NCBI GenBank assembly: GCA_010015805.1
Contig: ML978130.1
Coordinates: forward strand, 124,001 to 188,000
Length of the DNA stretch: 64,000 bases
Source: Rhizodiscina lignyota
Lineage: Eukaryota
Direction of reading: 5' to 3'
The notes beneath the pieces were generated by a model that worked only from the letters and a program-made list of their open reading frames with translations, was not told where the DNA came from and did no database searches. The translations under genes and the position numbers were made by a program. Position 1 is the first letter of the stretch; each line of letters opens with the position of its first letter. This document shows positions 1 through 64,000 of the stretch, piece by piece.

Positions 1-658
1 CAATTGTAGGTGCAAATGCCTCGATTCATTGATTAATCTTCACAAAGCCATGAGAAACTCCCCAAGCGCATCAATACTCTCTTCGTCAACCTCCCGCAAC
101 AAGGCAGAAGTATCAATGAAAAAGTTGAGATGGTAGCCAGCAAAAATTACGCCAGTGAAGCCCCCGAAGGAGATTCATACCAGTCCCACTCCACGTTGTG
201 CAATGTAGGCGGAACTGATAGAACGACCGTCGTGTTGATCACGGTGTTCCCAACAAGGTCTGTGAGAATTGTCAGCAAAAAGTTCGAAATTTTCGGGGGG
301 GCGAGGCAACTTGACGTACAAGTATGAGAGAAAAGAAAGCGCTTTCTGAGCGCGCGAGGGCGGCTTATAAAGAGCTGAGCGGCGAGCTTGGACCATGAGA
401 CGGGAGCTTGGGCCAATCCAAGACTACGTCACGGGTGACGCTAGGCCGCTAGAGAGTAGAGAGAAGCCGCGGCACACGCACCGACGACAAAAGAGTTGGC
501 AGCTAAGATGTAAAGCCTCCATCGTGTAGCTGACAAAGTGGATAATGCTCTGTCCCTTACTGTTACATACACTCCAAAGGACTTAGGATCGAGCTTTCGG
601 AGACACGCTCACTTATCTGCTCGCCCGACTGCTATCTATTTTTGTCACCGAGTTGTCA

Positions 659-1048
659 CCGAGGCACGCTGGTAGGACAGATTAGGGCCATGGACAAGGG
701 AAATCATTTTGAAGGCGAGAATTGGATTGAAATTTGTCTGATACATCTTACACTACTGTGCCGGCATTCACCTGTAAAGGCGGTGACCAAGGCTTCTCTT
801 CTTATGCCCAAGTCGTACTCTGAAAAGTCCGAGATATCAGCGACACTCGAGCTTCAAGCCAACAGCAGCACCTACATCAAGCTACACGAACAACTGGGCA
901 TTTCTCTGAGTATCACGATATAAGCGGAATACGTTATCGGAGTTCCATAATAGTCGAATGGGACCCTTTATTCGCTTAGTGAACAAGCACTCACCTCCTC
1001 CGCTGCATTCGTGTGTGGCTAGGAAGTGCATCACCGAGCGAGCCGAGG
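659..1048 (+). promoter_or_regulatory. Two FarA/FarB-type CCGAGG core motifs upstream of the enoyl-CoA isomerase
   Basis: CCGAGG at 659-664 and 1043-1048; CCTCGG/CCGAGG is the known core for fatty-acid induction regulators in filamentous fungi; a 6-mer can occur by chance. Confidence 0.4.
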
Positions 1049-1309
1049 AATACCGCCATCTCGGTTTGCGGGGCCTTATACAGCTCACATTTCTTCAACA
1101 GCATCAACATCTCTCTTGCATGACCTTGAATCCGCTTTAAAGCGGCCGCTCTTCTCTAAAACACGTCCATGTGATACATTTGCCGTGCAAATTATCTACT
1201 GCTGCATCCGAGCAAGTCGTCATCAATCTCACGCGACCTCCGAGCTCTCCTTCATCTCTCTACACGAACACATTTCCTTACCTTCCACTGATATCAGGAA
1301 CTCGCAAAA

Positions 1310-2430
1310 ATGGTCGGCAAATATTCAGATATCATCTGCGAGGTCAAGGGCCAGATAGGCATCATCAAGGTCTCTTCTCCTCTTTATCTCGCCATCTCCA
1401 TTCCTGACAAAGCGCAGTTCAACCGCCCAAAGGCGCTCAACTCCTTCGGCGGCAACTTGATCCCAGAAGCCGTCGCCGCGTTTCGAGAACTCAATGATCA
1501 CCCCGATACCGTCTTTACCGTCCTGACTGGTGAAGGCCGATTCTTCTCCGCCGGTGCCGATGTTAAGGGCAAGTCTGACGCCCCACCCGTGATTGAACAC
1601 ACCTTACTAACTTTAAGGTGAAGCTGTCTCTTCGGAAAAGACTGCGAATTTCCCAAATGATGGAGAGAAGAAGATTGCATTTGTATCTCGCTATTCCATC
1701 GGTGCGTACTGTAGATCATTTACGCTGACTTCTTTCCTTTCCAGCTTCGAAGCGGTATCATCATGCCCGGTATCACGTTCCTGTCTCGTTTATCTCACTC
1801 TGTCAACTGGCTTCTCCTTTTCTTCAGTCCTCGCTCGTATAGCCTCTCGTTTAGAGAACATTGAACTAATACGAAATAACTACAGCACAAGAGCTTCTCC
1901 GCTCCATAATCGACCACAAAAAGGTTGTCGTCCTCGCGCTCAACGGCCCCGCCGTCGGTGGTGGCGCTGCCTGGTTCGAAGGCATGTCCGACATCGTTGT
2001 CGCGGCTGAGGGCGCCTGGCTGCAAATCACCTTCTCCGCGCTTGGCCTCGTGCCGGAGTACGGCTCGGCGATCGGCTTCGCTCAGAACGTCGGCGTGCAC
2101 CGCGCCAACGAGATGCTGATGTTTGGGCGCAGGGTGAACGTCGAGGAGCTGATGGAGTGGGGCATGGTGAATCACATCTTCCCCAAGGAGGGCTTCCACG
2201 ACAAGGTGATTAGCTGGCTGGAGGAGCAGCTGAGCGTGAATGATGGCAAGAGCATGATGGAGGTGAAGCGGCTGCAGAATGCGCCAATTCGTGATGCGCG
2301 GATGATGGCGGTGGTAAATGCGGTGGATGCGTTGGCGGAGAGATTTGTCGAGGATGCGCCGAAGAAGAGGTTTGAGGCGAAGAGGAAGGAGTTGGAGGAG
2401 AAGAGTAAGAACAGGGCCTCGAAGATCTGA
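1310..2430 (+). CDS. Peroxisomal enoyl-CoA isomerase/hydratase (crotonase family), 4 exons
   Basis: Spliced product MVGKYSDI..FNRPKALNSFGG..GEGRFFSAGADVK..LALNGPAVGGGAAWF..FSALGLVPEYGS; introns 1370-1417, 1569-1617 (GC-AG), ~1702-1884; C-terminal SKI is PTS1-like. Confidence 0.9.
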
Positions 2431-3402
2431 ATGATGGATACCTTGAATAGATCCCTCGGGCCTCGGGTGATCCGAAGTTATGGTTTTGGAAGTTCACGCT
2501 GCATTGAAGACTGATTCTGTCAGTTGTGCAGTTCCAATACCTAGGTATATACTTAAAAACACTGATATTTGGGCGAATCAACTTCAGTCAGCGAGCCGCA
2601 AAGGACTGGGAGGCTCCGTGTGCATAACTATGGCTAATCAACCTTAGTCAAGGGACTATGCCAATCAATTATTAGACGGCAAGATTGACAGAGACGTTCG
2701 GTGCAATGGGGTTCGTAAAACAAAGCTCCCCAATGAGCCCACAACTGCCGCAGGCAACTCCACCACAAATTTCCCACGAGGTAACAGACTTTTTAATTTT
2801 CGGAGTGAGTATTTATATTCTACCAAGCTGCTCTGCCAAGCTTCTTTACCAGTATCAGACCCACTCCAACGTATCACTTGGCATCTTTCAGTTCCTCATT
2901 AACTTTTTCAAGGCCAAGAAGGGGAAGCTCATCCCGAATGCATTCAATCTCGGGGTTGTGATTGCTGTTGCAATTGGGAGCACAGCATGCAGATATGTGG
3001 TATGGCAGTGATTGGAAGCACCAATGTCTCTTGAGTATCTCAACGCAACATTTGGCGATGAGGTTGCGGTTCATTACTTTGGCGCCGACGAAGCGGAAAA
3101 GCGCAATATGCCCAAGCCATCGCGGATGAAGAGGAAATCAAGTTGAAAGGACCGAATAGAGCGGTAATTTAGCATATGAGGGAAAGGATTAGGATGAGAT
3201 ATTTTCCAAAGTGAGTGTACTGTATATCGGCTGAAGTGACTTATGGTGGCGATAAGCTATATATTTGCTGTGTTACTAGGTAAACCTTGGATATGCACGA
3301 GGCACGTCCGGTCACAATTCGTACTCTATCACTGATCAACGATTTGCATGTACATAAGGCATCTAGCATGAACATTGATAAGATGTGAGGACATGTCACA
3401 AA

Positions 3403-4155
3403 TCAATCAGGCCCTACGGTTTTGATCCTTTCATACATCTTGAACACAGTCAACCTCGCCTCTCTTGTATGCTTCTGGGTCCAGGGACTGCCCATCGCCG
3501 CGTTAGCCTCCTTCGTTCCAACCAGGTATCCCTCGAGAGTATCGAATTCGTGTGCTGCAACAAACTTCGGCACGTCAGACAGATCACCAGAGCCGGATGC
3601 TTTCGACTGCATTACGTATCGCTGCGACCGTCGATGTCCCGTAACCTTGTGTATCATGTCCAAATGCTCCTCAGTGTACCAATTGTGATAGTCAGTTTCA
3701 TCTATTGGATCCATCTCTGCCGTCATAAAAAAGGCGGCGGAATCTTGTGAATCGTAAGCAATAAGCTGATTGTGTTTGCCGGGCCATGTCTCACACTGTC
3801 CAATGCTTTTTGGATCATAGTCTTGGATCAATTTATAGATCCTTCCATGAATTTCTCCGCATGTCTCAATTTGCTTGCCGGGTACGAATTCGGTAGCCGT
3901 TGGAACTCGCGGATACTTGAGCGACTCCAATGGCTCTTCCAAGTTCGTTTGATACAGCGCGAGGAACTTGCACGCATCTCCCTCCGAACCTCTGAAGCCT
4001 GGAGCTTTTATCTCTTTGTAGAGGCTCGCGTTGGTAGCGATGTTATGTTTAACAAAGTATGGCAAGCGTTCTTCAATATACCATTTGGTCCAAAGGTCCT
4101 CGTCAATTGATACGGGCCTAGACTTCTCCCACAAGAGATATGGAGCCGTAGGCAT
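3403..4155 (-). CDS. EthD-like dimeric alpha/beta barrel protein (two repeats)
   Basis: Two related halves WTKWYIEERLP and YHNWYTEEHLDMIHKVTGHRRSQRY, plus KFLALY / KFVAAHEF; probable in-frame intron ~3744-3794. Confidence 0.7.
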   Translation of the reverse strand: MPTAPYLLWEKSRPVSIDEDLWTKWYIEERLPYFVKHNIATNASLYKEIKAPGFRGSEGDACKFLALYQTNLEEPLESLKYPRVPTATEFVPGKQIETCGEIHGRIYKLIQDYDPKSIGQCETWPGKHNQLIAYDSQDSAAFFMTAEMDPIDETDYHNWYTEEHLDMIHKVTGHRRSQRYVMQSKASGSGDLSDVPKFVAAHEFDTLEGYLVGTKEANAAMGSPWTQKHTREARLTVFKMYERIKTVGPD

Positions 4156-5425
4156 GATGAGGGTGCGTATTAAAAGTAACCTCCGGACCCAGATGGGAAA
4201 GGAAGTGAGCCGGGGCAGCTTTCTAGTGCGTAGACAAGCGAGTCAGTTCCAGCACGAGGCGATTGACAATCCACAAGCGCAGTAAGCTAACCACCCCGTG
4301 AAGAAGACCTGTCACTTTATTTATCAGCGATTATCAGTGATTGTGCACCAACGCAGTTTCCAGACTTCTATGATTAAAGTGACCAAATACCTTTCCTGCG
4401 GGGTCGTTGGAGCCGTGTACGCTCGGCTCCAAGCCGGAGGTGTGGAGGACAGAAGCTTCCGACCGGGCGTATAGTGCCATGTTATCATGAAAATGGAGTA
4501 ACCCCGAGCAATAAAAAGTCCCCTCAATGGTCGGCTTGCTGTGTACTTGGTCAACCTCATTGGCCGTCTGTACAAGAAAATGTCCGACTGCATCGTATTA
4601 CCTGCGTACTCTATCTACGAGATCGTTCTGGGCTTCTTGTACATACGAAGACACTAGTCTTGAGCCTCTTGATTAAATTCTTGAATAGAACTTTAGAAGT
4701 AGATAGAAAAAATTTAGAGACATGATTCAAAAACCGGAAAAGGCTGGACAAAGTCTGAATCTAGGAAGCCTTGGACATTCGTAAGTGGCATTCAGACTAC
4801 GAGGAGTCGAAGAATCCTTTGACACATCTGGAAGAAAAGAAAACAGAAGAGTCCCGCATTGCGGAATGGTGCATTTGATAACTCCACTGTGGTGCGGCCG
4901 TCTGCCTCCTGAAGATCATGGTTAAGGAAGTCGGAATGCGGCCGCTCTCGAGCAGCCCTATGCTAGCTTGGCGATGTGGAGATGCAGGCTTAGAAAAAAG
5001 TTCCAATTCTGTCGGTGCTCAAGCTTATCAAGAGGTAGAATTTTGGATTTTTCATCGGGAAGGATGAAAGATTCCATGTTGACATCTAGCTGGAAAAGGA
5101 AGCATCTTGTTATTGTGGCTGGCGATGCACGGTCTCAAGAATCTCAGTCAAACAGGTGGTAAAAGCTTCAAGAAGAACCTTCATGGGTACCTCGCTAACT
5201 TTTAACGCAACAACCAAAGACGTGAAGAGAGAATGTTTAAATTCCGTTTTATTCACTAACTCATCGTTTCACAGTATTCCGCCCCGACTGTTACGGTTCA
5301 CCTCACATGCTCAAATATATGTACACTCCATGTTGCCCTAGTTACCTCCCTTTTCCTATCGACAATCTTTCTCAATGTTTCTGAGGTGTTTCAATTAAAA
5401 ATATAAAATAGCAGTTTGCAACAAA

Positions 5426-6140
5426 ATGGCCGCGACCCAGGGGGGAAAGGTGCCATTGGAGGCACTCAATCTGAGCATGCCATGAACTGGCAATATCTCC
5501 ATGAAGGCGGCATTTGAAAAACTTGGTCTTCCGACATATCACGGTTTTGATTTCATCGAACGCCAAAATCACCAGTTCTATGGGAGAAGGCGGTCGACGC
5601 AAAATGGTACGGCAAGGGCAAACCGTTCGGCCGCAAGGAGTTCGATGCTTTCCTCGGCGAGTGGGCCGTGATATGCGACTTCCCTGCAATATGCTTCAAA
5701 GAAGACCTCTTGAAGATATATCTAGATGGGGGTCCATTTTCACGGCCCTCATCTACATCGAGCCATTCACGCGTGCACGCCCTGCGACATTGCTGCAGGA
5801 AGAATCGTACGCTTGGTTCCGCTGCGAGGATACAGAAGACCATCGTGCAAGAGCCAAAGACATGTACCGAGAGCACTATGCTAATGTCCGACGGCTGGTA
5901 CCAAAGGAGCGCCTCCCGGAATACAGGCTGTGCAGTGGCTGAGAGCCGTTGTGCGAATTCTTGGGAAGGATGGTTCCAGAAGGAAAGTTTCAAAATCTGA
6001 GCGAGGAAAAAAAGTTTGCGGTGTGGATGCAAAATATCCAGTGGAGGGAGATGAGAAGGGGATTGACGTATCTGATGAGATATCTGGCGCTACCAGGGGC
6101 TATGGTTGGAATGGCCTGGTTTTTGAGCAGGATTCTTTAA
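5426..6140 (+). pseudogene. Disrupted P-loop sulfotransferase-like (Sulfotransfer_4-type) gene
   Basis: LSMP*TGNISMKAAFEKLGLPTYHGF (stop 5483-5485 in the PRTG motif), frameshift near 5575 into LWEKAVDAKWYGKG..DFPA, second shift near 5725, REHYANVRRLVPKERL..G*EPLCEFLG (stop 5940-5942 replacing W), C-terminal TM helix. Confidence 0.85.
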
Positions 6141-6311
6141 GGAAATTTCAGAAGAAAAGAAATTTGGACATGAGATGTGAATGTTAACGTCTAAATCGGC
6201 CAGGCCAAACAATTGAAGAGATAAAAGAGCATAGAAAGGGCATAGACCGAAATAAAGTTGCTGAAGAAGAAAATTCTTAGCTCGACCATCGCTTTGCCCA
6301 TTAGGGTTCTA

Positions 6312-7470
6312 TTACGAACTGAGCTTCTTCTCCAATTCCAAAATCCTCCGGGCTGCATCTCCAAATGTCTCCTCCATGCTCCTCAATTTTCCATCGAGGC
6401 CAAGGACTTTGTTTCCTTCTTCAGTCTCCATCCTGGCAAACGTCACGTTGCTCGCTTCGTCGCTAGGCTCTGGCAAACGGCCGTTCAGTGCTGGAATGCC
6501 ATTCTCACTGAGCTTCCTCAGCGTATCCACGATAGCCGAGTAAGTCATGTCCTTGCCGCCGATGAGAAATCGCTTGTTTGCTGCTTCTGGAATTGTCAGG
6601 GCTCGCACATGCGCAGTGGCAAGATCACGGACATCGATGTAGCTGGGGAAAGTCGTGGCAGGAACAGCGGGATATGTATCATTCCAGAGGCTGTAAAAGA
6701 CGCCGGTGGAATAGTTGAGACTTTTCAGGCTCTTCACTGGGTGAATAGGAGGACCAAATATGAGGGCCGGGAGGAGGACAGTCACAGCGAAGTCCGGGTT
6801 CTCTTCTTTGACAAACTTCCAGATCGCGAGCTCGGCTTCTTTCTTGCTGGAGCAATAGGAAATGTATGCGTTTTGCATCTCGCGGGCTTGATCCGGAGTG
6901 ATGCTGTTCCAGAAGGTATTGGTCAGTATATTGGCCTTTAATTCGTCCGGCGAGCCTGTGGTCAAGGAGTTGACTGATCCGGTGAAGGCAATGGACTTGA
7001 GTGCTGTGCCGTACATTTTGGCTGAACGGAGAAGCGACAGGTTACTGGCAAAGGTTATACATGAGGAATGAGAAGGGGTTCATCTGAATGATACGACTCA
7101 CCCTTCTACGTTTGGTCTGAAGTAGTCGCGGTTGTAGTCAGTATCAGCCGGATTATTGAGCGGTGCCGCTACATGAACGATCTGAGGGTGATCAATTAGC
7201 ATCCACAAGGGAGCAGCTTCTCATCTTTTGAGCTCTTACGTAGTCGATCTGGCGGTGACTGAACACGTCGTCCCACGCTCCTGCTTCGGCGTAGTCTTCG
7301 ATAAGAACAAAATCCAACTTTCCTTTCCATTCTGGATGTTCTCCAAGCAGCTCATCTCCAGATACAGCACGACGGATACTGCCAGTGACGGTATGGCCCT
7401 CATCCATGAGCTGCTCGATGATATGCGCAGCAACAAAGCCATTGGCTCCTGTCACAAGAGTGTGAGGCAT
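6312..7470 (-). CDS. NAD(P)-dependent epimerase/dehydratase family ketoreductase (GRE2/aldehyde reductase II-like)
   Basis: N-terminal LVTGANGFVA Rossmann motif, YCSSK (YxxxK) catalytic motif, YIDVRDLATAHV; introns near 7183-7239 and 7045-7101. Confidence 0.9.
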
Positions 7471-8811
7471 AATGAAATGATGAGCGGTTGAGTGGAATCA
7501 AAAATATATATACGAAGGAGATATTGATCGTCGGTTCCAAAGGTAAACTTACGTGATGAGATGTATTGCGATGAAGGCCCTCAACTGGAGCTGAATAGCG
7601 GGGCATCTTTATACCATTCATCTTCCCATCGGTCTTCATCGATGCAACGAGTACATAGATTGGAAACGACTGCTTACAACAGCTTGGGCTACGCTTTGGT
7701 TGGAGCCAAGCTTGTGCGAGCGAAAAGCGAGAAGCAGACCTGTGCATGATCCGGACGAAGTACACGGATTGGATCATTTAGTTTAATAATCGACGCGTTT
7801 GATTGATTGCCAAGGCCTTAGCAATCAAATTGACTGTCTGGCTACCTGAAGTATAACCGGGTTGATAGAATTTTAGGGCTTTATACATCGGTGGAAATTG
7901 CGCCTTTTCAGGATACGCTAGCACTAAAATCTCATACGACCTGGACACGACGAGTTTAAGGCATCAGAAGACGATGCCGAAATGCCCTTCCGATGCTGCA
8001 TGGCTGCTTGTTACTGTACAATTCCAAGACAAAGTTGGTAAGCGATTGGGTTGCGGCAGATTCGGTCGATCTTGAGGTAGTGCAGGAACGGGGAAGGAAC
8101 TAGGGAGTGGAATTGAGTTTGGCAGCTGACTAACATGGAGCTGAAAGTCTTCCATGCAGCCAAGGCTCTTGTCCTTCCATCACCAACTGCATCCTGATGT
8201 TACGAGCCAGCTCGCTATCTCATACTCTATTGCTCTGTTGCGTTGGTTGAATCGTCTTCTTGCCAATCATACCTCGGAAGATACATTCTGCTCAACGCAT
8301 GGCTGCGTACGTCCCTGACGGCGTCGCGCAACATAACCTTGTCCGTTGCCATCATAGAACTGACAAGCTTTGCGCAAAACGTTGTATTTGCAACATTTTC
8401 CGTTGACTCGCCGTCGTGTGCTGTTATCTCCACGGCGTGGACACCATACACTTCGACCAACGGCTCCAAAACGTACTGGCGGCTTGGAAAGCGTACAATT
8501 GGAGGCAATTCTAATATTCGCGGTGCGGATGTCGTCGTTATTCTTAATATCGATCGGACAGTTACAGAGGAGTAGCCCCTGAGATGCTCAGACAACATGA
8601 ATCTCATAAGTGTCCATGTAAACACATGCATGAAGTATTGCTTATGTAATAACCACCTACCGCACCGCGGCTCAAGCTCCGCAACCGCGGGGCGATCCTC
8701 GAAAATCTGGGGTAGAACCGAGGCGACAGTTCTGACCGCGTCTCTCCTCAGCGCGAGCTTCTTTTGCTCGATGAATTTGCCGAATCCTGCATCGCTCCCT
8801 ATGCTCTCACA

Positions 8812-10233
8812 ATGGCATCGTCGAAGAAAGAGACCGAAGCCGGCGTAGCCGCTGCGTCTGCTGCAGCCTCCAAGACCTTTGGGAACATCGCTCCTTGGGG
8901 GGAGCCGGCTTGGTCCAATTCCCTCGCCTCTCCATATTACAATGATACGCATCGACGGTTACGGGACTACGTACGGAATTATGTAGACTCGAACGTACTG
9001 CCAAACAATCTTCAATGGGAAGAGGACGGGGGTGCTCCTCGATCTGAGGCCAAGAGATGGGCTGCCAGCGGAATACCATTTGTATGTGGAGCTTAGTCTG
9101 CCAATCAACATCTCCTATATCATCCCAAGTGAGTGCAAAGTTACTAACTCATTGGTAAGGCTGATGTACCTCCTCCATACCGCCCTTCCAATATCCCGCA
9201 ACCAGCTGGAATTCCTGTCGACGATTACGACGTCTTCCACCTCATGATCCAGACAGACGAGACGTCTCGAACTGAAGGCGGCGTTATGACAAGCCTGGGG
9301 GGCGGTAGCGTCATTGGAGTTCCGCCGATATTGTACCATGGAACAGAAGAGCAGAAGAGGAGATGGCTTCCTGGTCTCTTCTCATGGGACACCAGCTTCT
9401 GCCTTGCCATCACAGAACCTTCAGGAGGAAGCGACGTCGGTGCGATCAAGACGACCGCGAAGAAAACAGAAGACGGGAAATACTACATCGTGAACGGTAC
9501 CAAGAAATGGATAACCGGGGCGCCTTGGGCAACGCACATGACGACGGCCGTCCGCACTGGCGGCCCTGGAATGGGAGGGATATCAGTGCTGGTGATCTCA
9601 ACGTCTAGCCCCGGTTGGTCTCATCGAAGAATCCCCAATAGCGGCCAGAAAGCTGGTGGTGCATCGATGATCACGCTCGACAACGTCAAGGTTCCGGTGG
9701 ATCATCTGATTGGAAAGGAGAATCAAGGGTTCAAGATCATCATGACGAACTTCACGAAAGAGAGATTCATCATGGCTGTTGGCTGCAACAGGAAAGCGCG
9801 GACATGCTTGTCTGTTGCATTTGAATATGCGCACACGAGAGAGACGTTTGGCAAGCCACTCATCTCGCATCAGATTATTCGGCACAAGCTTACGACAATC
9901 GCGAGGGAGGTGGAGAGTCACTGGGCATGGCTCGAGCAATTGGCATACCATATTCAGAATGCGCCGCTAAAGTGGCAAGCACCAGATATCGCCGGGAAGG
10001 TCGCGCTCGCGAAAGTGAGCGGTGGCCGCATATTAGAACTCGCCGCGAGAGAAGCACAGCAGGTCCTGGGTGGTGTCGGATACCAGCGAGGGAATCACCC
10101 AGGCGGCATTGTTGAACAGATCTCGAGGGATCTGCGGATGATGGTCGTGGGTGGCGGTAGTGAGGAGATTATCGCAGACCTAGCCATACGGCAAGAAACA
10201 GGGGTGGCGGCAAGGAGAGGATGGAGATTGTAG
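8812..10233 (+). CDS. Acyl-CoA dehydrogenase
   Basis: CLAITEPSGGSDV, NGTKKWITG, IGKENQGFKIIMTNF..ER, RETFGKPL, QVLGGVGY, VGGGSEEI; one intron ~9082-9160; CCTCGG 8272-8277 and CCGAGG 8718-8723 upstream. Confidence 0.93.
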
Positions 10234-10696
10234 CGCTATCCTCGAATTTCATGTAAGCGTTGTTCAGATCAATGTCGATCTGTCTTTGCCTCCCGCAAAT
10301 AGTGGCAGGCATTAATTGCGCGTCTTTGAAGTGAAATACACGACCACTGTCATATGCGCCGACGATTAAGTAAGAAGCTGCGAAGTCGGGCCGAGCATTC
10401 GGGACGACGAATTTCCAACATCCGACTGATTGATCAGCCATCGCCGGCTTAGCCAAAAGGAGCCGTGGAGCGATGCCTTTTCCAGTTCCATCACGCCGCA
10501 GAAGAGGATTAGTAGGTGAATGCGGAATTATTGCGAAATCAATGTTGTACTTATAGGCTCCAGGGTCGAAGTCGCCCTTCCATCGACTCGTTCAGACTGT
10601 GCACTTCGCTGAAATCCGGAACAGTGCTGCCACTACGTCAATTCGGAGAGTTCTTCATTTCAAGGTACAGCTTCCTACTCTCCAGCGAAACCCACA

Positions 10697-11719
10697 ATGT
10701 CCGGAGTGGACCACTACAAAATCACAACCAAAGATGGCACGTTTAAACGCCCAGACTCAACTTTCAGAAACTCGATCTCGTCAAAACCAGGTGCACAATT
10801 CCCACCTGAGAAAGACAGATACGTCCTGTACATCGTCTGGGGATGTCCATGGGCGCATCGGACGAACATAGTGCGCACATTGAAAGGCCTTGAGGATATC
10901 ATACCGCTTATCGCCTTCGACGCGACGATGGGCCCGGAGGGGTTTGAGTTCATCAATGAGGATGACACACCGGCAACGGAACCACTATATGGCTTCAGCA
11001 AGATGAGGCAATTGTACCAGAAAGCTGACCCTGGATTCGCTGGCCGTTGCACTGTACCGACTCTGTGGGACAAGAAGATGGAGACGATCGTCAGCAATGA
11101 GAGCTCTGAGATCATTCGAATGTTCTACAGCGAGTTCGACGACCTGCTTCCTGCTGAATTGCGGGAAGCCAACAAACCAAATGGGGGATATTTACCGGCC
11201 GACTTGAAAGACCAGATTGACGAGCAGAACGAATGGGTGTATCACAACATCAACAATGGTGTCTACAAGAGCGGCTTTGCTACCTCTCAGGAGGCGTATG
11301 AGCAAAACGTCACAACTCTGTTCGAGAGCCTCGATCGCATGGAGAAGATATTGGCCGAGAGCAAGGGCCCATATATCTGGGGCGAATATCTGACAGAATC
11401 CGATATTAGATTATACACGACAATTGTACGGTTCGATGTTGGGTATCACCCTTCGTTTCGCTGCAACCTGAAAATGATTCGTCACGACTATCCCCACATA
11501 CAGCGATGGCTACAGCACATCTACTTTGATGTAGATGAGAAACAAACAAAGGGAGCGTTTAGGAATACCACGAAGTTTAATGGTGTAAGTACTCCCTCCA
11601 ACCGTACCGAGTACATCGTACTGATTTATCCGCAGATCAGAAAAGGGTACGCGAGCGCCGGTGGTCAGCGAACTGTTCCTCTTGGGCCAATACCCTTGAT
11701 GGTACCAATTAAGTCATAA
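10697..11719 (+). CDS. Glutathionyl-hydroquinone reductase / omega-like GST (Ecm4/YqjG family)
   Basis: CPWAHR active site, [43 protein letters not shown]; in-frame intron 11585-11635. Confidence 0.92.
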
Positions 11720-12875
11720 CGTGGCAAGCCTAACTCTACAATCATTTGCTCAAGTGCTATCTGCGGAGTTGAGGAGATGCAGCTCGGAATTGTACTGTAG
11801 CTAAGAAATTAATGCGATTACCGCTGGAGCGTGCTCCATCGAGACAATTCACTTCCTGGAAATTCAACGTCATCTGTCAAGCTGGATGGTGCGGCTGTCA
11901 ATAGTGTATCATTGGATCTTGTTTGCTAGTACCGTACGTCCGGCCTAATGAGCGCCTCTAGGTTAACGCGCACTGGACATACCGTCATGAGGATGACAAA
12001 GTAGTTTGCTGCCCCCTAAATTGAAATGCTAAAGAGGGCGTAGTTCTCGTTCTCCAATGTAAGTCAGTGTGCTTTTGAAAGCGTAGCTTCACGTTCGTTG
12101 GAGTGGAGGTAGAGGGAAGCGAGAATATCTATATTCTTTATAGTGTTTGGAACGGTGGTGTACTGTGATAAACACTATACGCTTCATTTAGTACGAAGGC
12201 TATACGTCACATGTGTTTGACATCTAGAAGTCTATAGCTTACCCTTCCACCACCTAGGGCGTGACGAATACCCCGAGTCGAACACGAGCAGCAGGAATAA
12301 GTTATTATTCTCCGATACGAATGGGAGTATCACTGAAGACCTCATTGCATATTGAGAATCAGAACCAAAAAGCCACCACTTCGTCTCTCAGGGCCCTTCC
12401 TCGAACGTGAGATTGGTGTCAAGCGTACATGGCATCGCCTCCGTGATCGCGTCAACCGAAAGGTCGCTCTGTTTTCTCAAAGATTTATACCGTGTACTCT
12501 ACTTTCTCCAACCCTTGTATGTTTGGATATGTTGCATAGAGTATGCTAACTACTTTTGATATAGCCGTAGTATTCGCTGCAGTTGTCTCTGGCGTGGATT
12601 GAGATGTTGACGATTCTCAAGAATTTAGATGCGTCGTAGCAGATATACGCTAGAGGAACTGGAGCTAGTTGCAGCGGAACCACAGCATTGTCGTGGAATC
12701 GATCCACCAATGTGCCTCCCGGGAAGCAAAGACGCAGCGCTCCGAAATAGTCGAATCTACCATAAGCGCATCTTTGTTCTAGAAGACACTCTCTTTCGGT
12801 TCAAGAATTCGTGTCAGAGATTCCCAATCAAGATCTGGGGCCATCAGTGACTTTTCGTTCAACAGTAGTTCGATA

Positions 12876-13238
12876 ATGAGTCCCGAACCCGCCCAGCACC
12901 TGAAGCAAAAGTTAGCAATCACGCCGAAGACCGCGGGTCTGCTTATTGAGGTTGGCTTCAGGGACTATCGGGATCTTCGCAGTTCGTCCCCAGGGCTCGT
13001 GGTCGAGCAGCTCAAGGAGCTGGCGACTGTGACAGCTGCGCAAGCGGAGGGATACCGCCGCGGCTTGCGTAGAATGGTTTGGCTCGCCACCCAAGACGAG
13101 CCGGAAGAGCAGGCCAAGCTCAATCTAGATTGGACGCAAAAGGCTCTGAAAGCTAGAGGCATCTGGTCTGACGATTTCGATACGCTTACAGGGGAAGAGA
13201 TCAACCAGCGCATACAGGCTCGAGCGAGCAGCGTGTAG
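12876..13238 (+). CDS. Small helix-hairpin-helix protein resembling the Cdd1 / mitomycin-resistance McrB family
   Basis: Intronless 120-aa ORF; ITPKTAGLLIEVGFRDYRDLR (HhH-like, then LxxxGxxxxxDL) and RRMVWLATQDEPE..W resemble the family layout by eye. Confidence 0.55.
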   Translation: MSPEPAQHLKQKLAITPKTAGLLIEVGFRDYRDLRSSSPGLVVEQLKELATVTAAQAEGYRRGLRRMVWLATQDEPEEQAKLNLDWTQKALKARGIWSDDFDTLTGEEINQRIQARASSV

Positions 13239-13418
13239 AAAGCATGGGAGCTGTCAACGGGGTACGGGCTTCTTTCACTCCTAGACGAATTTCAGACAAA
13301 ATCTCACTCAATTCAGGCAATTCAAACAGTTTTTCGACTTCAGGCTTACGTGGATGATGGAGAGTCTAAAATACGAGATGAGGAATCAGAGGTCCTGAGT
13401 TAGAGAACGAATACAGCT

Positions 13419-15448
13419 CTACATGCCAAATTCCTCAGTGTGCAGAAACAATCCTTGCGCCCCTGTTCCTTTATGCACCGCTCTCTCATCCGACAAACAC
13501 GCAACATAATTCCTCACATGCGATGTGAGGGCCTTTCCTCCGCATACAACGATGCATGTCTCGCCTCGAGCAGCCTCCACCGGCGGACGAATAACATTGT
13601 CCATGTCTGGTCGCGAGTAGCAGAAGGCCAATCCCTCCGCGTCGTGCTTTTCGTCTTCATCAGTCAAGGAATCGTCATCCATACTATGCTTTGAAGCTTC
13701 TACGTTCTTGTGATCATGCTGCTGAGAACACTCAGTACCTTGCAAGAGTGGAGTACTTGGTATACACACGGCACTCACCGCGCAGTCACACGTCTTGCCC
13801 TCTGCATGAAGTGCACAGCATGGTGCTGTGAGTTCCACTGGAGGCGCATCTGCAATAGCATCATCCTCGCCACTGTCTCTTGTTATGGCAATGCGAATGT
13901 GAGCCTCTAGCCCTTTCGATCTAGCTATGCTGGCCAACTTTCTCAAATGGAAGAGGTAGCAGTTGCAGTGCGACTTGGTCCTCACTAGAAGAAGAAATTC
14001 TAATCTCCTGACACAACACCGATCATTGATGATACTGTCGAGAATCGGCAGCGTAAATGATGTGCCAGTCGATGCTGATATGAGAATTACTGTATCAAAA
14101 GTATTCCAAGAGACGTTCGATCCAAATGGTCCTTGTACGAAGACACGTGCAGTGGCAGCCTGACCACGTCTTGCGTGGCGTGATGCAAACTTATGAAGAC
14201 GGCTGGTAAAGCCCGAGTGGGAGCGGATGGTTAACTCTGCGGTATTGACGGTCTTCGATGTGTCTGAAACATAGTTATGATTATTGGATATCGTAAAGGG
14301 ATGTGATTCGATGTACCCGATTCGTGGAAACCAGAGATAAATGTGGGCGCCGGGATGCCAGCGGAAAGGAATGTCTTTAATTGAAACGTGCGCGATGCCT
14401 CCCGAAAAGGCTGTTAACTCTGCGGTGTATCCAAATCTAAGTCGTCTTGGTGCATGGATAGACCCTACGGAGTTTGTCCAGATGAGCCATAGCGTACGAA
14501 CTGTTCGATCGAGTGCCACAAATGAGATTGCCAGCCACACATATTGCATTGCGTAGCTCGGAACATGTTTGTAGAGAAGCCAAAGAAAAGCACCTATCGA
14601 TGCAAGGTGCAGAAGGAAGAAGATCTCGTAAGCCAGTCGACGGATAGGAGCAAGCCCAGTCAAGTTCATGAACAGCAGAGTGCCGCCTGCTGCCATCCCA
14701 TACTTGACCATGGGCATCATCTCCAGCTCCAGGGACACAAAGTCCGCTCTGGCCCACTCAGCCAGGAAGAAAGATGCATGGACCGTCACCGTGATAAGCA
14801 ATACTCTTGCTACCCATCGATGTAGCCAATTAATCCGTTCATATGATGATCCGACGACAAGCCCAATGAGGCTAACTTTGCCGCCGAGAAGTACGATGAA
14901 CGGTACTTGCATCACAGACATCCAGGCTGCTCGGAATCCGACCCGCTCGAAGTAGTACGCATCGTGAATAACAGAGTTTGTGAATGTCATGGCAATCAGT
15001 GTGACGATGTAAGCGATCAGGATGAGCGAGCGGCCGAGAGGTGGGGGTGTGAGCCATGCGAACCATTTGTTCTTGATGTAGAAGCCTTGCGGATAGGATA
15101 TTTCTCTCCAAAGGGCAGTGAGAGTTGCATAGGTACGCAAGAGATAACTACAAGGCCTTGCTGGGAATGAGGATGGATATGCTCGCTGTTGCCATTTCCT
15201 GCTCATGAGGAGAGGAGTTAGCGGTGTGTCTCGACCCGTCACAACTTCACTTTGCGTGAAAGGACGAACCTCTGCTGCGATATGACTTTACGACAGACGT
15301 TGGCGATAAAGCCCACTCCAATGCCAGCTCCGATGAGAGACCAGTATATTTTCGCAATATGGCTGTTCGTGGGCTCAAACATGCCTTGGGATGTGCTGTC
15401 CATGCCCATGCCGGACATGTCCATTCCGGACATATCCATTCCATCCAT
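13419..15448 (-). CDS. Ferric/cupric reductase transmembrane component (FRE family)
   Basis: SYERINWLHRWVAR heme His, YEIFFLLH, ESHPFTIS FAD motif, VQGPFG, LISASTGTSF, VVCG, LHTEEFG end; exon 1 15448-~15271 begins with a Met-rich tract. Confidence 0.92.
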
Positions 15449-16102
15449 CTTCAGATTGGTCCTTTGCCGTTGATGCTAAGTCTTAGGTTAATAAGGGGAA
15501 CATAAAAGAGCTAAAAAGCTGAAAAAGAAAGAGCTCCTATGATACAAGCTAGTCATTCATTCCCTCAGCCTGCGAGAGTGGACATTGTATTGTGAACGAT
15601 GCGACAGACAAAATAGAAGAAGCGAAACTAGCACAAGCATATGTCGGATAGGGGATGAAGTGAGATCAGTAGCTCGGAAAACTGTTCATGGACGTACAGG
15701 CGACTGCAGCAAATGAGCAAGATGTTGGGTAACGAGCCATGTGGTGGGAAGGGCCGCTGCAGTGAGCGTGCAAGCGCGGGCAGAACGCCATGGAAATTTG
15801 CGCACGCCCACTGGGATAGCAAGACAAGCTTTGGTCAAGCAAAGCTAAGCTCAGAGTAATGAAGGATGGCTGTTGCTTGTGTGGTGCTTGTATGTAGTTG
15901 AGCAGATTTTCTTTCCATTTTCGTCAAGTCTCCCCGGGGTCGTACCATCTTGGCCAATGAAAACTAGCGCAACACTTCACCACTTTCTGCAGCCGAATTG
16001 AGAACGCGGAACACGATGATATGAAAGCCCGCTCGGCTCACCTGTCTATCTGAGGAAAGCAGAGACTCTCCTTAATTCTGCCGCCGCCTATCTTCTCCCC
16101 CA

Positions 16103-16720
16103 TCACAGCAACTTGATAAGCAAGCCCGCAACGACGCCAGTGACTGCCAGCAATGACCAGACGCCGTCGATTGAGAAGGTAACCATCGCATCAGAGCCCG
16201 ATGAAGAAGCGCTGGGAGATACACTTGAAGTTAAAGAACCAGTTGCTGATGGAGATGCTGCTGCTGTGTCGAGCTCGTCGAAGGCTGGTACGGCAAGTAC
16301 TGCCTCCTCAGCAGCATCTGGCTCTGCTTCGGCCGCGTCCTCTAGTTTGACAGGAGATCCAATCAGTGCAACGCATGTGTAAATTTCTGTGCTGCCATCC
16401 TCGATGGTCTACAAGCGTTGACGATACACAGGAGTGTGGTGGGTCTCGTCATCGCAGATGCTTGCTTTTCCCGGTATGTAAGGTGTATACAGGAGGTTTC
16501 GCCTAATGTTGAGAGGACCTAGAACGCTGGTCTCCGGGTCTGTAACTAATTCCTTGTTAATTGTGATGTGTTATAGAATGCGGTCGAGCCATAGGTATCT
16601 TACACTTGCACCGGACTTCAGAGACCAGAGTAGACATAAACTGTCCCTGCTTCCCAGCTAAGGCGCCTGCCAAAATGTTCACATTTGTGAGGAGGGCGGC
16701 GAGGGTTCGAATAGATCTTT
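16103..16720 (-). pseudogene. Probable relic of a secreted GPI-anchored protein gene
   Basis: Frame ending at TGA 16105-16103 reads ..RQRL*TIEDGSTEIYTCVALIG..Ser/Ala-rich..SSSGSDAMVTFSIDGVWSLLAVTGVVAGLLIKLL (omega site plus hydrophobic tail) with an in-frame TAG at 16411-16409; signal-like SIRTLAALLTNVNILAGALA upstream lacks an ATG. Confidence 0.35.
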
Positions 16721-16741
16721 GACTCTGGTGGAATCAGATGA

Positions 16742-18862
16742 TCAAACAAGCACCACCCGACCACATACTTTCTCGTCAAATAGCTCGCCATACATTGCGC
16801 CGTGGATATAGCAATCGCCGACGAGCTCGAACTCGTTGGCCCTCACTGTCTTGCGCAGCACTAGCGGAACTCTGCATCCCTGAATTAGCCACACTTGGTC
16901 ATCTCTTTCAAGCTTCTTCGGTCCCAGTCCAAGGTAGCCCTTTTCGGTCCAAAACAATCTTCTCAACTTTGTTTCTTGAAGCACACCCAAGAACGCTTGA
17001 TTCTGCTGTTTGTTTGGAATCATTGTGCTCATGGAGCTAATAAACTGGTGTGCCGCGGGAGCCTTGTCAATCTTTGCCTTCCGTAGCAGTCTCTGTGCCC
17101 AACGCTCTTTTCGCCACGCACGGAACGCCTCTAACGCAAACTCCTGTCCTGCTGGCATGAAGTCTATGCATACAGTGCGCATGTATGCAACTTCCCGAGT
17201 TTCGTGAGTGAGTGAATATGAAGTTTGCAAATCGCAGTCGTCGGAACCGAAGACGAGATTGTCCCATGTAACTAACGTGTCCAGCTGATTAGAGACGTCG
17301 CCCAGCCATCCGTACGCGTACTTGTAGAGTTCGCGAAATCCTCGACCCGTTATAAGAAAATTATCGGTCTTTTCTTGGAAGACATCAACTTCCAAGGCGG
17401 CTTCAGGCAAGCTTTCGCCGAAAATTGTAACGCGATCGAGAAAGTATCCACGAAGAACCAAGCGGTTCTTCGGTTCGAAAATTGGTACAGGCACGGTTGA
17501 GTATCCAGACGCGTTGAAAGGTTTGGTGGGGAACTCGTCGTTTCCGTTATCTTCACGGTCATCGAATAGAGAGTCCTCCAACGTTGAGGTTTCGGTCCAG
17601 TCCGGGACCCATGATGGCAGTGAATAGGAAAGTTTTGTCGAGCTGCACGGGACGCTCAGTATATCAAGAGTATCGCAGGTCCTGAGGATCGCTTTGGCCA
17701 GGTCTATGTAAAGAGATTCGGTCGGTGTGCGATAATTCGGTGCCAGATGGAGCTCCTTGATCGGTGTAGTTGTGAGGCCAAACAGAGCATAAACTTTGTC
17801 TCGAGGATCTGTCGCATGGCACACGCGAAAGCTGCACAAGAGTTTGAGGAGTTCTAACTCGGGCGACTCGTCGGTGTCCTGCGCAGCGCCTAAACGGGCG
17901 GAATTGAGTTTGGACAGGGTGAGAAAGACTGTGCTGGTGCCATTACCTCCAACGTGGTATCCGACAACAAATGACGATATCGTGCCAATGAAGAAGTCCT
18001 CCCAGTCCATCTCTTGGCCTCCACAAGTTACGAGCACCTTTTTCGCTAGAGCCACCTCCTGAATTACCCAGACTCGCTCGAACCAGGGAAATCGTAGCAT
18101 CTTCCAGAGGGCCGCATTTTCGTCGTCCGTCGGCAAGACAATTTGCTCATCTACTACAGTATGGTCTCCCTGCCAGAGCAGAGCATTGATATTGAGTGTA
18201 CCATCAGTCAGCTTCGAGCCGACCGTCTCTACCATCCTTCGTAACATCATGAAAGCCTTTTCATCGCCAACAAAACCGTCACCAAGCCAAACAACTGTTC
18301 GTACACCACTCCGATAGATCTTTCCCATAATATTGACTTGCTCCTCGCGCTCCTGAAGGTCCTCTTGGTTGATCGAGATAGCATCGATCCACAGTACCCG
18401 GGGGGAATGAGGCCGACGCAAGTCTCTTAGAGCCGACTTTAAATTTTTCGTGACGTACAGACGTTTGCCATTACAGGTGATTGGTGACTTGGCCGATACA
18501 TCGCCCCAGCAATAGGAAAGAGTCTCATATTCGACGTCTAAAGTGGATACGTCGAAGACTACCTCGAGTGGTTCCCAGTCGCTTCCAGGAAGGATCTGTA
18601 CGAGCCGGACAACGGGTCCATCTAGCCAGGGTAGAGGTTCGTACTGAAGCTCCTCCAAATCGTCGTCTTCGAATTTCGGAACGAGCCATGCGTCCAGGAG
18701 TTGCTTTCGTCTCGTTTCCAATTTGACGAGTGCAGCCAATTCCGGGTTTGAGCTTTGCATCTCTTTCAGGTAGGCTTCGTACATGTCGTCCATGTAGTGC
18801 TGCCATGATGCTGAGGCCTTTTGAGTCAGTCTTGACCATGATGAAGACTTTGCTTGGGCCAT
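16742..18862 (-). CDS. Heterokaryon incompatibility HET domain protein (HET-6-like)
   Basis: VRLVQILPG, YETLSYCWG, LWIDAISINQED..ER..QV..MGKIY, WFERVWVIQEVALA, ATDPRDKVYALFGL, LPSWVPDW, LVGDCYIHGAMYGE; frame is open to 19138, first ATG at 18862. Confidence 0.93.
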   Translation of the reverse strand: MAQAKSSSWSRLTQKASASWQHYMDDMYEAYLKEMQSSNPELAALVKLETRRKQLLDAWLVPKFEDDDLEELQYEPLPWLDGPVVRLVQILPGSDWEPLEVVFDVSTLDVEYETLSYCWGDVSAKSPITCNGKRLYVTKNLKSALRDLRRPHSPRVLWIDAISINQEDLQEREEQVNIMGKIYRSGVRTVVWLGDGFVGDEKAFMMLRRMVETVGSKLTDGTLNINALLWQGDHTVVDEQIVLPTDDENAALWKMLRFPWFERVWVIQEVALAKKVLVTCGGQEMDWEDFFIGTISSFVVGYHVGGNGTSTVFLTLSKLNSARLGAAQDTDESPELELLKLLCSFRVCHATDPRDKVYALFGLTTTPIKELHLAPNYRTPTESLYIDLAKAILRTCDTLDILSVPCSSTKLSYSLPSWVPDWTETSTLEDSLFDDREDNGNDEFPTKPFNASGYSTVPVPIFEPKNRLVLRGYFLDRVTIFGESLPEAALEVDVFQEKTDNFLITGRGFRELYKYAYGWLGDVSNQLDTLVTWDNLVFGSDDCDLQTSYSLTHETREVAYMRTVCIDFMPAGQEFALEAFRAWRKERWAQRLLRKAKIDKAPAAHQFISSMSTMIPNKQQNQAFLGVLQETKLRRLFWTEKGYLGLGPKKLERDDQVWLIQGCRVPLVLRKTVRANEFELVGDCYIHGAMYGELFDEKVCGRVVLV

Positions 18863-21676
18863 ATCGCAAGACGAGTCGCCAATTTGCTGGTAAAAGCAAT
18901 GCCGGTTCGCGCACGAAGCTGTCCTAACAAGGACCTTTCTGCATTGGAATTCGCAAAGGATTCTTGTGGAAAACTGCCCAGCAAATGTCCTGAGAGCTCT
19001 GAAGATAAATAGGAGTAGATCGAGAAGCCAGTTCTGGACTTGGCTCCATTTCAACGATGGCTGCGGTGCCCCCCCCAATCCAACCGCCCGCAACCCGAAC
19101 CCGAGCCCCCTTGCAAAATTGTCGCTTTCCAGAGTCACCCATAGCGCAGTATGGATCCCAACTATTGAAAAGGAGAGAGAAACTGATCTAACGCAAAAGT
19201 GGCGCGTTGGCGCTGAGCCAGGGGCTCAGGAGGATTTCAACCATCGACGTTTGATTTCCGCTCAGCTTTGGCCTTACCTGATAGGGAAATCGGGTCTTAA
19301 GGACGTGCGTGCATATCCCGTTACTTTCACGTGACTCCGATGACAGTGACGTTGATGGAATTTGGAAGATTAAGTGATGTAGCATAGGGCGGGTTTACGG
19401 CTGTCTGGTGTTGGTAATTACTTCAATTATGCGATAACATTTTGAAGTACATGAGCTGTTGTTATTCATGCGTGTGCTCCGTAGCAACAGTCCCGCATGG
19501 GAAATGCTTTAGACCGCGCCGCTGAACAAGACCATAGAAATTCACAATTAACACGTGCTTCATATACGCTAAAACATTTCAACTCACATTGTGTGGCAGT
19601 GGTAGAATGAAATGGTCTCTAGCGAGGAGCAAATCGACAGCTGTATACTGCCGCCCTGCTGACCCAGTAATAACAAGGCCACGAGGATGACCATATACCA
19701 ATTACGAGTTAGGAAGTTAAGTGCATGTGAGAAGATTCTCAACCCCAGAACAAGACGACGTGGTGCAATGTATACAGAAGCTCGGCGTGGAATACGGCGC
19801 TTTAACCCGGGCAAATCGTAAACTTGAACCAATCACATATCAAACAGAATCCGACGATAACCGAATAGGTGGAATTTTCATTTAGCATGGAGTGAATATT
19901 AAATACTGTGTAACGTGGCTCGGTCGTACGATGCACACAGTCAACTGTGCTCTTCATGAGAATAGCAGTGAAAAGATACTCTAGAAAGCAATCAGAATTG
20001 GAATTGAAACAACCCAAACTTGTAGATCGGATAGAAGTGCAAATATATGCGAACAGTCGATGTGCCAGATATGGGTTATTATATTACTCGGCATGTCCCC
20101 GCGACTGTCAAGCGTCGCTGCACTTGCTATCCTTGCGACAACGGAGACGACTGTAAGACTCGAAAAATTACTTATTGCAGTGCTTTTACTCTCTCCGCCA
20201 CGTTGTTCCACTGAATGTCAACTCTCGAGCGTTGTCTGCCCGACTCACTGCTGGAAGTCAGCCGTGCTTCGACGCTCCAGCGTTACATGAGACTCATGGA
20301 CCTCTTATTCGCATCCAGCGGAGGAAAATACACATGGACACCAATGAGGTTACGTTGCTCTCGCTGAACACTGGATTGATGTGCTTTTGACGACGATGCA
20401 GAGGTAAGCTGCTGCAGCGCAACTCAGCAATGGTGGAGATCGGCCAAATTCGCGATCAGCGGCCGTACTTAACCTACCAGAACACGGCATGGAACAGAGG
20501 TGCATTTAAAAGAATTTCGAGGCGAAACTCGGTCGCCGGAACGGTCGATGACCCAACCAGGTGGGCTAACAGGTGGTGACAGCTTCCGCCGCATGCATTG
20601 TTTGCCAGCGCATCAACGCGACGTGCAGGCAAGCTCCGCATTCCAGCCACTGGTCGAGCGCAACGTCAGGCGTTTGAAACCGACCTGCCTGAAGCGCTGC
20701 GTCTGCTTCATGTACCTTTTTCGACTCAACATGCGAGGGGCGAAGAGTGCTCTGCCATGGTCCGTGGGTCTGACGCCTCGCGCTGAGGCCGCAGAAGCGG
20801 TCGCATCTGGCAGATCATCGAGCCTCAGCGAGTGGCTGCTGCCCGTCACGCGAGAGATCTTGCAGATTGGCAGCTGACAGGCGCGGAATCTGCGAGGCTC
20901 GATCCCAAGCGACGCATCTCTGGCGCTGGAGAGTGAACGGAGCAGTGGGAACGCGGAGATGCGGCAGAGCCTGGAGCTCAGCACGCTGCATGGCTAGTCG
21001 CCCATGGGCAGCAGGAGCAACAGAAGAAGCCTTTCGGAGTCGAGGCGGGACCTGCAGGTGGATGAATGCGGTTCTCTTGCATGGAGAAGCGTGGCCTCTC
21101 ACACGCCCAACTGTCAGCGAGCTGTTGCGCATCCTTGCACGAACAGCCAGGCGCGCGCTGCGCTGCTGATTCGCCTTGCCACTGCCTGGGGCTGGCCGTG
21201 ATGTGCTGGCTGCCTGCAAGTCATCCTTTTGGGCGGCATGCGATGTTTTTGCCCGCGTCGAAGCAGAATGGACGGCGGCGCCCATCGCTCTCTTCTTCCC
21301 ATCCGTTCTCACGAGCACAGGGAGCAAGCTGTCTGTGTCTCTCTCGGCGCGCGCGCACTGGTCTGCTATAAGACGAAGATATAAGCCGGGATTTCCCAGC
21401 CTTCCCACTCGCCCTCCAGCTGACTCGAGACTTCGCGCGCGCCAATCAGGTGCCGCGCTCCGCTCTCTATCGATAAGGGCCGCCAGCACATCCACGCCTC
21501 CGCCAGCTCGCTGCTATACATCGCCCTCGAACCCGTCCTGATCGTCTCGAACGCTGCTCGACGATCTGCTCCCTTCAAGCTGCTCGTTTCGACTCCGAGG
21601 CCGCTGAGCATCGCTGCTCGGGATGGCCAGTTGACGGTCACGGACGCCCTCCACAGAGCGTCCAGCATATGGCACA

Positions 21677-24600
21677 ATGAGCCTCAGTCGACCAAGCTCA
21701 CCGGCCGTCGCCGTGTCGAGTCCTCGCTGTACGTCCTTCGATGGTGAACTTTCAGGTATAGCAAGAAATGCTGTAGTGCATTCTCTTGGATAGACTGCCA
21801 TTGCAAATCATTCGAGGCCCATGACAGCGCTAACAGTCGTCTGCAGCTCCATCGCCAACCCTTCCTCAACCTCCGAATGATGCCCAGCCGACACCTCACA
21901 AACATCATGGCGGTCCGGCAGAGTCTCTTCGCCGGTCCACAAGCATAGCACAATCTCTCAAGTCCGATGTGGAAGCATCCGATACCGGCGCACGTCCCAG
22001 GAGGACAGCCGTGTCTGAAGACGAGCATGCGAAGACTTCCAACAGGAGACGCGTCAAATCCTCTACTGGCTATAAACTGCCACGGCTACTCCCGTATGAC
22101 AAGTCTTTCTACTCGGAAGAATCTCTTCCCACCGCAGCCCTCACCACATCTTCCACGACACTGGCAGAACTCGCACACCTGATCCGTCTGCAGGGCTACC
22201 AAGAGAGGAAGAGGTCTCATGCTCGAGTGCGCTTGCATAGATGGCTTGTCTCCAACGCGCTCTCCTCGAGGCTGGTCCACTGCGGAGAGTTGTCCAAACA
22301 TCCTCTGATGGATGCATATCGAGCCGACGACAAGAGGGCCTTTGCCACCCTCTACAACGCAATCCATGACGTCCGCAATTCTTGCGACGCCACGCGACGC
22401 TTTTCGCTTCTTGAGCCTGATTTGGAATTTTCGAAATCACCCACCACCCAAGGTTCTGAAAAGCCGTATTCTGATAAGACGTTTCTGCATGAGATACCCT
22501 CCAAGACTCGAGAAGAGTTGCTTGCGTTTCTTTCTGCTTTACGCACAGATCCTGAATTTCTAGTTCAACGCCTCATATCTCTTACTGGTCCAGAAATTGA
22601 GACGCTTGCAAGCTTTCGTCCTGTCGTGGACACCTTTGCTGTCATGGCCCGTCCTGCAGCAAGAGGTAAGGTTCTGGGAGCCGGTGTAACTCAAAAGCCG
22701 CTATCCGGGCCAAGTTCAGTTGAGCGTCTCTTGTCTTTTCAACGCCATGATCCTTTGTCTGCGTTGTTCTATACTATTTTCGCAACTTCTTCTGGTCCAG
22801 ATTCAACCGAGGATTTGCGCCGGACTGAAGTATGGAGTACTGTCTGTGCCAAGTTGGTGGCCGATCCCAAACCCGGGAGTGAGAGGCTCATGCACTGCGT
22901 ACTTGATGCCTTTGCGGAGATGCGGGAGTGGCCTGGCAAGCAATCTTTGGAGCTCTACCTCATGCAGGTCCTGCAGGATGGCCAATTCATCCTGGAGAGG
23001 AGACAGGAACTGATGTTGCGGAGCAGACTTGAGCCTGATCCACAGGATGCCAAATTTGTTATCCGTCAAGACGACTTTTTCGAAGCGGTCGTTCATCGTT
23101 TGTTTGAAATCATTGACGACGAGCCATCTGCTGGTGGTATTCCAGAAGGCGTATTAGAGATTGGGACCGCAATTAATCGCAAAATCACGGAGAAGAAGCA
23201 TCGAGCAGTCTTGCACCGTTTTATCGTTCATCGTTGGTTTTTCGCAAAGCATTTAACGAACGCAATTGTTTATCCCGAGGTACTTGTGGAATCTTTCCGA
23301 TTTGCTAATTTTCATCATCATAAGCTAACCATCACCAGCACTACGGCATCATGATAGGTTATTACATAAGCGAATCTGCACGTAAGGCGATTTTGGAACC
23401 CATCGCAATTAAGGCTCAAAAGCATGTTCTTGATATGACTTACAACTGGTACGCGTTCATGAATTTCACTGTCCAAACGGTGGCTAATATCCAAAAGGCA
23501 ACAAAACGTCCCTGTGCCACAGGAGATACGTACCCACATTGATAGTGTTCTTGCCCGCTTCAAGCAAAGCCGGAGTTTGGCAAAACCAGTGCTTCTTCCT
23601 GCCAAAGCAATAACATCACCGCGAGAGACTGTTGATGTTCAGCCATTCATTGTTCTTTGTCCGTCAGACATCGTTACTCTCGTTAATGGATTATTCCCTG
23701 AACGCCGGCCCCCTTCAGGCCAGTTCGAGAAAGGCTTTCCGTTCATTCGTGGGGGGTTGGCCTCTGCAGGTTCGTCCATATCTGGGTTATCTGCTCCCTT
23801 CCCTCCAGCGTCTACTCCGGGTGATGGGAGCTCTGTTCTTAGTATGAGCGTGTCTTCGGTAACCAGTGACACAACCTCACGTGCTCCTTTACTTGACGAA
23901 TCTGACAAAGGGGCGTCACAAACATCGCTTGAGCTGGTACGAGGATCTGACCGAGCCAATCGCCCTTCGCCAACAGATGAATACGGTCAACGCTTACGTA
24001 TTGCATGCTCTGAGATGACACGTGTTCTCGGCAGCGAAGCAATGGCTGGAAATTGTCATCCTTGTGCTGAACGTTGGGCAGTGTTGTATGTCTCTCGAGA
24101 TGGCAAACAACTGCATCTCCGAGCTCGAAAGGATTATGAGGAGGATGACGATCCTGAGGATGATACTACCAGTAGCGATAGTGAGGAAGAGGGTGTCGGG
24201 GAAAGAATCGACCTCGCGAATGATTACCACCAGCTGAAACAGGCGATTGCTAAGCTCGTCGAAGAATATGAGATTCCAAAGGAGCTGGCACCCGAGAGCG
24301 AGAGCAAAGAATTCAGCAACCGGACTTCCATACACAGGAGCGAGAAGCTGTCACCAAGGAAGAGGGCAAGAGCTCAAGAAATCCCTGCTCGCGCTCCTTC
24401 CCCTCCTCCTTCAGCCCCTCCTGCAGAATCACAAACGGTGTCGCAGTCTAAAAATCCATACCTCAACGGAACTCAAAGTGTCATCACGAAGCTTCTTGCG
24501 CAAGCCAATCAACAACCTCCTTCCCGACCCGAGGAGCCAACCCGACCACCCCATGCTCGTACCAACAGCGACCCAGAGCAGCCTTCCCAAGCACCAGCGC

Positions 24601-27227
24601 CTGCGCAGAAAAGCAGACTATCACCCCTCGTCACGATGCTAGAGGCAGCTGTTCATCAATGCCAATCCCGGTCTGATTACGTTTCCGCGCAGCTTTACCA
24701 CCGCACGTTGCAACAACTGCGCAACATCTCAGCACCCAGCCTGACACGTAACGGATACGCTCCCCTCCTGAACTATTTCAGTCGTGGGCCGCGGGACTCT
24801 CTTGCGAAATGCGCCAGTGCAATTGAAGAGTTTGAGGCCTGGTTTGTCTGGCTCAAGCAAGCCCAAGAGCGATCCGATACGGTTGTAGAATCTTTAATGG
24901 GAGGCTTGAAGTCGTTCAGAGACAAAATGTGGTACACAACAGATGTCTGCCACAGTGCTGCTTACGAGGAGGCCAAGAATGTTGCAATGGCGCTGCGGAC
25001 CATGGGTCTCCCTCCCAAATCACAAGACTCCAAACAACAGCAAGCCAAGTCAAAGATTAACAAGACAACATCTAGCACATTCTTGCTCAAGCAAGAGGGA
25101 CAAGTCTTGGAGTTGATGGCCGCGTCAAACGACACGGCTGGACCGAATAAGCTTACCGATGAACAAAGCGAAAGAACCGCCAAATGGCTGTTGCAGTACG
25201 GCATTGAGAATTTCTGCAAGGGCGAAGAACGAATCCACCGGTTCTGCTTAGAGGTCGATCAGTGTGTCAACAAGCTTGTGGGAGACGGAATACTCGACGG
25301 ACCGGTCCTGTGGTCCAGCGAGCTATACCGCCGTGACAAGGACATCTTAGACAGCGGTCGAGAAAAGGGCGACTTGCTCCTAACTGGAATCGGATCTCTC
25401 AGTATCGCTGGTGAGGATGATGTGAAGCCGCAATCAAGGGCGCTGGATTTTGCAGCTCGGCCTAGCATGACTAATCTTCGCTCTGTAGCCGCACGCAACC
25501 CATCTCAGCAGAGCTTCGAGTCCGGAAAGTGGAGCTCTGGGAAGCCAACCGACTTGTTGGACTCCCAAGACTATTTTGGGACCTTGAGTCCAGTGCTGGC
25601 CATCGACTCAAGTGTGACTTTCTGGTCGCCTTATCAGGGCCAGACACCAACGCAATCTCTCAGCGCCGTCACCTCACCGACCATGCGACCTCGTACGAGC
25701 TCTTCGGCAAGGAGCTCAGTGATCATCCCTCCGGCCAACAAGAATAGCGATGACAAGAAGCGATTCCTCCTAGACTTGAAGCAGACATTGACCGGACTGC
25801 TTCTGAGCGATCTCGGAAATGTAGTCTTCAACAATGGTTGTGAGACTGACGCTTGGTTCTCTGGAGAGCTTGGGCAAGAGTGCATGTCTCGGAAAGAAGC
25901 TGATGATCGGCGACGTAAACGTATTGCTCGGAAGAAGAGTATGAAGGGTCTGAAGAGCGCCAAGGCAGCTGCAGAACGAGACCACGGAGAGAGCGCTGGA
26001 TCTGGAGTGGAGCCATCCACTGCTGAACTTTCGGCTTCTACCTCCAGTGATGCGACTGCTCGGAAGTCGGGTCTGACTGGTGCAAAGAAGCCTGTGCTTG
26101 AGTTTCCGTACAGCAGTGCATTCCAACGACTGCTGCATAAGTTTACCACCAATCCTAACCCGTTCTCTAAACTCCACGCACTCTATGAGTTAGAGCTTCT
26201 CATAGTCGCATCCCTGTCGACAAAGTCAAACAATCGCAATTACAGCAGCGGACTTTCTCGCCTTCCACCTGTACCGCAGAGCCCGACGCTAGGCGCCGTT
26301 CCAGAACTCAGCAACAGAGAAAGACAAACCAGTGTCCCAGTACAGCAGGCTCAGAACTTGGAAGACGTTATCGCCAATGTTGCAGAGAGACGAAGTGCCA
26401 GCATGGGCGGACACCAAGCAAATCAGGCACGCCAGAGCTCTAATCCAACGTCTCCAAGAGCTCGACCGGCTGACTCTGGGACAATGTCACTTAAGCCAGG
26501 ATCCACATCAGCTGCGCCAAGCACTGACATGATTGTTGAAGTCCTTCAAGGTCTATTCCGCGATGCTGAGATCCGGCCAAAGACACTCTTCAGGGACCTG
26601 CAGTACATTGCATCGTTTGTACCTGGGCAAATGCTTGATCGCACTCCGCGTGGCAAAGCATTCTGGGACGCAGGGCTCGCGGCCCTCGGTCTGAAGCAAG
26701 ATGTCTGTCGCGTGATGATTGAAATTGCGGACGACATTGTTGCTCTCAACACGGAAAGTCGCACCGGCCATGCTTCCACCTCTCCTCCTAAAGCGGTGGA
26801 GGATAGCGTGGCGGCTCCTTCAGGTACGGAGTCAACAGCAGTTGTGGAGGCGGTCAAGCCAAAGAAGGAATCCTCTTATGAGGCTCGCCTTGCGCAATAC
26901 TCCATGGCCGACGCCGCGAAGATGCTCATCATCACTGCCAAGGAGGGAGATGCGGTTGCGGAGCGTGAGCTGGCGATCTTCTACCTCACTCATCCAGATC
27001 TCCTCCCACGAACTCTGTTGCCATTGACAAAACCGAAGGATGTCTTTAAGGCTGAGTTGATTGCGCAACGAGAACGTGACCGGAAGAAAGGCGAGCAGGT
27101 GCTTGACCGTGCCGATCCGATGACCATGTGCGTTGCACACCACTGGATGGAATGCAGTAAGAAAGGTGGAGATCAGCTTGCGACGAAGTATTTGCGTGCA
27201 AGGGATGAGATTGAGAAGATACCTTAG
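21677..27227 (+). CDS. Large (~1800 aa) conserved fungal protein, possibly RasGAP-like N-terminus and VPS9-like C-terminus
   Basis: Exon 1 MSLSRPSSP (21677), intron ~21756-21846 joins in frame to ORF 21969-23354, short introns ~23280-23338 and ~23449-23497, then ORF to 27227; domain guess from FLSALRTDPEFLVQRL and RPKTLFRDLQYIASFVP..GKAFW. Confidence 0.75.
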
Positions 27228-28662
27228 TGCGTTGACTAAGTATCTGAGCCTCGCATCGTGGGCCGAGTCAGGTGTTTCAACGCTTTCATGTTTTTCAGTT
27301 CTCCATTGGCAGGTACCATACTGGTAGACTACCATCATGACTGGCGTATACGTTTTGTGAATAATTTACGTGTCTTTGGCGTCGGTCGCATTTACATAGC
27401 TTGATATACCCGATTGAATCTCTGAGAGACGTTTCTATGATTGATTCCAAGCTCCATGAACCTACTAATGGACTTTGGCTGTGCTTAAGGTAAGTCACCA
27501 ATCGCAAGCCCAAAATTCTTCCGCTCCTGCGATAAAAGTACAGCTCAAGCGACGACAAAGGCAGGGAGGCATTCGAGAAAATAATTGCGGACTAGAAATC
27601 GAACGACATGTCAAGAGTCGTCGAGCTGTTGGATATCAGGCTTCTATCTGCATTTAAACCTTGAATGGAGTAATTTTTCACACTCTGTTCCAACCATTGC
27701 TGATGGTGGATCCCGAGATCCGCCAGCTATGACGGTTAAAAAGATTCGAGGTATCTTCCAGATGCAATTTAAATGTGACCATCATAGCACTCATTCATCA
27801 TCGACTATGCGAACGTCCTTTTCCTTTGATCCAGTATGGATCGTGATCGTGATCGGCTTCACTACGGCTTCGGCCTGAAGCATTACATTTGCTCTCAAGC
27901 CTCCAATTCGAAACTCAACGCCTGAGCTGCCGTATATCAATCAGTCCTGTCTTCACAAGGTTCTCAAGTTGACTCACCCCACCATCGTCTTGGACCATTG
28001 TTTCAAGATGAGCAATACAATGAGGATGATAGAAACAAGGCTGAAGACTGTTTCGGCTGCCATGCTTGATATGAGTAGACTTTAATATACTGATAGAAAG
28101 GACATGCCAATCATGTGCTACAAAGCACAAGCTTCAGAAGGCTATCGCAGATATCGAGAACGACCTTTGGGCATTTTGGAACTCCTCGAAGAAACAGCTT
28201 GACTTTATCGTCTCAGCGTACTTTTACAGAAACACGGCTGGTGTTCACAATCATGTCAGCTAGCCATATTGAAATGGCCGACCAGCAGGCTGATTCCACA
28301 AATGTAACGGGAGCCATAGATCCGGACGCATGACAACTGAGTGGTTGAGCTGTACGTGTGGTTGAGAGAAGCTATTCTCTTTTGGGTGAGCCGGCCGCGA
28401 CATGGCGATATGTCGCCTTTCCGTGTGGGGCAGGCCGGCCAAAATATCTTGCAAATCCTCCCCCTTTTTGGACGACCGGCCAACTGAAAGGAACCAGCCT
28501 TGTCGCTGCGCGTCATAAAGTCACTCGACCACGTCGCTGAAAAGATGGTTTCATCTTCGGGATATTTTCATACCAGTCACCCCTCGACGATTGCCTCCAT
28601 TTGGCCCTCCTCAAGGGCACTGTGGGCTCATCGAATGCCTTTGCCCAAGTCCCACATTCGGT

Positions 28663-31114
28663 ATGGACGTTTTCATGGGAGACCCGGGTACGACAGCATC
28701 CCTTACACATGAAGACCACGACGATTCCTTTATGGATATTGCCACATCCGATAACCTACCAGAATGGGATACATCGTGGACTGATGGATATGTTTCCCCG
28801 GACTTGGAATGGGCAACGAATGTGAGTACATTTAATGGCTATGCAAAATGTATCTACGAAATATCTTGGAATACAAAATTAACCTCATTCAGTCTCAAGG
28901 AAGTTTAGAGCCAATCGTAGGGATGACGAGAAATGCCGCATTTGCGGATTTCAGTGGCCATCACCATGCTTCGTATTCCGTGACCGACCTTCCGGTCGAC
29001 TGGGATATTTTCTTTGAGGGGCCATTTCATCGGCGAGAAGCTACTAAGGTGGCTGATTCAGGTGAACACATGCTACGGCCCTTGTTAAACATTTCCCATG
29101 AGAAAGGACAACAGCTTGGGATACTTAGAGAGCATTTCTCAATGCACTCGCACGGAGGAACATTGGAACGGCAACCTTTCAAACCAACCTTAGATTTCGC
29201 ACCCCCGCTGAAGGAAGAGCATTGTCCTGTGCCATCGGTTGTGCATCAGCACATCTCTAGCATGCTAAATCCTATTACCAGCAGTGCTAACATGCTTTCT
29301 CCGACCTCGAATGAACTCCAGTCCGGGCTCAGTGCTTCGCAAAAGGACGAAGTATTTTTCAACAAGCCTGCGGTCAGTAGCCCACCCATACGTCAGTCTA
29401 AGAAACTATCTATGCGGAGGCGGACCTCCGAACGACCTCCTGCAAAATCATTCCTCAACACTAGAGGATGCCCTCGGCATCTGCGCGAGCAACAAATACC
29501 AGGCTATCGATGTTTTGATCAGTGGAATGTGTCCCCTACAGTGACAGCGCCCTTGAAGCGGCGTCGGATGACGACGACGCAGAGAGATCGTACGCGAGGA
29601 GTGAAGAAGAAAGGTCCTTGTTTGCGCTGCCGATTGTACAACCTCAGCGTGAGTATTGGAAATGCATTCATGTTTTGAAAGATACGATACTGACCAGCTT
29701 AATTTGCAGTGCTCTGTGGGTAGGCCGTGTTCAACGTGTGCGGAACTAATCGCACACACAGACAGGAGCCGTAACTTACAATGGGCGGAATGCATCTCCT
29801 CATCTCTGGAAGACGTGAATATCTTTACACAGTGTGAGTGAAGATTGTTGCATTATCATAGTATTTGAATAACTAACGCAGGCGATTCAAGGTCTTACTA
29901 TTGCTGGAGAAGTCCAAGTGTCCGAGACTGTGCCCCTTTGCGGGGATGATCAGGTTTTACGTGATTGCATGCCATTACTGCGCTGTCTGGTCGAACAAAA
30001 TAGCTGGTGGAGTCCGAATTTATCGGTAATCTTTGATGGGCCTCTACGTCAGCATTTGGCATTGAATCCATACCTTGTGCTCGCGGACGACAAGCTCTTC
30101 TTCGTGATGGAGAAAAGCTTCTTCTCACACGAAGCAAAGTCCGTCAACGTATCAAGCATTTGTTACATTTCGAAAGGACCGTTCACGATTACGGAGGAAT
30201 TGGCAAAGCATTACGAAGCTTCCGGTGCTGCCGCGCGCCTTCGAGGCCTGAAGACTCTTTGGAGGTCATGGTGTGCGCATATCGGCTTCGTGGCTATTCA
30301 AAAGGCACTCAGACGGCGAACCCTCCAGCGACTCTCCAGATCACACCGGATCAGATTATTGGTCTGCCTCATCAGCCTGTTAAAGACTGTTCACGAGCTA
30401 AAGTCTGATCTCGGGAATCGATGGGCCTTCATAAATCCGCTGACAGCTAAGTTCTTGTCACCTTATCAGCAAAGGTTTGAAAGCATGCGAGCTCATCTTG
30501 TCAAGATGCTATCATATTACGCTCGCTATCTCGCTTCTCAATCCTTTTCATCCGAGTCTCCAATCCACAACTGCTTCGTAGGTTCGAACGCTGGAATGTC
30601 GGTATCTTTTTCGATCTTCTCCGCATTAGACAAGGAAATAGGTCGACTCCTAGAAGATGAGAACAGGGCTTTGTCAAAAGAAGCGTACCATGCAGCAAAT
30701 TTTGCGACGCTGAAGATTATTTTTGCCGATACAACACCACAATACGATATGCCAGGTATGAGGGACCCCTCAGTGTCGGCAGGACATCAGCGCTCACAAG
30801 AGGACTTTACTCATCTAGAGTATAGCCATCAAGTGGAGAGATTGTCCATCGCACTCGCAGGATGCTCCCTTGATGACACTGCCAAAGAAGAGCCACTTCC
30901 GCTGTACGAGACCTTAAAATATTGCGATGGTAAGATAGCTCCTGCATGTAAGATCCTCGCACCGACTTCGCAAGACCAACGCTCCAACATATCAACTACG
31001 TATGACGCGATCAGCAACGATCAGTGTTTGAATAGCACAACCGCACAGTCCATGGGCGCCGTTGAAAAGGTCATACCTGGAATATTATCTTGGGTCAAGG
31101 CGAACGCATCATGA
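28663..31114 (+). CDS. Putative transcription factor with a central atypical Zn(II)2Cys6-like cluster
   Basis: Basic region KRRRMT..RGVKKKGP then CLRCRLYNLS|CSVGRPCSTC..QWAEC across intron 29649-~29709; other introns ~28822-28891 and ~29834-29891; start codon uncertain (28253 possible). Confidence 0.65.
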
Positions 31115-31530
31115 CACGACAGCACAGCATTTTAAGCGAATCGGTGCAGATAATAAACGGAATCGCATTTGACTCAATAAAGACGTCCCAGGGTCGATCA
31201 GCAGAGACACGAAGCTTGGCCAACTGGTTAGTGCAGGGAGCACACAGCGTGTGGATGGTGAATTGTAGGCGATTGAGCCCACTTTACTATCCGACATCAT
31301 GAGTACACATACTTCGACCGAGTCCATACGATAACGAGCGTCTGATATATGCTCTTGCCCCATATCCATGCAGACATTGATAGCTTTGATTGGTACACTA
31401 GACGAATCGACTAAGGATTTGAGCCCCATACTACCGTGCGGCATCAATCGACTCTGAACAAGTTTTAGCAATGCTATGTGATATCGAGTACTGGTGGCCT
31501 AGAACTTACGCTACTGGATGGCTCTTGCAA

Positions 31531-31887
31531 CTACCAGTCGGTCTGACCGCGCCTCCAGTCCGTTTGGCCGCGCTTCTCTTCCACTTCACGCTTCCAATCT
31601 GTCTGTCCTCGCTTCTCATCCTCCACTTCACGCCTCCAGTCAGTCTGGCCACGTCTCCAATCTGTCTGGCCTCGTTTCCAGTCTGTCTGACCTCGCTTCA
31701 CATCTGTCTCAGGATTGCGCTTCCAGTCTGTTTGACCACGCTCAACCAGCTCGGCAGCATGGTTATTAAAGCTCGGAAATTCGACTTTCCTTGTGCCCAT
31801 AGAGAGAGAGTCAAGCTCTGACACTGGGACTCCGTTGGCTGCAGTAACGAAAAATGCCACGACCACAGAAGCGATGATGAACCGCAT
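31531..31887 (-). CDS. Kex2-processed repeat protein (KEP): secreted precursor of 7 x GQTDW peptide
   Basis: Hydrophobic signal peptide MRFIIASVVVAFFVTAANG, pro-region ending LVER, seven GQTDW cores separated by KR/RR, acidic spacers NPETDV, EVEDE, EVEE; last core ends at the stop codon. Confidence 0.92.
   Translation of the reverse strand: MRFIIASVVVAFFVTAANGVPVSELDSLSMGTRKVEFPSFNNHAAELVERGQTDWKRNPETDVKRGQTDWKRGQTDWRRGQTDWRREVEDEKRGQTDWKREVEEKRGQTDWRRGQTDW
31534..31737 (-). repeat. Coding tandem repeat, seven 15-nt units GGN CAR ACN GAY TGG
   Basis: Units: GGTCAAACAGACTGG, GGTCAGACAGACTGG, GGCCAGACAGATTGG, GGCCAGACTGACTGG, GGACAGACAGATTGG, GGCCAAACGGACTGG, GGTCAGACCGACTGG. Confidence 0.95.
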
Positions 31888-32616
31888 CTTGAATTTGTAT
31901 TAATCAACAGTGGCGGTGAGCTTGGCAATTGAGGAATTAAGTTGAACGATAGAACCCGAGAAGAATAGAGCTGTGAGAAAAGTCTTTGTTCCGCGGCCTG
32001 TGAAGAGCGCAACCTCAACCTCATATAGTTTTCCAACTCTAAGATCTGAGTCTCCTTTTACTTCAAACTTTCATGTTTTCTAGTGTGTGTAATCAAGTTG
32101 TCCATTTCCCAAGGAGCTTATCGCAAGACTGAGTAATATGATTATTCTCTTTTCCATCAGGATCGATCAACCCAACACAAAGCCCTGTCGTTTTATATCT
32201 GATGCCAGGAAATCATGCAGTCTGATCTCTCATCGGATCGGGGTGCTACCACCGAGGGGTCTTCCGCAGCAGAACCGTTGGTCATGAATTGAATAGTGGA
32301 GATAAAGGTAGCTTTTTGACTATCGCATTCGCGTGTCGGGTGTCTTTCATGAGTGTGGAGTTATGGAGCTTTATCCACTCATCCTTACAGATCCATTTGC
32401 GGCTCGAATGGGTATTAGTGGATCCGAAGGATTAAGTCTGATAATACAAATATACTGTCGCGTCTCATAGCAAGGAGTTTCATCAGGAGGAAGGTAAAAA
32501 AACGGCTGGCTTAATCGGCTCCACCTGAATCCAAATATTCTAGACGTGAACCAACATAATCGATCTAAAAATACGGTCTATTTGCTTTCAGCGCAGTTCA
32601 GTCGAGCGGCCTCGTA

Positions 32617-33621
32617 TCAATAATCTGGTTTGCGAGCGGATCCGACACTCTCACCCTTTGCCAACCTTCCCCGGTTCAGGTCAAAGTTGTCCTTTGGCGC
32701 TTCGTGCTCCACGCTCTTCCACATCTCATCAATAAGCTGCACACTCTTCTCGCTCAGCGGCCCCTTCTTGATCTGTTCGAGCGTCTCCCGCAGCTGAGCT
32801 GGACTGGTCGAGCCGATGATGATGCCATCGCCAAATTCGTTCTTCAGCGCGGAACTGCATGCAACCCAGCGATTTGCCAGCTCCGCCTTGGAACATCCTT
32901 CGTTCTCAGCGATGTTTTCCCATTTCTCAAGAGCAGCGATCATTGATGGCTTCATGTAGAGGCCGGAATACAACTCGCTCAAGCCGATGGCAGTATTAAA
33001 GCGGCCAGCGCCTTGTAGCACTTGGTCCTTCGTTTTGGTAAGAAAACCCCCGCCCAATGGGCTGTAACCATAGAATGACATATTGAATTCTCTAAGCATC
33101 GGAAGCAAATCCGTCTCGATGTGGCGCGCAATCGCACTGTATGTGCCCTGGTAGACGCTCGGAAGGACGTAGCCGTGTTGTTTGCAATGATCATATACCT
33201 CTCGGACTTCCTCCGGAGTGTGATTTGAAACACCGAAGCGCTTGAATACGCCTTCCTGGTAGAGTTGATTGACAACTTTCAATGATGCATCCAACGGGAC
33301 GGAGGCGTCGGGTGCGTGGAAGTACATGACCTCTATTTGCTTTGTGTTGAGCTTCTGTAGAGATTCTTTCGCTGATTCTACCATGGCACCTGCTTCGAGC
33401 GAACCCGGTGTCCATCCGCCAGGCCATTTTGTGTCGATGGCGAATCGTGATGCTGCGTTCTCTCTGCCGAGAATCTCCTCGCTCTTGCCGTACAGCTGAG
33501 CGGTGTCGATCGTGCCAACTCCGTACTCTTGGAGAATTTTGAACCTTTCTTGCACAATCTCCGTAGACGTGTCTTTCAGAAAGGCTCCACCGCCGCCCAT
33601 AATGATCTTAATGTGAGACAT
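32617..33621 (-). CDS. Aldo-keto reductase, AKR7 / aflatoxin B1 aldehyde reductase-like
   Basis: IDTAQLYGKSE, IDTK, YFHAPD, FKRFGVSN, PSVYQGTYSAIAR, YSPLGGGFL; intronless. Confidence 0.92.
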   Translation of the reverse strand: MSHIKIIMGGGGAFLKDTSTEIVQERFKILQEYGVGTIDTAQLYGKSEEILGRENAASRFAIDTKWPGGWTPGSLEAGAMVESAKESLQKLNTKQIEVMYFHAPDASVPLDASLKVVNQLYQEGVFKRFGVSNHTPEEVREVYDHCKQHGYVLPSVYQGTYSAIARHIETDLLPMLREFNMSFYGYSPLGGGFLTKTKDQVLQGAGRFNTAIGLSELYSGLYMKPSMIAALEKWENIAENEGCSKAELANRWVACSSALKNEFGDGIIIGSTSPAQLRETLEQIKKGPLSEKSVQLIDEMWKSVEHEAPKDNFDLNRGRLAKGESVGSARKPDY

Positions 33622-35007
33622 GCTGTTGGTGTGGTTAAGCGACGATAGCAAACGGGGCGGAAGGATTCAGTGCCTGCGATACAACCAGACGCTGTTGGAT
33701 GAATACAAAAGTCGACTGACTGGTGCTGGGATGTTCACTCGCTCTCTTAACTTTCGGGATCTTATTTTCAGTCTGCTGAAGAAAATTCGGAGCAAGCGAC
33801 ATTGCCCGTTCGGGAGTCACGTAGCCGTCGGGCGTGTCGAAATGCGGAAACATATGCTCCGACCGTCGGAGCGGGACATAGTATCTACCTAACCTCCATG
33901 ATGCACCCGGTCCTATTTATTCAGTGAGTTCAAGCTATTTTACGAAAGAAAAAGTATAGTTCTCTGAAGAGTGGACAAGATGAACGGTGTTTCACCTCCA
34001 AAGATCGCGCCCGTCGTATCATGGAATTCTTGCAGTGGAGGCCCGATGAAAGCCCGGATATTAAGTCATCTAACACACTACGGAGCACCAGCGATATGAT
34101 ATTGAAATCATTTAAGGGGGCAATATTGAGACCTCTTTCTCTTTCACTCGGATATATGCTTGGTGGCTCAAGTAGGATGCCACCTTCAAACAATCGTGGC
34201 CTTTGCGAGAAGCCTCAAAATTCTGGTACTAGTGAGTTTTCCAGGACAGAGTCTGAGATGCAGCTACGCGACAAAATGGGTTTGATTATACGTGGAGTCT
34301 GCTTGTTCATTTCCTCTGACTTGGACAATTTCGTATATGCTCTTCTCATAGCTTCTTCATTGTGGATTTTGTCACTTTCTGTTCTTGGACGAACGTACCG
34401 CACACAGAACCATTTCCGGCTTTAGTTTCCATATATCTTTGTGTCTCATCATTCTAGCCGCTGCTGCACTATCGTTACTCAGACATACAATAGCCTACTC
34501 GTGGTGCTTCACTCATTTTAGCGACTTCTCACAGTCCACGCGAGTCATGCATCATCTGCTAATAACTCCGAGATCACGCAAATGTATCAAGCTCCTGCAT
34601 ATTTCGTACTCAGTGGCGATCCGCTGCTGTATAAGGGTAGATGAGACTAATGTTAATTCTAGGATCACGCTAATCACTACTGTACTCAATAGGGCAGCAA
34701 AAGGTGAAGGTTCAGGCCATTGAGCAGCGAGGATAACCACCCCCTTGACCCTCTGCCATAAACCCTTAATCAGGTTGTCAAAGGTTTGTATTCTCGTCGA
34801 ATACAATCACAAGAACATATCGCAGAACTTCTAAGCAATGTCTTGATTACCTTGAAGAGTAAGAAACCCTTATCCTGAAGCATTACATACCGATTCACTC
34901 ACCCAATTACCCCGTCGCAGCCAGGCTCGGAACCACCTCCTTCTCAACTCCCCGAGGATTAGCATTTCCGCAATACCGACAAATTATCGGGCTGATGATT
35001 CTCGCCA

Positions 35008-35560
35008 TTTAGCCCTTAAGTCAGGAAGTGTCGTAGTTGCGGAGAGTTTTGGGCCGATTCTGAGAAGCGCGGCCTTTGTGCCGTGGCAATTATTAACCAC
35101 ATCACCCTTCAAAACTGTGGCGCCCAACGACGCTCAAGCGTGAGCAAAATGTCGCGCAATAGCTGCTCAGACTGCTAGGATGTATATGCTCTTCAATGAA
35201 TAAAGGCTAAGTTTAACAAGCTGCTCATTCTGAACAATCACACCCCGAGACACGTCGAGCCAGACTTCCAAGGGTGCTCCCGCTTGCCTCGAAGAGCAAA
35301 TCGCATTGACGCCACTCTCTTGAGCGCCGTGGAGATCAACTATTCTGCCAACGAGATTCTCGAGGCAGCAATTTCTTTTTCTAGACCATCTGCCGACATG
35401 TAACGCGCATTTTGAGTTTATCCTAATTACCGCGTGGTGATCGAGCAGTTTGGATAGGACCCACTCAATTTAGCCTGAGGGCAGCTGTGCATTGCATTGG
35501 CGACCCCAGCTTCCCCAGATTCTCCACGCAGGGTATGGCAAGTTCCACTTGAGGCCCCGC
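35008..35560 (-). promoter_or_regulatory. XlnR-type and CreA-type motif cluster upstream of the sugar transporter
   Basis: GGCTAAA (minus) at 35008-35014 and 35469-35475, GGCTAA (plus) 35205-35210; SYGGRG (minus) at 35504, 35513, 35522 and 35555. Confidence 0.5.
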
Positions 35561-35723
35561 AAGCTCCCCGGTGTTGGTACATAAGGAGGAGATATGTATA
35601 TCTCCCGAAACAATTGCAATCCAATGGCACGCTTCTAATCTGATATATCTGCGTTTCCACAATTTCAAACATACATTGGATTCTGATTTCTTCGAATCTT
35701 CCTTTCAGAGAGTACCAGCCACG

Positions 35724-37334
35724 ATGGCACCGCCACAGAATCAGATTATTGCAGGAACCAGTAGGGGAGATACTACCATCGACGTCCAGAAGCTCCTGGA
35801 CCGGCCATGGTACCGCTACAAGCATCTGCGAAACCTGTACGCCTGGCTCAGCGTCGTCCTCCTTGTCCAAGCCACCAATGGACTTGACGGTAGCATCATG
35901 AACGGGATGCAGACACTCACGTACTGGCAATCATACTTCCATCATCCGACCGGTGCGCAGTTGGGAATCTTCAACGGAACTCAGGGACTTGGAGCAGTGG
36001 CTGCTCAGTTCTTCTTGTGGTGGCTGGTTGACAAGATTGGTCGAAAATTCACAATCATAGCCGGCGCTGTCATTATCATTGTCGGCGTCTTCCTCCAATC
36101 GTTTGCTCGCGGCATCGCCATGTTCGCGGTAGCTCGCACGATTATCGGTATGGGTCTCAGCTTCGAGTATACCGCAGCGCCAATGCTTGTTTCGGAGCTC
36201 AGCCATCCGACTCATCGAGCGCAATTGTCCACTTTGCTTAACACCCTCTATTATTTTGGCGCTACGTTGGCGGCATGGATAACGCTCGGAACGCTGACAA
36301 TAAAAAGCGATTGGAGCTGGCGTGCTGTATCCCTCATCCAGATGTTCCCATCATTGGTTTCCATTTCACTGACGTGGTGGGTGCCGGAATCTCCACGCTG
36401 GCTCATCTCCAAAGGCCGGAACGAAGAGGCGTATAAAATCCTTGTGGACCACCACTGTGGTGGAGATGAGAATGATAGACTTGCGTCTTTCGAGTTCCAT
36501 GAGATCCAGCAGACTCTTGCTTTTGAGAAGGAGAACGGCGATGGCGGCTGGTTGAACCTCTTCCGCACGCGTGGTAACCGCTACAGAACCTACATTGTCT
36601 TTTCCTGCTCGGTTGCTAGTCAAGCATCAGGTCAAACAATCATCGGCTACTATCTCGTCCTTATCCTCACCGGTGTTGGAATAACCAATCCACAAACGCA
36701 ATCGATTATCAACGGGTGCCTCACAATGTGGAACATGGGCTGGGCCTTCTGGGGGGCCTCGGTCATTGACAAGTACGGAAGGCGTCCGATGATGTTGACG
36801 TCGCTAAGCGGAATGCTGATCGTTGGAATCGTTCCTTGGACAATTTGTAGCGCCCTGTACACCGAACATGGTGCCAAAGGGGCTGGTATTGCCATCATTC
36901 CCTTCATCTTCATCTTCAATGCCTTCTACGCGTCGACCTGGAACGGTATCTTGACAGGGTACACGGTGGAGTGCATGAGCTTTGACATCCGTTCGAAGCT
37001 CATTTGCACTCAGAACTTCTTGGTGCAAGCAACGATAACAGGCTTCAACTACCTCAACCCAGTGGCATTGAAGAATATCGGATGGAAGTATTACGTTGTG
37101 ATCGACATCATCATTGTCCTCGAGATTCTGATGGTATATTTCACATACCCGGAGACATCCAAGATCACACTTGAGGAAGTCAGCATCATCTTCGATGGAA
37201 AGAAGGCCGTCAAAAACCAACTTCTTGAGAAACAGGAGATTGACGTGGGCGAAGAACACGCGCAAGGAAAGACGGAGAAGAACGAGAAGGACCTGGATCT
37301 CGGAATCTCTCATCGAGAAGTCATTGAGAAGTAA
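35724..37334 (+). CDS. MFS sugar porter, lactose permease / cellodextrin transporter-like
   Basis: ATNGLDGSIMNGMQ, DKIGRK, APMLVSELSHPTHRA, SDWSWR, PESPRWL, DKYGRRP, YPETSKITLEEV; 12 hydrophobic segments; ATG taken at 35724. Confidence 0.93.
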   Translation: MAPPQNQIIAGTSRGDTTIDVQKLLDRPWYRYKHLRNLYAWLSVVLLVQATNGLDGSIMNGMQTLTYWQSYFHHPTGAQLGIFNGTQGLGAVAAQFFLWWLVDKIGRKFTIIAGAVIIIVGVFLQSFARGIAMFAVARTIIGMGLSFEYTAAPMLVSELSHPTHRAQLSTLLNTLYYFGATLAAWITLGTLTIKSDWSWRAVSLIQMFPSLVSISLTWWVPESPRWLISKGRNEEAYKILVDHHCGGDENDRLASFEFHEIQQTLAFEKENGDGGWLNLFRTRGNRYRTYIVFSCSVASQASGQTIIGYYLVLILTGVGITNPQTQSIINGCLTMWNMGWAFWGASVIDKYGRRPMMLTSLSGMLIVGIVPWTICSALYTEHGAKGAGIAIIPFIFIFNAFYASTWNGILTGYTVECMSFDIRSKLICTQNFLVQATITGFNYLNPVALKNIGWKYYVVIDIIIVLEILMVYFTYPETSKITLEEVSIIFDGKKAVKNQLLEKQEIDVGEEHAQGKTEKNEKDLDLGISHREVIEK

Positions 37335-37780
37335 GCGGGTATGAAGTAAATCTGCATTCGTGGCGCCAGCAATCCGCTAGTTACGCGGGTGAGGAGTATT
37401 ACGAGTGACACACTGTTCCAATGTGTAAAGTTATTCTTCAGCAGACGTATCTTTGAGGTTTCAGCCCAGGGGAGCTGATGTTGGTGGCGGAGAAGCGAGT
37501 GCCAAGGCTCGGGAGTTGCTGTGGAGATGAGACAGGCGCAGACGACAACAACACCCATCAGCGCGAATTCGCGTTGGGCACCAACAATTCCATCTCAATT
37601 CATACATCCACCTCTATCTACGCGTGTTTGAACTCATCCTTCCGCATTGAAAGCTTTCTGCTATCACTGACCGATGCGCCGCTAAACAATCATTCTTACA
37701 CCCATGTCTGCCCCGCAAACACTGCGCGTCGACGAAACGAAGCCGACTTGAAGTCACTACTGCAAACTACTGCAATAATC

Positions 37781-40700
37781 ATGGCACCAGCAGCACCAGC
37801 GCTTCCTATACGATTTCCCTGTTGGTGTAAAGCTGTATATTCTTGGGGTGGGGAGGTGAGTGCTGCATGATAAACTAGGCAGTTCTTATACTAATGGATA
37901 CTGCAATCCAGACCAAACGAGACCTCGGATTCATCGAAGGCGATCTGATAGAATGTCTAAATGCAGGAGATGGATCTTGGTGGATGGGACGTCTCAAGAG
38001 AGACAGGCGCATGGTCGGACTGTTTCCTTCGAACTTCGTCGAAGTCCTACCTAATTACCGACCGACGAGTCCGATGCCTCCAGCGCGATCGGGTGGAGGA
38101 AGCATTTCGCGCGCAGCAAGTCCAAATCCACAGCCTCCGAAAGAAAAGTCGAAGAGTGTCTTCAGAAAACCATTTCAGGCATACGCTGCTGCTGGAAGTC
38201 CAAATCCTGAAGCAGCCCGTCGGGAGAGCTTGCAGCGAGGTGGAAGTACGCTGAGCACACCCACGGGGAGCGTCTCTCGTCACAAACCATACTCCTCCAT
38301 GAAACGCTCATCAGATCAGAGAGCATCTAATGACAGTTTCCCAAAATCACCTTTAATTCCGTCGCGACAGGGCAGCAATCTTTCGTCGTTCCGCGCCGTG
38401 TCACCGGCCCCTCCACGGCCAATATCTCGCGCCGTATCACCGGCTCCGCCACGACCAAGCTCTCGCGCGCCATCCCCAAATCCATACGCGCAGAACACTA
38501 TACAGTCTCGCGCTCCTTCTCCCCTTCCTGCTGCCTACGCAGATCCCGATTTCCATATGCGCGCTCCGTCTCCTGCTGCCTTTCCTGACGTTGGATCGCC
38601 TCCTCCGCCTGCGCCTCCACCACATCGCGTCGCGTATCAACCAAGCCGAGCTCCATCTCCACAACCTTTCCATGATGACGGATATGCCGAGAGTTACGCG
38701 CCACGTACTCCAGACCCAGTTTCGCCAGGCCGTAGCAACTGTACTCCTTCACCGCTTACACATGCTATGAACGATGTCATGTCCAGTCTGCAAGACATGA
38801 CTGTAGCTGGCCAGAGGACGCCTCCAGGGGAGGAGGGGGAAGAAGAAGACGAAGAAGAAGAGCCTCAGGGAATATGGAGCCCAGAAGCATTTGACAAGAT
38901 ATATGCATCTTCAGCAAAGAAGGCAAGGCCAGCGACAAGTGTAGGGTTCGGGATGAAACATCAAGACTCTGGCTATGGCAGTGTAGACGATCTAGAAGGA
39001 GATACGGGGCCACCACAATTGAGCAACTACGTGCAGCGCATGGAAAGCAGATTGCGGCAAATGCAACAGCAGCAGGAAGAAGAGGAGGAAGAAATGGCTC
39101 CACCTCCACCACGAAAGAACTCTCCTTATGAACCCAGACACCGTGCAAACTCATCCGTCGGGAATCACGCACCCGAACCACGACCACAATCTCGTAATAA
39201 ACTCCGCTCTCGAAAATCGGCATACGAGCTTGGCCGAGCAGCTCTAAATCGCACATTCACAAATAAATCATCTTCGACGAACGCAACAAACTCAACAAAC
39301 GCGACGAACAGTACCCAGCGGAGCCTCATGTCAGGTGCCTCTGCTACAGCGTTCAGCGCGACATCTGCTGGAAGTCTTGCGCGTCGCAAATTCGGATTCG
39401 GTGATAATGATAGTGAAGCATCCGGCGGCGGTAAGAGCAAGTCGAGGCCTCTAAGTGCGATGAACTGGCGCGATACCAATGCTTCTACTCTTGGGCTTGG
39501 TGTATTAAACGGGCACGCAGAACAGAATTCGAGTGCATCAGGGATATCGTACCACTCATCCCATGATTCCTCAAGAGCAGGTGCAGCGAGCGTTGCTGGC
39601 TTCTCATCAGGTGCTGCATACAGTGCAGAGAGCGGTCCTGGAATTCTTGGTGGCCTGTCCGCGCCGACACCCAAAAAGAGGGGCTTCTTCAAGAAACTCG
39701 TCGACACCGCAAAGACAGGCGCAGCTAGCGCTCGCAGCACCATTTCTTCAGCGTCTGGTCCTGGCAGTTTGAGCAGGCCGCAAAGTCGAGCGCAGAGTGC
39801 AATGGGAAAGTCAAGCGTGCTGCCGAATGGTATAACAGCTATCGCTGGCGGTACTGCGGTGCGACCTGGGTCCTCTTCTACTGGGGGCGATGCAGCAAGA
39901 GATATGGGCCTCGGCGGCGGCATGGACTGGGTGCAAGTCAGGCGAGATGTCAATCGCAGCAACACGGTATCCCGAAATGAACGTGCCGAGCGTCTCGAGC
40001 GAGCTCAGATGATGGAACAGCCTGCTCTTGCGCCGGTGGACTTGCTTGAGGCAGATGCCGAAGGCGACGAAGGCCTCGATGGGTTGGCCATATCTGATCC
40101 GACCGATTTCATAACTAGCTGCAATCTGCAACTCGTGGATAAGAGTGCTAGATTCATCGCCAATTTACCGCCGACCATCAACGTTGCTGCTTTGGCTCAA
40201 GGATACGTTTGCCGTCCTTATCGTAGCGACGTTCAACGACTTCGTGCAATCTTCACTTGGGTGAGCGAACGGATCGCGTGGGAAGAGGACTTTGAGCTTC
40301 CAAGTGTTGTTGATACGAGAAGAATTATTCAAACGAAACGAGGATGCTCACAAGAGATTGCTGCGCTTGTTGCGGAAATGTGCGACGCCGTGGGCCTGTG
40401 TGCGGAAGTTGTTCGAGGGTATCTGAAGACGCCAGGCGAAGAGCTTGCAGAAAGTCTCGAGAATGGATTCAGTCGCCCGAACCACTGGTGGAATGCTGTG
40501 ATTGTGGACGGAGAGTGGCGCATCATGGATGCGGCACTTGCAAGCCCAACAAATGCAAAGCGAGGACTGTACTCATCCTGTCCTGGAACGCAAGCAGAAG
40601 GATGGTACTTCCTTACTCGGCCAATGGAGGCATGCTATACGCATATCCCATACCACGATGAGCAGCAACACATTGTTCCATCCATGGAAAAGGATGTGTT

Positions 40701-41698
40701 ATTGACGCTACCCGCAACTTGTCCGCCGTACTTCAAACATGGCCTCCGATTGATTGATTTTGACACAAGTGGTCTGTTCCTAGAGAATCTTGAGATGGTC
40801 CAAGTGCAAGTAGAGGCACCAGAAGACGTGGAGTGTGTAGCGGAGATTGAGGTTAGAGAGTTTGCAAGGGATGTCGACGGCGACTTCTTTGAAAGTGGAG
40901 AGATGGTCAAACGACCTGCATTGTGTCAAGCTGAGTGGTTTGGTGGGAGAAAGAGATGGATGGTGAAAGGTGTATTACCAGGTGATGAGGGGAGAGGAGT
41001 GCTGAAAATATATGGGGGGAAAAGAGGATTGATGGTAAGTCCAAGGCATACACCTCAGCATTAGCCTCGCAGAAACATTACTGACGTGTTCTCAGCATTC
41101 GATCAAGTCCAATCCCCATCCCCTTGTTCTTGCTCTCCCTCTCGCACATACTGGTAACAACCCACCTTACAATTTCTTCACTCGCCATCCAACTCCGCAC
41201 GCCCAACGACATGATCTCTATGTTGCTCAACCACAATGTGGGCGCCTGGCCATGAATAATACCTTTGTCTTCACGATACGTCAGCATCCATCTAGCCTTT
41301 CAGGTACACCCGCATTAGCATCCGGTGGCTTTGGCGTCCCTCGGCCAGCATCCGCCATGGGTAATTCGATTATCCGACCAACCAGCGCAATGAGCATGGC
41401 AAGCGTAAGCGTGTCAGGCAGCGCGTACTCGAACCCAAGCGCTGTGTCAAATTCCTCCGCCGGAAGTGGATTCGGTAGTCAGAAGCCAGCGAAGCTCGCA
41501 ATTCAAAGTCCGAGTGGAAAGATCCTGCGGGTTACGAGGAAGAATGATGCTAATGTGGGCTCTGGAAGAGAAGCCGAAGGAGACGGCTCCACTTGGGAGA
41601 CGATCATAAAAGTTGGAGAACGGGGGATATGGAGAGGTCTTGTACTCGCAGATCGGAGTGCTAGATGGTGCGTTTTTGGCGAATGGGAATGTTTCTGA
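37781..41698 (+). CDS. CYK3: Cytokinesis protein Cyk3 (SH3 plus transglutaminase-like domain)
   Basis: FPCWCKAVYSWGGE|TKRDLGFIEGDLIECLNAGDGSWW..GLFPSNFV SH3; Pro-rich linker; LRAIFTWVSE, VRGYLK, NHWWNAVIVDGEWRIMD; introns ~37856-37911 and ~41035-41095. Confidence 0.9.
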
Positions 41699-42457
41699 GT
41701 CCTGATAAAATCATTGGCTGGGGTGTTTGTTCTTACTGCATAATCTGGCGATGTTGGTGCCATGGCCGTCTATTCAGGAAGACGGCAAAAGTGGGAGCAT
41801 GATGGGTGCGACGGCGTCTATGGTATACACGAACTGATTACGTCTGTACAAATATTGGTACCGATAATTGACCTCTAGACTGGTCAGCTGAATGATATGA
41901 CATGTTGTTTGATCTGTTCTTCTTCCTTCATTTAGAAGTCATTGGAGGGCAGCGACACGCAATACTTCCGGCCAAACGTCCGCAAATGCTCCTCTTCATA
42001 AAGGCTCCATTTCCTGCACTGCCTCTGCCCAGCTGGAGGCTGAAGCGTCTCACTTGACCGCTTGTCGTTGAAAGTACGTAGTTAGGTATGATGTTGGGGT
42101 TGGAGCTTTTCGGAAATGGGCTCGCGGGCTCGCCGAGCGAGCGGTATCGGGAAATTCTGGGAGGAGCACAGCCCCTTTTCCTGTGCCATCATTTGCATTT
42201 CTCAGCCACTCCCACATCTCACAGGCTGCTGGCATGCTCGGCCAAACAGCATGAGCGACATGGCCTCACAGGGCGACCGCATCTCCCCTTGAGTAGCACT
42301 TCGAGAGCTTTCGATCGATTCGGGGGTTTGCGCAAATCATTTTGAACGAGCTTCCGACTACGAGACGCATAAAAAGGAGCTTCTCTAGGTCCTGGAGTTT
42401 GTAATGTTCTCCATGAGACATGCACTCACGCGCAATTGAATCGAGTAATAGGTCACG

Positions 42458-43867
42458 ATGGCGAGTTCCGGCAGTGCGGGCATGAAGAAACTTCCTCCCA
42501 AGTTCGGACACAAGAAGTCTCGCACTGGATGCCAGCGATGCAAAGCGCGGAGGGTAAAGGTTAGCTTTGAATCCCATTCGCAATCGCACTTACTTCGGCA
42601 CGCCCCAGAGCGCAGATCGAGTGTCTTGCATAGATAGCCGTTTATGCTTGGCAGGCGTGATAAGGGCCGTCACTGACGAGTCTTTACATAGTGCGACGAA
42701 GCAAAGCCTGTTTGTGGTGGCTGCAGAAAGCAAGAACTGCCATGCGTATACGAAAATTCGCCGCGGGTCACGACAGAACCTGAGCAGATTCCGCCATTCT
42801 TCTCGGCGTCTTCATCGACGCCAGTACCCACACTCAGCCAATCCCCATCTAGAATTCCGACAATTCCACCGCTTCAGTTCGGCGACGCTGGGCAACTGTT
42901 CAACGAGCCTGCAATTACAGATCTCCCGGAGAGCAAAGAGCGGCGCCTCCTCGAGCTCCGGCTATGGAAAAACTATGTCGAAGTCGTCAGCCAGCCATTC
43001 GTACTCCCGCAGAGTACAGGAGTGAGATCTGGTTGGGAGAAAGATCTCCCGAATCTGGCACTTGATCACGAGAACCTCCTCTATGCCATGTTCTCGGTCT
43101 CAGCAACCAGTTTGCTTCGATCTGATCCGCGAAATGCGGCGCTTCTCTCCGCTCGCCAAAACTACCTCGTCCTTGCCTTTCGCGCCCAAAGAATGGCAGT
43201 TGAGTCGCTTACGTCGCAGTCCGTGGACGCCACATGTTTTACTTCGTTACTGATTCTCATCAATTCGTTTGCTATGCTGCATGACCGGTCACACGAGCCT
43301 TTCTACTTGCCTCCAATGGCATGGCTAGAGATGGGCAAAGGTGCTGGTACTATCATTCAGCACCTTCTTCGAGGCGATAGCGGAATCGATGCATCAGGAG
43401 TGAAGAGAGTCCTCCTATCTTCCCCATATATCTGGGACAATCCCACCATCCCTTCCGAAAGCAACAGGAGCGCCTTCAATGGAATCCTCAGCCAGTCGAT
43501 ACCAACAGATGAAATGTGGGACGACGATACCAGCGAAGTTTACGAAAAGACACTCAGCTATATTGGTTCTATGCAAAAAGCCCTGCAGGACGGCGAGCCG
43601 GCATTCGCAGTCTGTCGAAGGGTCCAGTGCTTTCCGATGTGGATTCCGCCTCGATTCATTGACTTTGTGCAGGAGCAACGGCCGCGTGCCTTGGTTGTTC
43701 TTGCCCATTTCTTTGCTGTTGTGACGCAAGTGAAGGGGGCATGGTGGCTCGGGCGCGCTGGTGAACGCGAGGTTCGAGCGATTCAAGGGGTATTGCCACA
43801 GGAATGGCGTGGACAGATGATTTGGCCGCTGGCTATGGCGGAATCTGCTTCTTACGAGGATGATTGA
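42458..43867 (+). CDS. Zn(II)2Cys6 transcription factor, Upc2-like
   Basis: HKKSRTGCQRCKARRVK|CDEAKPVCGGCRKQELPCVY across intron ~42560-42691; C-terminal LALDHENLLYAMFSVSA, PRALVVLAHF, WWLG..WP. Confidence 0.9.
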
Positions 43868-44711
43868 CTTCCAGAGCCCAGCGAAATGTACATTAACGAA
43901 TTGTGTTATAGTCTAGACCAAACACTGTTTATACCCCATGCTCAGCCCGCAGGCAAAATAACTCTTGGACTCAGAGTGGAACGTTTAGTTTGATTTTAAT
44001 GTGATTGAAAGCTGAGGCAGCTGAACCGTTCGGAATCATGGATGTGAAGATTGTCGCGAGGTTTAACATGAGATTGAAAGAAATCCGAAATGCCGGCTCT
44101 AACCTCGTTTGCAATATTCGGGACGTCAATACCCGTGGAATATTTTAGACCCAGTTTCCTGTGCCGAATGGTGGATTCAAGACGAACCCGACCACGAAGC
44201 ATAACGAGAACGAGAACGAGGCTGTGAGGATGCACATCCTTGCCCCTTGAACGTCGCCTCGCAATCAAAGGTCGAGCTAACAGACGAGCTTAATCGGCTA
44301 AGCTTTCGACCCTGCGTCCTCCTCCACCAACACCACAACGCCATGTCTTTGTTCAATGTTGACAGCTCTGCTAATGCACCGCCACCAGGTAAAAGCCGCA
44401 TTCGTTTGTGATGCTACTCTCGTGAAGTCGACTATTGCCTTTACCCTCGGAAGATAACCCAGGCACGCTTTTCCTGCATGCCTGCATGAACGCACGCAGC
44501 AGGCTGTCGAGCAAGGGTATTGACGCCACGAAACGGATGAAGATTCGTAGGATTCGCTCCGCTGCAAGGCGTTAATTGTTGATACACGCAGCTGCCCCGC
44601 ATCGTGCTTTACTTGTTCCGCCTTGCTACAAATATCGTGCTGCTACTCTCGAGCTCTTATCGGGAAGCTCTCTCCCAGTCCTTCCTCTCCTTTCTTCTCC
44701 CATTTAGGTCA

Positions 44712-46511
44712 ATGGCATTCGTTATTCAGAAGGCAGTTCAAGGCGTGGCCGCCGGTATTGGCCTGGCGTCCGAGAGCTACCATCACCACAAAGATAAGAA
44801 AGCTGCTGAAAAGGCCATCCGTGATGCGCCTCCAGAGTCTCAAGTCTCGCCGCTGAACCGTGGTGAACATCACGAGGCTGCTTGGGAGCTCGACGAAGCG
44901 CAAGATGAAGTCGATGGCCAGTCCCAAACTGAACCTGAACAGTTGAAAGAAGGCAAAGGCTTCGAGAATCCGATAAAGGTAGCGGATGCTTTTGTCGCGA
45001 AACACCCATCTCCGCCTCCCGTCTACAAGGACGAGTCGGGCCAGCAACATGTGCTCAATCTGCCCCTTCCAGTCGTTATACCACAGAGAAGGCCTGGAGG
45101 TCGAATGAGAGGATTCATCCGCGCCTATGCCCCTCTTCTCGAGGGCAGTAGCATTGATGAAGCGACGTTCCTCGAATTCCTTCATGACCTCAACGTCATC
45201 TGTCTTCCAAATCCTTACATCAACGCCATCAATATGGCCTCCTTCGCTACAATGGCATTGCCGACTGTGACTGGATTGATCGTATCAATAGCTATCCAGA
45301 AAGCCACACAAGCGATGAATGAAGTTCATAGCAGATCCAAGTAATACCCGCACTATAACTTATCTTCTCATCTTACTGACGTCCTTACCTTGCAGGATGA
45401 ATACATATATCGACAAGATAAATGAGGAATTTTTCCGGCCCCGCAATCTCTACTGCATCGTCATGACCTGGAACCCTGACGACCCCTCATTCGAGACCGG
45501 TGTGAACCTTGACTCGGCGATCGCCAATGATGCAGCAGCTGCGGCCGCTGGTGGACCGACTGGAAAATACGACAAGTTTAAGCACAGTATGCGGGTCTCG
45601 AGCTGCGACACGTTCGGTGAATTCGAGTTCCCAGAAACGGCTCCCCTAGTATTCCCGGCGTTGGATCAGATTGCTGTCCGTGAAGGCGAAGGCGGAAAGA
45701 AGAAGGATGGCCGGCTTAAGCGTGGAAAAGCTTTCCTCGATGACTATATGGATAAGAGGGCATGGGCAAATTGGCAGGGTCAGAACCCAGACAGCCAGTT
45801 AGCGCAGACGGTCAAGCCAGAATTCCACAGCCGCTACTCAGATCCGAATAACCCAGCCTCGAGCGGAAACCTCATTTCTCTGGTGAGCGGAGGACACGTC
45901 AATCCACCGAATTTAGCGCAGCTTCGTGGCGGTATGATGGGCGGTGGTATGATGGGCGGTGGATTTGGTGGTAGAGGCTACGGCTACGGTGGCAGGATGA
46001 TGAACCCTCTCGAGCAGCGTATGATGATGAGCCAAAACTTCTGGGCCGGCCGAGGCGGCATGATGGGCGGCGGAATGATGGGTGGAGGCATGAATCCAAT
46101 AGAGCAGCGTATGGCTATGAGCGGTGGAGGCCTTGGAGGTTTAATGGGCGTCCGAGGCCGTGGATATGGCGGGCAGTACTACGAGCAGAACGCCATGTAC
46201 TACGACGCGCGGTACAATCAGCACGCCGTCTACGCGAACCAGCGTCTAGGCGCGAACGTAGGACCTGGTATGGGCATGGGCGCTGGGATGCAAGGTGGAC
46301 CTATGGGTATTGGTCCTCTCGGATTGGGAAGCATCATCGGCGGTGCGAAGAATTTGTTTGCAAAGGTGAGTAATTTTGCGATTCTGATGGTGTGAGTCGC
46401 GCTGACGGATTCTAACAGAATATCCTCTACCTCATGGTCGTGCAGTATCCGACTGAAGAGGAGCTGGCCCAGGCGGCTTCGATTACTGCGCAGATGAAAC
46501 GTGGCTCATGA
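44712..46511 (+). CDS. Conserved fungal protein of unknown function with Gly/Met-rich low-complexity insert
   Basis: Family motifs GIGLASE, AAWELDEAQ, LPLPVVIPQRRPG..RGFIRAYAP, NEEFFRPRNLYC, PETAPLVFP, RYSDPNNPASSGNLISLVSGG, final exon ILYLMVVQYPTEEE; introns ~45341-45395 and ~46366-46418. Confidence 0.8.
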
Positions 46512-47872
46512 GGACAACGGATAATATGAGAGGAGAATATGGTGCTTTCGAGGGGAATGGGATACCAAGTTTCAAAGACTCTTCACTCGAGCATCAAGAG
46601 ATGAATGAAAGCAATAGAGGTAATGTGCTCGGAGCATTTGCTTATGTAAGTGCTACCTGTGCCCACTCTCCAGACCGCACTCTTTCTTACCCGCCACCTC
46701 CCTTTGCGTTGCAAACTCATCAACTGTTTCCTCGCATCAGTTTGATCTCTTCTTTCTTCGCATTGCTCCAACCCCCTGTTATGGGCCAGCAATAGCATAC
46801 GCGGCTCAATGGTGTATCTGCTTGCCACAAAGAATGTGAACCTTCAGGGGTGAAGCTCTCGTTGGACACGCAGATCAGAAGCAAACAAGTCGCGCCTAGC
46901 AAATAGCATGATTATCTTTTATGGAGCTAATTACTATGTGCGACTTGAATTTAGATCAACTGTCAGGTGCTGGTGCTTACATCTGTACGACTGTCGTGTC
47001 AATTTTTGGGGCTTCAACTCCCGTACCACACTATTGGGCTTTGAGCAAACATTTCAATTTCGACACCGCCATCGGTGCAGTCTCGATATCTTCCGAATCG
47101 CTGAGGCGCCATCTACGACTAGCCACGAGGGTGTTACATTCGAACTCTCATGCAGAGAAGCAATCGCAAACCATTAGGCTCGAAATGACTCAACAGCGCC
47201 CAAAAGCAGTGGATCGCTCTCTTCTTCTCCGTGTCCGCGTTTTGAAAGAGGACCAATGCGGGAGCAATGGATACTCCTAAAATGTGGCCAAGAGGGTTAA
47301 GAAACAGCTGTGACCAACCGAACTGGAGCTGGAATATGCGTTGCCGGACCACGGAAGCTTCCTCGGGGCCTTGGCGAGGAACGCGGCAGTCTTTCCATAG
47401 GATAGCCTTTCCTACTACTTTGCTCGGCCGGAACCGATGCCCGCGAGCAGTGTCCAGTTCCTTCAAGGATGTTCTCTCTCGGTGTCTGCGTAATGCGCGT
47501 AGTTGGGCTGCATTCTTCTCGGACGTCTTCTGCATGTCTCGCTATCGTCTTTTCATGCAGTGCTGCATATCTATGATATGCGCATGGCCTCAGGAATCCG
47601 CCACCTTCTGCTACGCGTTGATTCCCGCGAAGGGCTTGATTGTATTGTCTGCCTGCGTCAAGACCCAAGACCAGAGGCGCAGCCTGACCGCATCCGATCT
47701 GTTCATCCCACTCAAAAGCATTCATTCAAGGACCGTATCCGCCTTCGTTAATTTGACTGTGACTAGTATCTCCGCGGTCAGCTTTCTTATTGTCTGGCAC
47801 AAATTGGCTACAATCCCCAGACTCTCGAGTTTACTTCGACATTATCCAGACAGCGTTTGCAAATTTAGAGCG

Positions 47873-48073
47873 ATGCATTTAGTAAATCTGACAAACCTCG
47901 ACGTATTTCTCGAAAACGTGGGTTTCGTGCCTGAGATGGACGGTCGCGGCACTATCGGGCTCGTCCATGGATGCTTCTCAACAATTATCATCTGCACTTG
48001 GAGCGCACTCCATCTAAACCTTTCCGCGGATGGCGAGGCACGGCCAGCACGAGAAGGCTTCAAGACGAAATAG
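47873..48073 (+). pseudogene. Truncated 5' fragment of a fungal multi-pass membrane protein gene
   Basis: VGFVPEMDGRGTIGLVHGCFSTIIICTWSALHLNL matches the N-terminal motif of a common fungal membrane protein family but stops after 66 codons. Confidence 0.5.
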
Positions 48074-48469
48074 TAAGATGAGCCTGTATTTGTTATTGAA
48101 AAGATGTAGAACTACTGGCTAGCTCGCCGCGCGAGAGAGAAGACTTCGTAGATTCACGCCTTAAGCCACGGGCAACAACAAAGGGGACAGCCCAGGCTGG
48201 AATTCGTCAGGAGGCACATCGTCTAAACAGAAAAATCCGTAACGAGTCCAGTTTACTTAGGCGATATGGCCTATCTATCATTATTCCACGGTAGTGAATC
48301 TTCCGAGTGTGCAGGGAGATCAGAAAGTCGACTTCACTTTCAGCATTTGGAGCTGGCGATGCGCGGCTCGCTCTTGGAGACCGTGTCCGTAGGCATTGAT
48401 GAGACGCCTAGCGCCAATTTATTTCGCATTTGCCAGGGTAGACAAGTCATAAGACTAGGACAAGATTGG

Positions 48470-49536
48470 CTATACAGTGACTCTGTATATCGCAGCTAGT
48501 ATAGTCGGATTGCCGCTTAGCCACTGGTCCGTCCCGCCGGCCGTAGCCACGTATAGGCTTTCGTCAGCGACTTCGTCTCGACTGTATCCATACTCGAATC
48601 CATGCCACGATCTCGTCCACCTCGCTGTCGTTGGGCCAGGCAAGCCCTTGACGATGGCGTCGTAATTCCCATCGCTCAGATCGATCTTGAGCAGCTCGTT
48701 GTCATTGCTGAAATACGCGAATCGCTCATGCCGGTCGATCTCAAAGTCGTCGGGAACCGTGAGCCCAGAGGTTATGATCGTAGCATTGCCAATCAGACAG
48801 CCGTTGCGGGGATCAATACGTATCCGAGCAAAAGTGCCGGCGCTGGGATTGTTGAAGTACAGAGTGTTGCCTCTCACGCGAATCCCGTTCACCCCATTTC
48901 CCGAATTCGTTGGGTCCAGCATGGCAGGATTTGTGAAGAGATTTGCAGTGTCTGGACGGGTAATGTCAACGCTCCAGATGCCGCCCAGGTTTTGGTCCAC
49001 CATGAGGACCGTTTGATGGTTCAATGCGGCAGCACCATTCAAGATGCTCTGCGCATTAGGACCGGTCACAAGTTTCTTAATTTTTGCAGGACCGCGTCCT
49101 CTGAGGTCAACCAGCCAGGTTATGCCGGTTCCGTTTATGCACTGTGACGATCAGTATCGAGCTTGTATTGGAAAGCGGTGGAAGGAAAATTGATGCTGCT
49201 CACGGCCAATTTGAATATGTCGCACTCCATCGTATTGATGAGGAACAGATCCTGTCCTTGCACATCGGCGATGGTCATGATGGCATTTGCGTTGCCACCC
49301 GCGCCAGTAAAATTATGGACAACTCGTTGCTCTCCGTTGGCAGGATTTAGCTCCATGAGCACGGCGGAGGTGGCTGTTGCGGGCAATATCCTTCCATTGG
49401 GTCGCACGGCTAGGTTTTCGATCCACGTCCGAGGGTACTTGTGTACGAGAGACTCTGAAGAGCCGGGCGCCGTTGTCACGTTATTGGAGGCCGCTACGAG
49501 TGTAAAGAGAAGTAGAAAGGTCCATCGCGAAGCCAT
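48470..49536 (-). CDS. Secreted six-bladed beta-propeller (SMP-30/gluconolactonase-like)
   Basis: Signal peptide MASRWTFLLLFTLVAA, WIENLAVRPNG, LNGAAAL, GVNGIRVRGNTLYFNN, PDDFEID, PGPTTARW; intron ~49145-49203. Confidence 0.82.
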
Positions 49537-50460
49537 TGCGGCGCAACGAGCTCCAGATGAGGGTAGTATGGCAGGTTTGTACTTCTCTAGGTCTATATGA
49601 ACTAATACAAGTTCTTAGACTTGTTGAAGAGAAGTAGAGAACTCGCAGGATCATTTAAAAAGGTCCTCGCTCATCCATGGCGCCGTAGGATTTAGATTGG
49701 CGGCCAGAGCGGGAAGGCCCCGGTCGCAAGGACTTCCAGCCGAGCAAGTCCCTAATTTGTATACTGTAGAATTCGACGATATTCGCTTGTCAAGCCCAAG
49801 CTCTTCGCGTCTACCAATTGACTTCAAACCTGTATCTAAAAGGGGGGCTAGGTTCCTACCGATGTACGTAGTCTCGCTCTAAAATACTCTACTCGAGCCA
49901 TATTCGAACTTTTACGCCACTTTCCTGACGGATATCTGGAACGGAGTCAGCGCTATTCTTGGCACCACTGTCTCTCGGATTAATACCAAGGTTTAACAAG
50001 GTCTTCCTGGATTGATTTCCCCAGTGCCCTCTGTTGAGTGTTGACTCCTGATAGAATCACTCAAGGGCCGTCATGGTACATGAAAGTTGTACAGATAGCC
50101 CGCGGCCACCGTCCTGGTTATGCACCGGAGAGATCGTCAACGAAATGATGCAGAGCGAAATCGGTCCAGTTTTTAGCTGTTAGTTAACTGGCTTCTCATG
50201 AGTGGGAATAGGAAGTTGTTCCGTTGCAAATAAAAGAGATTGTGTCCGCCCATGATTAGAGAAGTTTAGAGAAGTTTAGCCACCATGGTTCGGAGGTGGT
50301 TGGAGGTTTTGTTCGAACTGGGATACGCAAGTTACAAGCTAAGCTTTCTAAATGCGTCTAAGCCGCTTAGGTATACCGTGCTTTACGCCTCTTGTACGTG
50401 CACTCCGCGTTTTATACCTTGTGTTACACCTTAGAGTAATACGAACCAAGAATAGAGGTA

Positions 50461-50716
50461 CCGTAGAAATCGGCTCAACAAGTACTATACTAGAGAGCGC
50501 CGTGGCTTGTGCCTTGTTAGCGCTCATACAAATTTGGCTAGCAATTATACGCTTGGCACCGCTCAGATCTTCGACCTTGCTACTTTTACAACACCTTTCT
50601 AAGCTATCACCGGTTAGGCTATTTTATAAATACTAACTGAATTTAAGTGAGCGCTTACGTCGTTTACGCCACGGCGCTCTCTAGCGTAGTATTCGTTGAG
50701 CCGATTCTATGTACGG
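50461..50716. mobile_element. MITE / non-autonomous Tc1-mariner(pogo)-type element, 256 bp
   Basis: Imperfect TIRs CCGTAGAAATCGGCTCAACAAGTACTATACTAGAGAGCGCCGTGGC (50461-50506) and reverse complement of 50668-50716; TA on both sides (50459-60, 50717-18); no ORF. Confidence 0.8.
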
Positions 50717-51225
50717 TACCCACCCTATCTTCTTGGGTGGACTGCATCCACGCGGTTCAAAATAGAAAAAGATACCAAACCAATCCGGGGCATTGGTGCA
50801 TGGCTAAAATGGCCATCTCCCTTCCGGGTTCTCAGCAAGCAAGGGTGTAGTACTAAGACAACCAGACACCGATAAATCAAGGGAAAAGTCAAACACCGCA
50901 GTGTTCTAAAGCGGTTGAGATGCAAAATTGCACAAGATCCACTCACAGCGAGGCACATGCGTACACGCGCGGAATTCTGAGAGACTTCTGCATAGGCACG
51001 ATCAGATGGGGTTGTCGGCAAACTTGCCTCACTCTCACGCCCCGCAACCGACATGTAACATTGCAGATATCGAGAGCTTTAATACAAGAAAAAGCGCAAA
51101 GTATTCTCTCTTTAAGACGCTCGCTAAACGTGATGCAAACCAGCTAATAGGGTATTAACAGATCATTGAAGAAGCCATATCGTGCCATCCATGCAATGCA
51201 ATATTCCACTCTTTCTAAAAGAATT

Positions 51226-53074
51226 TCACGCGCCTTCGTTGTTGGGACGGATAGCATCAGGGACGCTGCTGAACTGCTTCTTCGCTCTCCTGTTGGAACT
51301 CAAGATCGCAGTCAGGCCCCTCGGCTCGAAGAAACTACCACCCTTCTCCAAACTCACTACCCATTCCCAGGATGTCAGGAAACTCATCATTACACCAGCA
51401 ATTCCGAGGTAGAGGTCCATAGAGAGATCCTTCTTTATCGGAACGGTAAGGATCACAACGACATAGACGATTCGACCGCTCAGCCTTACGTATCTGTTGT
51501 TGACGCGGAGAGTGCCTGGCGGGTCCAAGGATTTGTCCAACAGAGCGAGACACGTCATGGAGATGAGGATGATCGACAAGGATACTGACATCGTCCACAT
51601 TGAGGAATATATGTAGTCCCTGAGATCCTCTGCAGGTACCTTCTCATCGTTCTGATCGACATTCTCTGGAAGCTGTGCGTGATTGCGGAGCATGAACATG
51701 ACAGAGGATGCCAGCGTGAGGAACGACGAGAACAAGGGGATGTGAAACCTGTGTGCATTAGTAATGCCGACAATGTGGTGGATTGGAGGAACGTACGAAA
51801 CCCATAGCAACACCCGCCAGCCTTTCCGACGCACAGCAGGGATGTAATACTTGCTTTGGTCGCGGTTGAAGTACAGAAACGAGATGATGAAGTAGATGTT
51901 CAGCGACCAAACGCTCACGGCCGCGGTTCCAGTGATCCCAACCCCCAACGGACCACGACTAATAAGCTGTAGCACGCCTTCGCCAACCGCGAGAATGAAA
52001 AAGCTCGCGAATCTGGACTGGAAGTGGCGGGGATCGAGTGCTTTACGGTACTGGTTCGGTGTAAGGCGATTGGCGACTTTGGTGTCAAGGGCGACCGGAA
52101 CGAAGTATTCCCACACCAAGGCGCAAAGTATTGGGCCGAGAGCTTTGTTACCTTTAAGTTCCATGCCTGCAATCCACAGACCGACAGCTGGGAGCATGAG
52201 AACGGTGTGGAAGACGCAAACCCATCGCAGCCAGGGGATGAAGATGGCGTAGATGGCCTCCATGGCTGCGAAGCTCGCACGGATAAAAAGATAGAGTATA
52301 ATGACATAGTGCTTATACTTCTCGATATCCTCGGGGAGATAGGCGAGCTGGTTCCCATAGAAGACGGACAGCACCAGAATCCAGAAGATGAACAGACGTT
52401 GGAGCACGTCGTCCATGTAGTAATTTGACATGAATTCCCGTAAGATGTTCCATATCCTCCATGACGCTGTGAAGGCAATGATAAAGACGCCAACGGCCAA
52501 GCCTTGGCTCTGCTCAGGGTCGAAGAAGAGGGCGGAATACACTTCGGAGAGGTTGCTGATGATTCCAACCCAAATCAGATCAATGAAGAGGTCGACGCGT
52601 TCGCGAGACTTTGCGATACCTTCTGCATTCCCAGGGTCGTGGTGGTGGTGATGGTGGGATTCCTCGCTGTCCTCCCGAGATAAGTCTGACAGCTCTGGTC
52701 GTGCACTGCGTCGAAAGGCCATCTCTTCATCGCGAACAACATTGCTTATGACTTGGTCATGGTACGTGTATTGGAGAGCTCGCGGACGCGAGACAACGAA
52801 TCTCCGAGCGATACCACGCACTTCAACCTGGGGAGAGTCAATTAAGAGAAGCGACAATGACGGTTTTCACTATGCTCACATGTTCCAATTCCTCTTCGGA
52901 GACCTCGCGATGCAGTTGATTTTTTCGATGCCCATGGTGCCCTTTTCGTTCCTTGACGTCAGGGTCCTTTTCGGTGTCGGTAGAAGTCAGCTGGACGCCG
53001 CTACTAGTTGGCTCGATGGGCGCCAACAGTACTGGCGAGAGAGACTGGTCTGGCGAGGACTCAGGCTCTGGCAT
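51226..53074 (-). CDS. Low temperature requirement A (LtrA) family membrane protein
   Basis: RFVVSRPRALQY, DLFIDLIWVGIISNL, YYMDDVLQRLF, RFASFFILAVGEGV; many TM helices; introns ~52828-52878 and ~51750-51794. Confidence 0.85.
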
Positions 53075-54708
53075 GATGTCGCCGGGTAGCGATGAAGAGC
53101 TGTCAAGCTTCACAAGCTTCGAGGAGTGGGGGCAGCGATATCTTAAGTCACACTGTCACAGGATTTTGGGCGGCATGGCCGACTCTTGAAAAGCTGTTGG
53201 TACAGGGATCAAGAGCGCCTGGTGAGGGGAGGATCGTCGAAGGATCGCACCATGTTATCTGTGACGCCTCGCGAAACTGTCAAATTCCCGAGGCACTGGG
53301 CAAGACACTACGGCCCGGGAGCTTGCCCACGTTTGTTGCTAACATTCAGCCGCAGAGGTAGGGCTGCGTCCGCCACTCATTTCGCTCGCACGTTGCACCG
53401 AGCTGACCGTGAAGAGCAAAATATAGATGATCCCGATCGCCGCCCCAACGTCGAAAGTGAACGCAGCCCAGCCTGCACTCGCAGTTAGTTACATAGCCTT
53501 GCAAGTTGCCAGCGGAGCATTGTCGATTCCATTCCTAACTAAGCAACAGTGATAGGATGACATCAGTAGAAGCCTCCTAGCACAAGGGCACCTAGCTGAT
53601 TACATAGCCCCTGACTACACATACTTTTGACCTCAGTTCAGACGTCTTTCCAGTGCGCCGCCCCTGTCGCGAATATTTCCTCTACGATATCTCGGTTCAG
53701 CTGCACAGCGTCCATGTCTTCATAGACCTTCCCTCGTCTTTCGTACGAGGATGGACACATGCGAATCCAAAGATCAGTTTCGTGTCTTTCATGACGGCGT
53801 CCCTCCTTTCGCGAGTGAAGAAATATGTAATCACAAACAGGATAGCGATGATCGTTCATCCCAGAACATCAGAAACATCCCATAACTGATCCCTTCAATC
53901 GTATGTGAAAAGGAATATACGACAGCAAATCGCACCAGCCACTGCCAGCATACGCAGCTCCACTTGAGGGCCCAAACACATGTTAGAAGAATATCTGCTG
54001 TAAATGGCCAGGGAATGCCGTTCCAGGAGATACCGTATAGGCTCATGTATATCAACGCACCTGCTGCATTGGCCCCCGCTCCGCGTGGCTGAAGCTTCCG
54101 CTCAGCTAAGAATATGCAGCCAGATAATACATTGGGAAGCCAGCTCAGAGATGCTTAATAACTGGCCATCAACAAAGAAATTATGGAAATTTGTGGTCAT
54201 CTTGACAGTCACATACTACGGTCGTAAGGAGGCAGACAGATGTGCTGGTAAGGTCGATTGTTATCTGAACGGTAGGCAAGTAGATGTCTATTGCGTTGAC
54301 CCTTTCCGCCAATGAGTCACTGTCATCAACATGGGTCTATTTGAAAAGGAAAAGCATCCTCTTTCTTACATATTTCTCAATCGATTCTTTGAGTATCTGC
54401 TGCCTGTTCCTTGAACTGCCAAACTGAAGCGAGTGGTGTCCGCTGGAAATGCGAACGCTCAGACTCAAAACCTGGCCCACGATATCACTTTCGTGGCATG
54501 CAACATCCGATTCCTGTTGACAACCACTCCCGATCCGAAACACAAAGCTGTCAACCGCAAACCCTGCGGTGATGAGTTCAATATTGCTTAGAATTAAACG
54601 CTACTCATATAGTCATGCTACGCGACTTAGCTAATTGTAAACTTCGTTCCAGCTCATAGTGAGTCGTCGTCCACCCTTGCCTTCATAGTTGGCGACGCAT
54701 GCCACCTA

Positions 54709-54984
54709 CTAAGTACTGGGGAACATTCCACACTCAGTACAATTAGGGCTCTCCACCGGAGTGTTCCCGCCGCAGTACTCGCATATTTGGTAATCCTCAC
54801 CATAAGAAATGATTCCACCTGCACATGTCACTGGAGCAGTTCGCCCACTCTCATAGTTCGAGCTTTTCTTAGAGGACGGCGTGTTCTCAGGATTTGAATT
54901 GCTGCGAGCGGTGGAATTGTCGTTGAGGCCAGTCGGAGTGCCACCTTGCTCTATCGGAGCGTTGTTCGTTCCTTGTGTGGACAT
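54709..54984 (-). CDS. Small protein with C-terminal CxxC..CxxC zinc ribbon
   Basis: 91-aa ORF with polar disordered N-terminus then CEYCGGNTPVESPNCTECG; TATA-like TATAA about 100 nt upstream. Confidence 0.45.
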   Translation of the reverse strand: MSTQGTNNAPIEQGGTPTGLNDNSTARSNSNPENTPSSKKSSNYESGRTAPVTCAGGIISYGEDYQICEYCGGNTPVESPNCTECGMFPST

Positions 54985-56446
54985 CGTGAACGCTGATTAT
55001 CTCAAGTCTCGTGTTTCGCGGAAATATTGTTATTCCTTTGTTTTGGTTTGGTTGAGCAAGGAGAAGTGTGTATTGCAGTATGATGGACAAGGTGCGTTAT
55101 ATACTCGTCGGGCTCGGGGAATCCGTGTAACCCAAGGGTTGGTAGTTGATCAAGAAGAGCCCGAATGTGGTGTAAAACGAAACGTTTGATCTCTTGGGGT
55201 GTGCACCTGACTTCTGATATCGTGTGTTTTGCCTAGGATATACCAGAGCCGCCTCGTATTTGCAATTATGTTGGGCTACGGTGCCTTATAGAATCTCTCC
55301 CGAAATGGGTCGTCGATTGGGCAGGTTTCTCAGAGGTCCGTGGCGGTGTGTTTGAAATGGATGCCGATGTCGGCAATTTTGGCTGGCCCCGTGAGAGAGA
55401 GCCCACTGAGAGGCTAAACGTGCCGAGTAGTAGCAAAAGGTGTGTAACGTTGGGCACCTCCGGCTCCCTAATTCTGCTCCTGTGCGGAGAACTACTTCGT
55501 AACCGGCGCCTCTTTGCCTCGTGTTGGCCGTTTTGCTTAGACGAGGCTGCATGCCAATGCAACAGTAGCGAGAATTGAGATGGAAATTGCAAGAAATTGG
55601 AGACATGATGGAGGTGGGAGTTTGTGCTGCTGACATTTGTTTAGCAAAGGAGTGGCCAGCCTCAAACGGCATCCAGAAACACTACATCCAATACAGTCTA
55701 AGATTCTTGAAGACGACTGAGATACAAATGAAATTCAATAATTCACAGTGAAATGCTGTAGGGCAGATATTTTGAGGGTTAAATAACATGATGGAGAAAA
55801 TAGCTGAAGCAACACTTGAAAAGCAGTTCAGCTCCGAAGAGCAAGGCCCGAATAGCACGAAGATCGACTGTTCAAACAGAGCCATGTTCATCGCAGGTAT
55901 GCTGTTACTTCTCATTCACCATAATGCAAAAGAAAGTTCGATGTGAAAGGCTCCGAGGTCGACAGTTGAGCTGAACGTCTATCTCAGCAAAGAGCTCGAT
56001 GTTCTGCACTCAAGTACTGCAACGATAAACGCGCTGGCGGCGTCTCCGCTCATATTTGGTATTTTCTACGCCTGTTTACTTACAAATGCCCAGAATTGCC
56101 GCGGAGAACCATCGCTGGTTGGATATGAAACTGGTAAGCAAGATGTCGTTGCTCAGCGCTCCCGTCGCTAAACTCGCTCAAGCAAAGTGTTTGCGGGCGC
56201 CTCAACCCCTGGGGAAAGACGCTATGCCGATCTAGGTTAGAGCATATGGCTCCAAGGCTCGTATGCAGCGCAACATGTTCGCGCGGATTCTGTCAACCAC
56301 GAATGTACTCCGTGATGTATAACAAATGTCATGTCGGCTTGCAAAAGTGATGATGAGGTATAGTGAGTCACCGTCGCCGTCGCCGATCGTCTGGGTATTT
56401 TTGTCGTCTGCATGTGTGTATCGCAATCACCAGCAGGTTAAAAATC

Positions 56447-58075
56447 TCATCTCCTGCCTCTGCCAGCGGCCGGAGCCCCACCACCCATCCCACCCATCAT
56501 CTTCATCAATTGACCCATATCCGGCATTCCACCGCCCATACCAGGCATTCCTCCCGCACCGCCTGCACCGCCACCAAACATCTTCATCAACGAAGCCATG
56601 TCCGCGCCCCCGGGCATGCCACCACCACCCATACTTTGTAAGCGTTTTTGCATTGCTTCCATCTGTTGCTTATTGTTCTTTCCGCCAAGAGCACCCTGGG
56701 CTTTCTGCATATTGGCCATGCCACCCTTCATCTTCTTCGCCATGCCTTGCATCATCTTATGCTGTGTCAAGAGTTCTTCAACTTCGCGCACTGACGTCCC
56801 GGAACCGCGTGCAATGCGTGTCATGCGAGTGGGCTGTTCAATAAACATCTTGCCGTCTGAATCGAGTTCCTTCTTCGTCATAGAGTCGCAAATGTAGATC
56901 ATTCGTCGGAGCTTCATGCTGCCTTCTTCGTCATCCATGCCTCCCATCATGTTGCTAAGGCCGGGAATCATTCCGGCCATTTTGGATAGTGGCCCCATCT
57001 TCATGATGTTTTGGAGTTGATCGCGTAAGTCACGGATGGTGAAGACTCCTTCGGCCAAGTGTTTCATTGTCTCTTTCTGATCAAGCTTGAGGGATTGGAC
57101 ATGCTCAACGAGCCCCGCCATGTCGCCCATACCGAGCAGTTTCGACACGAACGGCTGCGGAGCGAATCGTTCCAGGTCGAGCATATGTTCTCCCGTGCCA
57201 ATGAATACGATAGGTGTGTGTGTAGCTGCGACAGCGGAGATGGCACCACCTCCCGCTGCAGCGCCATCGGTTTTCGTTATGATGATTGCTCCGAAGTCCG
57301 CCGCCTCCTTAAATGCACGCGATTGGGCTTCCGCCTGCTGGCCGATTGTCGCATCGAGTACCATTATTGTCTGATCGGGTTTCACTGCCCTCTGTATCTG
57401 CACCATCTCGTCGAACAAATCCTGTTCCTGTCTGTGTCTTCCACTAGTATCCACAATGATCACCTCAAAACGTTCCTTCTTGAACCGATCCACACCTTCT
57501 CTTGCGACCACCACAGGATCAGTCTCCGTTAAAGAACCGTAATATGGTATCTTTGCCTTGACAGCATTCTGCTTGAGTTGGTCGAAAGCACCAGCGCGGA
57601 AAGTATCAGCGCAAACAAGGCATGCCTTGAAACCACGAGCTTGGTACCATCGCGCGAGCTTTGTGCAAGTTGTCGTCTTCCCCGAACCCTGAAGACCAAC
57701 AAACATTATGACATTCGGCTTGCCTTTCTTCGGTCGGAAGGCTTCGGCGTGAGGGTCGACGAGTTTGACGAGTTCATCGAAGACAGTCTTTTGAATCAGG
57801 CGCTTTTTGTTGACGCCTGGCGCAAGTTCCTTGAAATTCACAGTTCGCTTGATCGAGTTGCGGAGGTTTGCAACGAGTTTAATGTTGACGTCGGCTTCCA
57901 CGAGGGCATTGCATATCTCTTTGATCATGCCATCGAAAGCCTATCATTACATGTCAGATAGCGGCGCAAAAGAATGATATCGAAGTGGATGGTTTGCCTT
58001 TTCGTCAAGAGTGGCAGACCTTGTCAGATCAGACACGGCCGCATTGATGCGCCGGCCAAGGTCCGACAAGACCAT
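56447..58075 (-). CDS. SRP54: Signal recognition particle 54 kDa subunit
   Basis: [11 protein letters not shown] exon 1, [38 protein letters not shown], Met-rich M domain; GC-AG intron 57941-57997. Confidence 0.97.
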
Positions 58076-58347
58076 CCTGATGTTAAATGGGTCGAACTAT
58101 TAATGTGGCAGGATGGAAGTTGAAATAAGGTTGGCGCTTTGAAAGTTGCGCAAGAGAAGGTTAAATGCTGTTCGAACACTTCCAGTTCCCCACGCCGCGG
58201 AGCTTACCGAACGTGTGTTCGGCAGCGATAAGATCTTACGGGAGATGCCGCACTAATCACGTGACTACCCTAAGGCATTATTTCGAAGGAAATTCCAGAA
58301 ATTTTCAACTTGTTCATCGACGATAAACCACTCCCCACGTACTAGCG
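58076..58347. promoter_or_regulatory. Short bidirectional promoter between SRP54 and RRP15
   Basis: 272-bp divergent gap with PAC-like GCGATAAG (58225-58232), CACGTGA (58258-58264) and RRPE-like AAATTTTCA (58299-58307). Confidence 0.55.
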
Positions 58348-59178
58348 ATGCAGACATCCATTCTCAAAAAGCGTTCAAGAGATGAACAATTACCCTCAAG
58401 ACCACACAAAAGACCGAAAAGGGTCAAGAAGCAGCGTGAATATCATAGCTCCAGTGAAGATGAAGCGGAGGACCCTACCGACTTCAAGCCTGTGAATCTA
58501 GCAGATTCAGAGGATGAGGAGTTGACGGACGATGATTCCAAACCGACGATAGCGAATGGACCCGATGGTATTATGGCCGACAAGCCACAAGATGCGGGCA
58601 CCGAACCGCAAAGCGACGATGAAGCGGATTCTGACGACGCTTCGGACGGTAGCCTTTCAGAAACCTCAGGAACAGGGCGACGAAAACTCAAGAAGCGTAA
58701 TGACCCAGACGCATTCGCAACGTCGATTTCCAAGATTCTCGGGTCCAAATTGTCTACTTCCAAACGAGCCGATCCTGTCCTCTCACGAAGTATATCTGCC
58801 TCGAATGCAAACCAATCTCAAACAGATGCAAAGCTAGAAGAGAAGGCGCGGCGGAAGATACGGGAGGAGAAGCGGGTAGCGAACGAGAAGGGTCGAATAC
58901 GGGATGTCCTTGGTACGGAACAGGTCGATGACGATGGCCAGAGCGCGGCAGAGACTCAAGAGCTTGAACGCCGATTGCGAAAAACAGCACAGAGAGGTGT
59001 TGTTAAGCTTTTCAATGCTGTCAGAGCTGCGCAAGTAAAAGGAGAGGAGGCAGAGAGGGAAGCCAAGATGAAGGGTGTGGTTGGTATCGGGAAGAGGGAG
59101 GAGAGGGTAAACGAGATGAGCAAGAAAGGATTCCTTGATCTCATCTCACAAGGCGGGAAGAAGGTGGTAGAGACATAA
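58348..59178 (+). CDS. RRP15: rRNA processing protein Rrp15
   Basis: AFATSISKIL..DPVLSRS, ERRLRKTAQRGVVKLFNAVRAAQ, EMSKKGFLDLI; basic/acidic nucleolar N-terminus. Confidence 0.92.
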   Translation: MQTSILKKRSRDEQLPSRPHKRPKRVKKQREYHSSSEDEAEDPTDFKPVNLADSEDEELTDDDSKPTIANGPDGIMADKPQDAGTEPQSDDEADSDDASDGSLSETSGTGRRKLKKRNDPDAFATSISKILGSKLSTSKRADPVLSRSISASNANQSQTDAKLEEKARRKIREEKRVANEKGRIRDVLGTEQVDDDGQSAAETQELERRLRKTAQRGVVKLFNAVRAAQVKGEEAEREAKMKGVVGIGKREERVNEMSKKGFLDLISQGGKKVVET

Positions 59179-59200
59179 TGGATCATGACCGATATTGAAT

Positions 59201-60283
59201 CTAATTCTGCGCTTTTTCGGCGCGTTTGATACCAATCATACCGTTGATATCCACTTTAGCGGGTTCGAGTACTCCAGCTTTTGCGAGAATATCCACTGTC
59301 TTCCGAATGACCGCTGGGTCAACGCCTCTGACGTCCTCCGCGAACTCAACGGTCTTCATCCACTCTTGCGCATCCTCAGCACTATAATCCAACGAGGTGC
59401 TGATGTACTTTACGGCCTCGTCTTTATGTTCCCAGAAGTATTTGATGCCCTCATTGATGCTCTTTGCCATTTCTTCCAATGTCTTGTCCGTAGGGTTGCG
59501 AGCAACAATCTTCCAACTTGACCAAGGTGTATATATCTCTCCAATCTTTTTCAACTCGCCATTATCATAATATCGTTTCGTCGTGAAATGTTCCCACATA
59601 AAGAAGTCTGCCGTACCGTCGTTGACTGCAGCACGAAGCTTCTTAAAATTGTCGAGCACGATGTTTTCAAAAGGTTGCTTGCCGGGCTTGAGCCAGCCGT
59701 TCTCGTCAGCGAGAACAAACGGCATTATATAACTTCCACTGTTGATTACATTAGTCTATAACTCGCAGCATCTGAGCTCTATACCCTTACCTGCCGATTC
59801 GACTAATTCCGACCTTCTTTCCCTCTAGTCCTCCCGGACCTTCAACCTCCGTAATATCATTTCTCCCAGCACCTGTACTTATTGCCCACCGCAGCGGCGT
59901 CTCCACATACGTTCCAACAATCTTATATCCCGCTTTGTCTCCCTCCTTCCCTAGACCACCGACCCACCCCTCAGTCAGGCCAATGCCCACATCGATCTCG
60001 TTCGCTTTGAGCGACTGGATCATGTGTCCTGTCCCGGATGGATACGCCTTGAGCTCTCCCGGCAAGGAGAAGTATTTCTGCGCGAAATGCAGAGGAGTAG
60101 AGAAGTGCTCTTAGTACATGTCAGCTCCTCTGGGAACTTGTTGGTCGTGTGAGAGGGTATGGTACCTGGAACGTATCCAATCCGCAAGCCATTGCGCTGT
60201 GCAGAGCTCATACTGAAGGTTCTGATACACTGCTGAGGAAATCTGGGAGGACAAGAAGTCCGTAAACGTGCAACTGACCGCAT
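59201..60283 (-). CDS. Periplasmic-binding-protein type II fold protein (NMT1/THI5-like, Ca3427-like)
   Basis: LRIGYVP|EHFSTPL, PSGTGHM, GIGLTEGW, GTYVETPLRWAISTG, GISRIG|SGSYIM, DFFMWEHFTTK, EIYTPWSSW; two introns. Confidence 0.85.
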
Positions 60284-63168
60284 TGTGAAGAGGAACGGCT
60301 GAAGCTACATCGTGAGGATGAGATGGGAGCTCCGACCCTCGGGAAAAGATGGAGTCGTCATGAATCTGCTTATCGATAAGGAAGTCTAAGGGGCTCAGTA
60401 ATGACTCTTCTCTATTGAGACGATCGGATTCTCATGTACTTCATTATGGCCCCTTAGCCTCTAATATCTCTAGATCCATTCGCCACTTCAAGTGCGCAGG
60501 CGAGCGTTTCTATTTCATAGGCCTTCTTTGCCCGGTTCCTATGCGAGTCCCTGAATCATTCTCTCTGACGAGATCGTCAGTCGCTTTTGCAGCAGCATTC
60601 AATAGTATATTTTCGTTACCTTCAATTGTTAAATTGATCGTCAATTAGTTATGTTCGGTCGAAATTTCCGAGATCTGGACTGCAATGGGTCGGTCAATTG
60701 ATCTTTAATTTACAAGAAGACCCGTTTTGACGATTGTATCTATCCACCTGGGCGAGTCGAGCCTCAACATATGTTTAATTAGCCTTCTTCTTTTTGTGTC
60801 AACTCTGGCATCTACATATGCTGACAGTAGTGTTGTCTCAAGTTATCTTATCACAGGTACCTTAATGAGCATCATCATCATCATATCGAGATTGCTGCGG
60901 TTAGCTTGTCGTTAGGCGACGTCGACGAGATGCAGTTCGTCCGTAACTTATCAATACGCTCAAAAGTAGCATTGCTCTTCTAGAGAGTATTAAGATCTCA
61001 TTCACGAGCTCATACGCCTTTAGCAGTCTCTGCCGGAAGTGAGACATCTCCAAATTCGCAAACCACCGAGACTGCCGAATAAAGCTATCGATAGTGGAGC
61101 AGACGGCAATGGAATGCCAAAGCACCATCTCGCATTTTCTCAAAGAATTATCGAAGTAGTATTCATCTTGATCTTTTGGAACATGTCCGCTCACCTTGCA
61201 CTTCTGGCTGATTGGAAACCTCAAACATGTCTCTCCAGGTCTGAATTTGGACGGCCATAATCCCGAGACATCTTCAGCAAGTAGAGTGGGAACTTCTTCC
61301 TATTTAAGTAAATATGTTCGAGAGAAAAGATTGGCGAGGGAATGCTAGCTTGATCAAGGATAATGCTAGAACTTCCATGACCACATGTCATCGAGATCGA
61401 GAGGATAATACCGCAGTCTTCATTTCTCTCATAGACACACATTTCCGTCTGACCAAGCCTCTCGTTACATCGGTTGTCAGTTCATTCAGGGAGCAGGTAT
61501 CACAGCATACTTGTCATTTTGCTGCACAATCACTTGCCTAAAACTGTAACCCATCTAAGAGCCCACATCACGCAAGTTCGTGATCTCAGCAAGCAATTCT
61601 CCTCATTTGCAGGCATCATGTCTCTCCAGCACGAAGTAAAGACTCTAACAAGATCATTGAGATAGACCCAAAATCTACATTCATGACTGACTTCGGACCT
61701 TGCAATGGTCGAGTGTGAGTGCAAAAGTTTGGAGCACGACAAGGACTTGGAATTTTAAAGCAAAAGGCCCAATTATACATATCACACGAAGCAGCGAATT
61801 GACGTAGAGATGTTGAGAAACATAACGAAACACATGAATGCGATGGTCCCAATGAAGGAGTTTGAATGTGCAAAAGCGCAAGACGCCGACTACTCATGAG
61901 CGACGACTCAGCCAGGTTCGGGGAAGGTCGCACCTAACGATAACAGGAAACCTCGATTATGTGCTGGAATTACCGAGCGGACACAAAGGGATTGGAAAAG
62001 ACAACGAAACGGTGTGGAAATCTGATCGCCCTGATTAAGATATGAACCCGTGATTTGCTCAGAGCTCAACAATGGGAAATACGATTGGCGACGTCGTTAT
62101 GTACCCGGCAGCCCGGAACACGTGGTGGCTGAGCACCCCCGGCCACCGTGTGAGAGCTGGAGGATTGGGTGAGCTCTCGTCCCGAGTTACGGGTTGTAGG
62201 TACGGTGCCAGTCGGTGAGCTGTGGCTGAGTTCCGATTGAGCAACATGCCAATGAGGATCTTAGTCCATTCCCAATACTAAAATAGGATCCTGAACGTGC
62301 CCTGATAAGGCGCGTTGTCGTTGGGCACAAAAGCAGCCCCAAGAGTTCAAATCTTCACCGAGATCTCGGGGCTACCATCGTTTGGTCACATTATGAGGGT
62401 GCTCTTCTCGCCATCGCCACGCAGAGTGGTAAGATTAAGGAATACAATGACGCCCGCGGCCGCCGTTACTCCGCTCTTTCATCGTGGAAAACCCGAAGAG
62501 TTTCGATATATTGCTCCGCTGACTCGGTCTTAACCGGGACCGTTCACATAGTGCTTTTTCCGCTGACGCCTTGAGCAAGTGATTGCTCACTTGCGCAGGG
62601 ACGCGGTCACGCAATACATTATACAATGCTGAGTCGTTGCGTGCAGTGCCTGTTTCCGCGCTGCTCTGTGCCTGACGCTAAAACTTCCCATTGGTTGCAC
62701 CAGTTACGCTTTGGTTACTTTCTTTGTACAAATAGGCCAGCTTACTCGGTGCCACAGAATTGAGTGCTGACACGATGGAAGTCGCCTTGAGAACATCGCC
62801 TACTCTCCCTCATATGGGGAATGCCGGAGGATCCCTCCAGCCTTAAGGCCCTCTGCTGAACAGTCTTTCAAGGTCAAGGTCAGTTCCGACGTCACTTCCA
62901 GCTCCACGGCAAACACGTCACTTCGTATCTTCAATATAAACAAGCCCCAACATTAGGTTACATGCGCAGCAAATAGCACGTTAATGTAGCATATCTGCCC
63001 ACTTCCTTTGCTCCTCTCAATGAGGTATATAATTCATCTCAACCTCGCTGATCTTCTAATTTCTTCCTCATCAACACCATCTGCCTCAGTCTTCCTCGCC
63101 CACTACGACTCATAGACCTCCTTTATCTTCCTAATTTAATTCACTCCATAATAAACAAACCCCCCAAG

Positions 63169-63612
63169 ATGTTCACCAAGACCTTCATCTCCCTCGCTGT
63201 GCTTGCCGCCAGTGTCGCAGCCGCTCCTCTTGAGCTCATCGAACGTCAAGATGCACCAGCTACCGTCTTCATGACTCCCTTCAAGCAAGTTGGCTGCCTC
63301 CAATCAGAGAACCCCCACTCAAGTATGTGCCTACTTCACTCTGCCCTCACTCTGCCCTCACGACTAACATCATTCACAGCCGAAAAACCGGAATCGTTCA
63401 ACGTCACCAGCGGCACATGCTTCACCCCGGACTACGCCTTCCAATCATACGTCGAGTCAACCAACTTCAACCCATCAACTACGCCGTGCGCGCTCTCCAT
63501 CTTCCCGGAGCCAAGCTGCGGCGGCGATGCGGCTGCTGCAACGCTCACCTCCTTCGGCGAGTGCGTTCCAAATCAGAGCGGTCAAAGCTTCCAGCTCAAC
63601 TGTGGTCCTTAG
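63169..63612 (+). CDS. Small secreted cysteine-rich protein (effector-like)
   Basis: Signal peptide MFTKTFISLAVLAASVAA, pro-peptide ending LIER, six Cys in the mature part after removing in-frame intron 63323-63379; TATA near 63027 and pyrimidine-rich leader. Confidence 0.8.
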   Translation: MFTKTFISLAVLAASVAAAPLELIERQDAPATVFMTPFKQVGCLQSENPHSSMCLLHSALTLPSRLTSFTAEKPESFNVTSGTCFTPDYAFQSYVESTNFNPSTTPCALSIFPEPSCGGDAAAATLTSFGECVPNQSGQSFQLNCGP

Positions 63613-63930
63613 AATGGCCGTCCAAGTGCAAGGAGATGCAGAAGTAGTAATTCGATTGTGGAAGCCATAGGTCAAAGCGGATGGCGGTGAACCGATGCGA
63701 ATAGCACTGAAACATCAAAGAAAGGAACAAACGACTTTTAATTCTTCATATCTTCGACATACATACGGTTATGACCCACGCGGTCTTTCTTCTCTCTAGA
63801 GATTTTCCTTTCTTTTATGGCTCTTATCAACGGCGTACAAGGCAAAACAAAAATGGGCGGCTGGTACTTGGTCATACAAATAATTGAGATGCAAAATCGA
63901 AATTGATCTTTCAAAACTGAAAACTTTCAT

Positions 63931-64000
63931 TGCATTAAACTATTTGCATTGAATCTATTTACATCGAATCTATTTGCAGTAAACTATTTGCATCGAACCT
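63931..64000 (+). repeat. AT-rich ~14-15 bp tandem repeat running off the window end
   Basis: aactatttgcattg / aatctatttacatcg / aatctatttgcagt / aaactatttgcatcg / aacct. Confidence 0.75.

Follow-up and report, generated by a model that had tools for sequence, protein, structure and literature searches.

In fungi, secreted precursors known as KEPs have been defined as proteins with a signal peptide and three or more repeats that are separated by KEX2 sites (Le Marquer et al. 2019, PMC6339444). A later survey catalogued 7878 KEPs, about five per fungal genome, of which 2560 were stand-alone precursors without homologues (Umemura 2020, PMC7329392). Entry into that catalogue demands three or more tandem repeats, each 8 aa or longer, between Kex2 sites, so that precursors of pentapeptides are systematically missed by it. 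Genes for DUF3328 proteins were found to accompany 22% of the KEP genes at a mean distance of 3.09 genes, and Tyr provides the ring closure in the known cyclised products (PMC7329392). Almost no KEP has a known function; the type carrying DW[K/R]R repeats belongs to the small number for which a phenotype has been reported, that of the MiSSP8 knock-down.

MiSSP8 of the basidiomycete Laccaria bicolor is a secreted protein of 50 aa in its mature form with four C-terminal DWRR motifs (Pellegrin et al. 2019, bioRxiv 10.1101/218131). A search in that work for four successive occurrences of DW[K/R]-x(2,20) gave 38 proteins in 23 proteomes (32 saprotrophic, 5 ectomycorrhizal, and 1 arbuscular); 34 of the 38 had a signal peptide, and their N-termini were described as lacking mutual similarity. 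The yeast KEX2 protease cut MiSSP8 in vitro at DWRR to produce DSDWRR and DSDWR, and MiSSP8 RNAi lines formed neither a mantle nor a Hartig net. The same authors found none of the predicted peptides in vivo despite repeated attempts, so that proof of the release of short DW peptides by a living fungus is still missing for the type member. In Basidiomycota, an XSDW motif was found to be conserved (PMC6339444), and MS of Lentinula, Pleurotus, and Coprinopsis revealed KEP peptides with the C-terminal sequence -ADW or -SW (PMC9769878). The linear peptides among them were SGTGEASAADW, (M/L)SGVAADW, QYKAPSW, and GPPAPSW, and the peptides were either linear or modified to pyro-Glu only. Secreted precursors of very short DW-ending peptides that are cut at K/R-R have thus already been described. 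Here we compare with them a precursor encoded by the dothideomycete ascomycete Rhizodiscina lignyota, which contains seven copies of GQTDW.

Structure of the GQTDW precursor

The sequence analyzed was a 64-kb stretch of R. lignyota DNA, referred to below as the window. On its minus strand, an uninterrupted open reading frame of 357 nt at positions 31531–31887 consisted of 118 codons in a single exon and a TAG stop codon at 31531–31533, and the initiating ATG had an A at position -3. The translated sequence had the layout MRFIIASVVVAFFVTAANG / VPVSELDSLSMGTRKVEFPSFNNHAAELVER / GQTDW-KR-NPETDV-KR-GQTDW-KR-GQTDW-RR-GQTDW-RR-EVEDE-KR-GQTDW-KR-EVEE-KR-GQTDW-RR-GQTDW-stop. A preliminary description of this DNA had listed seven cores, the spacers NPETDV, EVEDE, and EVEE, a pro-region ending in LVER, and a last core lying at the stop codon, all of which were present in the translation. 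One DNA sequencing run covering positions 30000–34000 gave a 71-kb contig with 0 differences; this contig is possibly the source of the window itself and is thus not independent.

Residues 1–19 (MRFIIASVVVAFFVTAANG; 31831–31887, minus strand) were predicted by inspection to form a signal peptide, which had an n-region MR with Arg2, a hydrophobic core of 15 residues, and A-N-G at positions -3 to -1, after which the cut would probably occur. Kyte-Doolittle means over 9 residues were 2.5–3.0 across residues 3–9, and both this hydropathy and the small residues at -3 and -1 agree with the signal peptide predicted in the preliminary description. The pro-region of 31 residues (residues 20–50; 31738–31830, minus strand) ended with LVER and contained one RK at residues 33–34.

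The seven GQTDW cores and three acidic spacers followed on the same strand and occupied residues 51–118. Core 1 (residues 51–55; 31723–31737) had a single Arg (ER) before it and KR after it, and the spacer NPETDV (residues 58–63; 31699–31716), with KR on both sides, separated it from core 2 (residues 66–70; 31678–31692), which likewise had KR on both sides. Core 3 (residues 73–77; 31657–31671) was placed between KR and RR, and core 4 (residues 80–84; 31636–31650) between two RR pairs. The spacer EVEDE (residues 87–91; 31615–31629), preceded by RR and followed by KR, was located before core 5 (residues 94–98; 31594–31608), which had KR on both sides, and the spacer EVEE (residues 101–104; 31576–31587), also with KR on both sides, before core 6 (residues 107–111; 31555–31569), which had KR before and RR after it. 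Core 7 (residues 114–118; 31534–31548) was preceded by RR and was followed immediately by the stop codon. In total, nine KR or RR sites were distributed over residues 56–113. Because core 1 was preceded by a single Arg, canonical sites were present on all sides that need a cut for six of the copies and not for the remaining one.

Selection on the pentapeptide and the cleavage sites

The seven cores were encoded by seven distinct 15-nt strings. They varied at all four synonymous third positions (Gly GGT/GGC/GGA, Gln CAA/CAG, Thr ACA/ACT/ACG/ACC, and Asp GAC/GAT), and the other 11 positions were invariant. At least seven substitutions were required among the cores, every one of which was synonymous. 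Since 8 of the 45 single-base changes possible in a core are synonymous, seven synonymous changes out of seven have a probability of P ~5.6e-6 if equal mutation rates are assumed. In the nine basic pairs, P1 was always Arg and P2 always Lys or Arg, while their codons varied. The spacers, unlike the pentapeptide and the dibasic sites, varied in both length and sequence. The degenerate core pattern GGNCARACNGAYTGG had 7 matches in the window, all of them inside the precursor ORF, whereas 0.01 were expected by chance and 7 were reached in 0 of 100 shuffles. No other KEP-like repeat was found among the ORFs of the window.

Tandem Repeats Finder detected a 21-nt period in this region, as a tandem DNA repeat that is open in one frame by chance would also give. 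However, the copies were 69–84% alike as DNA and 100% alike as peptide, all of the core differences were synonymous with the probability given above, and the frame began with a proper ATG that has A at -3, had a start resembling a signal peptide, and ended in a stop codon right after the last unit. We therefore regard it as extremely improbable that this frame is not a gene. Identical units were obtained in the precursor frame only, and the other five frames gave variable peptides or stops. The synonymous nature of the core differences, the variability of the other frames, and the DNA matches of 69–84% indicated that the repeat is old and has been kept identical at the peptide level, which excludes recent slippage. 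Both the pentapeptide and the cleavage sites are under selection. The preliminary description had proposed selection on the peptide from cores differing at synonymous positions only, and the count of substitutions bears this out. Selection of this kind points to the small peptide as the functional product and not to a folded protein.

Alternatively, the functional unit could be the whole protein or large fragments of it, namely a secreted, disordered, and highly charged repeat protein that acts at the wall or between hyphae in a repellent- or adhesin-like manner, with dibasic sites cut partly or not at all. The mature part of the precursor contained 21 K+R and 21 D+E in 99 residues and was predicted to be disordered, the Atlas model being poorly ordered (pTM 0.23, pLDDT 0.59), as is expected for a precursor. 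In Ustilago, the Kex2-cut repeat protein Rep1 has a role in the wall (cited in bioRxiv 10.1101/218131 and PMC7329392), and the failure to find MiSSP8 peptides in vivo would also fit an intact protein. On the other hand, every dibasic site and the exact pentapeptide have been kept by selection in the R. lignyota precursor while the spacers differ, and its last unit ends at the stop codon, exactly where trimming by Kex1 would end the others. In addition, MiSSP8 was reported to bind no wall sugars, and its RNAi lines to be without a wall phenotype (bioRxiv 10.1101/218131). Taken with the selection on the pentapeptide, these points make an intact functional protein unlikely.

Comparison with MiSSP8 and the KEP class

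All three features of the KEP definition of Le Marquer et al. were found in the precursor: a predicted signal peptide, seven repeated units, and nine KR/RR sites, where KR, RR, and KK are the sites counted. This layout is in accordance with the Kex2-processed repeat architecture that the preliminary description had proposed from the sequence. When the published regular expression of the MiSSP8 class was run on the precursor, it matched, with 6 DW[KR]R units and a C-terminal W. The repeats were C-terminal (residues 51–118), the N-terminus was non-conserved, and a secretion signal was predicted, as in the MiSSP8 class. In the catalogue of Umemura, on the other hand, a precursor of this kind would find no place, since its cores of 5 aa are shorter than 8 aa. 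GQTDW and related strings were absent from three supplementary files of PMC7329392 and two of PMC6339444, which are possibly incomplete, and no mention of GQTDW was found in the literature.

Like MiSSP8, the precursor is small and has a signal peptide, an N-terminal part that is not conserved, and repeats at the C-terminus that each end in D-W-[K/R]-R; the predicted products of both are very short and end in DW (DSDW in MiSSP8 and GQTDW in the precursor). MiSSP8 has four repeats with a core of 4 aa and ends in DSDVD, whereas the precursor has seven repeats with a core of 5 aa that begins with Gly, and it ends in a core. The precursor also differs from MiSSP8 in its acidic spacers with KR sites of their own and in its ascomycete host. 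Outside the repeats, MiSSP8 and the precursor have no sequence similarity.

On these grounds, we consider it probable that the protein of R. lignyota, a dothideomycete, is a stand-alone KEP of the MiSSP8-like (DW[K/R]R)n type, which would be cut by Kex2 and trimmed by Kex1 to give linear GQTDW. Its assignment to the class, as judged from the sequence, rests on a motif of four residues, two of which are the cleavage site itself. When the N-terminal 50 residues of the precursor were compared with those of 14 DW[K/R]R relatives, no similarity was detected (all E >= 0.3). Because the likeness is confined to this four-residue motif and the N-terminal 50 residues resemble those of no relative, the resemblance to the basidiomycete proteins may be due to convergence and not to common descent. 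The preliminary description had put the locus forward as a candidate new peptide signal or RiPP. Secreted DW[K/R]R repeats are an already described class, and in this respect the proposal was not supported as it stood; what remained new, among the proteins and papers searched, was the GQTDW core together with its occurrence in an ascomycete.

Relatives of the precursor in protein and metagenome collections

A word-indexed search (5.8 billion proteins, lengths 64–207 aa) gave 628 candidates, and the only one that matched was the identical 118-aa protein of the precursor itself. An exhaustive phmmer search of 1.84 billion representatives at E <= 0.001 gave 36 matches, all confined to the repeat region, and the precursor's own protein alone was below 1e-30. 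More than half of the 35 non-self matches (22) had no DW[KR] at all and were rejected as unrelated low-complexity repeats. An alignment-based search provided eight further proteins as well as organism names, giving a total set of 44 proteins (P0001–P0044, with the query as P0001). At least three DW[KR]R units were present in 14 of the 44, the query counted, and the MiSSP8 pattern was matched by 11, one of which, P0032, had DW[KR] but not DW[KR]R.

The top non-self match, P0002 (E 1.9e-13), had no W and no dibasic sites and was set aside as a compositional similarity. This protein of 132 aa with a signal peptide contained about nine GQ[NST]DF/Y units, including GQTDF, which were separated by N-R and not by K-R. 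No other protein with a GQTDW core was found in the word-indexed, phmmer, and metagenome scans; a single WRRGQTDW in a metagenome locus (L001) belonged to an unrelated ORF of 176 aa and was dismissed as a chance occurrence. The core GQTDW is thus new, with no match in the other proteins found or in the literature.

The closest matches with DW cores were KEPs of Agaricomycetes (P0008, P0014, P0030, P0037, P0038, P0003, P0006, P0024, and P0026), with E values from 6e-13 to 4e-4 in the repeat region only. Their core sequences differed from that of the precursor, and many had a single Arg before the core. The cores of the relatives were GNSDW (P0003 and P0006), GSPDW (P0008, P0030, and P0038), GGPDW (P0014), GDPDW (P0037), and YSPDW (P0040), as well as EPADW, FSADW, and VFRSADW (P0023, P0024, and P0026). 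Exact pentapeptides between dibasic sites were found in P0008 and P0038 (GSPDW) and in P0037 (GDPDW). P0030 contained one GGTDW unit and, like the precursor, terminated in a core. The -AADW peptides detected by MS (SGVAADW and SGTGEASAADW; PMC9769878) are 7–11 aa long, some with STE13 dipeptides, and in this they are unlike the 5-aa GQTDW.

Ten of the 11 relatives with organism names were basidiomycetes, from Stygiomarasmius, Dendrothele (two proteins), Crassisporium (two proteins), Hypsizygus, Cytidiella, Pleurotus, Amanita, and Dentipellis; the lineage was looked up for four of the named species. The sole named ascomycete relative was P0044 of Westerdykella ornata, which had only three PDWKR units. 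The ascomycete host of the GQTDW precursor is therefore unusual among the relatives found here. With an ascomycete member of the DW[K/R]R type, either this type of peptide is older than the Agaricomycetes or it has arisen twice.

P0044 was a secreted protein of 208 aa with a Cys-rich N-terminal domain, DG[SA]PDWKRE units, and a Cys-containing tail. Since this architecture is unlike that of the precursor, DW[KR]R units also occur joined to a folded domain. Another relative, P0043 from a Dentipellis sp., was a KEP with three CTLGYACGDW cores, each of which had two Cys and DW before KR, and it is possible that P0043 represents a disulfide-looped variant of the DW class.

A far-reaching idea would be that the G-x-x-D-W peptides (GQTDW and the mushroom peptides GSPDW, GDPDW, GNSDW, and GGTDW) are one ancient hormone family across ascomycetes and basidiomycetes, with a conserved receptor and a function in controlling hyphal aggregation and multicellular structures. 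The MiSSP8 knock-down phenotype hints at such control of hyphal aggregation and of the building of multicellular structures. The search with the GQTDW query favours cores that begin with Gly among its matches, so that the shared Gly is not independent evidence. We consider a single ancient family quite improbable. If it did exist, the precursor gene of R. lignyota would be the first ascomycete handle on the signal.

Proposed processing and product

By analogy with the systems described above, the following processing is proposed for the stand-alone KEP. The N-terminal signal peptide would direct the 118-aa precursor into the ER, and a Kex2-type protease of the Golgi would then cut after the nine KR/RR sites and probably also after the single Arg of LVER. 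Cuts after a single Arg were observed among the KEPs analyzed by MS as well (PMC9769878). A Kex1-type carboxypeptidase would subsequently trim the trailing basic residues. The set of secreted peptides would consist of six or seven linear GQTDW molecules, the spacers NPETDV, EVEDE, and EVEE, and the 31-aa pro-peptide. The last core ends at the stop codon, where trimming would end the internal copies, and this is consistent with GQTDW being the predicted product of Kex2 and Kex1, as the preliminary description had suggested. The linearity of GQTDW is likewise suggested by analogy with the related peptides.

The calculated [M+H]+ of GQTDW was 606.2518 for the linear and 588.2412 for the cyclic form, and the masses given earlier (about 606.25 and 588.24) were thereby reproduced. 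Because an identical core is encoded by seven diverged DNA copies and flanked by canonical sites, the precursor offers a clean substrate for the MS detection of a free DW peptide. If GQTDW acts like MiSSP8, it may have an extracellular role in hyphal aggregation, in fruiting-body development, or in the interaction with other organisms. No phenotype resulted from six KEP knock-outs in C. cinerea (PMC9769878), and a developmental role should therefore not be assumed for the GQTDW precursor.

Comparison with alpha-pheromone precursors

Alpha-type pheromone precursors have the same layout as the GQTDW precursor, which could then encode a mating pheromone that is unusually short and degenerate. In an Atlas feature search, the MF_alpha cluster ranked second with a score of 0.83, below the meaningful level; all Atlas matches for the precursor were below 0.9 and are leads only. 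The sequence G-Q-x-x-W would resemble the Cys-containing pheromones of filamentous ascomycetes in their C-terminal half. No Pfam family, MF_alpha and MF_alpha_N included, matched the precursor at E <= 0.01; the MF_alpha and MF_alpha_N models mainly describe yeast precursors. The precursors of ascomycete alpha-type pheromones share with the GQTDW precursor the secretory route, the Kex2/Kex1 logic, and linear unmodified peptides, but they differ in having cores of 9–24 aa, class-specific motifs, and STE13 dipeptides. The types known from Dothideomycetes are characterized by PYG[L/M]P[I/V]G or by two conserved Cys, usually with a STE13 signature (PMC6339444).

In contrast to these pheromones, the core of the precursor has 5 aa, contains no Cys, and shows no PYG[L/M]P[I/V]G. 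No XA or XP dipeptide of the STE13 type was found after the sites, and each core begins with G-Q right after the basic residues; the only X-P following a Kex2 site was the N-P that opens one spacer (NPETDV). The preliminary description had likewise noted that the core is shorter than alpha-type pheromones, lacks their Cys/GxP pattern, and has no XA/XP dipeptides beside it. We consider such a pheromone very unlikely here.

Gene neighborhood and possible modification of the peptide

Dikaritins such as ustiloxin, phomopsin, and asperipin are also derived from precursors that have a signal peptide and short repeated cores with Kex2 sites between them. GQTDW might accordingly be released and then cyclised or otherwise modified, for example via Trp, Asp, or the N-terminal Gly, by enzymes encoded elsewhere, in a dikaritin-like or an undescribed route. 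Besides the architecture shared with ustiloxin-type precursors (PMC7329392), post-translational modification was offered by the MiSSP8 authors as one reason why the peptides went undetected (bioRxiv 10.1101/218131), and the invariant Gly1 and Trp5 would suit ring closure.

Dikaritins, however, require a nearby DUF3328/UstYa gene and usually a Tyr in the core. All stop-to-stop ORFs in the 64-kb window with a length of 65 aa or more, 423 in number (148 + 148 + 127), were scanned with Pfam, and none of the 423 matched DUF3328/UstYa, tyrosinase, P450, methyltransferase, or peptidase families, although exons that are short could have been missed. The precursor itself had 0 Tyr and 0 Cys, as against the known dikaritin rings that are closed through Tyr (PMC7329392), and the related -ADW peptides were found to be linear (PMC9769878). 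A clustered dikaritin RiPP, like an alpha-pheromone, is unlikely because the tailoring families were absent from the 423 ORFs and the precursor lacked Tyr and Cys. The RiPP alternative raised in the preliminary description thus received no support within the window, and modification of GQTDW by enzymes encoded elsewhere appears rather unlikely.

The gene adjacent to that of the precursor (32617–33663, minus strand) encoded an aldo-keto reductase. In addition to this protein, the neighbors recognized by Pfam in the window included a ferric reductase, a HET-domain protein, a sugar transporter, a CYK3-like SH3/transglutaminase protein, a Zn2Cys6 factor, SRP54, and Rrp15. Two frames of 280 and 413 aa on the plus strand (28836–29675 and 29873–31111), oriented tail-to-tail with the precursor gene, had no Pfam match. 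Farther away on the plus strand, the open frames 21834–23351 and 23463–27224, which are 506 and 1254 aa long and had no Pfam match, may represent one large gene with an intron; they adjoined the part of the window with the highest GC content (0.577 at 20–22 kb). A Sulfotransfer_4 domain extended across two overlapping frames at 5505–5997 (plus strand), where there could be an intron or a frameshift; these frames were 25 kb from the precursor and gave no sign of a link to it. The HET (heterokaryon incompatibility) domain (E 8e-31) was located in a frame of 827 aa at 16745–19225 on the minus strand. The CYK3-like cytokinesis gene at 37879–41695 (plus strand) consisted of two frames, likely separated by an intron, with an SH3 domain, a transglutaminase core, and the C-terminal Ig-like domain of CYK3. 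On the minus strand at 51229–52866, a frame of 546 aa matched the family LtrA (low temperature requirement A; E 5e-18).
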